A stretch of DNA of 64,000 nt. Source: Candidatus Latescibacterota bacterium. Lineage in GTDB: Bacteria; Latescibacterota; UBA2968; UBA8231. Shown in pieces: positions 1 through 64,000 of the stretch. A program made the position numbers and the translations under genes. Every line of letters begins with the position of its first letter. Position 1 is the stretch's first letter. The stretch spans positions 1,920,001 to 1,984,000 of the forward strand of contig CBDAOB010000004.1 of the NCBI GenBank assembly GCA_965197905.1. Reading direction: 5' to 3'. Under the pieces are notes generated by a model. The model saw nothing but the letters and a program-made list of their open reading frames with translations, was not told the origin of the DNA and ran no database searches.

Positions 1-504
1 ATGGGCACGGGCAAGACGCGAATCGGCCGCGTACTTGCCACCCGCATGCAGCGGATGTTCCTCGACACCGATCGGCTCGTCGAGGAAAGTGCGGGGAAAA
101 CCATCTCCGAGATATTCGCCGCAGAGGGAGAGGACCACTTCCGTCAGCTCGAGTACGACTTCGTCAGCGAAGCTGCCGGGCGCGCCGACGCCGTCATCGC
201 GTTGGGTGGTGGCGCTATCGCCGACGAACGGAACTGGGAAGTGGTTAGGCGCGCCGGTATCGTGGTGGCGCTGGAAGCCAGCGTCGACACAATTTTGAAA
301 CGCGTCAGTCGGCGCAACGACCGCCCGCTTTTGGCCGGCCTCAGCCGCCAGGAGAAGCGGGCTCGAATCGCCGAGCTTCTAGCGGCACGAGCACCCTTCT
401 ACAACCGCGCCGATATTCGACTGAATACGCGCGACAAACAAACGCCCGAAGCTACAGCGAGCGAACTGGTACGACTCATGGAGCGCTGGTGTGAGGACCG
501 TTGA
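1..504 (+). CDS. aroK: Shikimate kinase (5' end probably outside the window)
   Basis: MGTGKT P-loop, DTD, FRQLE, LGGG and RPLL motifs; overlaps aroB. Confidence 0.95.
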   Translation: MGTGKTRIGRVLATRMQRMFLDTDRLVEESAGKTISEIFAAEGEDHFRQLEYDFVSEAAGRADAVIALGGGAIADERNWEVVRRAGIVVALEASVDTILKRVSRRNDRPLLAGLSRQEKRARIAELLAARAPFYNRADIRLNTRDKQTPEATASELVRLMERWCEDR

Positions 505-1585
505 GGTAAACCTGCGCACCGGTGGTTATCCCGTGCACGTGGGGCACAGAGTGCTGGCCGACGTTGGCGGCTACTGCGCGGAACTCGGCCTGGCTCACCG
601 CGTCGCCGTCATATCCGATGCCGAGGTGGAGACCTACCGCGACGCCGTTCTTGGCAGTCTGGAGCACAGCGGCTTTGCGCCCGTGCCGATCTCCTTGCGG
701 GGCGCCGACGGTGCCAAGAATCTCGACACCGTCGAAGCGGTGATCGGTCAGATGATCGAAGCCGAGCTGGACCGCGGAGCGTGGGTGGCCGCCGTCGGTG
801 GAGGTGTGGTGGGCGATTTGGCCGGGTTCGTTGCGGCGACCTTTCTGCGCGGAGTGAAGTTCGTACAGATCCCCACCACCATCGTCGCTCAAGTCGATGC
901 CAGCATCGGCGGCAAAACCGGCGTCAATCATCCGCTGGGCAAAAATACCATCGGCGCCTTCCATCAGCCCAGGATGGTATATATTGATACTGATGTCCTG
1001 CGTTCGCTGCCTCGTCGCGAGCTGGTCGCCGGCATGGCGGAAGTGGTGAAACACGCCGTTATTCGCGACGCTGAGCTCTTCGCATACCTCGAACAGAATC
1101 TAGAGTCACTGCTGGCCATGAAGATCGACCCGTCCGCCCTGGATGAACTCATCGCCCAGAACGTGCACATCAAGGTGGATGTGGTGCAGGAGGACGAACG
1201 CGAAGACGGTCTCCGCGCCATTCTCAACTACGGCCACACCATTGGTCACGCCATTGAGGCGAGCACGAATTACGAGACCTACCGCCACGGCGAAGCGGTG
1301 ATTCTCGGCATGATCGGCGCCGGCGAGATAGCGGTGCGAAAGGAGCTGTGGCCCGAATCCGAGCGCCGGCGTCAGGATGAGTTGCTGCGCCGGCTGGGCG
1401 TGCCTACCGGGCTCAACAAGATCTCGGCGGATCTGATTGTTGAACGGACCAAAGCGGACAAGAAGCGGGTCGAGGGCAGGCTCCGGTTCGTCCTCGGCCA
1501 GCGGATCGGTTCGGTCGAGATCGTCGACGGCATCGATGATCGCACGATCCGCGCCGGCGTCGAATACGTTCAGAGCACTTACTGA
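491..1585 (+). CDS. aroB: 3-dehydroquinate synthase
   Basis: GGGVVGDLAGFVAATFLRG, IPTT, DASIGGKTGVN, LNYGHTIGHAIE, HGEAV motifs. Confidence 0.97.
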   Translation: MRTVEVNLRTGGYPVHVGHRVLADVGGYCAELGLAHRVAVISDAEVETYRDAVLGSLEHSGFAPVPISLRGADGAKNLDTVEAVIGQMIEAELDRGAWVAAVGGGVVGDLAGFVAATFLRGVKFVQIPTTIVAQVDASIGGKTGVNHPLGKNTIGAFHQPRMVYIDTDVLRSLPRRELVAGMAEVVKHAVIRDAELFAYLEQNLESLLAMKIDPSALDELIAQNVHIKVDVVQEDEREDGLRAILNYGHTIGHAIEASTNYETYRHGEAVILGMIGAGEIAVRKELWPESERRRQDELLRRLGVPTGLNKISADLIVERTKADKKRVEGRLRFVLGQRIGSVEIVDGIDDRTIRAGVEYVQSTY

Positions 1586-1587
1586 TT

Positions 1588-2916
1588 ATGGACGATGCAC
1601 AAAAACCCGCCAAGGTGCATCTCGTCAGTCTGGGGTGTCCGAAGAACACAGTCGACTCCGAGCGCATGCTGGGGTTGATCGAGGCCAACTCCTTCGAGGT
1701 TACCGCAGATCCCCAAGAGGCGGACGTGGTTGTGGTAAACACCTGCGGTTTCATCGAAGCTGCCAAAGAGGAGTCGCTGGAGGCGGTGATGGCGGCACAC
1801 CGACTCAAGGAGGAGGGTCGCTGTAAAGGGGTGATCGTCACCGGTTGTCTAGCAGAGCGCTACCACGAAACCCTAAGCCAGGAGCTCATAGAAGCCGACC
1901 AGCTGCTGACCCTCGATCAGGAGTCGCAGATTGTGCCGTATCTGGATCGGCTGTTGGACAACGCCCGGTCGCGCCTGGTTGATGCTGCGCCGCGATCGCG
2001 GTTGACGCCGAAGCACTGGTCCTACTTGCGCATATCCGACGGCTGCGATCACCAGTGTGCGTTTTGCGCCATTCCTCTGATCAAGGGCCGGCACAAGAGC
2101 GAGCCACTGGAAAGCCTGCAGGCGGAAGCAGAGCGGCTGGCGGCCAGCGGCGTGCGTGAACTGGTGCTGGTTTCGCAGGATTCGGTGCGTTACGGCGCCG
2201 ATCTCTATGGCCGTTCGCGCCTGGTGGCGTTGATTGACAACCTCTCCCGGATCGATGGCATCGAGTGGATTCGGTTGATGTACGTCTATCCCGCTTTCTG
2301 GACCGACGAGATGATCGACCTGTTCGCCACCAACGAGAAGGTGTGTAGCTATATCGACATGCCGCTGCAGCACATCGCCGATTCCGTGTTGCAGCGCATG
2401 AAGAGGGCCACCACCAAGCGGCGCACCCTCGACCTGCTCGATCGGTTGCGCGAGCGCATGCCCAACGTCGGTTTGCGGTCCACATTCATCGTCGGGTTTC
2501 CCGGTGAGACCGACGAAGAGTTCGATGAGTTACTCCAGTTCGTCGAGCAGACGCGATTCGACCATCTCAGCGGATTCATCTTCTCACGCGAGGATGGAAC
2601 CACCTCCAGCGCCATGGAGAATCAGATATCTGAAGCGGTAAAAGAGGAGCGTTACAGCCGCTTGACCGAGCTCCAAGAACAGATCTCCTACGAGATCAAC
2701 AGCGAGTACATCGGCACCCGGCACTCGGTCCTGATCGATGAATACGACGACGACAACAACCTGTTTTGCGGACGTTTGGAGCGCGATGCACCCGAGATCG
2801 ACGGTCAGGTGATCCTCGAAGCAGGTACAGCCGAAGCGGGTCGTTTTGTCGAAGTGGAAATCACCGGGGCCCACGCCTTCGAACTGGAAGCGCGCGCTCA
2901 AGGGGTGCCCTGGTAG
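1588..2916 (+). CDS. rimO: Ribosomal protein S12 methylthiotransferase
   Basis: SLGCPKNTVDSE, VNTCGFI, radical SAM CDHQCAFC, DAPEIDG TRAM region. Confidence 0.95.
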   Translation: MDDAQKPAKVHLVSLGCPKNTVDSERMLGLIEANSFEVTADPQEADVVVVNTCGFIEAAKEESLEAVMAAHRLKEEGRCKGVIVTGCLAERYHETLSQELIEADQLLTLDQESQIVPYLDRLLDNARSRLVDAAPRSRLTPKHWSYLRISDGCDHQCAFCAIPLIKGRHKSEPLESLQAEAERLAASGVRELVLVSQDSVRYGADLYGRSRLVALIDNLSRIDGIEWIRLMYVYPAFWTDEMIDLFATNEKVCSYIDMPLQHIADSVLQRMKRATTKRRTLDLLDRLRERMPNVGLRSTFIVGFPGETDEEFDELLQFVEQTRFDHLSGFIFSREDGTTSSAMENQISEAVKEERYSRLTELQEQISYEINSEYIGTRHSVLIDEYDDDNNLFCGRLERDAPEIDGQVILEAGTAEAGRFVEVEITGAHAFELEARAQGVPW

Positions 2917-3252
2917 ATGGATCGCAAGCGCAACCGCGCTCTACGAGCGGATCTCTTGAATGATGACGGTGTGCTCGTCGTCGCGTGGAAGGGGGGCGGG
3001 GAAAGTCGGTATGCGCTGGCGGATCTGCGGCGAGCATGCCCCTGCGCCGTTTGTCGGGAGCTGCGGTCGAAACCACAAGCGACGGGGGAGTTGACTCTCC
3101 TTGAGGACGCGGCGGCTACAGCCACCGCCGAAGCTACCCGACTGGACCAGGTCGGCCGCTACGGCGTTCGCATCACATGGGCCGACGGACACGACACCGG
3201 CATCTACACCTACGACGCGCTACGAGATCTCGATTCGGAACGGAATTCCTGA
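2917..3252 (+). CDS. DUF971 / gamma-butyrobetaine hydroxylase-like N-terminal domain protein
   Basis: LRRACPCAVC and VGRYGVRITWADGHDTGIY motifs. Confidence 0.85.
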   Translation: MDRKRNRALRADLLNDDGVLVVAWKGGGESRYALADLRRACPCAVCRELRSKPQATGELTLLEDAAATATAEATRLDQVGRYGVRITWADGHDTGIYTYDALRDLDSERNS

Positions 3253-5339
3253 GAGCCGGGAAGATCCTGCTCGGGGCCCCGGTGCGGCGCCCGAGCCACC
3301 CACAACTCCACCAACAGCAACAAGACTGCAAGGCCGAGAAACTCGCGCCATAGTTCGCGCCCGTGGCGGAGGGCCATCACGGCGGGTTCGAGTTCTTGAC
3401 CGACATCGAGGAAATGCACCCGCGAGGCTCCGAAAATCTTGCCGACAATGTCGTGGTCGACCCCCTCGAGGCGCGACTCTCGGGTATCGACGTTTACCGG
3501 AAACTGGTCGACCCGCTCACCATGGTTTTCAAGCGTCCAAATCCCCGCCTTCTGCAGGTCGGGTATCGTCCAGTGCAAACGGTCCCCACTCTGTAGCGGC
3601 TCCAACAAGAAGCGCTTGCCGGCGGGCGACTCCGCCATCACCGAGGAAGTAATCGCCACTCCGGGTAAATGGCGCTGCGCCGTTTGACCCACCAGATAAG
3701 TCGAAGATGCGCCGCCCCGAACGCTCAACAAGCGTACCAGGCGATGCAACAGCGGCGCAAACATCCCCCTGACCGGAAGATCGTTCCAATTCAGCGACAA
3801 GGGGAAAGCCAAAAGCACCGTGCGCCCGCGTTCCTTCCAGGAGCTCACCATTGCCAACTGCCCCTCTTCGAAATGGATCAATGGGGTGAGCGGACCTCGA
3901 GGAACCAGTTCGAACGACGCCCCATACCGGGGGCGATCGGCGGGCAGATCGGGTAGCAGCTGGTGGACCAGCGGATCCGATCCTTCGGTGGTCAGGCGCT
4001 GGTAGCCAGTTTGATCCGTCGGGTCGCCTGTCACGCCGGTTATCGCCAACGGCATCAAACCGGGGAGCAAACGGCGATTGAAAAAACTGAGATCGGCTTG
4101 GGGACTGGGGAAAATGACCAATCCCCCGCCATCGGCCACGAACCTATGCAGCAGGGCGACGGTTTCTCGGTCCAGGTGCTCGAGATTGCACAACAAAAGA
4201 ACCTGGACGGACTCCAGGAGTGCGGCGTCGAGGTCCGAGAACAATCCGCTTTCGACGACAAGGGCAAGATCTTCGCTGGCGGCGGCCGCTAGTCCTCGGC
4301 GTGGATAGTAGGTGTCGTTCGGATTGCCGCCCAGAATAAGCACGCGAATTGAATCCGCCACGCTAAACGAAACGTAGCGCCGGTTGTCCAACGTCAATCG
4401 ATCGTCCTCCAGCTCCAGGTATCCTGCCAGGTCACCGGCGCGGGCAGGCACAAACGGAATCGAGGCCGAAATCGAACGACCGGCCGGCAGAGATGCCGTG
4501 CGGTGACCAACTCGCTGGCCGTCGACAAATAGGTCGAGGGAAGCGGCCTCCACCGATCTGGTCGAGCTGTTTCCCACCTCAAGACGGGCCTCGAGTTTCG
4601 TTCCCGGAACGGCCATCCAGCTGTTCACTTCCAGGCGCTCAATGTGGGGATTGGGGCGGGCTCCCGATGAAGGACTTACCACGAAAATCTTCGCTTCGGG
4701 CAACCACTGTTGGCGATTGGCCAGGTCCGCCCAGGCAGACGCGGTCATATCGGAAAAGAGATAGACCTCACCGCTAAACGGCTCCAGGGGGATCAGGATC
4801 TCGCCAGCGCGGGTCAGGGCACGGTCCAGATCGGTGGCTTCTTCGGAAGGGGTCAACTGCTCCAGCGCGGCCACAAATGCGGCCGCATCGGGTGCAGCCT
4901 CGCCTCCGTCTGCGGTCAACGCAAAAGGTACCAGGAAGAGCCGGTCCCGGGGATGAAAGAACGCGCCCAATTCCCGCGCCCGGGCGCGCAAAAGGTCGAA
5001 TATCCGACCTTCAGGCAAGCGGTAGGTGGTGCTGAAGGAGCGGTCAATCAGGGCGACGGCGGCGGTTGGTCTGGTATGTCCCAGCAGGCCTGATCCCCCG
5101 TCTAGATAAGCCGGACGCGCAAACGCACAGACGATGAGAAGGATGATCAGGGTGCGCAAAAGAAGCACCAGCCACTGCCGCAGCCGCACCCGCCGCATGC
5201 GGCTGTAGTGCAGCCGGCGGAGGAATTCCAGATTGCTAAACGGGACGGGTGGTGTGCGGCTGCGATTCAGCAGGTGAATCGCCAGCGGAAGAGCGGCGGC
5301 CACCAGGCCAACCAACACTGCCGGGCTGAGAAAGTGCAA
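3210..5339 (-). CDS. BatA (aerotolerance regulator N-terminal) plus VWA-like domain membrane protein
   Basis: N-terminal FLSP..L.GL.A..LPLAIHLL..VPFSNL.FL; DRSFS MIDAS-like motif; C-terminal ELWR..L TM helix; TTG start. Confidence 0.85.
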   Translation of the reverse strand: MHFLSPAVLVGLVAAALPLAIHLLNRSRTPPVPFSNLEFLRRLHYSRMRRVRLRQWLVLLLRTLIILLIVCAFARPAYLDGGSGLLGHTRPTAAVALIDRSFSTTYRLPEGRIFDLLRARARELGAFFHPRDRLFLVPFALTADGGEAAPDAAAFVAALEQLTPSEEATDLDRALTRAGEILIPLEPFSGEVYLFSDMTASAWADLANRQQWLPEAKIFVVSPSSGARPNPHIERLEVNSWMAVPGTKLEARLEVGNSSTRSVEAASLDLFVDGQRVGHRTASLPAGRSISASIPFVPARAGDLAGYLELEDDRLTLDNRRYVSFSVADSIRVLILGGNPNDTYYPRRGLAAAASEDLALVVESGLFSDLDAALLESVQVLLLCNLEHLDRETVALLHRFVADGGGLVIFPSPQADLSFFNRRLLPGLMPLAITGVTGDPTDQTGYQRLTTEGSDPLVHQLLPDLPADRPRYGASFELVPRGPLTPLIHFEEGQLAMVSSWKERGRTVLLAFPLSLNWNDLPVRGMFAPLLHRLVRLLSVRGGASSTYLVGQTAQRHLPGVAITSSVMAESPAGKRFLLEPLQSGDRLHWTIPDLQKAGIWTLENHGERVDQFPVNVDTRESRLEGVDHDIVGKIFGASRVHFLDVGQELEPAVMALRHGRELWREFLGLAVLLLLVELWVARAPHRGPEQDLPGSQEFRSESRSRSAS

Positions 5340-5354
5340 TACGGCTGGAGGGTC

Positions 5355-5828
5355 TTACCGAGTTGGGGGGGTGTTTTCCTCTGCGGATTCGATCACCGAC
5401 ACGATCTCCTCCTCCGTCGAGGCCGCTACCAAGCGCTTTTTGAAGTCGTCGTTTTTCAGGAGACGGGATATTCTAGCCAAGGCCTTGATGTGGGGTCCCG
5501 AAACGTTGGCTGGCGAAACCAGAAGGAAAAACACGTAGGCCGGCTCGCCGTCGAGGGCCTCGAAATCCACGCCGCGCCGTTGGGTCCCCAAAGCGGCAGC
5601 GAGCTTGATAACCGCCTCGGATTTGCCGTGAGGGATCGCGATGCCATCACCGATCCCCGTACTCATGATCTTCTCTCGCTCCAACACCGCCTCCAGCACC
5701 TTGTCCCGGTCGCTGATGACCTTTCCGACCTCGAGCGAACCCACCAGCTCGGTGATAATGTCCTCCTTGGTCTCGCCTTCAAGGCCGACAACCGTCGATT
5801 TTTCGGCCAAAATGTCAAGTAAACTCAT
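5355..5828 (-). CDS. PTS sugar transporter subunit IIA (Ntr/fructose type)
   Basis: REKIMSTGIGDGIAIPHGK with phospho-His; DFEALDGEP; HIKALARISRLL. Confidence 0.92.
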   Translation of the reverse strand: MSLLDILAEKSTVVGLEGETKEDIITELVGSLEVGKVISDRDKVLEAVLEREKIMSTGIGDGIAIPHGKSEAVIKLAAALGTQRRGVDFEALDGEPAYVFFLLVSPANVSGPHIKALARISRLLKNDDFKKRLVAASTEEEIVSVIESAEENTPPTR

Positions 5829-5858
5829 GCCCCGGACCTGCCGTATCGAGAGGTTTCA

Positions 5859-5887
5859 ATTATATCAATGCCAAAATCTTGAGTCAA
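5859..5887 (-). promoter_or_regulatory. Sigma70-like promoter for PTS IIA/BatA
   Basis: Minus strand TTGACT-N17-TATAAT with an extended TG. Confidence 0.7.
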
Positions 5888-5921
5888 TGGTCCCGAGGTT
5901 CCACAACCGCTCTTTCCGCCC

Positions 5922-5949
5922 TTGACCGCGACCCTTGTCAAGCTACATT
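5922..5949 (+). promoter_or_regulatory. Sigma70-like promoter overlapped by an inverted repeat
   Basis: TTGACC-N16-TACATT; CTTGAC-N10-GTCAAG at 5921-5942. Confidence 0.55.
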
Positions 5950-6073
5950 TCGTGCGGTCAATTACCGTACAGGATCCCGGCATTGCGGCGCGTAGTTCTG
6001 CGGCCTAAAGAGTTGCGGCAAACCTCCGATACAAGGGGTATAGGTACATGGGGTACTTGGATCGGAGATGTTT

Positions 6074-6265
6074 ATGCAATCGTCGAGTTTGTGGCCCGAA
6101 AGAATCCTTACGGACCGGAGCACGACCCTTTTCGAGGCAGTTTACGCCCGCGAGTTGGGGTTTGTGGAGTACGTTGAGCTGCTGGACGAGGTGCTGGACC
6201 CGGAAATGGCTTTTTTTCTGCGGAACTCCTACGCCGCATTGACCTATAACGAAGGCGGGGACTAA
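6074..6265 (+). CDS. Small acidic hypothetical protein (63 aa)
   Basis: GGAG 6 nt before ATG 6074; upstream promoter; protein-like helical composition. Confidence 0.5.
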   Translation: MQSSSLWPERILTDRSTTLFEAVYARELGFVEYVELLDEVLDPEMAFFLRNSYAALTYNEGGD

Positions 6266-6353
6266 CAGCCCGGGGCAAAGCGCGCGGGCCGAATTCTTGG
6301 AATTCACGCCCCGTCCCTCTGCGGTCGGTCCTTGCGGCCTATCTGCCGGAGCT

Positions 6354-7668
6354 TTGACCCACGGGGACTCGACGCAGCGCCTTCTTCATAGCGTATCACT
6401 ACCCTCCAATTCAGTCGACGGGCACGGAGCGCGCCGCGAAGTTTGTGCGTTACCTGCCTGAGTTCGGTTACCAACCGACCGTACTCACCACCTCTGCGTT
6501 CGGGAACGTTGCAGACGCGGGAGTAGTCGGAGCCTGGGAACCTCTCGGTCTCTACCGGCGGCTGCGCAACAAGGACGCTCGCGGGCGCCAGACGCCTTCC
6601 TATGTGCGCACCGAATCCGGGCGCCTGTACTCTCTCCTGCGGATTCTCCGTCAAAACATCTTCATTCCCGACGCTCAGATCACCTGGCTGCCTGCCGCAC
6701 TGTGGCGCGGGCTCAGGCACCTGAGGCGGGCGCCGGCCGATATCCTCTTCTCCACATTCCCACCTGCCAGCAGTCACCTACTGGCTTTGATGTTGAAACG
6801 CTGCCTGGGCATCCCATGGGTCGCAGATTTCCGCGACGCCTGGATCTTCGACCCCCTTGACCCCTCCCTCCTTGAGCGTCCCTTTCGGGGCCGAACCGAG
6901 AAACATTTGGAAGCGGCGGTCGTTCGCTCCGCCGACCTGGTGGTTGCGAGTACCGAGATCAGTGCCGACTACTTTCGCGAAACCTATCCCGAATGCGCGG
7001 ATGCCATTGTGGTGGTAACCAATGGATTCGACCCTGTCGACTTTCCGCCGGCGTCGCAGCGCGAAAGCGGCGGGCGGCTGCGCATCGTACACACCGGTTC
7101 ATTCGCTCTCAGCCACCCCGCGCGAAGTCCCCGGACCATCTTTGGCGCTCTCGAGGGCCTGCTGCAAACAGATCCCACCTGGGCTGACCGGCTGCAGCTG
7201 GACCTCTACGGCCCGTTGAACGAAACCGAAGAGCGCCTGGCGAAGCCGCTTTGCGAATCCGGCCTCTTGAGGCTCCACGGACCGTGCCCGCGTGAACGCG
7301 CCCTGCGCGCCCAGCAAGAAGCCGACCTGCTGCTCTTGGTAGATCATCCCCGGCCGGGTCCGGCATCGAACGTGCCAACCAAGCTATACGAATACCTGGG
7401 TGCCGGCCGTCCCATCCTGGCCATCTGCGACACCGGCATGGTGACCCGCCTGCTCGAGCAGACCGGCGCCGGCCACCAGGTAGCTCACGGCGACATCCCC
7501 GGGGTTGTGGCGGCACTGAACGAAACCTACCATCGCCGCGTCCATCGCCCCCCAACTCCTCCCGCGGCGCTCCGCCCATATCACCGGCGAGTTCTCGCCC
7601 GGCGGCTCGCCACCCACTTTGACCGGGTCCTTGCTCGTCACGCAGACCAGCTCCCAATGACCCGATGA
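6354..7668 (+). CDS. GT4 glycosyltransferase; N-terminus frameshifted or non-canonical start
   Basis: IAYHYPP...ERAAKFVRYLPEFG, WVADFRD and PTKLYEYL motifs; the conserved N-terminus lies upstream of GTG 6445 with an in-frame TGA at 6355. Confidence 0.8.
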
Positions 7669-8942
7669 TATCGCCCGCTGCGGGCCGGTTTCCCTTTGTC
7701 TGGATGATCTTTATCGGGGCGTTAGTGGTCCGGCTGCTACACCTGTATTTGGGCGACGCCGTGCCGCCACAGGACACCTCAGATTACGATGAGATCGCCG
7801 CCAACCTGATCAGCGGGGATGGGTTTGTGTCGCGGGGAAACTGGTTCGGCTACGACATGCGCTCATGGAGAGCGCCGTTCTACCCGATCTTTCTGGCCGT
7901 GGTTTACGGGCTCTTCGGTCACAGCCATCTCGCCGTCCAACTCCTCCAGTGTGGGGTGGGGGCGGCGACTGCCGTTTTGGTGTATCGCTGCGCCAGCTTG
8001 ATCCGCCCGGCCACGGCAGGGGGGGTGGGGTTGTTGAGCATCGCCTACGGCCCCTTGGTCGGGGTGTCGAGTGAGGTGATGACCGAAACCTGGTTCGTGT
8101 TCTGGGTCGTTCTCGCCGTCTACCTTCTGCTCCAGGTGCTGCTTGTCGAGGGGTCGAATAGGTGGCTCTCGTGGGCGGCGGGGGCCGCGGTCGGAATGTC
8201 CGCTTTGACCCGCCCAGAGGGGATCATGATCTGGGCGGCCTTCGGAATTACCGCGATCTGGCAGCTAAGACATCGGGGGGCCGTATTGGCCTCGTGGACA
8301 GGGGTTGCCCTGGTTTTGGCCGTGTTGCCCTGGTCCATCCGCAACTATGTCATACACGAGTCTTTTGTGCCCATCACCACCCACGGCGGGTTTATCCTTG
8401 CGCGCAGCCACGCTCCGACTCCGGGCTGGAAGCAAGAAAATGGGTGGGGTATCGAGAAGCGGGTCTTTGACCAGATACCGTCGGAGGCGGAGCGGGACCG
8501 CTACTGGAGGGTGCAAGGATGGACCCATATCCGTTCCCACCCCGGGAGGTATCTACGTCATTCGGCGGAGCGCTTCCTGCGCTTCTGGTATTTCTTTCGA
8601 CCCGGCTACAACCTTTGGTTCATGATCGTATTGCCCCTCTTTCTGGCCGGTGCGATCAGGCTGGGCGGGCGTCCCGAATTCCGGCTGATCGGCGTTTACA
8701 TACTTCTATCCGTATTTCTTTACACCTTTATTTTGTACGGATCGACCCGGTTCCGGCTGCCGTTAGAGCCTTTCTTCCTGGTGTTTGCCGGCGCCTATGT
8801 ATCGCAGTTGGCGCAGCGAACTCGCAAAGGCGCGTCTCTATTGGTCGTCGCCATCGTTGCCATAAATATCCTATTTTATGCGATCCAGGATCCGCTGCGC
8901 AGCGCCGTCCTTTCGGTTCTTTCCGCAGGGAATCTGAAGTGA
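7665..8942 (+). CDS. GT-C fold (ArnT/PMT-like) membrane glycosyltransferase
   Basis: D...YDEIA, RAPFYPIFLA, MTE, LTRPE, PWSIRNY, RFRLPLEP; many TM segments. Confidence 0.8.
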   Translation: MISPAAGRFPFVWMIFIGALVVRLLHLYLGDAVPPQDTSDYDEIAANLISGDGFVSRGNWFGYDMRSWRAPFYPIFLAVVYGLFGHSHLAVQLLQCGVGAATAVLVYRCASLIRPATAGGVGLLSIAYGPLVGVSSEVMTETWFVFWVVLAVYLLLQVLLVEGSNRWLSWAAGAAVGMSALTRPEGIMIWAAFGITAIWQLRHRGAVLASWTGVALVLAVLPWSIRNYVIHESFVPITTHGGFILARSHAPTPGWKQENGWGIEKRVFDQIPSEAERDRYWRVQGWTHIRSHPGRYLRHSAERFLRFWYFFRPGYNLWFMIVLPLFLAGAIRLGGRPEFRLIGVYILLSVFLYTFILYGSTRFRLPLEPFFLVFAGAYVSQLAQRTRKGASLLVVAIVAINILFYAIQDPLRSAVLSVLSAGNLK

Positions 8943-9913
8943 CCAACGAAGCTCGACCGCCACTCTCCATCTGCATCTTGAGTTGGAATACGAGCGACCT
9001 GCTGCGCGCCTGCCTGCAGTCCATTTACGCGGACCCGCAATCCGGTGAGTGGGAAGTGGTGGTGGTAGACAACAACTCCGGCGATCAAAGCCCCGCCATG
9101 GTGACCTCCGGTTTTCCCCAGGTGCGGCTGGTGCTCAATCCGTCGAACCTTGGTTTTGCCGCGGGAAACAATCGCGCCATGGAGGCAGCGCGGGGGGACC
9201 ACCTCCTCTTGCTCAATTCAGACACCCGTGTGGAACCCGGAGCGCTGGGTCGCATGGCGGACTTTTTGAGCGCCAACCCCGAGGTGGGCGCCGTCGGGCC
9301 CAAGCTCCTGTCCGAAGATGGATCGCTGCAGCTTTCGTGCGGCATAAGACCCAGTCTCCTCAGTGAGTTTGTCAACAAAATGCTGTTGCATAACTTGTTT
9401 CCCTTCTATAAATTAGGCCGCTGGCACCACCGTGAGACCCGCGATGTGGACTGGGTGATGGGCGCCTGTTTGCTGGTGCGCCGGCAGGTCGTGGAGGAGG
9501 TCGGCGGGCTCGATCCGGCCATTTTCATGTATCACGAGGATCTCGACTGGTGCCTGCGGATCCGCGACTCCGGTTGGCGGATCTCCTACTTTCCCTTCAG
9601 CAGCATCCACCACCTACGCGGTGGGAGCACTCGGCAGAACCTCAGGAACATGCTCGTCGTCAGTCAACGGAGTCTCTACTTCCTGTTTGCCAAACATTTC
9701 GGCAAGGGCCATGTGTTCATTCTAAGGTTTCTCACGCTGATCGAAATGGCGCTGCGCGCAACGGTCTGGATGCTGTGCTCGATCCTGTCCCACCGACGTC
9801 GGCAAGAGGGTCATCAGCGTTTGCACGCCTATCGCGAGATATTCTGGAGAAGCCTGTTCGATCGGGGATATTGGTTGCCAACGGGTGACACGACGGAATC
9901 TCAGGCGAGCTGA
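8939..9913 (+). CDS. GT2 glycosyltransferase (WbbL-like)
   Basis: VVVVDNNSGD, NLGFAAGNN, LLLNSD, FMYHEDLDWC; GTG start overlaps the upstream stop. Confidence 0.9.
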   Translation: MTNEARPPLSICILSWNTSDLLRACLQSIYADPQSGEWEVVVVDNNSGDQSPAMVTSGFPQVRLVLNPSNLGFAAGNNRAMEAARGDHLLLLNSDTRVEPGALGRMADFLSANPEVGAVGPKLLSEDGSLQLSCGIRPSLLSEFVNKMLLHNLFPFYKLGRWHHRETRDVDWVMGACLLVRRQVVEEVGGLDPAIFMYHEDLDWCLRIRDSGWRISYFPFSSIHHLRGGSTRQNLRNMLVVSQRSLYFLFAKHFGKGHVFILRFLTLIEMALRATVWMLCSILSHRRRQEGHQRLHAYREIFWRSLFDRGYWLPTGDTTESQAS

Positions 9914-9918
9914 TCTCT

Positions 9919-11073
9919 ATGAGCGAGCGCATTCAATTGTTCAAACCCTGGATGGGGAGCGAGGAGTATGAGGCCCTCCGCGAGCCGCTGGAGACCGGCT
10001 GGATCGGCAGCGGTCCCAAGGTGATCGAGTTCGAGCGGCGGTTCGCCGGGTACATCGGCGTGAAACATGCCGTGGCGCTCAACTCTGGAACCGCCGCGCT
10101 GCATTTGGCGATGTTGGTCGCCGGTGTGGACGGGGGTGAAGTGCTGACAACCCCCATGACCTTTGTCTCCAGCAACCACTGCATCCTGCATGCCGGCGGC
10201 GAGCCGGTCTTCTGCGACATCGAGCCGGACACCTTGAACTTGGCCATCGAAGGGCTGGAGGCATCCATCACCAAGCGTACGCGGGCGATTCTCGCGGTCC
10301 ACTACGGTGGTCACCCCTGTGACATGGATCCGATCTTGGAGATCGCCGCTCGCCACGGTCTACAGGTGATCGAGGACGCCGCGCAGGGCTGTGGCGGCAG
10401 CTATCGCGACCACAGGCTGGGCAGCTTGGGGGATATCGGCTGCTTCAGCTTCGACTCGCGAAAGAATCTGTCCACTGGAGACGGCGGCATGCTGACCACC
10501 GATGACGATATCGTCGCCGAGCGCGTGCAGCGGTTAAAGTGGATGGGCATCTCCCGCGGCACCTGGGAGCGATTCAGCACCGACCGCCCCTCCTGGGACT
10601 ACGACGTGACCGAACTGGGTTTCAAGTACCTTATGAATGATATCGCCGCATCCCTGGGTTTGGTTCAACTAGCCAAGCTGGAGCGGGGTAACAGCTTGCG
10701 CCGCACCTTGCTGGAGCGCTATCGCAACGCCTTTGCGGAGGTGGAGGGCGTCGAGCTCCTAGCCACCAGGTCCTATGGCCAAAGTGCCTGCTATTGCGCC
10801 GTTATCCAAGTCAACGATCGGGACAGTATGCACGAGTTTCTCAGCAACCACGGCATCGAATCTGCGGTGCACTTTCTGCCCACCCACCTCATTCCGCTCT
10901 ACCAGAAATACAACCGAGGCCGTCTTCCGGTGGCCGACGCCATATGGCAACGCATCCTTACTATCCCGTTGTTTCCGGATCTTACGGCTGACCAGCAGGA
11001 ACGTGTGGTCGAGATCATCAGGCGCTCGGTGTCCAGCGAAGGAGCGTCCCGCAGTCGCGCTGTTGGAGGCTGA
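9919..11073 (+). CDS. DegT/DnrJ/EryC1/StrS sugar aminotransferase
   Basis: NSGTAALHLA, VHYGG, IEDAAQ, FSFDSRKNLSTGDGGM (PLP Lys). Confidence 0.93.
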   Translation: MSERIQLFKPWMGSEEYEALREPLETGWIGSGPKVIEFERRFAGYIGVKHAVALNSGTAALHLAMLVAGVDGGEVLTTPMTFVSSNHCILHAGGEPVFCDIEPDTLNLAIEGLEASITKRTRAILAVHYGGHPCDMDPILEIAARHGLQVIEDAAQGCGGSYRDHRLGSLGDIGCFSFDSRKNLSTGDGGMLTTDDDIVAERVQRLKWMGISRGTWERFSTDRPSWDYDVTELGFKYLMNDIAASLGLVQLAKLERGNSLRRTLLERYRNAFAEVEGVELLATRSYGQSACYCAVIQVNDRDSMHEFLSNHGIESAVHFLPTHLIPLYQKYNRGRLPVADAIWQRILTIPLFPDLTADQQERVVEIIRRSVSSEGASRSRAVGG

Positions 11074-11103
11074 CCCGCCTGCCATTGCCGGCCCAACGCC
11101 GCA

Positions 11104-12195
11104 ATGAACGTTCTCTTCGTGACCCAGTACGGCTATCTGGCCGCCAGCAGCCGCACCCGGGTTTTCCAGTACCTGCCTCTTCTCCGCGCCCAGGGGATCA
11201 ATGCGGATGTGCTGACCGTTCTCCCCGATCTGGGGATTACCGGTTCCCAGGTCTTGGTGACGGCCAATCGCTGGCGCAAGCTTCTCTATTACTCATGGGC
11301 TGCCTGGCGCACCGTTCGCTGCGGGGTGGCGGCCTGGTGGCGGTTAGCACGGTACGACCTGCTTTTCGTCCAGAAAATCATTTTTCCCGCGCCAATTCGC
11401 TGGTTGCTGGCGCGAAACCAATCCCGCACGATTTACGATTTTGACGACGCTATCTTCACCACTGAGGTGCGCCGCTCGAACTGGCTTTCGGTCTGGAAGG
11501 AGCGGCGCAACGCCGCGGGCCTGCCGGCGGTGCTGCGCATGGCAGATCGGGTCCTGGTGGAGAACGAATATACCCGTGAATATGCGGCTCGATTCTGTTC
11601 CAGCGTCGATATCATTACCGGGCCGATCGATACCCGCCGATTCGTTCGTTCTGGATCCCCCAATGGCGAGCGGACGGTGCTCGGTTGGATCGGGAGCGCG
11701 ACGACCTTGCCCTACCTGGAGCAGATCGCCGAAACCTTACGCCAGCTGAGTACGCGGCACGAAGGGATCTGCCTGCGCATCGTGGGAGCCTCGGGAATCA
11801 GTATTGAAGGTCTCAAGGTCGAATCCACGCCATGGTCGCTAGACACCGAGGTGGAGGAGCTCAGTCGTTTCCACATCGGTCTGATGCCTTTGCCCGATGA
11901 CCCTTGGACCCGGGGAAAAGGGGGCTACAAGCTGCTCCAGTACATGTCGATGGGTTTACCGGTGGTCAGCAGCCCGGTGGGTATCAACAGTCGCCTGGTG
12001 AGCCATGGTCACAACGGCTTCCTGGCGGCGGACTGTGGCGAATGGCTCGAATACCTCGGGCAGCTCATCGAGAATCCCCAACTGCGCCGGGGTATGGGTG
12101 CCAACGGACGTGCCACCGTCGAGCGGGAATATTCCCTGGAGACCAGCAGTGCGCTGTTGGTGCGCCTTATGCGGGAGACGGCGCGCCCATCGTGA
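11104..12195 (+). CDS. GT4 glycosyltransferase
   Basis: ASSRTRVFQY, YDFDDAIF, GWIGS, GKGGYKLLQYMSMGLPVV. Confidence 0.9.
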   Translation: MNVLFVTQYGYLAASSRTRVFQYLPLLRAQGINADVLTVLPDLGITGSQVLVTANRWRKLLYYSWAAWRTVRCGVAAWWRLARYDLLFVQKIIFPAPIRWLLARNQSRTIYDFDDAIFTTEVRRSNWLSVWKERRNAAGLPAVLRMADRVLVENEYTREYAARFCSSVDIITGPIDTRRFVRSGSPNGERTVLGWIGSATTLPYLEQIAETLRQLSTRHEGICLRIVGASGISIEGLKVESTPWSLDTEVEELSRFHIGLMPLPDDPWTRGKGGYKLLQYMSMGLPVVSSPVGINSRLVSHGHNGFLAADCGEWLEYLGQLIENPQLRRGMGANGRATVEREYSLETSSALLVRLMRETARPS

Positions 12196-13040
12196 CTCTC
12201 GCTCCGCCCCCCATCGAGAACGCCTTCACCGTCGACCTGGAGGACTGGTACCAGGGGTTGGAGATCGATGTCCGGGAATGGGGCCGGTTCGAAGACCGCA
12301 TTCACGTAGGTACTGAGAAACTGCTCGACTTGCTGGCGGCAGCTCGGGTAAAAGCCACCTTCTTTGTGCTCGGGCACGTCGCCGAACACCACGCCGACCT
12401 GGTGCGCAGCGTCCATGCTGCCGGACACGAAATCGGCACCCATGGCTATGCCCACCAGTTTGTCTACCGTCTTGGAAGGGAGGCGTTCAAAAAGGATCTG
12501 CTCTTATCGCTGGAGAAGCTGGATCGAGCCGTGGGGACCTCGGTGGCGGGACACCGAGCGCCGTTTTTCTCCATCACCGCCGACGCCGACTGGGCGTTCG
12601 ATGTGCTGGCAGATTGCGGATTGACCTACGATTCGAGCGTCTTTCCTGTTCGCAACTACCGATACGGCATCCCCGGTGCCTCGAGATGGCCGTTTGAGGT
12701 CCGCGCCGGCCTCACCGAGGTTCCTCTTTCCACCCTGTGCGCGGCGGGGCGGAAAATCCCTTTGGGAGGTGGTGCCTATTTCCGTATATTCCCGTATGCT
12801 GTAACCCGATACGGACTCCGTCAAATTAACGCAAGTGGTAATGCAGCAATATTTTACATCCATCCTTGGGAGCTTGATCTGGAGCATCCGCGAGTCGACC
12901 TGCCGCGGCGGATCGGGGTCACCCACTACTGGAACCTGGCCGCCTCGACAGGCCGATTGCGCCGACTACTGGCCGAATTCCGTTTTACGACCATGGCTGC
13001 CGTACTCGAGCGCTGGCAGGAGTCACAGCGACCATCGTGA
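12192..13040 (+). CDS. Polysaccharide deacetylase (DUF3473 / XrtA-system type)
   Basis: TVDLEDWYQ, ATFFVLG, HEIGTHGYAH, RAPFFS, GGGAYFR, YIHPWELD. Confidence 0.9.
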   Translation: MTLAPPPIENAFTVDLEDWYQGLEIDVREWGRFEDRIHVGTEKLLDLLAAARVKATFFVLGHVAEHHADLVRSVHAAGHEIGTHGYAHQFVYRLGREAFKKDLLLSLEKLDRAVGTSVAGHRAPFFSITADADWAFDVLADCGLTYDSSVFPVRNYRYGIPGASRWPFEVRAGLTEVPLSTLCAAGRKIPLGGGAYFRIFPYAVTRYGLRQINASGNAAIFYIHPWELDLEHPRVDLPRRIGVTHYWNLAASTGRLRRLLAEFRFTTMAAVLERWQESQRPS

Positions 13041-13693
13041 CGCAAGCTGAGCAGGTTCGAAGTTTCTTCGACAATGAGGCGGAACGGTTCCAGGCAATCT
13101 ATTCCCGCGAGAAAACAGTATCACGCCGGCTGGTCGACTTTCTGTTCCGCCGTGTCGTCCACCAGCGTTTTCAGCTAACACTGGACCTGTGCGGCTCTGT
13201 CGCGGGGAAAAAGATCCTCGACATCGGATGTGGTCCAGGAAATTACTGCGTTGAGTTCGCGCGTCGTGGTGCAGAGGTCGTCGGGTTGGATTTCTCCCCA
13301 GTCATGGTTGAAAGGGCGCAGTCGGCGGCGGATGAAGCTGGGGTGGGGGAGAGCTGTGTCTTCGAGGTGTGCGATTTTCTTCATTGGCGTGAGCCACATC
13401 ACTTCGATATTTCCCTGGCTATCGGTCTTTTTGACTATATCAGTGATCCCGCGGCGTTCCTGCGCAAAATTTGCACGCTTACTCGGGATCAGCTGGTGCT
13501 GAGTTTTCCAAAACGGTGGACTTCACGTACGTTTAGCCGCCGGTTACGATTGCGGATGCGCGGATGCCCGGTCTTCTTCTATTCCGAGACGGACATCGTG
13601 CGCTTGCTCAAATGCGCGGATTGGAGCAGACTTGATGTGCATCGGCTGAGCCGGGATTTTCTGGTTCACGGTGGGGAAGGACCCAAAGGGTAG
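13037..13693 (+). CDS. Class I SAM-dependent methyltransferase
   Basis: ILDIGCGPG, GLDFS motifs. Confidence 0.88.
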   Translation: MTQAEQVRSFFDNEAERFQAIYSREKTVSRRLVDFLFRRVVHQRFQLTLDLCGSVAGKKILDIGCGPGNYCVEFARRGAEVVGLDFSPVMVERAQSAADEAGVGESCVFEVCDFLHWREPHHFDISLAIGLFDYISDPAAFLRKICTLTRDQLVLSFPKRWTSRTFSRRLRLRMRGCPVFFYSETDIVRLLKCADWSRLDVHRLSRDFLVHGGEGPKG

Positions 13694-13708
13694 AATGGCA
13701 ATCCTGAT

Positions 13709-14674
13709 ATGAAAGTACTGATTACGGGTGGGGCGGGGTTTGTCGGTTCTCATCTGTCCGAGCGTCACCTCAATATGGGAGACGAGGTGTCGATCATCGA
13801 CAATCTCTCAACCGGGATGATGAGCAATATCCACCACTTGGAAGCCAATCCAAGATTCAGCTGTCTCATCGACGACGTGCTCAATGTAGAGGTAATGCAG
13901 GAATTGGTCGGCGAGTGCGACCTCATCTACCATCTGGCCGCGGCAGTGGGGGTCAACTTTATCATCGACAATCCGCTGTTGTCGCTCACCACTAACATTA
14001 GGGGCACGGAGATCGTTCTCGAGTTGGCCAATGAGAACAAAAAGAAAGTAATCCTTGCTTCCACCTCAGAGATCTACGGCAAAAAGAACGGGCACGTTCC
14101 GTTTCGCGAAGACAGCGACCGGATTCTTGGTCCGACCACCATCATCCGCTGGCACTACTCTACATCGAAAGCGGTGGACGAGCTGTTCGCACAGGCTTAC
14201 TGGCGCGAGAAACGACTCCCCTGCGTCATCGTGCGCCCCTTCAACATCATCGGTCCCCGTCAGACCGGTGACTACGGCATGGTGGTGCCCCGGTTCATTA
14301 AACAGGCACTTCTGGGTCACCCTATCACGGTTTTCGGTGACGGCGAACAACGCCGATGCTGGACCTTCATCGACGACGCGCTGGACGGGTTGGTGGCGCT
14401 GGCCAACTCCGACAAAGCGGTGGGGGAGATCTTCAATCTGGGTTCAAATTTTGAGATCAGCATCAAGGATCTCGCCTACAAAATCAGGGAGTTGACGGGG
14501 AGCCATTCCGAGGTTGAATTCATTCCGTACGAGCAAGCGTGGCCAAAGGGCACCTACGAAGATCTGATATACCGGGCACCGGATCTGGAGAAGATTCGCA
14601 ATTGCGTCGGGTATGACCCGAAGGTAGACCTGGATGATGCCCTTTCCCGGATCATTGCCGACTACGAACGCTGA
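13709..14674 (+). CDS. NAD-dependent nucleotide-sugar epimerase/dehydratase (extended SDR)
   Basis: TGGAGFVG, HLAAAVGV, ASTSEIYG, YSTSK catalytic motif. Confidence 0.93.
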   Translation: MKVLITGGAGFVGSHLSERHLNMGDEVSIIDNLSTGMMSNIHHLEANPRFSCLIDDVLNVEVMQELVGECDLIYHLAAAVGVNFIIDNPLLSLTTNIRGTEIVLELANENKKKVILASTSEIYGKKNGHVPFREDSDRILGPTTIIRWHYSTSKAVDELFAQAYWREKRLPCVIVRPFNIIGPRQTGDYGMVVPRFIKQALLGHPITVFGDGEQRRCWTFIDDALDGLVALANSDKAVGEIFNLGSNFEISIKDLAYKIRELTGSHSEVEFIPYEQAWPKGTYEDLIYRAPDLEKIRNCVGYDPKVDLDDALSRIIADYER

Positions 14675-14696
14675 TTCTTGCCGCTTGGTTTCGCCC

Positions 14697-15206
14697 TTAC
14701 CCCAGTGCCTTGAGCAGGCGTGGAACCACAAACCACTGCATCCAAGCTCGATTTTTGCCGATCTCCGTCCAGCTGTCGGCATCGACGGACAAGGCCGCAA
14801 TCGCTGCCGTGGGCAGGTGCAACGCGCAGCCACACAGCCTCGAGAGACACGACTCCAGTCCAGGATTGTGAGCGATGACCATCAGCGAGTCCACGCTCGC
14901 CTCGATCCGGCGAACGCACGACAGCAGGTCATCCGCGGACGCGAGGTAGAGATCGTCCTCAAAAACGGTATGGTCGTCGGACAATCCCAACAGTTTGCCC
15001 ATGATCGTGGTTGTTTCCCTGGCTCGCAGTGCGGTTGAGCTCAATATGCGGGCGGGAACGGCTTCGTAAACCGTCAGCAGACGCGCCATGCGCGGCACGT
15101 CCTTGCGACCACGACCGTTTAAGGGACGGTGAAAATCGTCGGGGATGTCGGGTGGATAGTCCGATTTGGCATGGCGCATGATCAACAAACTTTTCATAAC
15201 GGCCAA
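14697..15206 (-). CDS. sixA: SixA-type phosphohistidine phosphatase
   Basis: RHAKS, RPLNGRG, SSTALRARET, AHNPG. Confidence 0.85.
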   Translation of the reverse strand: MAVMKSLLIMRHAKSDYPPDIPDDFHRPLNGRGRKDVPRMARLLTVYEAVPARILSSTALRARETTTIMGKLLGLSDDHTVFEDDLYLASADDLLSCVRRIEASVDSLMVIAHNPGLESCLSRLCGCALHLPTAAIAALSVDADSWTEIGKNRAWMQWFVVPRLLKALG

Positions 15207-15420
15207 CTCTGTTTCGTGTGGTTTGCGGACCTGACTGGAGTCTGAGAGCCCGCGGCAAAAGCCATTTGGCTGCGGCCGGGTCTTGCTGGCCGCTGTCCAA
15301 AGCGCTTTTCACCACGGGCTCCTGGGTTGCGTGGCCCCAAGCCGGGTGGTATTTTATCTCAGCCTCTCCTCCCGAAAAAGTAACGCGGTCTCACAGATTT
15401 CGCCTATCGGAGACGATTGC

Positions 15421-16491
15421 ATGGCAGCCCTGCCCATAGAAGTTACCCTGGCCATTACGCCGCGGTCGAGATTCGAAATCATCGATGTCTCCGAGAAGAT
15501 CGAGCAGGAGCTGGGCAAAGATCTGGGTGGATTTCGCAAGGCGCAGTACTGTTCGTTGCACACCACGGCCGGATATCTCGAGCAAGGGGTGTGCGCGCGA
15601 CTGGGACACAGTCGCCGGCAGCTGGATCCGTTTTTCAGACTCATTCAGCGGATTTTTCCTCCGGATGCGGGGTATTCTCACGATCGCATCCAGCTCAGGG
15701 AGGAACTCACCGAATGGGAGCGCGCCGTCGAACCTCCAAACGCCGATTCTCATCTTGCGTTCATCAGCGCCGGCTTGAAGAACTGTGTGACCTATATCCA
15801 CAAACGTCTGCAACCGGTTTATTTCATCGAGCTCGACGGCATCTACAAAGATCGACGGCGCGAACGCAAGACCGCCATCCTGGCCTACAACGGAGCCGAA
15901 ATCGTTCACCGCGAGCGCATATCGATTCCGGTCTCGTCCAACCGTGCGATCGAATCGCTCAATCTGTCCGATGCCCGCTTCGGTCTGTTCGAGCGACTGG
16001 CCGAATGGGTCAAGGTACACGGCGTCGAGAAGGGTCGGTTCGATGTGCGACTGGCCCCCGAAGAACGCCACGTCGGATTGACGGTGAACGAGTACGAAAC
16101 CTTGCTTATGCGCAACGATCTTCCGGAGGTGCTGCGCGATCCGCTGAAGTACATGGTCGATCGCGGTCGCAAACTGCTGCGTCACCCCGGCGCCATACCT
16201 GGAAAAACCAGGGACTACGCTGCGTACGACTTGATTCACCTCTACAATGAGCTTCTGGATACAGTACCGGTGGGTCGTTGGCTGGTCGACCGGATTGTCT
16301 CCGTGCTCTCGTCCCCCGCGTCGCGGTTTCTCAGATTGAAGCGCCACATCAGCTTTCCCATCTCCAACAGCCCCGAAACCGGGCCCCAGGAGATCGTTGT
16401 GGGCCGCTACCAGAGCCCCATTCTGATCCAACACCACCCCGCCACCGACGGTACCCGCTGCCTCGACATAACGCTGCGTCGCTTCACCTAG
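15421..16491 (+). CDS. Hypothetical protein with two YjbQ/UPF0047-like domains
   Basis: HTTAG, YSHD, NADSHL, FIELDG..RRR in the first half; HVGLTVNE and GRYQS in the second half. Confidence 0.6.
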   Translation: MAALPIEVTLAITPRSRFEIIDVSEKIEQELGKDLGGFRKAQYCSLHTTAGYLEQGVCARLGHSRRQLDPFFRLIQRIFPPDAGYSHDRIQLREELTEWERAVEPPNADSHLAFISAGLKNCVTYIHKRLQPVYFIELDGIYKDRRRERKTAILAYNGAEIVHRERISIPVSSNRAIESLNLSDARFGLFERLAEWVKVHGVEKGRFDVRLAPEERHVGLTVNEYETLLMRNDLPEVLRDPLKYMVDRGRKLLRHPGAIPGKTRDYAAYDLIHLYNELLDTVPVGRWLVDRIVSVLSSPASRFLRLKRHISFPISNSPETGPQEIVVGRYQSPILIQHHPATDGTRCLDITLRRFT

Positions 16492-16655
16492 TGTGCTGTC
16501 GCAGAAATCTGCCAACATACAGCCGCCGATCCATCGCGATTCGCCGCGTTGACTTCGTTCGCCGTACTCCACCAGTACGGCTCGCTCAGCCGCCTTACGA
16601 ACCGCGCGCATCGACGGCCGAATTTTGTCGACTTATCTCTGCGACAGCACACTAG
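16488..16655. mobile_element. 168-bp MITE-like element
   Basis: Perfect 18-bp terminal inverted repeats CTAGTGTGCTGTCGCAGA; internal hairpin GCCGTACT-N5-AGTACGGC; no transposase. Confidence 0.8.
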
Positions 16656-16659
16656 CCCG

Positions 16660-17997
16660 TTGCGCGTAGATCCATCGATATTTAAGGCGTACGACATTCG
16701 CGGCACCTACCCCGATCAGTTGGATGCGGGATTGGCGCATGCCCTGGGGCGGGCATTTGCAACCTACCTGCACCCTGAGCGGGTCGTCGTCGGTCGCGAC
16801 ATGCGGTTGTCCGGTCCCCAGTTACACGCCGAGTTGCTTCTGGGTTTGCGCGAGCAAGGGGTAGACGTGCTCGACCTGGGCCAGGTAAGCACGGATCAGT
16901 ACTACTTCGCATGTGCCACCCACGAGCTGCCGGGACTCATGATTACCGCGTCGCACAACCCCCCCCACTACAACGGTTTCAAAATGGTCCGGCGCATGCC
17001 GTATCTGCTTAGTGGCGACGATGGAATCGGGGACCTGCGGCGCATCATCGAAGCAGAGTCTTATGGTCCGACGTCGAAAACCGGCACCGTGGAGACGGCC
17101 GATGTCAGCGTCGCGTTCGTCGAACGCGTCCTGAACTTGATTGATGCGAAGTCCCTGACCTCGCTTCGGGTAGTGGCCGATACCGGCAATGGCATGGTGG
17201 GACCGATCCTTGAACAGGTTTACCGGCACCTTCCCATCGACCTGGTGGGCATGAATCTGGAACCGAGCGGCAATCCCCACCACGGCTTGGACCCGATGCA
17301 GGAGGAGAACCGGATCGAACTGCAACGCCGGGTCGTGCACGAAAAGGCAGATCTGGGTTTCGCTTTCGACGGTGACGGTGACCGGTTCTTCGTGATCGAC
17401 AACCGTGGCCGGTTCGTGCCCGGCGATTTCGTCACCGCGCTTCTCGGGTGTTACATGCTGGGGAAGTGTCCCGGGGCGAAGATCGTCTATGACCTACGTT
17501 GTTCTTGGGCGGTTCGCGACACCGTCGAAGCGGCGGGAGGCACAGCGTTGATGGAGCGGGTCGGCCACGCTTTTCTGAAACCGAGGATGGCCAGTGAGGG
17601 CGCCGTCTTTGCCGGCGAGCTGAGTGGGCATTATTACTTTCGCGAGTTCTTCGGCGCTGATTCGGGCGTCGTGCCGTCCCTGTTCCTGTTGGAGATGCTC
17701 GCACTCAAGGGCCAACCCCTCTCATCCCTGCTGGCGCCGCTGGAGCAGTCGTATTTCATCACGGGGGAGATAAATTCGAGGGTGGAGGACTCCGCGGAGA
17801 AGATCGAATCCATCGCACGCACCTATGATGACGGAGTGGTCGAGCGTCTGGACGGCATATCTGTCAGCTACGACGACTGGCATTTTAATGTGCGTCCCTC
17901 CAACACCGAACCGCTGCTGCGACTGAATCTCGAAGCCCTGAATCCGACCACCATGGCGACGAGGCGAGACGAGCTCCTCGCCCATATCCGGTCCTGA
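16660..17997 (+). CDS. manB: Phosphomannomutase/phosphoglucomutase
   Basis: IFKAYDIRG, TASHNP, FDGDGDR, GELSGHYYF, RPSNTEP; TTG start inferred. Confidence 0.93.
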   Translation: MRVDPSIFKAYDIRGTYPDQLDAGLAHALGRAFATYLHPERVVVGRDMRLSGPQLHAELLLGLREQGVDVLDLGQVSTDQYYFACATHELPGLMITASHNPPHYNGFKMVRRMPYLLSGDDGIGDLRRIIEAESYGPTSKTGTVETADVSVAFVERVLNLIDAKSLTSLRVVADTGNGMVGPILEQVYRHLPIDLVGMNLEPSGNPHHGLDPMQEENRIELQRRVVHEKADLGFAFDGDGDRFFVIDNRGRFVPGDFVTALLGCYMLGKCPGAKIVYDLRCSWAVRDTVEAAGGTALMERVGHAFLKPRMASEGAVFAGELSGHYYFREFFGADSGVVPSLFLLEMLALKGQPLSSLLAPLEQSYFITGEINSRVEDSAEKIESIARTYDDGVVERLDGISVSYDDWHFNVRPSNTEPLLRLNLEALNPTTMATRRDELLAHIRS

Positions 17998-18064
17998 CAG
18001 CGCCGCCTATTCGCGTCCAGTCCAAGGCGGACGCGGATCTTTCAAACACCAGCTCACACCCGAA

Positions 18065-19294
18065 ATGAACTTTGTTCGTGGTTTTTCCCTTACGGCTGTA
18101 TCCACCGCCCTGGTGTTCGTTCTTGGCTTCGCCAACCAGGTGCTGCTGGCCGACTACCTTGGCAGGGAGGCGTACGGACGTTTGGCGCTGTGGCTCAATA
18201 CGGTCGTCATAGGGGGCATGATTTTCGGCGAATGGCTGAGTCGCGGCAACACCTATGTCGTCGGCAAGACGAATTCCAGGCACGAGCCGCTGCACAACTC
18301 GGTGCTCTACGCCGCCTTGTTGGGGCTTGCGTTGCTGCCAATGGTATTCCTTCAACCGTGGTTCGACCGTGGTGTGGCGCTGCTGCTGGCTGCACTTGTG
18401 GCGATGACCGTGCTGCAGAAGGCGGGACAGGCTATAGCGTTGGGGGAAGACCGGCTCAAGCTGTACTCCGTCGTTCCCCTGGTGTTTATCGCGGCCTATC
18501 TGGCCGGCAACGTTGTCGTGTACCTGTTGGCGTTAGGTCTCAACGAGGTCCTCTACTCCTGGTTTACCGCTACCCTGGTGGCAGCGGCGCTGGTGATCGT
18601 TTTCCTGTGGCCCGGATCGCGCGGCTGGCGATTGGATGCCAGCAGCTTCCGGCGGACCTTCGAGGTGGGGTTGCGGGGGGCCTCCTCTGTAACCTTGATC
18701 TTTTTGATGTTTCGCAGCGATCTGTATCTCGTCGAGTGGTTCATGGGGGAGGCGGCGCTCGGCGTCTACAAGGTCTCTACCAATTTCGCCGAGATGATGC
18801 AGCGCTTGCCCAACGTTGCCGGCCTGGTCCTGTTGCCGAAAGTAATACGCGGGGAGGACGAGAACACCCGGATAACCCTTCAGGTGGCGCGGGGGACGCT
18901 GCTCTTTTCCCTTGGCGCCGCAGCCGGTCTGCTGTTCTTTGGCGATCGGCTTATCGCCTACACCTTTCCCAAATACGAGGACGCCTTCGCGCCGTTGATG
19001 TGGATGCTTCCGGGTCTTCTCCTGGCGGGTTTTGGTTCGGTGCTCAACACCAAGCTTGCCGGCCGCGGGTACCCGCCGGTGACGATCGCTGTTCCCGCGG
19101 TCGCATTGGTTTTAAACGTCGTTCTGAACATGGCGCTGATACCACGCATGGGGTTGGAGGGAGCGGCTATCTCCACCTCTATTGCATACGGAGTGTGGTC
19201 GCTGTCGATGACGGTCTTCTTCCTGCGCTACTCCGGGCTCGGCCTGGGCGCCTTCTTGCGCCGCGCCCAGGCCGACGGTACTATTCATAAATAG
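18065..19294 (+). CDS. Wzx-like oligosaccharide flippase
   Basis: About 12 TM segments; LGREAYG, RSDLYLV, GVY, LIPRMGLEGAAIST. Confidence 0.85.
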   Translation: MNFVRGFSLTAVSTALVFVLGFANQVLLADYLGREAYGRLALWLNTVVIGGMIFGEWLSRGNTYVVGKTNSRHEPLHNSVLYAALLGLALLPMVFLQPWFDRGVALLLAALVAMTVLQKAGQAIALGEDRLKLYSVVPLVFIAAYLAGNVVVYLLALGLNEVLYSWFTATLVAAALVIVFLWPGSRGWRLDASSFRRTFEVGLRGASSVTLIFLMFRSDLYLVEWFMGEAALGVYKVSTNFAEMMQRLPNVAGLVLLPKVIRGEDENTRITLQVARGTLLFSLGAAAGLLFFGDRLIAYTFPKYEDAFAPLMWMLPGLLLAGFGSVLNTKLAGRGYPPVTIAVPAVALVLNVVLNMALIPRMGLEGAAISTSIAYGVWSLSMTVFFLRYSGLGLGAFLRRAQADGTIHK

Positions 19295-19387
19295 CCACTC
19301 GAGATTAATCGACAACCTTCCGAGGTGAATTGAAACTCCCCGCTACGCTACCCGCCTGGCTCGCGCGGTCAGCGCCTACGACGGACC

Positions 19388-20824
19388 ATGACCGCAGCTG
19401 ACCTCCGCCTCGGGCCCATCTGGCTGGACCGAAAATGGTTCGTCGGATTCTTGTGTCTGCAAGCCGGTTTGATCGTGGGTATCCTGCTGCTTCCCATCAT
19501 GTTCTTACAGGTAATTGGCGTCGGTGTGGGCGGTGGGATCCTGCTTAGTCTGCTGGTTCTGCATCCGTGGATCATCGTTCCCGCCATTGTCGCAACCACC
19601 GCACTCGACATCAGTGGCAAGATCATTGAAACGACGGCGTTGGGAATCCCGCTTACCGGATTCCATCTGGCCCTGGGGTTGATGATCGTCGGCTTGGGGG
19701 TCAACACTTTCCTGCGTCGTCGCACCCAGTTTCCTCCGTTCCAATTGGCGGTGCCGCTGTTTCTGCTGTTGGGAGTCATGGCGATATCGTTGACTTATTC
19801 TCCGAATCAACCCGAAGCGACGATCGGATTCATGCGGACGCTGGTGCTGACTTTGTTTCTCTATTTGACCATCGTCATGCTAGAAACCAAAACAGCAATC
19901 AACGCCGTGGTTGTCTCGATGGCGGTGGCGCTCATTGCCGGTTCGGTGCTGGGGGTGGTGCAGATCGTCACCGAAAGTTTCTTCCTTCCCGCCAGCTTCG
20001 TTATAGCCGTCGGTGCGAACGCGCCGCGAGCGACAGGTACCTTTCACAACCCCAATACCTTCGGCACTTTCCTCATGGTCGGCGTGGTGTTTCTCTTTGG
20101 TCTCCTGGTTAACTACCGCACCGGCTGGTGGAAGACGTTGCTGGTGCTGGTTTCCCTGTCGTTCGGAGTCACCGGATTGATAGTTACCTTCAGCCGCGCC
20201 AACTGGGTGGCCGCCCTGGTGGGTATCGTCGTGGCGCTGGCGTTGGCTAGGAAATTGCGCTATCTCTTTGCCGTCTCGGCGATCGGCGTCCTGGCGATTC
20301 TGGCAACGAAGGAGTTCGTGCCGTTCGCCGAGCACATCTTCTTACGCTTCGTATCGATTTTCACCATCTTCGAGCAATTTGGTTCGATGGGGCGCGAATC
20401 GAGTTCGGCGCGCATCTATTTTGTATTCGCCGCGTTCAAGATGTTCCTGGACCATCCGCTCCTCGGTGCCGGCTGGCGCGCGTTCCCGATCATATTCGAC
20501 GATTACAAATCCCCGGATTTCCCCTTTTGGGTGCCCACCAAAGAATCCCACACCCTATTTGCCAACATCCTGGCGGAATTGGGACTGGTCGGTCTGATTG
20601 CAGCAGGCTGGATCGTCTGGCGCACCCTCAGCCACGGTTTCGCGGCCCTAAAACGAATGCGCGACCCGTATTTGCGGGCGCTGGTAGCGGCCCTTTTGTC
20701 CGTCTTTCTGGCTTTTCAGGTTAGCCTTTCGCTCACCGCTGACTTCAGCAACAATTTTCTGTGGATGTTCACCGGCATGCTCTTCGCGGTAACCAGTCTC
20801 GACCAACGCACCGATCCGGCGTGA
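19388..20824 (+). CDS. O-antigen ligase / Wzy polymerase family protein
   Basis: RATGTFHNPN, TFSRANW, HPLLGAGW, SHTLF..ILAELGLVG. Confidence 0.88.
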   Translation: MTAADLRLGPIWLDRKWFVGFLCLQAGLIVGILLLPIMFLQVIGVGVGGGILLSLLVLHPWIIVPAIVATTALDISGKIIETTALGIPLTGFHLALGLMIVGLGVNTFLRRRTQFPPFQLAVPLFLLLGVMAISLTYSPNQPEATIGFMRTLVLTLFLYLTIVMLETKTAINAVVVSMAVALIAGSVLGVVQIVTESFFLPASFVIAVGANAPRATGTFHNPNTFGTFLMVGVVFLFGLLVNYRTGWWKTLLVLVSLSFGVTGLIVTFSRANWVAALVGIVVALALARKLRYLFAVSAIGVLAILATKEFVPFAEHIFLRFVSIFTIFEQFGSMGRESSSARIYFVFAAFKMFLDHPLLGAGWRAFPIIFDDYKSPDFPFWVPTKESHTLFANILAELGLVGLIAAGWIVWRTLSHGFAALKRMRDPYLRALVAALLSVFLAFQVSLSLTADFSNNFLWMFTGMLFAVTSLDQRTDPA

Positions 20825-21972
20825 AGCTGTTAGTCACCTCGCACCTCTACCCAAGCCTCCTTTCCTATACCGGAGGCAGTTTTGTTCAGAACCAGGTTCG
20901 CTTTCTAAGAGAGTACTGCGACATCCAGGTCGTTGTGCCGACCCCCTGGTTTCCCTTGCCTTTTTTTCCGCGGTGGAGTGCGCACAGAAAGCTGCCACAA
21001 CGCGAACAGGTCGATGGCATCGAAGTGCTGCGACCGCGGTACGTCACCTTGCCGCGACGAATCTTATTTTCAGGGGTTTGGCGTTCCTACCTCGCCGCCA
21101 TGGAAGCGTCGGCTGAGATCGGTGCCGATCTGGTGCACGCACACTGCGCCTACCCGGACGGTTACGCCGCCATCGAATATGGGCGCCGACATCAGGTCCC
21201 CGTGGTGATCACCGTCCACGGCCACGACATCAAGGTGTTGCCTGAGGCCAACCCACAATGGCGGCAGCAGATCGCTCAGGCCTTGGAGGATGCGTCAGCC
21301 GTTATCGCCGTCAGCGAGGATCTGGCATCGAGGGTACGGGACCTGGGAGTTTCCCCCGGTAAGATTCACACCATTCCCAACGGTGTGGACTGCGACCTGT
21401 TTGAGCCCGATCTGTCGCGCGCCCCGGGAACCGAGGGCTGGCACCTCCTCTACGTTGGGCGGTTCGATCCCGCCAAGGGGATTGGCATTCTTCTCGAGGC
21501 GTTTGCGGGGGTGGTGCGCAAGATTCCCGAATGCCGATTGACACTCGTTGGCGGCAACGAGGCCACGGGATCGGAGGATCGCTTTAAGGGTCAGATGGAG
21601 GCGCTCGAGCTCGATCACCGCGTCAGCTGGCATCGAGAGGTCCAATGGGATCAGATTCCCGTCTACATGCGGCGTGCCGACCTCTTCGTGCTGCCAAGTT
21701 TTTCCGAGGGGTTGCCGTTGTCGCTCATCGAATCGATGGCGTGCGGGTTGCCTATCGTCGCAACCCGATGTGGCGGACCTGAGGAAGCGGTGGACGACTC
21801 GGTGGGTCGGTTGGTGGCGGTGGGAGATGTCGAAGGACTGGAGTCGGCGATTTTACATGTTGTCCGCAACTACGATAAGTTCGACCGGGCGGCGATCCGA
21901 ACCCGGGCACAGCGATTATACGATTACCGCAACATCGCCCGTCGCATCAACGATCTCTACAGATCGTTGTGA
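20821..21972 (+). CDS. GT4 glycosyltransferase (TuaC-like)
   Basis: HAHCAYPDG, TVHGHD, VGRFDPAKG, PSFSEGLPLSLIESMACGLP. Confidence 0.9.
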   Translation: MKLLVTSHLYPSLLSYTGGSFVQNQVRFLREYCDIQVVVPTPWFPLPFFPRWSAHRKLPQREQVDGIEVLRPRYVTLPRRILFSGVWRSYLAAMEASAEIGADLVHAHCAYPDGYAAIEYGRRHQVPVVITVHGHDIKVLPEANPQWRQQIAQALEDASAVIAVSEDLASRVRDLGVSPGKIHTIPNGVDCDLFEPDLSRAPGTEGWHLLYVGRFDPAKGIGILLEAFAGVVRKIPECRLTLVGGNEATGSEDRFKGQMEALELDHRVSWHREVQWDQIPVYMRRADLFVLPSFSEGLPLSLIESMACGLPIVATRCGGPEEAVDDSVGRLVAVGDVEGLESAILHVVRNYDKFDRAAIRTRAQRLYDYRNIARRINDLYRSL

Positions 21973-21975
21973 ACA

Positions 21976-23136
21976 TCAGCTGCTGCCAGAAGTCAGCAGC
22001 GACCTGTAGAAGTCCACGAGGGCAGGGCTCTGGCAATCCCAATTGTACTTGTTAAGGACCATTTGCCGACCTCTTGACCCCATCCGTTTTCGTTCAACCG
22101 GATCACCGAGTAGTCGTTTGACGGCTTCGAGAACAGCTGTGGGGGACAACGGGTCGACGGCGACCCCACATTCTGCTTCATCGATAATCTGTTTCCACAG
22201 CGGGAAGTCCGATACCACGACTGCTTTCCCCATCATCATATACTCGAACATCTTCGTTGGCAGCGAACGCAGATAGTTGGGGTCGGGGTGTAGCAGGGCC
22301 AATCCGACGTCGGCGGCGAGAATGCGGCGGTGCACCTCGTCGTGCGACACCGGGCCAGTGAAGTCTACATTCTCTTCGATGCCGTATCGATGCACCAGGT
22401 CACGTGCCTGCCGCTCTTCCTGTTGTGAACCGACGGGTCCCACCAGGTGGAGAGATATATCCGGCTGCTCCGGTTTCAGATTGCGCACCAGGGTGAGCAT
22501 GTCGAACAAGCCCCGTAAAGCGGTTAGACTGCCGATATAGACCAACACCGGACCTTTGCCGTTTTCGACGACAGCGGGGCGGTAATAGTCGGCGTAGGCC
22601 AACAGCGGGTAATTCAGCACGACCAGTGACTTCTTTGCGCCGTAGTAGCGCGCGTAGGCGTGATCCGCCAGGGTGACGGCGTCGAAAAATCGCAGGGCAA
22701 TCAACTCTATGGCGCGATACAGCCATGCCATGCAGGCTCTCAGGGGAAGCGGAATCCACTTCTTGCTGCGTATCGATTCCGGCACGTCTTCGTGTACGTC
22801 GTATACCAGAATCGAACCGGTGAGCATCTTGAGAATCAGACAGACGGGGATCAGTTCCGGATCATGAAAGATATATACATCAGCCTTTCGTCTCAGCGCC
22901 AGGCGCAAGACACGTGAGGTGGCCAGCATGCGCCGTCCCCTGTTTTTGGGAACGGGGAGCGGTATTACCTCGATGCCGCCGGCGTCACAGGTGGTTTGGT
23001 CCTCGAGTGCGACAACGCTAACCCGAAATCCTGCGTTGGCGAGAGTGCGTGCTTCTGCCTGGAACATGCGAACGTCAAAGGTGAAATGCACGGAGCTGAG
23101 TATGCAAATGTGCTCAGGCATCGATCTCGTATGCAA
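21976..23136 (-). CDS. GT4 glycosyltransferase
   Basis: SSVH..DVRMF..EA, HDPEL, YDVHED, PTKMFEYM. Confidence 0.9.
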   Translation of the reverse strand: MHTRSMPEHICILSSVHFTFDVRMFQAEARTLANAGFRVSVVALEDQTTCDAGGIEVIPLPVPKNRGRRMLATSRVLRLALRRKADVYIFHDPELIPVCLILKMLTGSILVYDVHEDVPESIRSKKWIPLPLRACMAWLYRAIELIALRFFDAVTLADHAYARYYGAKKSLVVLNYPLLAYADYYRPAVVENGKGPVLVYIGSLTALRGLFDMLTLVRNLKPEQPDISLHLVGPVGSQQEERQARDLVHRYGIEENVDFTGPVSHDEVHRRILAADVGLALLHPDPNYLRSLPTKMFEYMMMGKAVVVSDFPLWKQIIDEAECGVAVDPLSPTAVLEAVKRLLGDPVERKRMGSRGRQMVLNKYNWDCQSPALVDFYRSLLTSGSS

Positions 23137-23217
23137 AAACGCTAGGAAAAATCCGTGGTTGGTGGTGTGGGATTAGAGCGCTTGACGTGTGTAGCAATCC
23201 AATGGCGAGAGGCGTTC

Positions 23218-23246
23218 TTGACATCCGCAGAACCCTCTGTTATTGT
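23218..23246 (+). promoter_or_regulatory. Sigma70-like promoter
   Basis: TTGACA-N17-TATTGT with an extended TG, upstream of the carbamoyltransferase. Confidence 0.7.
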
Positions 23247-23310
23247 GTCATTTTAGGCCCGATTCAATATAAGCTATGGTCGTCCTACTTGCCCGTAGCG
23301 AGAAAGCTAA

Positions 23311-25023
23311 GTGTCGATATTCCTCGGATTGTTTGACGGGCACAACGCCTCGGCGTCGGTCCTCTGCGACGGTCGAATAGAGAAGGCATTTCAGGAAGAA
23401 CGCCTCAGCCGCACCAAGAATCACTTCGGCCCCCCCGTCCAAGCCACCCAAGAAATCCTTGCGCTTCTCGGCGCCATGCCCGCCGATGTAGACAAGGTTT
23501 GCCTCGTGTCACGCTACATCCCGGCTCCACGACATCCGCGCTCGATCAAAGACCTGTTCGACGAGCGTTACAGAAACGGTGTTCGTCAGCGGTTGGTACG
23601 GACCTGTGCGAATATCAACTTCTACAGAACGCTGCGAAGTCGGCAACGCATGCAACAGCGCCGGGAGGTGGTCGCTGAATGGGGCTTCGATCCAAATCGG
23701 ATCGAGTTTTGCGATCACCACCAAGCCCACGCGGCCAGCGCCTACTATGGACTGCGGAAAGACGATCAACCCTATCTGATTTTGACCCTGGATGGCGGAG
23801 GTGACGGTCTATCCGGATCGGTTTGGGTGGGAAACAAAGGTGCGCTGGCGCCGGTGGCAACCATCCCACAAGCCGACAGTCTGGGAGAGATATACGCCGC
23901 AACGACCCACTATCTTGGGTTTATGCCCCTTGAGCACGAATACAAACTCATGGGTATGGCTCCCTACGGCGCCGACGGATACGCCCAAGATGTTGCGCGC
24001 CTGTACGGAAACTACGTAGATCTCGACGGTCGAGATCCGCTCCGCTTCGCCCGCAAGGTGCCCGAGCCCCTATCGCGCATCGGGCCTCGACTACAGAACG
24101 ATCTGCGGCGCGTCCGCTTCGACAACATCTGTTCGGGGTTGCAGTTGTTCACCGAAAGCCTGATTAAACGCTGGGTCCAAGCGTGCGTCGAAAAGACCGA
24201 CGTATCTCGGGTTCTCGCCGCCGGCGGCGTGTTTATGAACGTTAAGGCGAACAAGGTGATTGGCGAGCTGGACTGCATCGAGTATTTCGAAGCACTACCG
24301 TCCTGCGGAGACGAGACACTACCCTTCGGCGGGTGTTATCTGGTTTCGGAGGCCGCCGGTCAAGAGACTCAGCCCTTGGACCACTGTTACCTGGGCAACG
24401 ATCTGGCGTTGGAGGAGTGCCGGGCAGCGTTAGCACCGTTAGACCAGGTGGCGGTGGAAGAGCCGAAAGATCTGGAGTTGCGCACCGCCCAACTTCTGGC
24501 TTCCGGCAAGATTGTCGCGCGCGCCGCAGGTCCGATGGAGTTTGGAGCGCGGGCACTCGGGAACCGATCCATCCTCGCCGATCCGATCAACCAGGACGTG
24601 GTGCGGATCATCAACAGAATGATCAAGAACCGGGATTTTTGGATGCCCTTTGCCCCTGTGGTTTGCAGCGACAAAGCATCTCTCTATTTCGACAATCCGA
24701 AACAGCTGCCATCGCCGTACATGATGAACACCTTTGGCTCATCCAGCCGGCGTGGCGAGTTCATGGCGGCCGTACACAATGCCGATCTCACGGCGCGCCC
24801 ACAGCTGCTGCAGCCCGGCCAGAACGATCGGTACGAGGCGGTGCTGAAGCACTTCGGAGATCTCACCGACCGACACGTGCTGCTCAATACCTCCTTCAAC
24901 CTGCACGGCGAACCGATTGTCTGCACCGCCAAAGACGCGGTCCACGTTTTCGCGAACTCGGGCTTGGACCACATGATATTGGGTCCTCTGCTGGTTTCGA
25001 AGCAACGCAATACCCAATGCTAG
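23311..25023 (+). CDS. NodU/CmcH-family carbamoyltransferase
   Basis: HNASA, QEERLSRTK, HHQAHAASAYY, LDGGGD, EYKLMGMAPYG, EFGARALGNRSILA, LLNTSFNLHGEPIV. Confidence 0.95.
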   Translation: MSIFLGLFDGHNASASVLCDGRIEKAFQEERLSRTKNHFGPPVQATQEILALLGAMPADVDKVCLVSRYIPAPRHPRSIKDLFDERYRNGVRQRLVRTCANINFYRTLRSRQRMQQRREVVAEWGFDPNRIEFCDHHQAHAASAYYGLRKDDQPYLILTLDGGGDGLSGSVWVGNKGALAPVATIPQADSLGEIYAATTHYLGFMPLEHEYKLMGMAPYGADGYAQDVARLYGNYVDLDGRDPLRFARKVPEPLSRIGPRLQNDLRRVRFDNICSGLQLFTESLIKRWVQACVEKTDVSRVLAAGGVFMNVKANKVIGELDCIEYFEALPSCGDETLPFGGCYLVSEAAGQETQPLDHCYLGNDLALEECRAALAPLDQVAVEEPKDLELRTAQLLASGKIVARAAGPMEFGARALGNRSILADPINQDVVRIINRMIKNRDFWMPFAPVVCSDKASLYFDNPKQLPSPYMMNTFGSSSRRGEFMAAVHNADLTARPQLLQPGQNDRYEAVLKHFGDLTDRHVLLNTSFNLHGEPIVCTAKDAVHVFANSGLDHMILGPLLVSKQRNTQC

Positions 25024-26162
25024 CGGCAATTCTGGCAGCGGCGGCGATTCTTATTTTTTACACCTACCTGCTTTATCCCGCCCTGTTGTGGTTACTTACG
25101 TTCTGGCGCAAGACGGCGACCCTCGACGACGCTGCGGAGCTACCCAGGGTTTCACTGGTACTTGCTGCGTATAACGAAATAGCTGTCATCGCCGCCAAGC
25201 TGGAAAATGCTCTCGGTCTCGCGTTTCCAGCGAAAAATCTCGAGATCATCGCCGTGTCTGACTGTTCGGAGGATGGCACCGATGAAGCTATCCTCGCTTT
25301 TCGCGATCGCGGCGTACTTTTCCATCGCATGGAACGGCAAGGCGGCAAAACTCTAGCCCAGAACGCGGCAGCGAAATTGGCTACAGGCGAGATTCTCGTG
25401 TTTTCGGACGCCAACAGCATCTTTGCTAGCGACGCACTCACGCACCTTCTGCGTCCTTTCGCCGACTCGAGGGTAGGGGCGGTATGTGGTGAACTACGAT
25501 ACCGCAACCCGGGCGATGAAGGTGCGGGGAAAGGTGAGGGCCTCTACTGGCGTTACGAGCGGTTTCTCAAGCGACGGGAGAGCCTCTTGAGCTCGACCCT
25601 CGGGGCCAATGGGGGCATTTATGCCGTCAGACGGGCGCTTTTCGACGAGCTGGATCAGGAGATTATCAGCGACTTCATAATGCCGGTTCGCGTATGGCGA
25701 AAAGGGTTCCGGGTGGTGTACGCACCCGAGGCGGTGGCGGTGGAAACCACCGGCGCCACCTTCCGAGACGAATTTCGCCGACGTCGCCGCATCATCGCGC
25801 GCAGTTGGTACGGCTTGTGGAGCGAGTCGGGGGTTCTGAATCCGCTGCGGCACGGATACTTCGCGTGGCAGATGTTCTCACATAAGGTGATGCGATGGCT
25901 GGTCCCCGTGTTCATGACACTTGCCTTCGTCACCAATCTGCTCCTGCTCGAGCATTCGTTTTTCCTATACCTGCTGTATGCTCAGATCGCGTTCTATGGA
26001 ATGGCGGTGGTCGGCTGCATCGACACTCGATTTCTCGGCCGCACCTTTCCCTTCTATGTGCCTGCCTACTTCTGCGCCACCAACCTGGGCGCGCTCTTCG
26101 GATTGTGGAGCTTTCTTTCTGGTCGGCGAATCTCCACTTGGAAACCGGTAGAACGCCGGTGA
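25017..26162 (+). CDS. GT2 glycosyltransferase with TM segments
   Basis: AAYNE, SDCSEDGT, FSDAN, YWRYE, GANGGIYAVR, EFRRRRRI. Confidence 0.9.
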   Translation: MLAAILAAAAILIFYTYLLYPALLWLLTFWRKTATLDDAAELPRVSLVLAAYNEIAVIAAKLENALGLAFPAKNLEIIAVSDCSEDGTDEAILAFRDRGVLFHRMERQGGKTLAQNAAAKLATGEILVFSDANSIFASDALTHLLRPFADSRVGAVCGELRYRNPGDEGAGKGEGLYWRYERFLKRRESLLSSTLGANGGIYAVRRALFDELDQEIISDFIMPVRVWRKGFRVVYAPEAVAVETTGATFRDEFRRRRRIIARSWYGLWSESGVLNPLRHGYFAWQMFSHKVMRWLVPVFMTLAFVTNLLLLEHSFFLYLLYAQIAFYGMAVVGCIDTRFLGRTFPFYVPAYFCATNLGALFGLWSFLSGRRISTWKPVERR

Positions 26163-26165
26163 GCT

Positions 26166-27626
26166 ATGAGTAAGGCCTACGAAAAAGCTCTGCTAATTCT
26201 CGCGGATTTTGCCGTCATCAACCTGGCTTCTGTCCTGTTTCTGTGGATGAAGCTCGCAGGCGGCCAGCTGGAGAACGTGGAGCGCAGCTGGCAACGTTTG
26301 CATCCTCATTCGGAGGAGTCTGTCAGCTTCTGGTATGCCCTGGACTATTATCTCTATCCTTTACTCGCCCTCTATCTATGCTGGCTTCTTCTGTTCGTTT
26401 TCTTCGGCTCCTACCGCAGTCAGGCACCCCAGTCCCGCTTCGACGAAGTACTCGAGCTTTTCAAGGTCGTAACCCTCGGGGTCCTACTTCTCTTTGTCGC
26501 GACGCTCGACCTCGCGCAACCCTTCCGCCTGACGCGAGCACTCATGTTTTCATACTGGTTCGCACTCTTCGCCTCGATCTCGGTAGCGCGGGTGGCGGTG
26601 CGCAGTTTCGAACGGCAGTTGCTGTTGCGTGGCATCGGCAGACGGAACACGGTAATCGTCGGTACTCAAGCCCGGGGCGAGCGCCTGCTACACGATTTGC
26701 GCAACTCTCCGGGCCAGGGTTTCCACGTCATCGGTTTCGTACCTATATCTCCGCAAGAACCGCGGTTCGTGCAAGAAGAGTTACCGGTTCTGGGACCGGT
26801 CAGCGAGCTGTCCCGGATTATCGCAGCGCACGCGGTCGACTCCGTATTGATCGCGCTGCAGTCCAATTCTCACGAAGAAATATTGGACATCGTCGATGCT
26901 TCCGGCGGCCAGCCTGTTTCGTTCAGCATCACGCCGGATCTCTACGACATCGTCACCGGACATGTGCGTACCAATCAGATCCACGGAGTCCCGCTTATGG
27001 AGTTGCGTCCCGAGCTAATGCCAGCTTGGGAGCAGACGGTGAAACGAACCATTGACGCCGCCGTGGCGATCTTGATCGGACTCGGACTTGCACCTCTGTG
27101 GATTCTGGTAGCCCTAGCCATTCTGGTCGACTCCAAGGGACCGGTGTTGTTTCGCCAGAATCGCATCGGTAGAGACGGCCGGGCCTTTACCATTTATAAG
27201 TTTCGATCGATGCATGTCGACGCCGAAGAGAGGACCGGGCCGGTTTGGGTCAAGGGAGAGGATCCGCGCATTACCCGAATGGGGCGTGTACTCCGGGCGC
27301 TCCATCTGGACGAAGTTCCTCAGTGCATCAACTTCCTCAAAGGGGACATGAGCCTGGTCGGGCCCCGTCCGGAGCGCCCCTATTTCGTCGAGTTGTTCAG
27401 CGGGGAGATTCCGTTTTACATGCGGCGATTCAATGTCAAACCGGGGTTGTTGGGCTGGGCTCAGTCCAAACACGAGTTCGATATCAACTCCAGCGACGTG
27501 GTGGCCATCGCGCAAGAGCGATTGGAGTACGATCTCTACTACATCGAGAACATCTCCCTCAAGCTGGATCTGAAGATCATGTTGCGAACGGTCTGGTTTG
27601 TGCTCGCCGGCAAGAGCACGCGCTGA
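26166..27626 (+). CDS. Undecaprenyl-phosphate glycosylphosphotransferase (WcaJ/WbaP-like priming transferase)
   Basis: YKFRSM, DPRIT..GR.LR..HLDEVPQ..N.LKGDMSLVGPRPERP. Confidence 0.93.
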   Translation: MSKAYEKALLILADFAVINLASVLFLWMKLAGGQLENVERSWQRLHPHSEESVSFWYALDYYLYPLLALYLCWLLLFVFFGSYRSQAPQSRFDEVLELFKVVTLGVLLLFVATLDLAQPFRLTRALMFSYWFALFASISVARVAVRSFERQLLLRGIGRRNTVIVGTQARGERLLHDLRNSPGQGFHVIGFVPISPQEPRFVQEELPVLGPVSELSRIIAAHAVDSVLIALQSNSHEEILDIVDASGGQPVSFSITPDLYDIVTGHVRTNQIHGVPLMELRPELMPAWEQTVKRTIDAAVAILIGLGLAPLWILVALAILVDSKGPVLFRQNRIGRDGRAFTIYKFRSMHVDAEERTGPVWVKGEDPRITRMGRVLRALHLDEVPQCINFLKGDMSLVGPRPERPYFVELFSGEIPFYMRRFNVKPGLLGWAQSKHEFDINSSDVVAIAQERLEYDLYYIENISLKLDLKIMLRTVWFVLAGKSTR

Positions 27627-27663
27627 AAATCTCTCGCGTTGCGGCATCGGTACAGGAATCTCA

Positions 27664-27692
27664 TTGGCTATCGGAATACATATTCCTATAAT
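27664..27692 (+). promoter_or_regulatory. Sigma70-like promoter
   Basis: TTGGCT-N17-TATAAT in an AT-rich intergenic patch. Confidence 0.6.
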
Positions 27693-27719
27693 TGATACGG
27701 AAGAAGGCAGTACTGCCCT

Positions 27720-28157
27720 ATGCGTTGCAACCACATCGCTCTCGACGCGGCCGACCCAGACCGCTACGAAGCCGACTTCACCGCATTCGGTCCCGACCTC
27801 AGCCTCAATTGGAACGGATTCGGCCTGAGGTCGTACTATTACACCTCTACGGAGGAGCTGAACAACGCGCCGGTGGACGAAATCGCGCGCGACGGCTTTA
27901 CCTTAGAGCCTTCCTTCACCCTGTCCCAGGACTCGGACAGATTTCAAGAAATTATGCTCCTGGGTCGCTACAGCGTCGCGGATGAAGAAGACATTGGCGG
28001 AAACACCTATCGACGGACGCAACTTGGGATTGGAGTGAATGCCAAGCTCACTTCCTCGTTCATCGCTCGATTGAGTTACATCGCCCAGGGAGAGGACGAC
28101 GACTTGAACGATCTGGACAACAACGCCTTGACCTTCAGCGTGACAAACGAATTCTAA
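27720..28157 (+). pseudogene. C-terminal remnant of an outer-membrane beta-barrel/porin
   Basis: Amphipathic beta-strand pattern and C-terminal Phe (LTFSVTNEF); only 145 aa and no signal peptide. Confidence 0.6.
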
Positions 28158-28203
28158 CGAACCTCTAGGTCATACCTCGTACACAAAAAGGAGGTTCGTC
28201 CAC

Positions 28204-28776
28204 ATGCATTCATTTACCAGCTGGTGCTCGCGATCAATCCTGATAAGCGCGATCGTGTTGTGCGCTGCGGTTGGGGCGCAAACGAAGATTACTCCGGACC
28301 AGGAAGCAGAGATGTTGCTCAAGGCCCTGTCCTACGATCGCAACCTGGAAAAGCGGTCCGGTTCGGCGATAAACGTCGGCGTTCTCTACACCGGTGACGG
28401 AGAAGCGGAAGCTGCCGCGGTGGCGGCTGCGTTCCAACGAGCCGGAAGAGGCGGTGGAGCTCCCTTGCCCGTTACCGCAACCACGATTCCGTTTACTTCG
28501 GTAAGTGCACTCCTGAAAAAGGTTGAAGGCGAAAATATAAACGCTCTCTATGTCCATCCATCCCTTTCGGCAGCTCTGTCCAGCGTTCAGCAGGTGTCCC
28601 GCGGCAGGAAGATTCTATCCCTGGGAGGATCGAAAGAACTGGTGGAGCGCGGATTGTCGGTGGGCGTGTACATGGGTAAGTCGGCGCCCCGGCTCATTGT
28701 GAATATGAAAGCAGGTAAGGTCGAGGGGCTAGATCTAAAACCAGCAATTCGTCTGGTTGCCAGGGTCGTGAAGTAG
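28204..28776 (+). CDS. YfiR/HmsC-family (DUF4154) periplasmic protein
   Basis: Signal peptide; LLKALSYDRNL, IGVLY-like, LVERGLSVGV, PRLIVN....EG.DL...I..VARVVK; strong RBS AAGGAGG. Confidence 0.75.
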   Translation: MHSFTSWCSRSILISAIVLCAAVGAQTKITPDQEAEMLLKALSYDRNLEKRSGSAINVGVLYTGDGEAEAAAVAAAFQRAGRGGGAPLPVTATTIPFTSVSALLKKVEGENINALYVHPSLSAALSSVQQVSRGRKILSLGGSKELVERGLSVGVYMGKSAPRLIVNMKAGKVEGLDLKPAIRLVARVVK

Positions 28777-28800
28777 ACCGAGCCGCCCCGATCCAACATC

Positions 28801-28841
28801 GGCCCCGAGTCATCTGTAAAGGTGATTCGGGGTTATTTTTT
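28801..28841 (+). terminator. Rho-independent terminator after the yfiR-like gene
   Basis: Stem GGCCCCGAGTCATC / GGTGATTCGGGGTT followed by ATTTTTT. Confidence 0.65.
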
Positions 28842-28974
28842 GGTCAGGAAGGAGCTGCCGCCGGTCGCGGTATTGTTTCCCCGACGTAGGTGATTGTGTA
28901 AATTGTCCTCTCTGAAAGATCGCCGATAAGTGGATGATGCCGAACTCAATTCTCCCGATGGACGGTTAGCTACT

Positions 28975-30515
28975 ATGTCAAGGTTTCGATCTATTCGTCT
29001 CAAGATTGTTGCGCCACTGGCGTTGTTCATCCTCGTCGTGGCGATCTTCAATTCAATCTATTTTCCTTCCAAGGAAGCTGATCGAATCAACGCCATATTT
29101 CAACAGCGTCTCGAGATATCTCTGGCGACATTGGTGTTGGGTACGAGCATTTCGATAAGCTCCGGAAATCTCGAAGGTGCCGAAGCTACCGTGAACCTGC
29201 TCAAGGAAGATGAGCATCTGACCTTTCTCATGGTGCTGGATGATGAGGGGAGCGAGCTGATTCACCACGGCACGTTAGACAGCAAGTATTTTGACGAAAG
29301 TGCTTTGCGAGAACTGCCCGTGGCCGAATTCCAGGAAGTCGGTCCGTACCTCGTCCTCAAAGACAAGATCCAGTTCGACGATGAGTATCTGGGTTCGGCT
29401 ATTATCGGCCTGAACACAGCAGATCGGGAGCGGGAGATCCGCAGCAGCGTAATCCTGACCGTTCTCTTGAGCCTGGTTTTCGCGCTGGTCGGTATCGGGT
29501 TTATCTCCTACGTCACCGGAAGGGTCATCCTGGTCTCACTGGCGAAGTCCGTGCACGTGGCAGAGCAAGTAGCCACGGGGGACTTGAGTGTAGAGATCGA
29601 GACCAGTGGTAACGACGAGGTGGGTCAATTGCTTTCTGCTTTCCGAACGATGACGAGCGGTCTGCGTTCCCTTATCGGCCAGACCCAGCGCTCAGGGATA
29701 CAGATCACATCTTCGGTAACACAGATCGCGGCATCGGGGAAACAATTGGAAGCGACGGTGAACGAGCAAGCGGCGTCCACCAATGAGGTAGTCGCAACGG
29801 CCAAGGAGATTTCGGCCACCTCACAAGAGTTGGTGCGCACGATGGGTGAAGTGTCGGCCATGTCGGAGGAGACCGTAGTCGCCGCCGACAGTGGCCAGCA
29901 GGGGCTGGGCCGTATGGAATCGACCATGCATCAAATGGAAGAAGCCACCCAATCCATTTCCTCCAAACTAGCCATCATCAACGAGAAAGCCGCGAACATT
30001 AACTCCGTTGTTACGACTATCACCAAGGTTGCCGATCAAACGAATCTGTTGTCGCTGAATGCGGCCATAGAAGCCGAGAAAGCAGGCGAGTACGGGGTCG
30101 GGTTTTCGGTGGTGGCACGGGAGATCCGCAGGCTGGCCGATCAGACTGCGGTAGCGACATTGGACATCGAGCAAACGGTCAAGGAGATGCGTTCGGCGGT
30201 ATCCGCGGGGGTGATGAGCATGGACAACTTTTCCGAAGAGGTGCGCCAGGGGGCAGACGAGATTCGCCGTGTCGGATCCCAACTCACGCAGATCATCGAA
30301 CGGGTGCAAGCCCTGCCGCCCCGTTTTCAGACGGTGGAAGAAGGCATGGAAGCTCAGTCTCAAGGGCGCAACAAATCAGCGAGTCGATGGTACAATTGAA
30401 TGAAGCGGCGCAGCAAACTGTTGACTCGCTGCGCGAAACAAACCGGGCATTGGAAAACCTGGGACGGGCATCGCAAGATCTGCAAGGCGAAATTTCCCAC
30501 TTCAAGATCGACTAG
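28975..30515 (+). pseudogene. Methyl-accepting chemotaxis protein (WspA-like), frameshifted near 30365
   Basis: Two TMs, [40 protein letters not shown]; adding one G at 30364-30366 restores [15 protein letters not shown]...FKID*. Confidence 0.85.
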
Positions 30516-30534
30516 GAACTGCGAGCGCGCTGTC

Positions 30535-31767
30535 ATGCAATTGCTCAGCTCCATCGAAGGACTGCTAAAATCCAGGTTGGGTCTCGACCCCCAAGTCCTG
30601 GGACGAAACGTACTGGCCGGAGCCGTTCAGGATCGCATAAAAATCACGTCGTGCCAAAGCATGGAGGTGTACGCTGGTGACCTTGCAACCTCCGCCGCCG
30701 AGTTGGAGGCGCTGGCGGGAAAGCTCCTCGTTCACGAGACGTGGTTCTTTCGCGATCGAGTGCCCTTCGATTACCTGTCTCGGTTCGTCCGCACCGCGCC
30801 CACCAAAGTTGACGGTAGGAAGCTGCGCATTCTGAGCGCGGCCTGCGCCACGGGCGAAGAGCCCTATTCCATCGCCGTAATCCTGCTCGAAACGGGTCTG
30901 AGCCCCGAATCCTTCCAGATCGATGCCCTCGACCTGAACAGAGAAGCGCTACACAAGGCCGAAGCGGCACAGTACTCCGAAAACTCGTTTCGATTCAGCA
31001 CCGATTCTTTCAAAACGTGTTATTTCCACCATGTCGACGGCAGCTACGCACTGACGCCGTCGGTGCGGAAGCTGGTCAATCTGGAACAGGGGAATCTGCT
31101 CGAAACCACCTGGGCCGCAGGAAAAGGCGCCTATGACATCGTCTTCTGCAGGAACCTGCTCATCTATTTGGACGAGAATTCCAGAAATTCGCTCCTTCGA
31201 AATGTAGAGGCGGTCTTGCATCCGGAAGGCCTTCTCTTCGTCGGCGCCGCTGAGGCGGGACAGATGCCCGGAGACCGCTTCGTGCCGGTTAGGCACCCAA
31301 AGTCCTTTGCGTTCCTGCGGAAAACAGCTGCCGGGCGTAAGAGAGCCACGACGGCGGTGAAGGTCCCGTCGCCGCGACAAATGGACATCCACGAATTCCC
31401 TCGTCGACCAACACCACCGCCGGCCGGGGACACCCGTTCCGCCGCGAGCGAACCACGCTCCGAATTGCCGGTGCCGGTATTGGACAGGGCGCGCTTGCTG
31501 GCCGATCGGGGCGACTTGACCGAAGCATCCAAACTCTGCGGTGCACACCTGGAAGAGAACCGCGACGACGCCGAAGGGCACGTGTTGTTGGGACTGATTC
31601 GCGTCGCGGCTGGGGAAGATAGGCAGGCGGAAGATTGTTTCGCCCGAGCGGTCTACCTGGAACCCGACCATCGCGAGGCGCTTGTCCATCTCGCTCTTTT
31701 GGTCGAACGTCGCGGTGATGAACACCGCGCGCAAGTCATCAAACGCCGGCTCGACCGCGTATCGTAG
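30535..31767 (+). CDS. wspC: CheR methyltransferase with C-terminal TPR (WspC-like)
   Basis: VHETWFFRD, ACATGEEPYSIA, IVFCRNLLIY; TPR tail AVYLEPDHREALVHLALL. Confidence 0.88.
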   Translation: MQLLSSIEGLLKSRLGLDPQVLGRNVLAGAVQDRIKITSCQSMEVYAGDLATSAAELEALAGKLLVHETWFFRDRVPFDYLSRFVRTAPTKVDGRKLRILSAACATGEEPYSIAVILLETGLSPESFQIDALDLNREALHKAEAAQYSENSFRFSTDSFKTCYFHHVDGSYALTPSVRKLVNLEQGNLLETTWAAGKGAYDIVFCRNLLIYLDENSRNSLLRNVEAVLHPEGLLFVGAAEAGQMPGDRFVPVRHPKSFAFLRKTAAGRKRATTAVKVPSPRQMDIHEFPRRPTPPPAGDTRSAASEPRSELPVPVLDRARLLADRGDLTEASKLCGAHLEENRDDAEGHVLLGLIRVAAGEDRQAEDCFARAVYLEPDHREALVHLALLVERRGDEHRAQVIKRRLDRVS

Positions 31768-31784
31768 ATCGAGATCAGGCTGCC

Positions 31785-32785
31785 GTGCGAATAGCGATTG
31801 TAAACGATTCGAAACTCGCGATTGAGGCGCTGAGGAGAATTCTGTTCTATGTGCCCGAACACGAGCTGGCCTGGGAAGCGTCCGACGGTGCGGAGGCGGT
31901 GGAGAAGTGTGGGAACGATACACCGGATTTGATATTGATGGATCTGATCATGCCGGCGATGGATGGCGCGGAAGCTACTCGTCAGATCATGGAGGTCAGT
32001 CCGTGCGCCATTCTGATCGTCACCGCTTCGGTAGGTGGAAATGCGGCAAAGGTGTTCCAGGCGATGGGCAACGGTGCGCTGGATGCCATCGACACTCCGG
32101 TTGGGGAACCCGGTGGCGAAGGCGGCGACAGCCTGTTAGCCAAAATTGCCACCATCGGCAAGCTGCTGGGGGACGGGGTGCACCATCGGGGTGAGGTGGC
32201 GGTTCGCCCGCGGACCAAAGCGGCGGTGCCTCCTCTGGTAGTGATCGGTGCTTCCACGGGTGGACCGATGGCGTTGGCGGCCATTCTCTCCAGTTTGCCG
32301 GAGGATTTCGTGGGCGCGATAGTAATCGTCCAACATGTGGACGTCCAGTTCTCCGCCGGCTTGAGCTCCTGGCTGGATACGCAGTCCCGTTTGCCCGTCG
32401 CACTTGCCGAGAAGGGAACCCTGCTTCGAGGCGGTCGTGTGTGGGTAGCCGGTACGAACAATCACATTATAATGACGCCCAATATGGAGCTTCGATACGA
32501 TTCCAGGGTAAGCGCCACTCCGTACCACCCATCTATCGACATCTTTTTCGACAGCGTGGCCGAACACTGGCCTGAAAAAGGCACGGCGGTGCTGCTGACA
32601 GGTATGGGTCGCGACGGCGCCAATGGTCTTAAAAGCTGCGGGACAAGGGTTGGCATACCATTGCCCAGGATGAAAAAACCAGCGTGGTCTACGGCATGCC
32701 GAAGGAAGCCGCTCAGCTCGGCGCCGCAGCCGAGGTACTACCCATCGACAAGATCGGCCTGGCCTTAAAGCGGTCAATGCTTTGA
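31785..32785 (+). pseudogene. wspF: CheB methylesterase with REC domain (WspF-like), frameshifted at 32631-32634
   Basis: MRIAIVND, LMD, GASTGGP, VQHV, LTGMGRDGA; adding one A restores [21 protein letters not shown]...SML*. Confidence 0.85.
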
Positions 32786-32838
32786 AACCATCCCCTTCGC
32801 AAACCCGCTAGATTGGTTACCGTCCCCATCGAATCGCC

Positions 32839-33318
32839 ATGCTGCTACTGATCGTCAAGCTGGGACCTGAAAGATACGCCATCGAGACCAACCAGGTTGC
32901 GGAGGTGATCCCCCGGGTCCGTATGCGCGAGGTGCCTCACGCTCCCGATTTCGTCGTTGGACTCTTCGTATTTCGGGGTGCCGTCGTTCCCGTCATCGAC
33001 CTGCGGAAGCTGATGTGGGGAATGGAATGTGAGCTTTTTCTCAACACGCGCATCGTTCTGGTCCGCCTCGATGACGATAGACTGCTAGGACTCATGGCGG
33101 AGGATGTGACCGACACGAAGCAGTCCACGGAACTGACCAATGTGGAAACCGGCATCGAAGTAGAGAAGGCGCCGTACCTTTCAACCATGGGGGTCGGGGA
33201 AGGGGTAGGCATGGTTCAGCTCATCGACATCTACAAGCTGCTCGATCAAAAAGCGCGGGAGCTGTTGTATTCAAGCGTAGACGAGCTCGAGGGCGATCTG
33301 CAGGCGGGACAATCGTAA
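32839..33318 (+). CDS. wspB: CheW adaptor (WspB-like)
   Basis: ERYAI...V.EVIP, FRGAVVPVIDL, TRIVLV, LLGLMAE.VTD, APYL. Confidence 0.85.
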   Translation: MLLLIVKLGPERYAIETNQVAEVIPRVRMREVPHAPDFVVGLFVFRGAVVPVIDLRKLMWGMECELFLNTRIVLVRLDDDRLLGLMAEDVTDTKQSTELTNVETGIEVEKAPYLSTMGVGEGVGMVQLIDIYKLLDQKARELLYSSVDELEGDLQAGQS

Positions 33319-33321
33319 TCC

Positions 33322-33993
33322 ATGTCGTCCGAGACCGTTCACAATTTCTGCTGGAACAGAATCGGCGTCTGGGGAGACGTCAGCTGCCCCGAACTCGACT
33401 CGGTTTCCCACTGCCACAACTGTCAGATCCACGCGGCGGCCGGGCGCAGCTTGTTGGAACGGCCGGGATCAGACGAGTACCTCGACGAGTGGACGCGGAT
33501 TATTGCGCGGCGCGAACAAGCGCAGAACGCGGAAAACGTTTCGGTCGTGCTCTTCCGCATGGGAGGCGAGTGGCTGGCGCTACCCACGGCGGTGTTCAGC
33601 GAGGTGATAGAAGACCGCGCTATTCACAGCATGCCCCACCGCTCGAGTCGCGTGTTCCTGGGCTTGGTCAACATTCGCGGAGAGATCCAACTGTGTTTCT
33701 CCCTGGCAGCGATCCTCGGTCTTTCGTCTACGGCCGAGAGTGATTCGGTGCAAAGCCACATCGTCTACAAGCGGATGATCGTCGTTCGTCAAGAGCGCAA
33801 CAGCTGGGTGTTTCCCGTGGACGAGGTCTACGGCGTCCATCACTTCGACAACGAGGAACTGGACGAGTCTCCCGTCACGGTTTCGAAGACCGATGTCACC
33901 TTTACCACCGGACTGCTGGCCTGGAACGATCGCAGCGTCGGACTACTCGACGTCGAGCTGTTGTTCAACGCCCTGAAGAGGAGTGCTGTTTGA
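33322..33993 (+). CDS. wspD: CheW adaptor with Cys-rich N-terminus (WspD-like)
   Basis: CWNRIGVWGD.SCPEL....HCHNC characteristic of WspD; LVNIRGEI; FPVDEV. Confidence 0.88.
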   Translation: MSSETVHNFCWNRIGVWGDVSCPELDSVSHCHNCQIHAAAGRSLLERPGSDEYLDEWTRIIARREQAQNAENVSVVLFRMGGEWLALPTAVFSEVIEDRAIHSMPHRSSRVFLGLVNIRGEIQLCFSLAAILGLSSTAESDSVQSHIVYKRMIVVRQERNSWVFPVDEVYGVHHFDNEELDESPVTVSKTDVTFTTGLLAWNDRSVGLLDVELLFNALKRSAV

Positions 33994-35867
33994 GCGCCGG
34001 TGACTCCAATATAGGCGGTGTATCTCTGCTCGACCTCTTTCGGGCCGAAGTCGAGGAGCACACCGGCGTTCTCACCGACGCGCTGCTCGATTTGGAACGG
34101 GATCCCGACAAAGCGCAGGATGTCGAAGCGCTGATGCGTGCGGCGCATTCGGTAAAGGGCGCGGCGCGCATTGTTCAGATCGACGTCGCCGCCGATTTGT
34201 CGCACAAGATGGAGAATTTTTTCGTTGCCGTACAAGAGGGTCGATCGAACCTGACCTCAGAGCACGTGGACACCCTCCTCAAGGGGGTAGACCTGCTTCG
34301 CGTCATCGCTGAGGCGGCCGACGACATCGCCTCCTGGCAAGCGGCGAATCAGGAGGCAGCTACGGCCCTGCTCGCCTCCATCGAGGCGCTGGAATCGATG
34401 CCCATGACCGCCGCCCCTCCCTCGGCCTCGACGGCTACCCCCGACCCATCTCCAGCAGCGGGGGCGAGCGATCTCCTGGACCTGTTCGCCAATGAGATCC
34501 AAAGCCAGGCGGCGGTGCTCAGCGATAGCCTGCTGGCTCTAGAGCGAGATTTGGATTCCGCAGTGGACGTGGAAGGACTCATGCGCGCAGCACACTCCAT
34601 CAAGGGCGCGGCGAGAATCGTCCAGATCGATGTGGCGGCGGAATTGGCCCACGCCATGGAAGACTTCTTCGTTGGCATTCAGCAAGGAAGGGTTCGGGCC
34701 GGCACCGAAAGCGTGGATTTGCTGTTGTATGGCGTCGACGTGTTCGCCTCCCTTGCCACTTTGAGCGGACCGGAGTTTTCGCCCTGGCTGGAGAGTCACA
34801 AAGCGGGCATCGAGGATCTCATTCGGTCCATCACGACAGCGGGCACCAGCCAGGTAGATGGCAGCTCGACGACAACTACGGAACCGCCGCTTTTCGCCTC
34901 TTCCGAACCCAGCCCAGAAGCAGACGAGGACCGGTTGACCGGATCCGCACCGGCTCCGAGCTCGCTCGATGAGCAACGGGATCGAGTTGTCCGCGTTGCC
35001 TCGGAGAACCTGAACCGTCTCATGGGTCTGGTGGGAGAATCGGTGGTGGAAGCTCGGTGGCTGCAACCGTTTGCCGACTCGTTACAACGACTAAAGGGCG
35101 ATCAGTTCGAGGTCGCAACCCTCGTGGATCAGATCAAGGATTCTCTCGAACACTCCTGGTCGCCGGAGCACGCGACGATCCGGTTTCAGGAGCTGCGGGC
35201 GCAGCTGGACGAATGCCGCACCTACTTGGGCGACCGACTCAGCGACCTGGAGATCTACGCTAGGCGCTCGGAGAACCTGTCGGATCGCCTCTATCGCGAG
35301 GTTATAGCCAGCCGCATGCGACCCTTCGCCGACGGCGTCCAGGGGTTTCCCAGATTGGTGCGGGACATCTCCAGGTCGCTGGGCAAGTCCGTCCGACTCG
35401 AGATCGTCGGCAAAGGAACTGAGGTCGACCGGGACATACTGGACAGGCTCGAAGCTCCGCTGAACCACTTGCTGCGAAACTCGTTGGATCATGGCATCGA
35501 AACCGCGGAGGTTCGCAGGAGTGCGGGAAAACCAGAAGAGGGGACGATCCGCTTGGAGGCGCGGCATGCGGCCGGCATGCTGGCCATTTCGGTAGAGGAT
35601 GACGGTTGTGGTATCGACCCCCAAAGCCTGCGGCAAAACATCGTCGGCAAACAGCTGATAGACGCTGAGACCGCGTCGCAGCTGTCCGAAACGGAGCTGA
35701 TCGAGTTCCTGTTTCTGCCCGCGTTTAGTACCGCAGAAGAAGTCACAGAGATTTCCGGTCGCGGTGTCGGGCTGGACGTAGTAAAGAATATGGTGCAACA
35801 AGTGGGAGGGACCTTGCGCGCCGAGTCCCTGATCGAGGCAGTGGAGGATCTCATCGGCTCGGCGTAG
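33990..35867 (+). pseudogene. wspE: CheA-type kinase (WspE-like) with two Hpt domains, lacking CheW and REC domains
   Basis: Two LMRAAHS.KGAARIV motifs, HLLRNSLDHGIE, DDGCGID, ISGRGVGLDVV; then jumps directly to LIEAVEDLIGSA*. Confidence 0.8.
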
Positions 35868-36638
35868 TCAACCGGTCGCACCGGCTCGCACTGTTTCCAT
35901 GGCGCTTTGCACAAATTGCGCACCGGCTGCGAGCGCGTTTCCCACACTCACGTAGCGATATCCCCAGCTGACCTTTTCCTGGGCGTCTGCCGTTTCGCCG
36001 CAGGTGGTTCCCGGAACGACTCCGGAACCGGAGAGCATGCGGGGAACCTCTTTCATGATCTCCTGAACTTCCTTGGATTTGGTCTCACTGATCCTGCCAA
36101 CCGAAGCCGACAGGTCTAGCGGTCCGACGAAGAGGACGTCAACACCGGGAACCTTGCCCATTTCCTCCAGGTTGTCGAACGCCTGGCGGCTCTCTACCTG
36201 CAGGACGACGACGGTTTCCTCGTTCGCTGTTTTGATGACACGATTGAAATCCTCGCCGGCGATGCGGGACCACGACGGGGTCAAGCCACGTCCTCCTTCG
36301 GGAGGGTATTTAGCGTAGTCGACGGCGCGCGCAGCCTCTTCGGCCGAATCTACCTGTGGCACCATTACCGCCACCGCTCCCACGTCGTACGCCTTCTTGA
36401 TGAGGGCGGGATCGTTCCAAGCGACCCGGATCATCGGCGCAACTCCCTTGTTGCGTGCCAGTACCGGAATCACATCCAAGGCCTCCGTGCTGTACGGAGA
36501 ATGTTCGGTGTCGATCCACAGAAAATCGGGTTGGGTTTCGATAACGACCCCGGCGATGTGAGGGGTAAACCCTGGCAACACCGTCCCCACAACGAGATCC
36601 CCGGAGCGGATTTTCTTTTTCAACGGATTGGGGTACAT
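35868..36638 (-). CDS. HpcH/HpaI aldolase family protein
   Basis: WIDTEHS, VMVPQV, YPPEGGRG, LQVES, FVGPLDLS. Confidence 0.9.
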   Translation of the reverse strand: MYPNPLKKKIRSGDLVVGTVLPGFTPHIAGVVIETQPDFLWIDTEHSPYSTEALDVIPVLARNKGVAPMIRVAWNDPALIKKAYDVGAVAVMVPQVDSAEEAARAVDYAKYPPEGGRGLTPSWSRIAGEDFNRVIKTANEETVVVLQVESRQAFDNLEEMGKVPGVDVLFVGPLDLSASVGRISETKSKEVQEIMKEVPRMLSGSGVVPGTTCGETADAQEKVSWGYRYVSVGNALAAGAQFVQSAMETVRAGATG

Positions 36639-36665
36639 CGATTCCTCCTTATTGGTACGGCTTAA

Positions 36666-37469
36666 TTAGAGACGGTAGAAGATAGCCGTCCCCAGAACCA
36701 GGCGATAGATGGAGAACAGGTAGGTTCCGTGTCGCTGCAAGAACCGCAGCAGGAACCTAATGGCGGCATACCCACTGACGGCAGCGGCCACTATGCCCAC
36801 GCCCAAGTGAACGAAACCGTCGGTCGCCATTCCTTGTTCCGCCAGTTCGAACAACTGCAGCAGACCGCTGGCGCCGATGGCGGGAAGACCTAGAACGAAG
36901 GAGAACCGGCCTGCGTCTTCACGGCGCAAGCCTACAATCAATCCTCCCATGATAGTGGATCCCGAGCGCGAGCATCCGGGAATCAGCGCCAGCGCCTGGC
37001 AGAGTCCGATAAACTGGATTTGCCAGAAACCCAGTTCAGTCATGATTCGCGAGCGTTTGCCCCACAACTCCGCGGCGAAAAGGAACAACGCCAGAACGAT
37101 CAACGCCGCAGCGATCAGCTGCAGATCGCGAGCGTCGGATTCGATAAATTCCCGGAAGCCCAAGCCGCACGCGGCGATGGGCACAGTGCCGGGGAGTATA
37201 GACCAGGCCAGCCGCGCGTCGTCGGTATGCGCGAAGCTCCGATGACGCGCCGAAACCCATGCGGCCACGGTCAAACGTTTGATATCAGCGGCGAAATACA
37301 GGAAAACCGCCAACAGCGTACCCAGTTGAATGACCGCCGAAAATGCGGCACCCGGATCGGGCCAGCCAAGAAAGTGGGGAACGACGCGAAGGTGTGCAGT
37401 ACTGCTGATGGGAAGAAATTCGGTGAGGCCTTGCAAGACGCCAAGCAGCAGCGCTTGAACCCAGTTCAT
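36666..37469 (-). CDS. uppP: Undecaprenyl-diphosphate phosphatase
   Basis: QGLTEFLPISSTAHL, IQLGT, ALIPGCSRSGSTI. Confidence 0.96.
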   Translation of the reverse strand: MNWVQALLLGVLQGLTEFLPISSTAHLRVVPHFLGWPDPGAAFSAVIQLGTLLAVFLYFAADIKRLTVAAWVSARHRSFAHTDDARLAWSILPGTVPIAACGLGFREFIESDARDLQLIAAALIVLALFLFAAELWGKRSRIMTELGFWQIQFIGLCQALALIPGCSRSGSTIMGGLIVGLRREDAGRFSFVLGLPAIGASGLLQLFELAEQGMATDGFVHLGVGIVAAAVSGYAAIRFLLRFLQRHGTYLFSIYRLVLGTAIFYRL

Positions 37470-37497
37470 CGCGGTAAACTACGGGGCGTGGCATATC

Positions 37498-37526
37498 TTG
37501 ACAAGCGAACCTGCGCGGACTAGGGT
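37498..37526 (+). promoter_or_regulatory. Possible sigma70 promoter for ackA
   Basis: TTGACA-N17-TAGGGT. Confidence 0.4.
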
Positions 37527-37576
37527 TTTGGTCCGCTCGCGGCCCCGCAAGGTAACCTTGCCACACAAATCTCTTC

Positions 37577-38782
37577 ATGAAGATTCTAGTTTCCAATCTG
37601 GGCAGCACGTCGTTCAAATACAAACTGTTCGATATGCCATCCGGTACGGTGTTGGCACGCGGCGGCATGGACCGCATCGGCGATACCACCTCCAGGCATG
37701 TATATCAGATCGGCGCCGCTACCGAGGTGGAGCGAGAATGTGTGCTGGACAGCCACGAGCAGGCGATCGATGAAGCGCTGGAGCGTTTGGCCGAAGATGT
37801 CTCCGCCCTGCCGTCGTTGGACGAGTTGGGCGCGGTTGGTTTCAAAGCGGTTCACGCCCGCAGCATATCCGGGGTCGTTGCCCTCGACGACGACGTAATC
37901 GAACGCATGGTTAGTTATTATCCGCTGGCGCCCGCCCACAATCCCGCCTATGTCACCGCTATCCGTCGGTTCGGCAGGGTAGTGCCCGACGTGCCGTTGG
38001 TGGGTTGCTTCGAGACCGCCTTTCACGACACGATGCCGCTGCGGCGCCAGCTCTACGCGGTGCCGTACGACTGGTACGAACGTTACGGCATTCGCCGCTA
38101 CGGCTTCCACGGCGCCAGTCACCGCTACGCGGCCGAAAAGGTGGCCGAGCTCGAAAGCAGGCAGACCATTAGGCAGATCAACTGTCACCTCGGCGGGTCG
38201 TCGTCACTGTGTGCCATCAAGAACGGTGTCTCACACGGAGCTTCTCACGGATTGACGCCCCAGGGGGGCGTACCCCAGAACAATCGCATCGGGGATCTCG
38301 ATCCGTTTGCCATCGATCTGGTCATGCGTGCCGAGGGTCGCACCTTCGAGGAGGTTCTGAAGCAGTGCGGATCCCAGGCCGGCCTAGAGGGCCTGTGCGG
38401 ATTCAACGATATGCGCGATATCGAGGAGCGAGCGGCTGCTGGAAATGAGCGGTGTGTGCTGGCTATCGAGGTCTTTACGTCGGCGATCCGAGACTATCTC
38501 GGTGCCTATATCGTCGAGCTGGGGGGATTGGATGTCGTCAGCTTTACCGGCGGGATTGGCGAGCACTCGGCCACCGTACGCCAACAGGTTTTACACCGTC
38601 TGAACTTTCTGGGTGTGGAGATCGACGACGCGTTGAATCGCGAAGTGCGAGGCGAAGGGAGTCTGCACGCCGCAGGCAGCCAAGTTCACCTCTACGTTTT
38701 GCGCACCGACGAAGAGCTTGTAGTCGCGCGACAAACCTTTGAGTTTCTCGAGAGCGGCCGAACGACAGCGCAGCCCTCTTGA
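37577..38782 (+). CDS. ackA: Acetate/propionate kinase
   Basis: NLGSTSFKY, APAHNP, FETAFH, RRYGFHGASH, HLGG, FTGGIGE, TDEE. Confidence 0.93.
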   Translation: MKILVSNLGSTSFKYKLFDMPSGTVLARGGMDRIGDTTSRHVYQIGAATEVERECVLDSHEQAIDEALERLAEDVSALPSLDELGAVGFKAVHARSISGVVALDDDVIERMVSYYPLAPAHNPAYVTAIRRFGRVVPDVPLVGCFETAFHDTMPLRRQLYAVPYDWYERYGIRRYGFHGASHRYAAEKVAELESRQTIRQINCHLGGSSSLCAIKNGVSHGASHGLTPQGGVPQNNRIGDLDPFAIDLVMRAEGRTFEEVLKQCGSQAGLEGLCGFNDMRDIEERAAAGNERCVLAIEVFTSAIRDYLGAYIVELGGLDVVSFTGGIGEHSATVRQQVLHRLNFLGVEIDDALNREVRGEGSLHAAGSQVHLYVLRTDEELVVARQTFEFLESGRTTAQPS

Positions 38783-38808
38783 GCTCTGCCATCTCGACTC
38801 TTCCGTTG

Positions 38809-38837
38809 TTGACCTGTTTTGCCGCAACAATTACTAT
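38809..38837 (+). promoter_or_regulatory. Sigma70-like promoter
   Basis: TTGACC-N17-TACTAT; RBS AGGAG before ATG 38883. Confidence 0.65.
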
Positions 38838-38882
38838 CAAAAAAGATGGGATGAACATTATTACGTTTTCCAGGAGTGCAAG

Positions 38883-39389
38883 ATGTCTGTCAGTTGGAAG
38901 ATCTGGGGCCTGGCGGTCCTTTTTGCTACAGCTACTCTCGCCGGGTGCGCCGGGGATGGCAGCAGTCTCGGTCCCGACGGCCGTCCGGAAGCTGCCAACG
39001 GTGATGCCAATAGCGACGAAAACGGTGATGCGAATGGGGATGAAAATGGCGACGGTGATGACGGTGCTCCGAAGGTCACCCTGGCTCAATTGAGCACGGA
39101 GATTTTCACACCGAACTGCACCTCCTCGGGTTGTCATGGCGGTTCCTTCGTGTCGGCAAACATGTCGCTGGAAGCGGATCGAATCGCTGACGAGATCATC
39201 GGCGTCGCCAGCAGCGGCTACGATCTAAATCGGATCGAACCTGGAGATCCGGAAGCCTCTCTCCTGTTAAAGAAGGTTCGTGGCGACGACGACGTGAGTT
39301 CGCAGATGCCTTTGAATCGAACCCCACTGACGGCGGAGCAGATCGAGTTGATCCGCGCCTGGATCGCTGCGGGGGCCCCGATCGAGTAG
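38883..39389 (+). CDS. Lipoprotein with a c-type cytochrome-like domain (CX4CH)
   Basis: Lipobox LAGC; CTSSGCH; PGDPEASLL, MP..., IRAWIAAGAP (planctomycete cytochrome c-like). Confidence 0.75.
   Translation: MSVSWKIWGLAVLFATATLAGCAGDGSSLGPDGRPEAANGDANSDENGDANGDENGDGDDGAPKVTLAQLSTEIFTPNCTSSGCHGGSFVSANMSLEADRIADEIIGVASSGYDLNRIEPGDPEASLLLKKVRGDDDVSSQMPLNRTPLTAEQIELIRAWIAAGAPIE
38997..39065 (+). repeat. Degenerate 24-bp tandem repeat encoding an acidic NGDA/NGDE linker
   Basis: AACGGTGATGCCAATAGCGACGAA / AACGGTGATGCGAATGGGGATGAA / AATGGCGAC... Confidence 0.6.
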
Positions 39390-39413
39390 GTCGACTTAGA
39401 GTGGAGAACTGGA

Positions 39414-40559
39414 ATGAGCACGGTTGAATCGATCGTAGCCGAGCGCTACAGTTCGGCGGCAAATGCTCCCGAGGTGGCGCTCTGCTGCCCGGTGGATTAC
39501 GATCCGCGGTATCTCCGCCAAATTCCCGAGGAAATCATCGAGAAGGATTACGGATGCGGAGACCCTTCACGCCACGTCAAAGAAGGGGAGACGGTTCTCG
39601 ATTTGGGGTCCGGGGGCGGGAAGATCTGCTACATCGCTTCGCAAATCGTCGGAGAACGAGGAAGCGTCATCGGCGTAGACATGAACGACGATATGCTGGC
39701 GTTGGCGCGTGGTTACCAGGATGAGATGGCGTCGCGCCTGGGCTACGGCAATGTTTCATTCTTGAAAGGGCGCATTCAGGATCTCACCCTGGATCGGGAT
39801 CGTATCGATACCTGGTTGCAAAAGCATCCGGTCCTGAACGAGGCATCACTGCGGCAGTTCGAGGAGCACGTGGCTCAACAACGACGTAAGCATCCTCTGG
39901 TCGACTCCGACTCGGTCGATGTCGTTTTGAGCAACTGCGTGCTCAATCTGGTGGAGGATGCACAAAAGGTACAACTCTTCAGCGAGATCTTCCGCGTTCT
40001 GCGCCGCGGCGGTCGCGCCGCCATTAGCGACATCGTCGCCGACGAACCTGTGCCTATCGACCTCAAGCAAGACAACACGCTGTGGAGCGGTTGTATCTCT
40101 GGGGCCATGGAAGAAGGCGCCTTTGTAAACGCGTTTGTGGATGCCGGCTTCTACGGCGTCGAGATCGCCAAGCGCGACGCGGAGCCGTGGCAGACGGTGT
40201 CCGGCATCGAGTTCCGCAGCGTCACCGTGGTCGCTTACAAGGGAAAAGAAGGGGAGTGTTGGGACCACAACGAGGCGTTGATATACAAGGGACCTTTTAG
40301 CAGGGTGACCGACGACGACGGCCAAGCCTTTGTGCGCGGTGAGCGAACGGCCGTCTGCCGCAAGACCTACGAAATCTATTCCAGGGAGCCGTACGCAGAT
40401 CAGTTCGAGCAGGTCGAACCCCTCGAACAGCTCGATGACCCCGAGCCGTTTCCCTGTACCGGAGGGATCGTGCGGCGCCACCCCCGGCACACCAAAGGCC
40501 ACGATTACGATGCTACCATCGAGGCCGGGGAATGTTGTGAGCCCGGGAGCTGCTGCTAG
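39414..40559 (+). CDS. arsM: Arsenite methyltransferase-like SAM methyltransferase
   Basis: LCCP, YGCGDP, LDLGSGGG, SNCVLNL, WSGCISGA; CC..CC tail. Confidence 0.75.
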   Translation: MSTVESIVAERYSSAANAPEVALCCPVDYDPRYLRQIPEEIIEKDYGCGDPSRHVKEGETVLDLGSGGGKICYIASQIVGERGSVIGVDMNDDMLALARGYQDEMASRLGYGNVSFLKGRIQDLTLDRDRIDTWLQKHPVLNEASLRQFEEHVAQQRRKHPLVDSDSVDVVLSNCVLNLVEDAQKVQLFSEIFRVLRRGGRAAISDIVADEPVPIDLKQDNTLWSGCISGAMEEGAFVNAFVDAGFYGVEIAKRDAEPWQTVSGIEFRSVTVVAYKGKEGECWDHNEALIYKGPFSRVTDDDGQAFVRGERTAVCRKTYEIYSREPYADQFEQVEPLEQLDDPEPFPCTGGIVRRHPRHTKGHDYDATIEAGECCEPGSCC

Positions 40560-40595
40560 CTAGGCGGAAGCGTCGTCCGTGTAGATCACACGCAT

Positions 40596-40637
40596 AGAAA
40601 GGGGCGCGCCCGATGCGATCGAACCGCGCCTATTTCT
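40596..40637. terminator. Possible bidirectional terminator between convergent arsM and acs
   Basis: AGAAA-GG-GGCGCG...CGCGCC-TA-TTTCT imperfect hairpin. Confidence 0.35.
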
Positions 40638-40645
40638 GGTACGGC

Positions 40646-42613
40646 TCATTTGTTTTTGATCAGGTCGTCCACCACCCCCGGATCGGCCAGGGTCGAGGTG
40701 TCGCCGATGGAGTCGGTCTCATCGGTGGCAATTTTGCGCAGGATGCGCCGCATGATCTTTCCCGATCTCGTCTTCGGCAATCCGGGCGCCCAGTGAACCA
40801 CATCGGGCTGTGCGATCGGGCCGATCGCCGTCCGCACGTGGGCGCGGAGTTCCTTTTTCAGCTCTTCGGTGTACTCCTCTCCGACATTCAAGGTCACGTA
40901 GGCGTAAATTCCCTGGCCCTTAACTTCGTGCGGGAAACCGACGACGGCGGCCTCCGCCACCTTCGTATGTAACACTAGAGCGCTTTCCACTTCAGCCGTC
41001 CCCATCCGATGTCCGGAGACATTGATGACATCATCCACGCGGCCGGTGATCCAGTAATATCCATCTTCATCCCGCCGACAGCCGTCACCCGTGAAGTAAT
41101 ACCCTTTGTACTGCTGGAAGTAGGTTTTCTCAAAGCGCTCGTGGTCTCCATAAACCGTTCGCATCTGGCCTGGCCACGGTCGTTTCAGCGCGAGGACGCC
41201 GCTGACGTTGTTCCCCTCCAACACCTTCCCCGATTCAGGGTCGAGAACCACCGGCTCAATGCCGAAGAAAGGAAGCGTGGCTGACCCCGGTTTCGTCGGT
41301 ACGGCACCGGGAAGGGGGGTGATGAGGATGCCACCGGTCTCCGTCTGCCACCAGGTGTCGACGATGGGACAGCGTTGCTTGCCGGCGTTGGTATGATACC
41401 AGCGCCACGCCTCCGGATTGATCGGCTCGCCCACGGTGCCCAGCAAACGCAGGGACGGCATGTCGTATTTGTTGGGCCACTCCTCTCCTTCGCGAGCGAT
41501 GGCGCGAATGGCGGTCGGGGCGGTATAGAACTGGTTGACGTTCCACTTTTCGACCACTTGCCAGTAGCGGCCTGGATCTGGGTAGGTGGGAATCCCCTCG
41601 AACATCACGGTGGTAGCGCCGTTGCCCAACGGACCGTACAAGATGTAAGAGTGACCGGTAACCCAGCCGATGTCGGCGGCACAAAAGTAGATGTCGCCGT
41701 CGTGATAATCGAAGACGTATTTGTGGGTGACGGCGGTATACACCATGTAACCCCCGACGTTGTGCTGCACCCCTTTCGGCTTGCCCGTCGATCCGGAGGT
41801 GTAGAGCAAGAACAACGGGTCTTCGGCGTCCATTTGTTCGCACGGACATTCCGCATCCGCCCCTGCCATGAGATCGTGCCACCAGAAGTCTCGCCCTTCC
41901 TGCATCTGGCAGTCGAATTCCGAGTTCCCCCTGACCCGCTCGACCACCACACACGTCTTCACCGGTTTTCCCATCTGCTTCTGGGCTGCATCCATCGCCT
42001 CGTCCGCAACTGGTTTCATCAGCACCGGTTTGTCGCCGCGATGGGTGCCGTTGCAGGTGATCAGGGTCGTGCAGGTGGAATCGGCGATGCGGTCCGCCAG
42101 CGAGTCGGCCGAAAACCCGCCGAAAACCACCGAGTGCACGGCGCCGATTCGGGCACAGGCAAGCATGGCCACCGGCAACTCCGGTATCATCGGCAGATAG
42201 ATAGAAACTCGATCTCCTCGTCGCACCCCTTTTGATTTCAAGACATTGGCGAACTTGCAAACCTGCTCGTGCAAATCCCGATAGGTAATCGTCGCGTCTT
42301 CACCGGGTTGGTTCCCTTCCCAAATGATCGCAATCTGGTCACCGCGGTTCTCCAAGTGCCGATCCAAGCAGTTGTAGGCGATGCTGGTTTTGCCGCCGTC
42401 GAACCAGCGGAGGGAGATGGGGCCTTGCTCCACGTCGTAGTTGAACGAGCTTACCGCCTGCCACTTCTCGTACCAGTGAAACTCACCGGCCTGCTCCGCC
42501 CAGTAGGCGTCGGGGTCGGCGACGGAACGCGCATACTCGCCCGAATACTCCTCCATATTCTTGACGTGCGCGCGTTTCTGGAAATCAGCTGAGGGAGGAT
42601 ACAGTTCAGCCAT
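40646..42613 (-). CDS. acs: Acetyl-CoA synthetase
   Basis: [55 protein letters not shown]. Confidence 0.97.
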
Positions 42614-42825
42614 CGGGGAATTCTCCTGATAGATTTTTGCGTTTGATTGTCATTGGTCTTGCGATTGGCGGGTCGTCCCAGCAGGTAATATCATGAGTAG
42701 CCAGGGGTACGGAAAGGCCCCATCAATCCCGCACCCCTACTTTCTGGATGCCTGTACGAATCCAGATCTCCCGAACGGTCGGACGGAGAAGGCGCTCACC
42801 TTTGAGACGAGAGGCCGCCTGAGAT

Positions 42826-44055
42826 TCAGAGGATACGGCGTATGATTTGAACGGTTGCCTCAGCACCTTTGGCTACTGACTGGGAAGGCCCCAGCACGAC
42901 AATGCCGTTGGCTCCCAACATGGAGGTGAGCATGTGAGAACCCTGGCGTTTGAAGGCGGTTGCCTTTAGCACGCCCCTCTCGTAGGTGAGTCTTGCGCGC
43001 AGGTAATCGCGTCGCTCGCCGCGGTTTTTGACGTCATGCTCCATGATCGCTGTGGTCTGGGGCAACAGCCATTCGTCCTCAGGATAACAGGACGCTTTGC
43101 GGATGGCGGGGCGGACAAACTGCAAGAACGACATCATGCTGGACACTGGATTACCGGGGAGTCCAAAGTAAGGTTTGTTGCGCAGGGTGCAGAAGAACAG
43201 GGGTTTGCCCGGCTTCATCGAGACTCTCCAAAGACCCGCCTCAGCGCCCATCTCATCCAGCACCTTTTTCACGAAGTCGTACTCGCCGACGGAGACCCCC
43301 CCCGAGGAGAGGATGAAATCTGCCGCAAGGGCGGTCTCCACCGCCTGCCGGGTGGCTTCCTCGGTGTCGCGAACGATGGGCAACATCCACGGGAGCGCAC
43401 CGTGAGATCTGCACAACGCGGCGAGGGCGTAGGTATTGCTGTCGACGATCTTGCCATCTTGAAGAGGCTCGCTCAAATCCACCAGCTCGTCGCCGGTGGA
43501 GAGGATCGCCGCAGTGGGTCGGCGATAGACAGGTAATACGGGGTACTGCTGCGCCGCCAGCACCCCCAGCTCGCCACTTTCGCAACACGTACCCGCGGCA
43601 ATCAGGGTGGCGCCCGCCTGGATATCCTCGCCCCGTCGCCGCACGTTTCCGTTCATGGGTTCCGGCGCCAGGATATCCACCCTATCTGGCTGAGGTTGGG
43701 TGTCCTCGATGCGAACCACCGTATCTGCACCCGCGGGCAACGGAGCCCCGGTCATGATGCGGCTGGCTTGACCCTGGCCAACCGTTTCTAGCGGAATGCT
43801 ACCGGCCGGGATTTCCTCCACCACGGCGAGCCGGGCCGGGGCGCTTGCCGACGCGTCGCGCACATCCTCATGGCGCACAGCGTAGCCGTCCATCGCGGAA
43901 TTATCCAGTGGCGGATTGTCGTGGCGGGCGACGATATCGTTCGCCACCAGCCGGCCAAGGGCATCGATCAGGGAAACGCGCTCAACACCCAGTGGGACGA
44001 TCTTCGACAAGACGATCTGTTGCGCTTCTTCCGGTGACAATATGGGAGCATTCAT
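42826..44055 (-). CDS. moeA: Molybdopterin molybdotransferase
   Basis: NSAMDGYA, IMTGAPLP.GAD, STGDEL, SGGVSVG..D, KPGKP, GLPGNPVS. Confidence 0.96.
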   Translation of the reverse strand: MNAPILSPEEAQQIVLSKIVPLGVERVSLIDALGRLVANDIVARHDNPPLDNSAMDGYAVRHEDVRDASASAPARLAVVEEIPAGSIPLETVGQGQASRIMTGAPLPAGADTVVRIEDTQPQPDRVDILAPEPMNGNVRRRGEDIQAGATLIAAGTCCESGELGVLAAQQYPVLPVYRRPTAAILSTGDELVDLSEPLQDGKIVDSNTYALAALCRSHGALPWMLPIVRDTEEATRQAVETALAADFILSSGGVSVGEYDFVKKVLDEMGAEAGLWRVSMKPGKPLFFCTLRNKPYFGLPGNPVSSMMSFLQFVRPAIRKASCYPEDEWLLPQTTAIMEHDVKNRGERRDYLRARLTYERGVLKATAFKRQGSHMLTSMLGANGIVVLGPSQSVAKGAEATVQIIRRIL

Positions 44056-44216
44056 GGCGTGTGTACGCTCGACCTGACAGGGTGGTGCATATCTACCTCA
44101 CTGATGGATCGCAAGAAGATAACGGCCGCGGGGGCAGGTTCAAGAGAGCGGCGCGGCGGTCCCCGCCCTGGAGGTGTACAACCCTCACTCCTGCTGCGAG
44201 TTAGATCGCCATCTCG

Positions 44217-44245
44217 TTGATGATGCGCCATCCGTTGGGTATATT
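44217..44245 (+). promoter_or_regulatory. Sigma70-like promoter, probably giving a leaderless mRNA
   Basis: TTGATG-N17-TATATT, 8 nt before ATG 44254, no SD sequence. Confidence 0.5.
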
Positions 44246-44253
44246 CTCCCCCA

Positions 44254-45357
44254 ATGACCCCACCCGAACCGATACAGTTTACTCGGGGTGTTCCCACTGA
44301 CGAAGCTCTTTGCCCCGAGGCGGTAGGAGCCTGCTGCACGTCAGCCCTTGCGAAGTTCGGTGCCGACGCTGTCCAATACGGCACGGTTTTCGGGTTCGCT
44401 CCACTTTTGCAGTGGCTGGCCGAACGCTACGCGGTGGGGATCGATCACGTGCTTGCTTCCAACAGCTCGCTGCAGGTCTTCGACCTATTATGCCAGGCCA
44501 TGCTACAACCCGGCGATTCGGTGTTGACCGAGGTTCCCACCTACGACCGGGCTATCGCCGTATTGCGCCGGCACGGCGCCAAGATTTACGGTGTTCCGCT
44601 GGAGCAGGACGGTCCTTCGATTGAGCAGCTGGAGAATCTGGTAGAAACACAAAAACCACGCTTCTTCTACGTCATTCCAGATTTTCAGAATCCTTCCGGC
44701 ATCACCTACTCCGCGGAAAAACGCGATCACCTAATTCGGCTAGCACGCAAACATCGATTTACGATCATCGAAGACACGCCCTATCGGCTACTGCGTTATC
44801 GCGGGTCCGACGAACGCACCCTGTTTTCGATCGCGCCCGAGCTGGTGGTTCACATCCTCTCGTTCAGCAAACTGATCGTCCCTGGAACTCGAGTCGGCGC
44901 ACTGGTGGGCCACCCGGAACTCGTCATGGAGATCGCAGCGCTTGCCGAGAATACCTACCTGACCCCCGGGATTCTCGGTCAGGCTATCGTCTGCGAGTTC
45001 TTGACCCAGGGTTTTCTGCAACCGCAGATCGAACGATTGAAATCGGTGTATCGGCCCCGCCTCGATGCCTGTTTGGACGCCCTCGACAAACACCTTCCTG
45101 CGGCGATATCGAGCCGACCTGACGGTGGCTTTTTCGTCTCGCTGGAGCTCCCGGCCGGGGTCGGAGCGCAAGGCGTACGGGAAGAGGCGTCGAAAAATCA
45201 CCTAACGCTCACCGACGGCGCGGCGTTTTTTCCGAACGGGGGCGGCGAACGGTTTTTACGCCTGCCAATCTGTTACCTGGATGCCGACCAGATCGCCCAA
45301 GGCATTTGCCGGCTGGCGCGTATTGTTGATTCGCAAACCAGCGGTTCCGGATCATGA
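44254..45357 (+). CDS. PLP-dependent class I/II aminotransferase (LysN-like)
   Basis: IPDFQNPSG, EDTPY, SFSKLIVPGTRVG. Confidence 0.88.
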   Translation: MTPPEPIQFTRGVPTDEALCPEAVGACCTSALAKFGADAVQYGTVFGFAPLLQWLAERYAVGIDHVLASNSSLQVFDLLCQAMLQPGDSVLTEVPTYDRAIAVLRRHGAKIYGVPLEQDGPSIEQLENLVETQKPRFFYVIPDFQNPSGITYSAEKRDHLIRLARKHRFTIIEDTPYRLLRYRGSDERTLFSIAPELVVHILSFSKLIVPGTRVGALVGHPELVMEIAALAENTYLTPGILGQAIVCEFLTQGFLQPQIERLKSVYRPRLDACLDALDKHLPAAISSRPDGGFFVSLELPAGVGAQGVREEASKNHLTLTDGAAFFPNGGGERFLRLPICYLDADQIAQGICRLARIVDSQTSGSGS

Positions 45358-45433
45358 ATCCGCCTCCGCTGGCGTCAAGCACAGCGGATCGAAATTGCTA
45401 TATTCTGCAGATCAAACACAAGGAGACTGCATC

Positions 45434-46462
45434 ATGAATCCCAAGGCGTTACTCATATCGGCAACAACCCTGATCCTGGCGTTTTTCGTCATGGCAGCGA
45501 ATGCCCAGACACGTGAGAAAGGGCCGTGGTGGCCGCACCCCCGCTGGGGATCTGAAGATCAGGCCGGCGGTTCCAACTGGATTACGGCGGAGAAGATTCT
45601 CCAGTCCATTCGCCTGGTGGACAAAGGCAAGGTCTACGAACTTGGGCAGGTGTACGAGCGCGGTATGCCGCTGTTCGGCCAGCGGACCTACGCCATGTTT
45701 ATCCCCGGCTCCCCCACGGGCGGCCCGTTCGGCGAGAACAACATGCTGATGTACCACGACGAGTTTCTGTGTGCCGAGATCGGGCAAGTGGGGACTCAGT
45801 TCGACGGTTTAGCACACATTGGCACGCGCACAAAAATGGCGGATGGATCTGTCGCCGACGTGTTCTACAACGGGTATACCGTCGACGAAATGGCCGGGGC
45901 GTATGGCGTCCAGAAGCTCGGGATTGAGCACGTGAAACCGTTTATCACCCGCGGCGTGCTCATCGACATTGCCGGCTACAAAGGAGTCGCGGCTCTGGAT
46001 CATAGCTACGAAGTTACCGTCGACGATGTCCGCGGGGCTTTGAAGCGACAGAATATCTCCGAGGAAAGCATCAATCCCGGCGACGCGTTATTCTTCAATT
46101 ACGGGTGGTCGAAACACTGGTCGAACGCGGAAAAATACAATTCCAATCCGCCTGGCATCGGCCTCGGGGTCGCAGGCTGGATCGTCGAAAAACAAGCCTC
46201 CATGATCGGCGCCGACCAGTGGACCACCGAAGTGGTCCCCAAACTGGTCGGCGATTTCCTCGGTGGCAAGCCAGTTCCCGAGCCTGGAATGATGTTCCCG
46301 GTCCACCAGGAGTTGATCGTCAAGGCCGGCATCTTCAACCTGGAGAATATGGTGTACGACGAGCTGCTGGCGGACCAGACGTATGAATTTCTGTTTGTCT
46401 TTACTCCGACTCGGTTCAAAGGAGGCACGGGTTCGCCGGGAAGACCGATCGCTATCCGTTGA
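45434..46462 (+). CDS. Exported cyclase / kynurenine formamidase-family hydrolase
   Basis: Signal peptide; WGSEDQAG..N, QVGTQFDGLAH, TRGVLID, PGIG, VHQ, NLEN, GGTGSP.RPIA; RBS AAGGAG. Confidence 0.85.
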   Translation: MNPKALLISATTLILAFFVMAANAQTREKGPWWPHPRWGSEDQAGGSNWITAEKILQSIRLVDKGKVYELGQVYERGMPLFGQRTYAMFIPGSPTGGPFGENNMLMYHDEFLCAEIGQVGTQFDGLAHIGTRTKMADGSVADVFYNGYTVDEMAGAYGVQKLGIEHVKPFITRGVLIDIAGYKGVAALDHSYEVTVDDVRGALKRQNISEESINPGDALFFNYGWSKHWSNAEKYNSNPPGIGLGVAGWIVEKQASMIGADQWTTEVVPKLVGDFLGGKPVPEPGMMFPVHQELIVKAGIFNLENMVYDELLADQTYEFLFVFTPTRFKGGTGSPGRPIAIR

Positions 46463-46473
46463 ATACTACATAA

Positions 46474-47490
46474 ATGAGATTAGCAGTCGCCGTCGCTTTT
46501 CTGTTGACGGCACGGTGTACCGCCGCAGAGCGGGACGCGAATGCGCTGTCCCTGCAACTGCCCCTTGGGCTTCAGGATGAAGCGGCCTATCTGCCCGCCG
46601 ACAACCCACTAACCGCCGCCAAGGTGGCGCTGGGCAAGCAACTCTTTTTCGATCCACGTTTATCCCGGGACCTATCGTTATCCTGCGCCTCGTGCCACGA
46701 CCCGGAGTTTGCATTCACGGACGGGAATTCCGTTTCCCAGGGCATTGATGGTCACACTGGCCGCCGCAGCGCGCCGACGTTGGTGAATCGACTGTTCAGC
46801 AAGGAGCAGTTTTGGGATGGACGAGCCGCCGATCTCGAAGCGCAATCCAGAATGCCGATCACCGACCCGAATGAAATGGGGTCGGCGGCGAAAGAGGTCG
46901 TAGAGCGGATTCGTCGCAGTGACGGGTACCGCCGTCAATTCCGCGAGGTATTCGGTGCGGACGTGATCAGCTTCGACCGTATCGCGGATGCCATTGCCGC
47001 CTTTGAACGCACTCTGGTCTCCGGCGATGCGGCTTACGATCGGTTTGTGGCCGGCGACTCGACTGCCATAATTGTGGCGGCGATACGCGGAGAGAAGCTG
47101 TTCAAAGGCAAAGCCCAGTGTTTTAGATGTCATGCCGGTTTCAACTTCACCGATGAAAGCTTTCGCAACGTGGGCGTCGCGATGGACCAAAAAGCTCCGG
47201 ATCTTGGACGCTTCGAGGTGTCGGGCATTGCTGCAGAGCGCGGGGCGTTCAAGACGCCAACGCTGCGGGATGTGGCCCGGACGGCACCTTACTTTCACGA
47301 CGGGTCGGCTCCTACCCTGAAGGAGGTGATCGACTACTACGACCGCGGCGGGATCCAAAACCCCAATCTGGCCCCTGAAATAAAACCTCTGCATCTGAGC
47401 GCCCTGGAAAAAGCCGACCTCGTGGCATTTCTCGAATCGCTCACCGGCAACAGCCTGGGGTCGTTCGAGGCCCCTGCATTGCCGGAATAA
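46474..47490 (+). CDS. Di-heme cytochrome c peroxidase / MauG family protein
   Basis: LGKQLFFDPRLS, CASCH, QFWDGRA, CFRCH, FKTPTLR, TAPYFHDG. Confidence 0.92.
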   Translation: MRLAVAVAFLLTARCTAAERDANALSLQLPLGLQDEAAYLPADNPLTAAKVALGKQLFFDPRLSRDLSLSCASCHDPEFAFTDGNSVSQGIDGHTGRRSAPTLVNRLFSKEQFWDGRAADLEAQSRMPITDPNEMGSAAKEVVERIRRSDGYRRQFREVFGADVISFDRIADAIAAFERTLVSGDAAYDRFVAGDSTAIIVAAIRGEKLFKGKAQCFRCHAGFNFTDESFRNVGVAMDQKAPDLGRFEVSGIAAERGAFKTPTLRDVARTAPYFHDGSAPTLKEVIDYYDRGGIQNPNLAPEIKPLHLSALEKADLVAFLESLTGNSLGSFEAPALPE

Positions 47491-47526
47491 CACCTGCTCT
47501 GCCCTTTTGACCCAAAGCAGATCTAG

Positions 47527-48264
47527 ATGAGCCTCACCATCTGCGGGATCCTGTTTTTGCTGGTTGCACCTGCTACGGCACAAAGCAGTTCCGACGCGGC
47601 CTACACCGCGATCGAGGTTGTCAGGGGCGGCACCATACGGGGTACAGCTACCTGGGTGGGCAAAGAGGTTCGGCCGGACACGATTCGAATCGACAAGGAT
47701 CAGGCAATCTGCGGCGGGTTCAAGCTGTCAGAGACCCTTATTGTAGACCCCGTTTCGAACGGGGTAATGAATGCCGTTGTTGAGATTGTCGGCGTCGCTG
47801 CCGGCAAACCGTTCGAAGAGCTGCCAGCACCGCTCATTTCTCAGGAGTCCTGTGTATACGTTCCCCACATACAGGTGTTTCGTCCGCCGGCGAGCTTGAC
47901 CATTCGCAACAACGACGACCTGTTCCACAATATCCACGCATTCGCCGGTCAGACCTCCATGTTCAACGTCTCTCAACCATCCTACATCAAGAAGTGGCCT
48001 GTGCGCCTGGTGGAACAAGCCCGAATCGTCGACATCCGGTGCGACGTACACCCCTGGATGATTGCCTATCTTTATCCCGCAAAGAATCCCTATTTCGCGA
48101 TCACCACGGCGGATGGATCCTTCGAGATTACCGACGTGCCTCCGGGCGAGCATCTCCTTCGGCTGTGGCATGAAACGTTGGGCAGATCCGAGAAAAAGGT
48201 GGTCGTAGCCGAGGGGGCCGAAGTTGAGGTGGTGTTCGGAATCGAGGAGGCAAAACCGGAGTAG
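47527..48264 (+). CDS. Exported protein with cupredoxin-like and carboxypeptidase-regulatory-like domains
   Basis: Signal peptide; Q..CVYVPH, HNIH, CDVHPWM, DGSFEITDVPPG, WHE.LG. Confidence 0.75.
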   Translation: MSLTICGILFLLVAPATAQSSSDAAYTAIEVVRGGTIRGTATWVGKEVRPDTIRIDKDQAICGGFKLSETLIVDPVSNGVMNAVVEIVGVAAGKPFEELPAPLISQESCVYVPHIQVFRPPASLTIRNNDDLFHNIHAFAGQTSMFNVSQPSYIKKWPVRLVEQARIVDIRCDVHPWMIAYLYPAKNPYFAITTADGSFEITDVPPGEHLLRLWHETLGRSEKKVVVAEGAEVEVVFGIEEAKPE

Positions 48265-48280
48265 CACTCCGAGCCTCAAC

Positions 48281-49180
48281 TCAAGACCGTAGCCGCGACT
48301 CCTCAGTGCCAGACCGCGCTGTCAATTCGCCGGCTTCGGCGGGTGCCGTGACACGAGTGACTGCATCGAAGTCGTGACGGACCGCGAGAAGATTCACCAG
48401 GGCAAGGAAAAAACCGGCGATTACAAGCCATTTCAGCCGGCTCTCCTGACGACCCGTCACCCCGCGCAAGTAAAGGTAGGCGGCAAAGACTACCCAGGTT
48501 GGCAGAGTCAGCAGTATCTTCAGGTCTCCGGATCCCAGAAACTCCCCCGGGGCGCCGAAGAACCAAATAACTCCCATCACCAGGCCTATCGTAAACACAA
48601 AAAATCCGGCCCCGGCGAACCTATCTGTCGCATTTGCAGCGGTGTCCAGGGCGGGCAACCACGGGTTTAAACGACCCCTCTTGAGCATCCGCGTCTGCAC
48701 CATGACGATCACCGCCGCGGTAAAGGAGAGGGCGAACCCAACGATGCCGAGAAGGGTGGTACCAACATGCACCCCAAGCCAGGGATACCGCAGCAAGATC
48801 CACTCGGCCTCCTCGAACCGAATTGGCATCAACACGGGGTATAACAAGCCAAAGAACGCCAGCGGGGCTACGATGAAGCCAAGACTGCGAAATTGGGTAA
48901 ACCGCTCTATCATCTCGTTGGCCAGTACTACGGCAATAACAAACAGCGAAATAATCAGCAGCATGTCGGTAAACGGTGACGTGCCAGAAACGGCGAAATG
49001 GATCATTAGACCCACAGCGTGTACGCCCACGCCTACCCTCAGCGTTTTTCGGCCAAGCCCGATCCAGCTGCGCCGACCCAGGAAAATCTGCCCCTGAAAA
49101 AACAGGGATGCGGTCAGGTACAGGGCCAGCGAGACGGCAATGATGGCGGCGCAATCAGTGGTCACGTTCGTCTCCGTCAA
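48281..49180 (-). CDS. ccsA: CcsA/HemX-like cytochrome c assembly membrane protein
   Basis: About 8 TMs, conserved His, LPALD, D.K...TW..FA.YL..R; overlaps the hemA 3' end. Confidence 0.8.
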   Translation of the reverse strand: MTETNVTTDCAAIIAVSLALYLTASLFFQGQIFLGRRSWIGLGRKTLRVGVGVHAVGLMIHFAVSGTSPFTDMLLIISLFVIAVVLANEMIERFTQFRSLGFIVAPLAFFGLLYPVLMPIRFEEAEWILLRYPWLGVHVGTTLLGIVGFALSFTAAVIVMVQTRMLKRGRLNPWLPALDTAANATDRFAGAGFFVFTIGLVMGVIWFFGAPGEFLGSGDLKILLTLPTWVVFAAYLYLRGVTGRQESRLKWLVIAGFFLALVNLLAVRHDFDAVTRVTAPAEAGELTARSGTEESRLRS

Positions 49181-50456
49181 GATCGAGCTGGTCCAGATCG
49201 AAGAGCCGCCGCACCGTATCCAGATGCAGATAACCGCCCTCGCTATTGGCGAATTCGCGGATCTGTACCAACGGATCGTGAAGCAGCTTGTTGCCGTATC
49301 CGCGCAAAAGGCCGATCACCGCCTCCCGATCCTCTGGGGTCAGCTGCTCCAGCTTGGACTGCCAACGTCGTAGCTCCGTTTCCTGTAGCTGTTGAGAACG
49401 CCGTTGAAGCGCGCGGATCAACGGCCCCGTGCTCAAGGCGTTGAACCAGTTCAAAAAGCCGCGAAGCTCAGTCTGTATAATCGACTGCACGATGGAGATC
49501 TCGCTCTCGCGTTCCTCCCGATGGACCGCGACCACCTGCTCAAGATTGTCGATATCGAAGACGAAGACGTTGTCCAACCCCCTCACTTCGGGTTGCACGT
49601 CCCGCGGCACAGCGATATCGATGAATATCAGTGGCCGACCCAACCGCGCTTTCATCACGCTGCGTACCGTTTCTTCGGTTATGACGAATTCGGTGGCGGC
49701 GGTGGAGGCGATGACCACGTCCACCTCTGCCAATCGGGCTTCCAGGTCGGTGAGCTGGATCGCCTCGGCGCCGAAGCGGGCAGCTATCTCCTCTGCCTTC
49801 GACCGGGTGCGATTGGCGACCAACAGGCTTCCGATACCGGCATCCATCAAGTACTGGGCGGTCAACTCGCCCATTTCGCCAGCACCGACGAGCATGCCAC
49901 GACGGTCCTCGAGGGTCTCGAAGATCCGATTGGCAAGCTCGACGGCGGCCGTGCTGATGGAGAGTCGGCCGCGTCCAATGTCGGTTTCCGATCGGGCGCG
50001 CTTGCCCACGCGGAGAGATCGCTGAAACAGTTCGTTGAGCACGATACGGGCGGAGCCACTCCTTTGAGCCAGCTCCAGGGCGTCGCGAACCTGCTTGAGG
50101 ATCTGAGATTCGCCGATGACCATCGAATCGATCCCGCAGGCGACGCTGAACAGATGCGTCGCCGTACCTTCGTTGCTCAATTCATAGAAATGGGGCTGCA
50201 GTTGGGCAACGTTGACCCCGTGGACCTCGTTCAGAAAACGGCGAGCCTCCATCAAACCGTTTCCGCCGTCACTGGCGACGTAGATTTCCGAACGATTGCA
50301 GGTCGACAGGATGGCGGCCTCCGCAAGGCCGTACTCCCCGGTGAGGCGGGGAAGGACGGTCTGCAACGAGGATTCCGGAAAAGCCAGCTTTTCGCGCAGT
50401 TGCACCGGAGCGGTGCGGTGGTTCAGGCCCAGCGTCAGAATGTGCATTTCTAGCAC
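49155..50456 (-). CDS. hemA: Glutamyl-tRNA reductase
   Basis: NHRTAPV.LREK, LSTCNRSE, SMVIGESQIL.Q, GAGEMG, DIAVPRD. Confidence 0.96.
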   Translation of the reverse strand: MLEMHILTLGLNHRTAPVQLREKLAFPESSLQTVLPRLTGEYGLAEAAILSTCNRSEIYVASDGGNGLMEARRFLNEVHGVNVAQLQPHFYELSNEGTATHLFSVACGIDSMVIGESQILKQVRDALELAQRSGSARIVLNELFQRSLRVGKRARSETDIGRGRLSISTAAVELANRIFETLEDRRGMLVGAGEMGELTAQYLMDAGIGSLLVANRTRSKAEEIAARFGAEAIQLTDLEARLAEVDVVIASTAATEFVITEETVRSVMKARLGRPLIFIDIAVPRDVQPEVRGLDNVFVFDIDNLEQVVAVHREERESEISIVQSIIQTELRGFLNWFNALSTGPLIRALQRRSQQLQETELRRWQSKLEQLTPEDREAVIGLLRGYGNKLLHDPLVQIREFANSEGGYLHLDTVRRLFDLDQLDLDGDERDH

Positions 50457-50614
50457 GGGGAATGTTGTTTAGCTGTAAACGTGTAAGGTATCAATATACA
50501 GTAAACTTCAATCGTCGGTTCGCATCGCCGATCTTCCGCGAAACGAGAACACGGCGATCGACATCTATTGGTTAGAATCAACAGACCGAATACGCTATCT
50601 CAGGGGGATCGGTT

Positions 50615-51502
50615 TTGAGAATTGAGCGATGGATTTGGGTGTTGTTGTGGCCGGCCATGGCCAACGCGGGAGCCTGGACATTGCCGCAGGGCCAGCTCTG
50701 GACCAAAGTCAGCTATTTCTCCCAGGCGGCCGACGAATGGTACATTGCCAACGCCGAGTTCAGCGGGGAAGAGGGGTGGTTTCAGCCAGGGGATCGCAGG
50801 CCGTATCGATTCGACGGCGAGTACGATTCTCAGGCTGTTTTCTTCGAAGCGTATTTCGGCGTCAGCGATCGTCTCGATCTTGGTGTGCAGGTGCCATTTT
50901 TCGACCAGGAGTTCGCCGACGCCACCAGAGACGATCCTCCCGCCGACTCCGGCTTCAGCGATATTCGGCTCTTCACCAAGTTCAACCTGTTCCAGAAACC
51001 GGTCGTTTTCACGGCCAAAGCCGGCGTGAAACTGGCCACCGGTGACTTCCTCAATGAAGACGGTCTGATCCCCGTGGGAGAGGGGCAGCGGGATTACGAA
51101 TTCGCGGCCCAGATAGGCCGCTCATTCTGGCCACTGCCCCTCTACGCGAATCTCGATGCGGGATACCGGATTCGAACACGCAACGACGAGATCGAACGGG
51201 ATCCGGGCGACGAGTGGTTCTTCAACGGGGAAGTGGGCTACAACCTGACACCTAAGCTGCTCATTGCTACCAAGCTCGAAGGAATGCGGGGTGACCCCGC
51301 CATCGAATTCGGCATCCTGAAAAACCGATCGCAGATCAAACGCATAACCTATCTCGCGCCGACGGTCGCCTACACACTCAACACCCACGCGACCTTGGAG
51401 TTGGCTCTCCGGTACACCCTTAACGGCCGCAATTTCCCGGCCGGCCACCAGATCGTCCTTGGGGCTTCCACGAATCTATCCGTACTGGAACTGGGGCGCT
51501 GA
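50615..51502 (+). CDS. Putative outer-membrane beta-barrel (transporter-like) protein
   Basis: Signal peptide ending ANA-GAWT; aromatic-rich amphipathic strands; G.SD.R and KLATG motifs. Confidence 0.6.
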   Translation: MRIERWIWVLLWPAMANAGAWTLPQGQLWTKVSYFSQAADEWYIANAEFSGEEGWFQPGDRRPYRFDGEYDSQAVFFEAYFGVSDRLDLGVQVPFFDQEFADATRDDPPADSGFSDIRLFTKFNLFQKPVVFTAKAGVKLATGDFLNEDGLIPVGEGQRDYEFAAQIGRSFWPLPLYANLDAGYRIRTRNDEIERDPGDEWFFNGEVGYNLTPKLLIATKLEGMRGDPAIEFGILKNRSQIKRITYLAPTVAYTLNTHATLELALRYTLNGRNFPAGHQIVLGASTNLSVLELGR

Positions 51503-51503
51503 T

Positions 51504-52901
51504 TCAGGGTGGGTCGGCGGCGAGAAAATCTGCTATCTGCACGCTGAGGCGGTGGGACTGCTCGACGCAATCGGGCGCCGATATCCCGTTGCGGAAGTTG
51601 CCTGAGAAGTAGATTCCGGGATGCCGTTCCTCGAACGCCGCCAACTCCGCGGTCAGATCGCTGTGCTCCACGCCGTACTGGGGAATCGCATGCGGCCAGC
51701 GGACCACCTGCACCTCTTGCGGATGGCCGCCGATGCCCAGCAGATCTTTCAGTTCGTCCCGAACCAAGTCCACCAGCTCATCGTCTTCCAGCGAGGCGAC
51801 CTCCGGCTGGCGAACTCCCCCTACAAAGGTGGTGAGAGCAACACCTTGTTCTGGCGCTCGTCCTGGAAAGAGGCTGGAGTTCCAGATAGTACCCAGGATC
51901 CGCCGGTTCTCCCGCCGCGGTACTAGACATCCAAACCCATCGAGAATCCTTCCGCCCGGAGGACCTTCGTACCCAAAAAACACGACGTTTACCGGGGGAT
52001 AGGGGATCCGCGAAAGGGCGATGCCTACCGGAAAGTCGAAACGAAAGCTCAGGTCGGCATAGGCGTGGGCGGGAATGGCGAATACGAGGCAGCGCGCCCG
52101 AACACGCCATGATGCGGAGGCAGCTTCAACGGCCACGACGTAGCCGTCTTCGGTCTCTTCAATCTCCCTCACCTTGACGCCTAACTGCAGCGAATCGTCA
52201 ACGCGGGCAGCCAAGGCGTCGACCAGTGTTCCCATCCCGCGCCGGAAGGCAAACATCCGGGCTTTCTGTTTGGACGAGCCTGCACGTTTCCGTCGTGCTC
52301 CCGAGCCCAGGAGGGCGCCTTTGATCAGGCTGCCGTATTCCTTCTCAAGGGCAAACAGTTTCGGGAAAGCGCTCTCCACGCCAAGTTTTTCCGGGGTGCC
52401 GGCAAATATGCCGGCAACAAACGGTTCGACGGCGTAGTCGAGAAACTCCCGTCCCAGTCGACGTTCGACGAACGCCGCTAGGCTCTCTTCCTCGCCGGAT
52501 AGCCGGGGATGGACAAATGGCTCTCGCAACAGCCTGAGCTTGGCACGAGCGGAGAAGAGGCGGCTGCCGATCAGCGCTGCCGGATGGAGAGGCAACGGAT
52601 GTAATACCCCTTCCCGAGCCACATAGCGGTTCTTGGCGAGGCGCTGCGTATAGATCTGCTCTTGCTCGATGCCCAGGTCGGCAATGAGCTCGCGCAAGAC
52701 TGGGCTGGTCTCCAACAGCGAGTTGGGTCCCGATTCCATGAGGAAATTACCGTGGCGGCGGGTTTGGATTTTCCCGCCTGGCCGGTCATCGCACTCAAGC
52801 ACATTGACGTCCAAACCCCGAGTGCACAGATAGCGGGCCAGGGACAGACCAGAAATGCCGGCGCCGACCACCACGACATCAGTTCGTCTTTTGTCGTTCA
52901 T
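51504..52901 (-). CDS. hemY: Protoporphyrinogen/coproporphyrinogen oxidase (HemY type)
   Basis: VGAGISGL, GGKIQT, ESGPNS, EPFVAGIFAG, GFGCLVP, AIPQY. Confidence 0.92.
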   Translation of the reverse strand: MNDKRRTDVVVVGAGISGLSLARYLCTRGLDVNVLECDDRPGGKIQTRRHGNFLMESGPNSLLETSPVLRELIADLGIEQEQIYTQRLAKNRYVAREGVLHPLPLHPAALIGSRLFSARAKLRLLREPFVHPRLSGEEESLAAFVERRLGREFLDYAVEPFVAGIFAGTPEKLGVESAFPKLFALEKEYGSLIKGALLGSGARRKRAGSSKQKARMFAFRRGMGTLVDALAARVDDSLQLGVKVREIEETEDGYVVAVEAASASWRVRARCLVFAIPAHAYADLSFRFDFPVGIALSRIPYPPVNVVFFGYEGPPGGRILDGFGCLVPRRENRRILGTIWNSSLFPGRAPEQGVALTTFVGGVRQPEVASLEDDELVDLVRDELKDLLGIGGHPQEVQVVRWPHAIPQYGVEHSDLTAELAAFEERHPGIYFSGNFRNGISAPDCVEQSHRLSVQIADFLAADPP

Positions 52902-53236
52902 ACTGCAGATCGGAAGTAAAAGCCCAGCTCAGGTATCATGGCAGTTCGATGATCAGCTGGTAGCCGCCCGGACCAAGAGTGCCAGGCAAAGAGAAATCCG
53001 CTTCGTCGGTGACTCCTCAAAATCGAGCTCGCAGGGGACCGTTCAATTGAAATACAATTGTCGAATCGTCGCCAGAGTCGTGGCGACGGATCCGCCTTCG
53101 AGCAATCCCAACCGGGCTCGTGGCCGGCGTCGCAATTTGGGAAAAGTGGTTCCGGTACGTTATTTTATCTGGTGGCAGTCGGTTGCCCGGATTCCGTTCC
53201 ACCTCCCGCACGGGAGCAGAAACAGAGCCAGGACGA

Positions 53237-54793
53237 ATGAGCACGCAGACCACAGCACAGGACGATCCCCACCTTCCCAGTGTGTTGAAACAGCAGCTGT
53301 GGCGGCGCATCGGACGGCGTCTGGACAGCGGCGAGGTGTTGATCACCACCGAACAGTTTCAGCGCGCCATGACCAAGGAGTTCAAGCGCTTGGTAAAGAC
53401 CAGTCCGGACTGGGAGACCAAAAAGCGCATCTGCAAGATGATAGTGACGGTAAACGAGGAGTACCCCGAAACCTATCTCACGCTGGGCATCAAGAACGCA
53501 GTCAACAAATTCTTTCGAGACGCTGAAAAGAGCTTGGGTGGAGAAGGAAACGATGTGGTGGAAGAGAGCAAGAAACGCATCAAACAGATGATAAAGAACG
53601 GCAAGTCGGATTTCTTTTTGGAAAGCATCGGGGTCGACATAGGAAACTCGGGCGTACCTCGCAGCATTGAACGCGCAATTGAAAAGATTGTTGACGGCCA
53701 AAAGTTGCATGCCAAACCAGAGGTCCAGGTGCGTTCGCCGCGACGTCGTCGAGCTACCAATATGGTGGACGTTCGGGTCGCGCAGGCGCAAGCGGAGCAG
53801 GCAGCAACCGACCAGGCGGTGGGGGCACCACCTCCCTCGCGCGAGGAAGAGCAAGAGCGAATTCGCGAAGACAAGAAGCGGTTGGAGGCCCTCTCGGAGC
53901 AGGAACTGAAGAGGGCTCCTTCCCGGTTCGATTCGTTCGTGGAGCAGAAGCTGCTTACCGACGAGGAGGTCGTTTCCCTTCGCGATCTCTACGGTATCGA
54001 CGAACGCCTAGAAAAGGGCGAGATCGACGAGGGGGAGGCCGACTCCCTGCGTGGGCAGATCGATGCCAATGTCCAGGCGAGACTTCGGGAACGCCTAGAG
54101 GAAGCGGTCGACTACAGCGTGCACTATCTCAATGCATTCGAGGCGTTGGGCCGACTGCCCGAACCCGCCGACGATGCCTTTCGTTTTCTGATTCAGCACA
54201 AGATGCTCGTGATCAGCGAGGACGAGGAAGCCGACTTCGCCGTTCCACTGCAGGAGCTGGAAAGCAATGCTGACCTTCTAGATAGAGTCGCCGAGGTGAT
54301 GGAGCGAAAACACCACGAAGTGCGCATGATCGTCGCCAATCTACCCCTTTACCGCTACATCTCAAAAGGGGGCAAGGTAGCCAACATGGTGATCGAAGAA
54401 TCGTTTGTCGAGGAGTTGCGCAGTCTGAGCACGGACGACCTGTCCGATCGGCTCAACGCAACCGACGCGGAAGTCCGCGTCAAGCCTGCTGCGGACATGA
54501 AGTGCTTCATAACATTGATCCAAGAGATTTGTCGAGAGACGGCGTTCCACGCCGCGATTCGCCGCTTGAAGATCAAGTTGACGATGACGAGAATCTATTC
54601 CTCTAGTGATGGCAAAGACGGCCGCCGCAAGGTACAGCAGTTTCTTCGCCAACGCCTGCCCCGCCTGTATCCGAACCTGTCTCGCGATGAGCGCGCCGAG
54701 ATCGAGGAGGACGGCAAGGCGGTTATGGACGGCCAAGGCGTGGAAGCGGCCGAGGATGCGCCCAAAGAAAAGATGAGGGTGTATCGTGCCTGA
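53237..54793 (+). CDS. Large charged helical hypothetical protein
   Basis: Long open frame with genome-typical codon style; AGGA before ATG 53237; no motif recognised. Confidence 0.8.
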   Translation: MSTQTTAQDDPHLPSVLKQQLWRRIGRRLDSGEVLITTEQFQRAMTKEFKRLVKTSPDWETKKRICKMIVTVNEEYPETYLTLGIKNAVNKFFRDAEKSLGGEGNDVVEESKKRIKQMIKNGKSDFFLESIGVDIGNSGVPRSIERAIEKIVDGQKLHAKPEVQVRSPRRRRATNMVDVRVAQAQAEQAATDQAVGAPPPSREEEQERIREDKKRLEALSEQELKRAPSRFDSFVEQKLLTDEEVVSLRDLYGIDERLEKGEIDEGEADSLRGQIDANVQARLRERLEEAVDYSVHYLNAFEALGRLPEPADDAFRFLIQHKMLVISEDEEADFAVPLQELESNADLLDRVAEVMERKHHEVRMIVANLPLYRYISKGGKVANMVIEESFVEELRSLSTDDLSDRLNATDAEVRVKPAADMKCFITLIQEICRETAFHAAIRRLKIKLTMTRIYSSSDGKDGRRKVQQFLRQRLPRLYPNLSRDERAEIEEDGKAVMDGQGVEAAEDAPKEKMRVYRA

Positions 54794-54813
54794 TACACCA
54801 AACGACCGCTAGT

Positions 54814-55422
54814 TTGGATCCCGCGCAATCCCCCCTTAGAATCGTGGCCAAGCAAAACAGGACCTACGAGGCGAAGAGTCTCGTCGGCGTCGAGGAGTAC
54901 CTCACACTGGTGGAGACGAATCTCGAATTCTTCCGATGGATCGACGAGCGGCCCCGCCGGCAAGTCGAGGTCGACAACCGGCTCCACAACTATCCACAAG
55001 CCCGGCCCTTCGTGGAGACCGCCGCGGATCAAACCTGCAACCTCACTCGGGCAGGGGATATGATATACCGGGCGTATCTAAACGCAGAAGGCAAGGATCA
55101 GGGCCTTCCACCGGCCTCACAACGGCCGGCCGCCAGCAAGAACGGCTTGTCCGACGAGGATCACCACCGCCCTCCGGGATGGAGGAGGATCGTCCAAGCG
55201 TTATGTGAGATAGATGCGGTGGAACTCGTGCGTTACGATGGCGACGCAGGTGCCGCTGGGCGCCGATCCGGCGTGCTCGGTAGCAGCGGCGACTCCGGAA
55301 CCATCAGGGTCGTCTATGCCAACGGCAAAATGCGCATGCCTCTTCTCGTTGAGACGACCGCCCGCGGCAAGTCCGAAATCCGCCAGGTCGCTGATCTGAT
55401 CGCGCGTGCCCTGGAGGAGTGA
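54814..55422 (+). CDS. Hypothetical protein
   Basis: 202-aa ORF 20 nt downstream of the previous gene, filling the gap to modC. Confidence 0.65.
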   Translation: MDPAQSPLRIVAKQNRTYEAKSLVGVEEYLTLVETNLEFFRWIDERPRRQVEVDNRLHNYPQARPFVETAADQTCNLTRAGDMIYRAYLNAEGKDQGLPPASQRPAASKNGLSDEDHHRPPGWRRIVQALCEIDAVELVRYDGDAGAAGRRSGVLGSSGDSGTIRVVYANGKMRMPLLVETTARGKSEIRQVADLIARALEE

Positions 55423-55455
55423 CCCCGTCGCCAACCGCTTCCACCGCGGGCGCCG

Positions 55456-56544
55456 CTACTCGGCCTCCGGGCCGATGCGAATCGAGTGGGTTTTCATCAG
55501 GCAGTAGAGCCGGTCCCGCACGTTCAGCCCCATCTCTCGCACCGCCGCACTCGTGACCTTGGCTGCCAATCTGCGCCCGACGTCAACGTAGACGAGCACA
55601 GTTCCTCCGACCTCGGTAATCTCAGCCACCTCGCCGGCGAGGGCGTTGCGTATGCTGAGACCATCCGGCCGCGAACGGGCCAGCACAATGTCGTCCGCTC
55701 GCACGCCGACAAAGAGATGCCGACCCGGAGCCAAGGCGCAGTACGGAATGAGGAGTTCCTGATCGAAACAGCGGACCCGGCTGACCCCTTCGGCAGCACG
55801 GGAATCGATCATTTCCACCCGAAGGACGTTTTCGAACCCGTGCTTCTCCTCCAGCAGGGGCATAATGCCCGGTTGCGAGGCAATCTTGAAGAAATCGCCG
55901 TGGGCAAGTACCTGCCCGCGCTGCAGCACGATAACCTGACCGGTGAGTTCCAGTATTTCCGCCACCGAATGCGTCACGTAGAGAATGGGGATCCGCAGCT
56001 CTCGTCTGATGTATCTCAGGTAGGGAATGATGCGACTCTTCAACCCCTGGTCCAGCGAAGCGAGTGGTTCATCCATCAACAGCAGGTTGGGCGAGGAGAG
56101 CAAGGCGCGACCGAGGGCGATTCGCTGGCGCTCCCCACCGGAGAGCTTGCCCGGAAAACGTTCGAGCAGCGACCGAACTTCCAGCAGATCGACGATCCGG
56201 TCAAAGTCGAAGCGCCGTTGGCCCGCTGCCAAGCGCTCGAACCCGTAACGCAGGTTTGTGGAAACGGTCATGTGGGGAAACAACAGATCGTCCTGCAGCA
56301 CATATCCAATCCGGCGTTCCTCGGGCGGCAGGTCGGTTCCGCCCTCCGCCGAGAAAAGGGTGCTACCCTCCAGCTCAATCTCGCCCTCGTCAGGACGCAA
56401 CAGACCCGCGACCAGGTTCAACAGGGAGGTCTTGCCCGAACCGGAAGGACCGTAGACGGCCGTCACCGGATAGCGGCAGTCGACATCGACCTCCAGCGGG
56501 AAGTCAGCCAGACGGCGCTTGACCCGAATCCGCAGGACACTCAA
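55456..56544 (-). CDS. modC: Molybdate ABC transporter ATP-binding protein
   Basis: GPSGSGKT, LSGGERQR, LLMDEPL, C-terminal TOBE (SIRNAL). Confidence 0.95.
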   Translation of the reverse strand: MSVLRIRVKRRLADFPLEVDVDCRYPVTAVYGPSGSGKTSLLNLVAGLLRPDEGEIELEGSTLFSAEGGTDLPPEERRIGYVLQDDLLFPHMTVSTNLRYGFERLAAGQRRFDFDRIVDLLEVRSLLERFPGKLSGGERQRIALGRALLSSPNLLLMDEPLASLDQGLKSRIIPYLRYIRRELRIPILYVTHSVAEILELTGQVIVLQRGQVLAHGDFFKIASQPGIMPLLEEKHGFENVLRVEMIDSRAAEGVSRVRCFDQELLIPYCALAPGRHLFVGVRADDIVLARSRPDGLSIRNALAGEVAEITEVGGTVLVYVDVGRRLAAKVTSAAVREMGLNVRDRLYCLMKTHSIRIGPEAE

Positions 56545-57215
56545 CCGCGGCGACTCCTACGTGCCGCCCACTCGCTGCCGAGTAGAGCGGAAAACGAAAT
56601 GACCACTGACAGGATCACCAGACGCAACGCTCCGTCGTCGCCGCCGGGTTGGTTGAGGAAGGTGTAGATTGCCGAAGGAACAGTGCGTGTTTGCCCGGCG
56701 ATGTTTGATACGAAGGTTATGGTCGCCCCGAATTCCCCCATGCTGCGGGCGAAGGCAAGCAAACCGCCTACCCACAGTGCCGGCGCGGCCAAACGCAAGG
56801 TAACGGTGACGAAAGCCCGCACCGGAGAGGCACCCAGGGTACGGGCGACCTGTTCCAGCCGTGGATCGATATCCTCAATTCCCAGACGTACTGCCCGCAA
56901 TACCAGCGGAAAGGCGACGACCGCCGACGCCAGAACGGCGCCCTTCCAGTCGAAGGCCAGCTGGATACCGAACGAGTCCAAAACCGGGCCGAACACCCCT
57001 CGACGGCCGAATAGCAGCAGCAGGAGATAACCGGTCACCACAGGTGGTAGCACGAGAGGAAGATGGCAGAGCCCATCCAACAGCAGCTTGCCCGCAAATT
57101 CGCGGCGGGCCAGCACGTAGCCAACCAGGATGGCCGCCGGCAACGTGAGGATGACGCAGAAGACCGCCACCCGCAGCGAAAGCCATACGACGTCCCACTC
57201 CTCGCCGCTGAGCAC
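56541..57215 (-). CDS. modB: Molybdate ABC transporter permease
   Basis: LPLVLPPVVTGY, FARSMGEFGATI. Confidence 0.96.
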   Translation of the reverse strand: MLSGEEWDVVWLSLRVAVFCVILTLPAAILVGYVLARREFAGKLLLDGLCHLPLVLPPVVTGYLLLLLFGRRGVFGPVLDSFGIQLAFDWKGAVLASAVVAFPLVLRAVRLGIEDIDPRLEQVARTLGASPVRAFVTVTLRLAAPALWVGGLLAFARSMGEFGATITFVSNIAGQTRTVPSAIYTFLNQPGGDDGALRLVILSVVISFSALLGSEWAARRSRRG

Positions 57216-57218
57216 GGA

Positions 57219-58040
57219 TCAGTCTCCGTCCACTACCGCAAAACCGTAGTTGCGAAAGATCGCGGTGCTCCCCGTTGCCGTCAGGTGCGACAACACTCGG
57301 CGAACCGCCGCCGATGCGCGCCCCTTGACGACTGCGACGGGGTAGGCGATCGGCTGATGCAGCGAGTCCGGGAGCGTCGCCATGAGATCAATATGAACGC
57401 CTTTCACGTCGGTGGCGTACACGATGCCTGCCTCGGCTTCGCCCCGTTCGACGTAGAGCAGCGCGGCGCGGACGTGGGGTGCCGGTGCCAGTCGATCCGC
57501 CAAGGGATGCCACCAGCCTAACGCGGTCAATGCCTGCCGCGCATAGATTCCGGCCGGCACGTGGTCCGGATCCGCCAGGGCGAGCCGACCCGAAAAAGCG
57601 CTGGCGAAGTCGAAATCGGGGTGCAGTGAAACCGCAAACGCTTCCCTCCTGGGTGCGATCAAGACAAGCCTGTTGCGCAGGAGGTCAATCCGGGTCTTTG
57701 GCTCGATCAGGTCCTTGGCTTCGAGATAGTCCATCCAGCTGTCGCTGGCGGAAAAGTAGAGGTCTGCAGGCGCCCCGGCTTCAATTTGACGCGCCAGGGA
57801 TGAGGAGCTGGCGAAGGAAAGAGAAACACCCGGGAATCGCTCTTTGGGTAGAATTTCCTCGAGAGCTTCGGTCAAGGAAGCGGCCGCAAAAATGACGACC
57901 TGGCTAGCGGCCACCTCCGATCCCCACAAAAGCATCAGCGATACGAAGACACCGCCCCGCGCCGGCCCGCATCTCTTCGACCACGCTGACGCCGCGGCCA
58001 GCTCACGCCATCCGCGCTTCGATCCGTTCGAGACGTTCAC
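57219..58040 (-). CDS. modA: Molybdate ABC transporter substrate-binding protein (start uncertain)
   Basis: FAAASL, FASSSSLARQIEAGAPAD, HVPAGIYA, GIVYATD. Confidence 0.93.
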   Translation of the reverse strand: MNVSNGSKRGWRELAAASAWSKRCGPARGGVFVSLMLLWGSEVAASQVVIFAAASLTEALEEILPKERFPGVSLSFASSSSLARQIEAGAPADLYFSASDSWMDYLEAKDLIEPKTRIDLLRNRLVLIAPRREAFAVSLHPDFDFASAFSGRLALADPDHVPAGIYARQALTALGWWHPLADRLAPAPHVRAALLYVERGEAEAGIVYATDVKGVHIDLMATLPDSLHQPIAYPVAVVKGRASAAVRRVLSHLTATGSTAIFRNYGFAVVDGD

Positions 58041-58173
58041 TGATCTCCCGCAAGTATTGGATAATTATCGCGTGGGTATACTGAGCGTCGATGCCCACCG
58101 GAGAATCTGGGGCGGAGATGCGCTCGATCAGTTCGGTGAAATCCGTTTTCCCCCTATTGAGCGGCTCGGTCAT
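58003..58173 (-). CDS. Small hypothetical protein (56 aa)
   Basis: Strong RBS AAGGAGGAG before ATG; SPVGIDA..TH.III motif and coiled-coil-like end. Confidence 0.65.
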   Translation of the reverse strand: MTEPLNRGKTDFTELIERISAPDSPVGIDAQYTHAIIIQYLREISERLERIEARMA

Positions 58174-58228
58174 AACTCCTCCTTGCGCAGCGCTTCGGAT
58201 GGTACGAAATCGGCTCGATCTTGGTCGC

Positions 58229-59002
58229 TCAACAATGCCTGGGGGCGGCGACCTCGCTTGCGCCAGACCACGAGGATACAAACAAACGGCCGCGCCGACT
58301 CAGAGCGGGTTGTTCCCCGATCAACTCCAGGGCATGCCAGGTAGTTACTTGGTTGGCGGTGAGTACCGGCTTACCCAGGCGGCGCTCCATCTCGTCGATG
58401 CGCGTCGCCAGCCGCTGGCCGGTGCAGCCGATAAAGACGGCATCCGCCTGCGGCAGGTCCGCGCCTTCAGCGAGTTGGCTGATTTCATCGGGTGGGACGA
58501 TAGAATGACCCTCTCTGAGGTTCAACGCTCGACTGTTCAGTACGGTAACGCCATGGGCTTCGATGAAAGCGACGAACTTCGCCTCGACATCTGGCATGTA
58601 AGGGCTGGCTAGTACGACCGAATTGATGTCCAGGCGGCGGAAAGCTTCCACCATTGCCGTGCTTGTCGTAGTTGCAGGTTTTCCGGTGGCGTTGGTGATG
58701 CGTCGCGCGATTTCCTCATCGCCGCCCGTCCCGCGTATGAAGCTCACGGTCGTGCAGTAGTAAGCAAAGCAATTCGGGTCGTACTTGGAGAGCCGCCGAG
58801 CCGCTTCTTCGATGTCCCCATTCTCGGCGAGGGCGAGCGAATTCTCGCAGATCGCGTCGAGCGCCGCAACCGGTGTAGACGCGGCGACCAACTCGACGTT
58901 AGGGGTAAGGTAGGCGGAAAAATCGTCGACCAGTGCTTGGGTCTCTCGGTCCACCCAAGAATCGTCGGGATAGATGGCGCCGATCCTGGCTTCGGCACCC
59001 AT
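58229..59002 (-). CDS. Asp/Glu racemase / maleate cis-trans isomerase family protein
   Basis: YYCTT and IGCTG catalytic Cys pair, SPY, GKPVLTANQ. Confidence 0.85.
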   Translation of the reverse strand: MGAEARIGAIYPDDSWVDRETQALVDDFSAYLTPNVELVAASTPVAALDAICENSLALAENGDIEEAARRLSKYDPNCFAYYCTTVSFIRGTGGDEEIARRITNATGKPATTTSTAMVEAFRRLDINSVVLASPYMPDVEAKFVAFIEAHGVTVLNSRALNLREGHSIVPPDEISQLAEGADLPQADAVFIGCTGQRLATRIDEMERRLGKPVLTANQVTTWHALELIGEQPALSRRGRLFVSSWSGASEVAAPRHC

Positions 59003-59003
59003 T

Positions 59004-59873
59004 TCAACCCACTCCTGCAGGTGAGCCGTCCTCCAACACCTGCATGGATTCGCGGCAATACGATTCGTCGATTTCGAAACCCACGAAATCGACCTCCAAC
59101 TGGAGACATGCGCGGGCCGTGTTGCCGATGCCAAGGAATGGGTCCATAACCAGGGGCTCCTTATCGAGGCCGTGCAACCTGATACACATCTCCGGGATCT
59201 TGACCGGGAAGGTCGCAGGGTGGGGGCGTTCCTTGTCACGGCTTTGAATGGTTTTGTAAGGGACGAACCAGGTATTGCCGCGGCAGCGCAGGTCGGAACG
59301 CGCCCCATGCCATCGCTTCACGTTCGATTTGTCCTGGTATTCTACGCCGACCGCAAGCCGATCGAGCGCCACGTCTCCGGTCTTGGAAAGGTGGAAGATG
59401 TACTCGTGGCAATCGTTGAGATATCGCTGGCTATTGATCGGTTTGTAATGGCCCACTGAAACGTTTCCGGTTATGCCGGGGTACTTTCCCACGTCTTCCT
59501 TCTGAATCGCCACTGACTTGATCCAATGGATGATATTCTGGATTTGAAAGTGGTTGCGTAGTTCGAACAGCACCTCGAACGGGCCCCAGGGATCCGATGG
59601 CTTGCCGCTCATGTTGAGGAAAACCGAACCCTCCGGCTTCAGCACTCGTTTGACGGCCACGCACCACGATCCCATGAACGACAGGTATTCGTCTCTGGCG
59701 ATGGTATCGTCGTACTTCTTGTAACCGGTGCCAAGATTGTAGGGCGGCGAAGTCATCACCACATCCACCGATTCCGGCTCTAGGACTTGAGCCATGCCAC
59801 CGATGCAGTCAAGGTTATGTACCCGATAGGTACAGCCACCCCGCTCGATTTCGTACGACCTTTCGGTCATCAT
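59004..59873 (-). CDS. Orphan beta-class N4-C/N6-A DNA methyltransferase
   Basis: TSPPYN (motif IV) precedes HPATFP and DPFLGIG (motif I), GFEID. Confidence 0.9.
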   Translation of the reverse strand: MMTERSYEIERGGCTYRVHNLDCIGGMAQVLEPESVDVVMTSPPYNLGTGYKKYDDTIARDEYLSFMGSWCVAVKRVLKPEGSVFLNMSGKPSDPWGPFEVLFELRNHFQIQNIIHWIKSVAIQKEDVGKYPGITGNVSVGHYKPINSQRYLNDCHEYIFHLSKTGDVALDRLAVGVEYQDKSNVKRWHGARSDLRCRGNTWFVPYKTIQSRDKERPHPATFPVKIPEMCIRLHGLDKEPLVMDPFLGIGNTARACLQLEVDFVGFEIDESYCRESMQVLEDGSPAGVG

Positions 59874-59874
59874 C

Positions 59875-61512
59875 TCACCAGCCGAGTACGTAGCCATCTC
59901 GACGCGGATCGGCGCCTCCCATAAAAGCGCCGGACTCTCGATCCACGATGATGCCTTGACCACCTCCCACCAGCATTGACCAGTCGCCGATATCCTCTAT
60001 CTGATGACCCCGGCTCTCCAGCTCGTCGAAGACCGAGCGGCCGATCCTCGATTCTGCGTGCACGAGATATTCTGGACTGGTGGTTTTCAGGCGCGGAGCT
60101 TCAATCGCAGCCTGAATATTCATGCCGTGATCGAGCACATTCATGATCATCTGGGGTGTCGTCTGCAAGATCCCGTAGCTGCCAGGGGTCCCGATCAGCA
60201 TCTCGAGATCCCCATCCTTCCAGATCTGTACGGGTGACATGCACATCTCGTTCTTTTTGCACGGACCGATAGCGTTGGGACTGGAAGGTTCAAGATCGAA
60301 CCAGTTCATAAAATTGTTGAGCGTTATGCCGGTATCGGGCACCACCATGCCAGAACCGAATCCCGATCCAAGGCTCTGAGTCACCGCTACCGCATTGCCG
60401 TCGGCGTCGATCGCGTCGAAGTGGGTCGTACATTCGTTTTTCATCCACCGAATGGGATCGCCGGCAACAACCTCGTTGGCCATCTTGGTGGCCGTAAAAC
60501 GTTCGCCGCCGGTAGGCTGAGCGTTAGGTTGTATCGACCGCCGCCGTTCGGCGGCGTACTCCGTAGAGAGCAGGCCGGCAAGGGGCGGGTTTTCGAGCGC
60601 TGCATATTCGGCGCGGTCGGCGGTCGCCAACTTTGCTGCCTCGATAAAGCGGTGCAGCGTCTCCGGTGTGTTGTGACCCATGGCGCCGACGTCGAACCCT
60701 TCCATGATATTGAGGGTCTCCAAGAATTGAATGGCTTGGCAGGGCAACGGCGGAGTCCATACGGTGTAGCCCCTGTAGTCGGTGCTGATCGGATCGAGCC
60801 AGACCGCTTCGAAAGCGGCAAGGTCTTCGTGGGTGACGAGCCCGCCGGACTGCCGCAGGAACGTCACCATGCGGTCAGCGATCTCGCCCTGATAAAAGAC
60901 CTCCTCTCCCCCTTCCGCCACTGCTCGCAAGCTGCGACCGAGATCGCGTTGCAGGAGCGTCTCGCCCGCTTTCGGGGCGCGGCCTTCGATGAGGTAGTTG
61001 GCGGCTGATGCGGGGAATTTGTTCAGCACATCTTCGCGCATAGCAAACAGGGTGGAGCCAAACACCGTAAGTGCGATGCCAGTTTCAGCATACTCGATCG
61101 CCGGTTCGAACACGTTCACGGGGTCCATGCGTCCATACTGCCGCAATGCCTCGAGCCAACCGCCACACGCGCCCGGAACCAACGGCGAAAGTGGTCCTTC
61201 TTCTTTGCTCTCGTCCGATGTGTACAAAGACAGGTCTGTGGCCTTGGGGGTCAGCCCGACGTAGTCCAATATCTTGTGTTCGCCTTTTGCGGCGCTGTAG
61301 ATGTGCATATACCCGACACCGGCGATGCCCGACATAAACGGCTCTGCCACGTTAAGCGCGGCCGCCGTGGCGACTGCGGCGTCAATGGCGTTGCCACCCT
61401 GAATAAGCATGCGCATGCCGGCCAGTGCGGCGAGCGGGTGGGCACAGGCAACCATGCCCCTCCGACCGGTGACCGTAGCGCGATGTACCAACCCTTCAGA
61501 GGGCAGGCTCAT
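59875..61512 (-). CDS. ggt: Gamma-glutamyltransferase family protein
   Basis: GGNAIDAAVA, EPFMSGIAG, TTHF nucleophile, GSGFGS, GTPGS, GGADPRRDG. Confidence 0.93.
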   Translation of the reverse strand: MSLPSEGLVHRATVTGRRGMVACAHPLAALAGMRMLIQGGNAIDAAVATAAALNVAEPFMSGIAGVGYMHIYSAAKGEHKILDYVGLTPKATDLSLYTSDESKEEGPLSPLVPGACGGWLEALRQYGRMDPVNVFEPAIEYAETGIALTVFGSTLFAMREDVLNKFPASAANYLIEGRAPKAGETLLQRDLGRSLRAVAEGGEEVFYQGEIADRMVTFLRQSGGLVTHEDLAAFEAVWLDPISTDYRGYTVWTPPLPCQAIQFLETLNIMEGFDVGAMGHNTPETLHRFIEAAKLATADRAEYAALENPPLAGLLSTEYAAERRRSIQPNAQPTGGERFTATKMANEVVAGDPIRWMKNECTTHFDAIDADGNAVAVTQSLGSGFGSGMVVPDTGITLNNFMNWFDLEPSSPNAIGPCKKNEMCMSPVQIWKDGDLEMLIGTPGSYGILQTTPQMIMNVLDHGMNIQAAIEAPRLKTTSPEYLVHAESRIGRSVFDELESRGHQIEDIGDWSMLVGGGQGIIVDRESGAFMGGADPRRDGYVLGW

Positions 61513-61550
61513 TAGACATAACTCCAGCGCTGACTTAGGTTTGACCGCAA

Positions 61551-61579
61551 ATCATAACCGAATGCATAAAGACGGTCAA
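61551..61579 (-). promoter_or_regulatory. Sigma70-like promoter for the ggt operon
   Basis: Minus strand TTGACC-N17-TATGAT; mirror TTGACC on the plus strand at 61541. Confidence 0.6.
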
Positions 61580-61596
61580 GAAACGTGAGAAAGCAT

Positions 61597-62634
61597 ATGT
61601 CCGACCTCGCCGTGGACATGAGAAGTGATACGCTAACCTTGCCCACCGAACAGATGCGCCAGGCCATGCAAGGGGCCGAAGTAGGCGATGATTGTTTCGG
61701 CGAGGACCCCAGCGTGAATCGACTTCAGGAGATGGCTGCGGCGCGAGTGGGAGCTGAAGCGGCCCTGTTCGTGTCCACCGGTACCATGGGGAATTTGTGC
61801 GCCCTCATCGCCCACGCGCGCCCGGGCCAGGACGTCATCCTCGAGCAGTTCTGCCACATCCTGCGGGCGGAATCGGGTGGGTACGCCAACATTGCCGGAC
61901 TGGCAGCGCGGCCAGTGACCACCGCGTTCGGCGTAATCACCCCGGAGACCTTGGAGGCTGAGGTCGAGCGTTACGGTTACGAGAAGCTGGGTTTGGTCTG
62001 TGTCGAAAATAGCTTCAACTACAGCGGCGGCAGCGCCTGGTTGCCCTCCGAGTTCGAAGCCCTATCACGGGTCGTGCGCAAGTACGAAACCCGGCTACAC
62101 GTAGACGGGGCCCGCATCTTCAACGCCGCCATCGCCACTGGTGCGGATGTCAAAGATTATATGCGCCACGTCGATTCTCTGACCTTTTGTGTCTCGAAAG
62201 GTCTCAGCGCCCCAGTCGGGTCGGTGCTGTGCGGTACGCGCAGCTTCATCGAGAAAGCCCACGCTGCTCGAAGGCGGCTGGGCGGCGGCATGCGACAGTC
62301 CGGGGTTCTTGCTGCGGCCGGAATCGTCGCGCTGGAAAGCACGGTGGAGCGGTTGGCGGAGGATCACATTCGGGCGGCCACGTTGCAGGCGGGGCTGGAT
62401 GCCATCGACGGAATTGAGACCGTTAAACCGCCCGTTCCCACCAACATGGTGGTCGTTGACGTTGCCCAATTGCAATGGACCACCGAGAAGCTGCTGGAGA
62501 AGTGGGCGTCCCGCGGCATCCGCGCAGGGCCACGTCGGCCCACACGGGCGCGGTTGGTGGCAAATCGTCACACGACCGATGACCAGGTGGCGTATGTCAT
62601 CGAAACCACCCAACACCTGGTGGCTGCAGCGTAA
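61597..62634 (+). CDS. ltaE: Low-specificity L-threonine aldolase
   Basis: [48 protein letters not shown]. Confidence 0.92.
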
Positions 62635-62653
62635 TCCAATCCGTTCACCCACC

Positions 62654-64000
62654 TTGGCATCGTTTTCAGTATTCACGGCCAACGCGCCGGACGTAACGCG
62701 CCGGATCCTCACCTCAAAGCGCTCCGTTCCAGCCATCCGCTTCGCTCGCTCTTGGGCTTTCGTGCTTCTTGTTGCTGTGCAGCCGGTGATGGCCACCGAT
62801 TCGGGGGGCGGCGAAACTCGACCGGCCAATCACCTGATCGACGAAACCAGCCCGTATCTCCTACTACACGCCTACAACCCGGTGGAGTGGTACCCCTGGG
62901 GCGAGCCGGCGTTGAGCCGAGCCCGGACCGAAAACAAACCGATCTTCCTGTCAGTAGGCTATTCGACCTGTTACTGGTGTCACGTGATGGAGCGGCTGGT
63001 ATTCTCGAATCCGGAGATCGCCGACTTGATGAACCGCTGGTTCGTGAACATCAAGGTCGACCGCGAGGAGCGACCTGACCTCGACAAGATCTACATGTTA
63101 GCCACGCAACTGGTAAGCGGCAGCGGGGGCTGGCCCAATTCGGTTTTTCTCACCCCCGAACTCAAACCCTTTTTCGCCGGCACCTACTTCCCCCCAGAGG
63201 ATGCGCACGGGCGACCCTCCTTTCCACGAGTTTTAGAATCGATCCACGCCGCCTGGGAGACGCGCCGAGAAGAGGTCTTCGCGGCCTCCGAACAACTTAC
63301 GGGGGCTATACAGGAGCTGGAATCCGGAGCCCGCGAGCTGCCAAGGGACCCCGACAGCGCGCTCGTGACGCGTACGCGATTTGAGCTGGAAGCGCGTTAC
63401 GATGCCCGCTTCGGCGGTTTTGGCGGTGCCCCCAAGTTCCCATCGACCATGAGCCTCGATTTCCTGCTCACCTCATGGATGGACACGGGAGACAAGACCA
63501 CGTGGCAGGTGGTGGAACACAGTCTCGAGGCGATGTCACACGGAGGTATCTACGATCATGTGGGAGGCGGTTTCCACCGCTACGCCACCGATGCCCAATG
63601 GCGCGTGCCCCACTTCGAGAAGATGCTCTACAATCAGGCGGGGTTGGGGCGTCTCTATCTGCGCGCCTTCGAGCTCAGCGGCCGTTCCTCCTGGGGCGAG
63701 GTGGCCAGCGACATCCTGGACTTCGTCAAGCGTGAGCTGACCTCGCCCGAGGGGCCATTCTACTCTGCGCTGGACGCGGAGACGGAAGCCGTGGAAGGCA
63801 AATATTACCTGTGGACGGCCGAGGAAGTGCGCACCGTGCTGGCCGACGGTGAGGATCGCTTCCACAGCCTGTTCGAGCTGGTACCGGTGCCCGAAACCGG
63901 CGGCAACGCCGTGGTGAAGAAACGGCGGGGCACCTCCGACATCGGACCCTCGCCGGACGAGTTGAGACGCCTGAAAGATATGCGCCGGCGACTTCTAGAG
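62654..64000 (+). CDS. Thioredoxin-domain protein YyaL/SSP411 (DUF255), 3'-partial; start uncertain (TTG 62654 or ATG 62789)
   Basis: Translated by hand, not in the ORF track: [75 protein letters not shown]. Confidence 0.92.

Follow-up and report, generated by a model that had tools for sequence, protein, structure and literature searches.

The locus lies on the plus strand of a Candidatus Latescibacterota contig, within the 64-kb stretch of DNA that was analysed (the window). A preliminary description of the sequence had placed here a barrel remnant, a YfiR-like protein, a chemoreceptor (MCP) and a set of che genes, and all of them were found, confirming that the gene set is real. The features are as follows.

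27664..27692, + strand: sigma-70-type promoter-like site 5' of the barrel gene (10/12 consensus match), a putative promoter
27735..28157, + strand: 3'-terminal third of the gene for a porin-like outer-membrane beta-barrel (homology to the barrel of genome G002)
28204..28776, + strand: intact gene for a YfiR/HmsC-like (DUF4154) periplasmic protein (PF13689 above cut-off, fold)
28801..28844, + strand: intrinsic-terminator-like hairpin with a T tail, genus-specific among the loci folded
28975..30515, + strand: frameshifted gene for a WspA-type MCP whose PAS/Cache sensor is related to CHASE8 and followed by HAMP (ATG at 28975; domain matches)
30535..31767, + strand: CheR-TPR, WspC orthologue (domain matches; best match of Ralstonia WspC)
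31785..32785, + strand: CheB, WspF orthologue (NF009206 over cut-off)
32839..33318, + strand: CheW, WspB orthologue (domain matches; best match of Ralstonia WspB)
33322..33993, + strand: CheW, WspD orthologue (domain matches; best match of Ralstonia WspD)
33990..35867, + strand: CheA, WspE orthologue with two Hpt domains and a 3' in-frame deletion (whole in G002)

The promoter-like site is the sole one in the region, where 3.1 would be expected by chance, and a near-identical sequence is present in G002, which belongs to the same genus. The barrel remnant shows 91% identity over residues 271-410 of its counterpart in G002/L012, which is whole at about 410 aa. Its 5' portion of about 270 codons, two thirds of the gene, is deleted, and the open reading frame starts at 27720 inside a 41-nt junction sequence for which a search of the genome gave no convincing source. 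The barrel has no Pfam match, and the whole orthologue in G015, a genome of another genus, matches the Porin_O_P/Porin_4 Atlas clusters at 0.97.

The product of ORF 28204-28776 scored 26.4 bits against PF13689 (cut-off 24.9) and its G015 orthologue 38.2 bits. Its structure model (pLDDT 86.6) matched the YfiR crystal structures 4yn7, 4zhu and 4xjy in Foldseek with a target TM of about 0.7, and its profile matched P. aeruginosa YfiR at E 1.7e-6, as against E 0.008 for the solute-binding protein (SBP) 3lkv, so that the proposed assignment to DUF4154 stands. The match to E. coli YfiR was weak (P 8%, E 0.004), and in the PDB profile search YfiR was retrieved by a 21-sequence YfiR profile and not by a 12-sequence one. 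The top fold match was the R. marinus protein RmSBP (PDB 5Z6V, 8WGL; E 1e-8, TM 0.60/0.71, 16-17% identity), and both it and amino-acid-binding SBP domains rank ahead of YfiR in the fold search. Four conserved cysteines are reported for YfiR (PMC3375315); these are missing here, as the signal region contains the only two cysteines, at positions 8 and 20, and the mature part is cysteine-free. The search for plasmid relatives of this protein found none.

The periplasmic segment of the MCP, which the preliminary description had considered closer to a PAS-like/CHASE8 domain than to a four-helix bundle (4HB), sits between two hydrophobic segments and is followed by HAMP and MCPsignal domains. It was modelled (pLDDT 95) as a single PAS/Cache fold of two helices and five strands, and its best VIA structure matches were PAS/Cache domains (Z 11.6, rmsd 2.2, 122 aligned). 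In hhalign comparisons the sensor clade aligned with six CHASE8-type periplasmic domains at P 94% (E 1.2e-7, 115 columns), as against 17% for CitA/DcuS and 0.1% for two WspA-type sensors, which we take to be 4HB. The sensor profile also aligned to E. coli DgcN with HAMP included (P 72%, E 3.5e-5), 21 of 90 aligned homologues gave Pfam CHASE8 matches with E<=0.01, and 4HB families were absent from the best 25 of the 57 families matched by these homologues. As the window MCP itself gave no direct match to Pfam CHASE8 (PF17152) at E<=1, nor to sCache or 4HB, the relation to CHASE8 rests on homologues; no YfiN periplasmic structure surfaced in either fold search. The sensor is thus homologous to CHASE8, YfiN-like and not a four-helix bundle, as had been proposed. 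At the column of the exposed Phe in YfiN's AAVVF motif it carries Ser. The Phe is present in none of the nine rows of the sensor clade and its sister, and in all ten other YfiR-adjacent sensors. The signalling domain is of the WspA type, being 56-61% identical to receptors that head wsp-type clusters, with the same arm lengths; this comparison used the intact G015 orthologue, which is 69% identical to the MCP of the window.

Behind the MCP follow cheR-TPR, cheB, two cheW genes and cheA. Each of the WspB, C, D, E and F proteins of the Ralstonia wsp cluster has its genome-wide best match at this locus, and therefore the earlier labels C/F/B/D/E are correct. With Wsp systems of the ACF class the locus shares the WspA-type signalling domain, two CheW proteins, CheR-TPR, CheB and a CheA with receiver, the whole CheA with its C-terminal receiver being found in G002. 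It differs from them in its PAS/Cache sensor, where Wsp receptors have a helical one, in its gene order, A-C-F-B-D-E as opposed to ABCDEFR, and in the two Hpt domains of its CheA; no WspR (receiver-GGDEF) is encoded in the operon. The CheA of the window further lacks both the CheW (P5) domain and the receiver of Wsp CheA. The gene 3' of cheA is a convergent aldolase gene in both the window and G002; in G015 it is a lone CheY-like gene. No match to pilT was found in G000, G002 or G015 (genomes 91-93% complete).

Among the 168 Latescibacterota genomes searched, the porin-like barrel adjoins the yfiR of this clade in all eight that carry either gene recognisably; as these genomes are kin, they do not represent eight independent events. 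The gene after yfiR is an MCP in three carriers, a histidine kinase in two, a sensor relic in two and undetected in one, and this variation indicates that the output is swappable. A related sensor or its 5'-end relic follows in seven of the eight carriers, and also in the metagenome contig L022; the downstream relic in G126 was not significant (E 0.76). Adjacency of yfiR and MCP recurs in G002 and, beyond the genus, in G015, and in relatives the same porin-YfiR-sensor cassette drives a histidine kinase. When the trees of the two partners are compared at the resolution of three groups, 12 of the 14 pairs agree. At 10 of 11 more distant yfiR-like loci a related sensor lies within 1.5 kb, the profile having included relatives of such sensors. 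In the loci examined, the majority of YfiR-like genes lie behind an outer-membrane barrel and have no adjoining yfiB; how barrel-YfiR systems receive their signal is not explained in the literature found.

The closest known system is YfiBNR (TpbB/DgcN; HmsCDE) of P. aeruginosa and E. coli, in which a YfiR-fold periplasmic protein likewise adjoins a TM-PAS-like-TM-HAMP protein. Its output is GGDEF, whereas here it is MCPsignal; it includes the OmpA-like lipoprotein YfiB, in place of which the locus has the upstream barrel, E. coli YfiB matching elsewhere in the genome; and it has conserved cysteines and the AAVVF Phe, both absent here. Co-immunoprecipitation of YfiR with YfiN and the modularity of the outputs were shown by Malone et al. 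2012 (PMC3375315), whose Discussion and Table S4 include, in silico only, a Polaromonas 'YfiN' with an MCP output. The divergent core that they describe shares with the present locus a YfiR beside a YfiN-type sensor, an MCP or kinase output and the lack of yfiB; it keeps the hydrophobic YfiN binding residues, reported there as conserved, whereas the sensor of the locus has lost the Phe. The eight supplement files of that paper have no match for porin or TonB, and no Wsp cascade is named for the Polaromonas entry in the parts consulted. The NCBIfam families NF053591 (TOL_0243 family YfiR-like) and NF053592 (YfiR-like-associated histidine kinase) follow the same logic of outer-membrane, YfiR-like and sensor proteins, but the locus falls far below both cut-offs (15.1 vs 125 and 26.7 vs 194), and that trio has a TonB-dependent receptor upstream instead of a porin-like barrel. 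Experimental work on a chemoreceptor gated by YfiR was not found in literature whose coverage excluded most subscription journals, and PMC6304351, PMC11194511 and PMC8320348 offer background, with nothing on a porin-YfiR-MCP-Wsp arrangement in the portions available. The earlier remark that the arrangement was not known to be characterised holds for experiments and fails for the concept, as an MCP output was already listed for Polaromonas in 2012. What is new here is that the input is a porin, that the output is of the Wsp class and that the sensor clade lacks the Phe.

On balance, it is somewhat probable that the locus is a decaying operon in which a cassette of porin, YfiR-like protein and YfiN-related PAS/HAMP sensor was fused to a WspA-type signalling domain ahead of a Wsp/ACF-class cascade. 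The gene identities, the folds and the conserved adjacency are its observed part, and the earlier interpretation, a YfiR-type sensor wired to a chemosensory kinase, is partly supported. In such a pathway the YfiR-like protein would bind the periplasmic domain of the receptor and lock one signalling state, and a cue at or through the porin would move it off or onto the receptor. The HAMP domain would relay the state to CheW-CheA, CheR and CheB would give adaptation, and phosphate would pass to a receiver protein whose gene lies elsewhere or, in G015, to the product of the CheY-like gene 3' of cheA. Several observations tell against this reading: the proposed YfiR-binding Phe is missing from all four clade sensors that adjoin a clade YfiR, the same YfiR clade is paired in G102 with a Phe-type sensor, four further clade sensors have no neighbouring yfiR, and the sensor of the window lacks a direct CHASE8 match. 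Should YfiR indeed gate a WspA-type receptor, then a single pathway once united two routes of envelope sensing that Pseudomonas keeps apart. The occurrence of the same front end on a chemoreceptor or a kinase in close relatives amounts to a natural output swap, with the G015 MCP and the G157 and L022 kinases as testable pairs; the value of the system is limited, since the idea goes back to a 2012 prediction, none of the hosts is in culture and all chemosensory copies seen carry damage.

There is a modest chance that the YfiR-like protein is instead a small solute-binding protein, so that a solute entering by the porin would load it and the loaded protein would activate the receptor without repression, in the style of LuxP-LuxQ or maltose-binding protein. 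The ranking of the fold matches favours this, as do the porin on the input side, the lack of both the Phe of YfiN and the cysteines of YfiR, and the presence of the sensor clade behind two other small periplasmic proteins; the Atlas had no match for the 186-aa protein that precedes the paralogous MCP. Genes of the RmSBP type, whose function is unknown, are reported near MCP genes (PMC10805632), but the available portion of that source names no ligand for RmSBP, which is also not among the 20 sequence-profile matches of the YfiR-like protein. Moreover, the protein is single-domain and lacks the two-lobe cleft of typical SBPs, and the sequence profiles place it nearer to YfiR. A joint porin-relay reading, which we consider doubtful, holds that the porin replaces YfiB, its conserved N-terminal periplasmic arm capturing the YfiR-like protein and thereby gating the Wsp-class kinase via a remodelled Phe-less interface. 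Residues ~37-57 of the G015 barrel, N-terminal and directly before the first strand, are mostly >=80% conserved in 65 sequences. As part of the same doubtful reading, the sensor clade would offer a docking site of general use to three or more different pairs of porin and small periplasmic protein.

It is rather improbable that porin-yfiR and the receptor are merely historical neighbours, the Phe-less sensor having lost contact with YfiR and sensing alone from a separate transcript past the terminator. The hairpin, with a stem of 15 pairs at 28801-28834, is also present in G002 and agrees with such a separation in this genus; taken together, the terminator-like matches of the region are no more frequent than chance would give (8 found vs 7.8 expected). 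Its existence had been raised earlier as a caveat, which is weak because the gap between yfiR and the sensor or its relic is only 10-86 nt outside the genus (23-86 nt in G157, L022 and G015; 10 nt to the relics in G014 and G130), with the exception of G102 (157 nt). The missing Phe, the clade MCPs without yfiR and the intact porin-yfiR pairs of G014, G130 and G126, behind which no intact sensor lies, also fit a loss of contact, but the pairing persists through the swap of MCP and kinase outputs and sensors accompany most of the distant yfiR-like loci.

The copy in the window is decayed and cannot work as written. In the MCP a one-base frameshift near 30362 swaps the last ~50 residues, the reading frame stopping at 30399, and an in-frame deletion of 852 nt in cheA at 35828/35829, with its junction inside a near-perfect 7-nt microhomology, removes nearly the whole receiver domain together with the CheW (P5) domain, a core CheA domain (PMC10782961), so that the window copy does not have all four. 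It is highly improbable that assembly errors account for the breaks and that the organism has a working operon: the cheB frameshift at 32630 is indeed such an error, runs X1, X2 and X12 having one extra base there, and no read-contig among those listed bridges the cheA junction, but a contig of run X2 (27300-29639) spans the barrel deletion with 0 differences, a 6.5-kb contig of run X1 shares the MCP frameshift and has its sole gap at the cheB site, and a piece from X1 ends exactly at the cheA junction. Displacement of the missing CheA half by misassembly was rejected, that part being absent from the genome. Run X12 has 872 letters at the site of the barrel deletion and a whole cheA; it was likewise rejected as an intact operon, as its contigs are interrupted at 29056-29063; these 8 bases form the duplication that flanks an insertion element in the G002 MCP, and X12 presumably carries the same element. 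No fully intact chemosensory copy was found among those seen, which also tells against the cassette-Wsp reading. With porin, receptor and kinase damaged, the pathway is very probably dead in this strain, where the yfiR-like gene, still intact, may be no more than a leftover. The MCP frameshift, the cheA deletion and the cheB frameshift had been overlooked in the preliminary description.

The locus resembles a divergent Yfi core wired to a chemosensory cascade of the ACF class. In the genome under study (G000; 6.69 Mb, 91% complete; window C4:1920001-1984000) it lies on the + strand 3' of a polysaccharide-synthesis cluster, in the order promoter-like site, barrel remnant, 190-aa ORF, hairpin, MCP, cheR-TPR, cheB, two cheW and cheA, with a convergent aldolase gene 3' of cheA. 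It is the sole CheW-containing locus detected in G000, in its closest relative G002 of the same genus and in G015 of another genus.

Features of the locus (window coordinates)
27664-27692, + strand: promoter-like site at the 5' end of the locus
28204-28776, + strand: YfiR-like ORF, 190 aa
28801-28834, + strand: 15-pair hairpin between the yfiR-like ORF and the MCP

Polysaccharide genes adjoin the locus in two genera. The region directly upstream (6445-14674 and 16549-27626) holds glycosyltransferases, a ligase-like membrane protein, a carbamoyltransferase-like gene and a sugar transferase, and the sugar transferase-barrel-yfiR linkage is retained in G002, G014 and G130, not in G015.

The cascade behind the MCP belongs to the Wsp class. 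Ralstonia WspB, C, D, E and F each find their best match in the present locus, which bears out the wspC/F/B/D/E-like labels of the preliminary description. For the signalling domain of G015's intact orthologue, identity to the best 25 plasmid matches is 56-61%; the two of these that were inspected each head an MCP-cheW-cheR-cheW-cheA-cheB-receiver/cyclase cluster, and the arm lengths of this domain agree with receptors of wsp-type clusters. The gene order differs from that of Wsp, being A-C-F-B-D-E here; no WspR follows cheA in the window or in G002, and G015 has a lone CheY-like gene at the locus. Two genomes of another Latescibacterota family, G051 and G055, carry wsp-type clusters in near-canonical order (a clean cheR-cheW split is missing from the G055 ORF list) with longer sensors unrelated to the present one, which suggests that a sensor swap may have taken place in the window's lineage. 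At the position of WspR, these two clusters (L066, L067) end in a receiver-phosphatase-like gene (by eye), and in G055 anti-sigma-factor-like genes come next.

By sequence comparison, the MCP sensor is related to YfiN but differs in one important respect, the loss of the AAVVF-motif Phe. Its model (pLDDT 95, 90 sequences) has one long helix, one short helix and five strands, flanked by two membrane helices, and the top structural matches are the PAS/Cache domains of WalK (Z 11.6, rmsd 2.2, 122 aligned), LuxQ, the LapD orthologue CdgS9 and CitA; as Z of the top seven matches spans 10.3-11.6, the fold by itself does not point to YfiN. The window's MCP gave no direct CHASE8 match, and among the 90 aligned rows (this protein, its G015 orthologue and 88 of 150 matches) CHASE8 was matched by 21 and sCache_3_2 by 7 (E<=0.01). 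A profile restricted to the periplasmic part of 16 close homologues aligned to a set of six CHASE8-type domains, E. coli DgcN among them, with P 94% and E 1.2e-7; the P values against CitA/DcuS (17%) and against two WspA-type sensors (0.1%) come from control profiles of just two sequences each, which depresses their scores. The sensor had been proposed to resemble the YfiN/CHASE8 domain more than a four-helix bundle, and this check agrees. The AAVVF Phe, a proposed YfiR contact, is Ser in the window's sensor, is missing in 9/9 rows of its clade and sister clade, and is present in all ten other YfiR-adjacent sensors.

Starting from this gene content, we infer binding, sign, cue and target: the YfiR-like protein would dock on the PAS-like domain of the receptor, a cue at the porin would shift it there, and that shift would gate CheA, a joint reading that seems somewhat probable. 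One YfiR surface carries the YfiB contact and the presumed YfiN contact, according to PMC4655355. The earlier assignment of the ORF at 28204 as YfiR/DUF4154-like holds, since its product scores 26.4 bits with PF13689 (cut-off 24.9; G015 orthologue 38.2), a 21-sequence profile (with E. coli YfiR as one row) found P. aeruginosa YfiR at E 1.7e-6, and its model (pLDDT 86.6, 12 sequences) has crystal structures of YfiR among its fold matches (E 3e-5, target TM about 0.7). These structures rank there after SBP domains, headed by an R. marinus single-domain SBP (E 1e-8), and Nam 2023 (PMC10805632) places single-domain SBP genes, without assigned function, near MCP genes; a solute-binding role for the YfiR-like protein is a less likely alternative. 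The redox input that PMC3375315 describes for YfiR cannot apply here, as cysteine is absent from the mature protein.

Among 168 Latescibacterota genomes, 16 have a YfiR-like match, eight of them in the close clade of the window's protein (E<1e-60). The barrel occurs in nine, namely these eight, where it is always directly upstream of yfiR (in G157 across a contig break), and G106 (a 52-residue piece). It has no Pfam match; Atlas clusters with Porin_O_P/Porin_4 score 0.97, and the 66 relatives found share a Phe at the C-terminal end and a conserved pre-barrel segment. Downstream of yfiR stand an MCP in G000, G002 and G015, so that the proposed yfiR-MCP adjacency recurs. In this position G157 and metagenome contig L022 have a histidine kinase whose sensor belongs to the same Phe-less clade, and G102 has a kinase whose sensor is of the Phe type. 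G014 and G130 keep, 10 nt past yfiR, only a relic that covers the first ~25 sensor codons (among 114 fragments, E is about 1e-4 for G014 and 4e-4 for G130). G126 has no significant sensor or relic downstream of yfiR. Metagenome loci L021, L023 and L024, resembling those of G130, G126 and G014, were left out of the counts. Of the eight spacers that were folded, only those of G000 and G002 form the strong hairpin. At 10 of 11 more distant yfiR-like loci a related sensor lies <=1.5 kb away, each in a kinase by eye, and at eight a TonB-receptor-like gene (by eye) adjoins yfiR. Trees of 14 YfiR/sensor pairs fall into the same three groups apart from G102 and G000 C5; kin share genes and long branches meet, and the agreement is no evidence for co-evolution.

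Four clade sensors without adjoining yfiR (a G000 paralogue, a second G015 MCP, and MCPs of G006 and G130) count against a dedicated partnership. The reading that porin-yfiR and receptor are mere neighbours is distinctly unlikely. The G000 paralogue (C4:415010-416551; locus L001, C4:415010-418431), 60% identical to the window's MCP and with an internal stop, is preceded by a different Porin_O_P-like barrel and a 186-aa signal-peptide protein that fits no known family (Pfam, the YfiR profile and the Atlas all gave no match); L001 shares the cassette logic of the window with another periplasmic partner. The G130 MCP (C159; L085:9043-12893) is divergent from a third barrel and a small periplasmic protein. 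This third barrel (341-350 aa) and small protein (161-172 aa, no Pfam match) also precede a related kinase in G000 (C3:462065-464750, L003); we take the small protein to resemble a phosphate-binding-protein domain.

Decay is evident in the window's copy of the operon. Some 270 codons are gone from the start of the barrel gene, in a deleted form spanned by run X2 with zero differences; a one-base frameshift disrupts the MCP near 30362 and recurs in a contig of run X1 (possibly the source sample), the sole gap of that contig being at 32630; and CheA misses 284 residues in frame, comprising the receiver and the CheW domain, a core domain according to PMC10782961. Since no bridging piece for the cheA junction occurs among the run pieces listed, this deletion is likely rather than read-confirmed. 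The cheB frameshift at 32630, corrected in X1, X2 and X12, is an assembly error; that the breaks as a whole are such errors, in a working operon, is extremely improbable. The sole other MCP of G000 carries an internal stop, an insertion element splits the MCP of G002, and G015 keeps only a cheR fragment and lacks a free cheW and adjacent cheB, so that the whole operon is visible only by superposing these damaged copies. The G002 operon (L012) contains two insertion elements (3656-5053 and 7445-10005), one between promoter and barrel; that in the MCP (~2.5 kb, 8-nt target duplication) encodes a transposase and an exonuclease-like ORF.

The proposed hybrid Yfi-Wsp locus, with kinase output replacing a cyclase, is confirmed as a gene observation and supported in part as an interpretation, the system belonging to neither YfiBNR nor Wsp. 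NCBIfam already models both the YfiR-like proteins and the kinases associated with them, and no experimental work on a chemoreceptor gated by YfiR came up in our literature search; the kind of system is known yet uncharacterised, and the present form is a variant new within it. As to output candidates, G000 has 10 flagellin-family and 5 FliM matches and few GGDEF domains, and no flagellar-class chemotaxis cluster was found in G000, G002 or G015. A gene with receiver-like and GGDEF parts (G000:C5:1639761-1640700), frameshifted close to the 3' end, is a conceivable cascade output. Flagellin-family matches number 8-10 and FliM 3-8 per genome in G000, G002, G015, G130 and G157, where many FliM copies lie away from the flagellar cluster, beside receiver or kinase genes.
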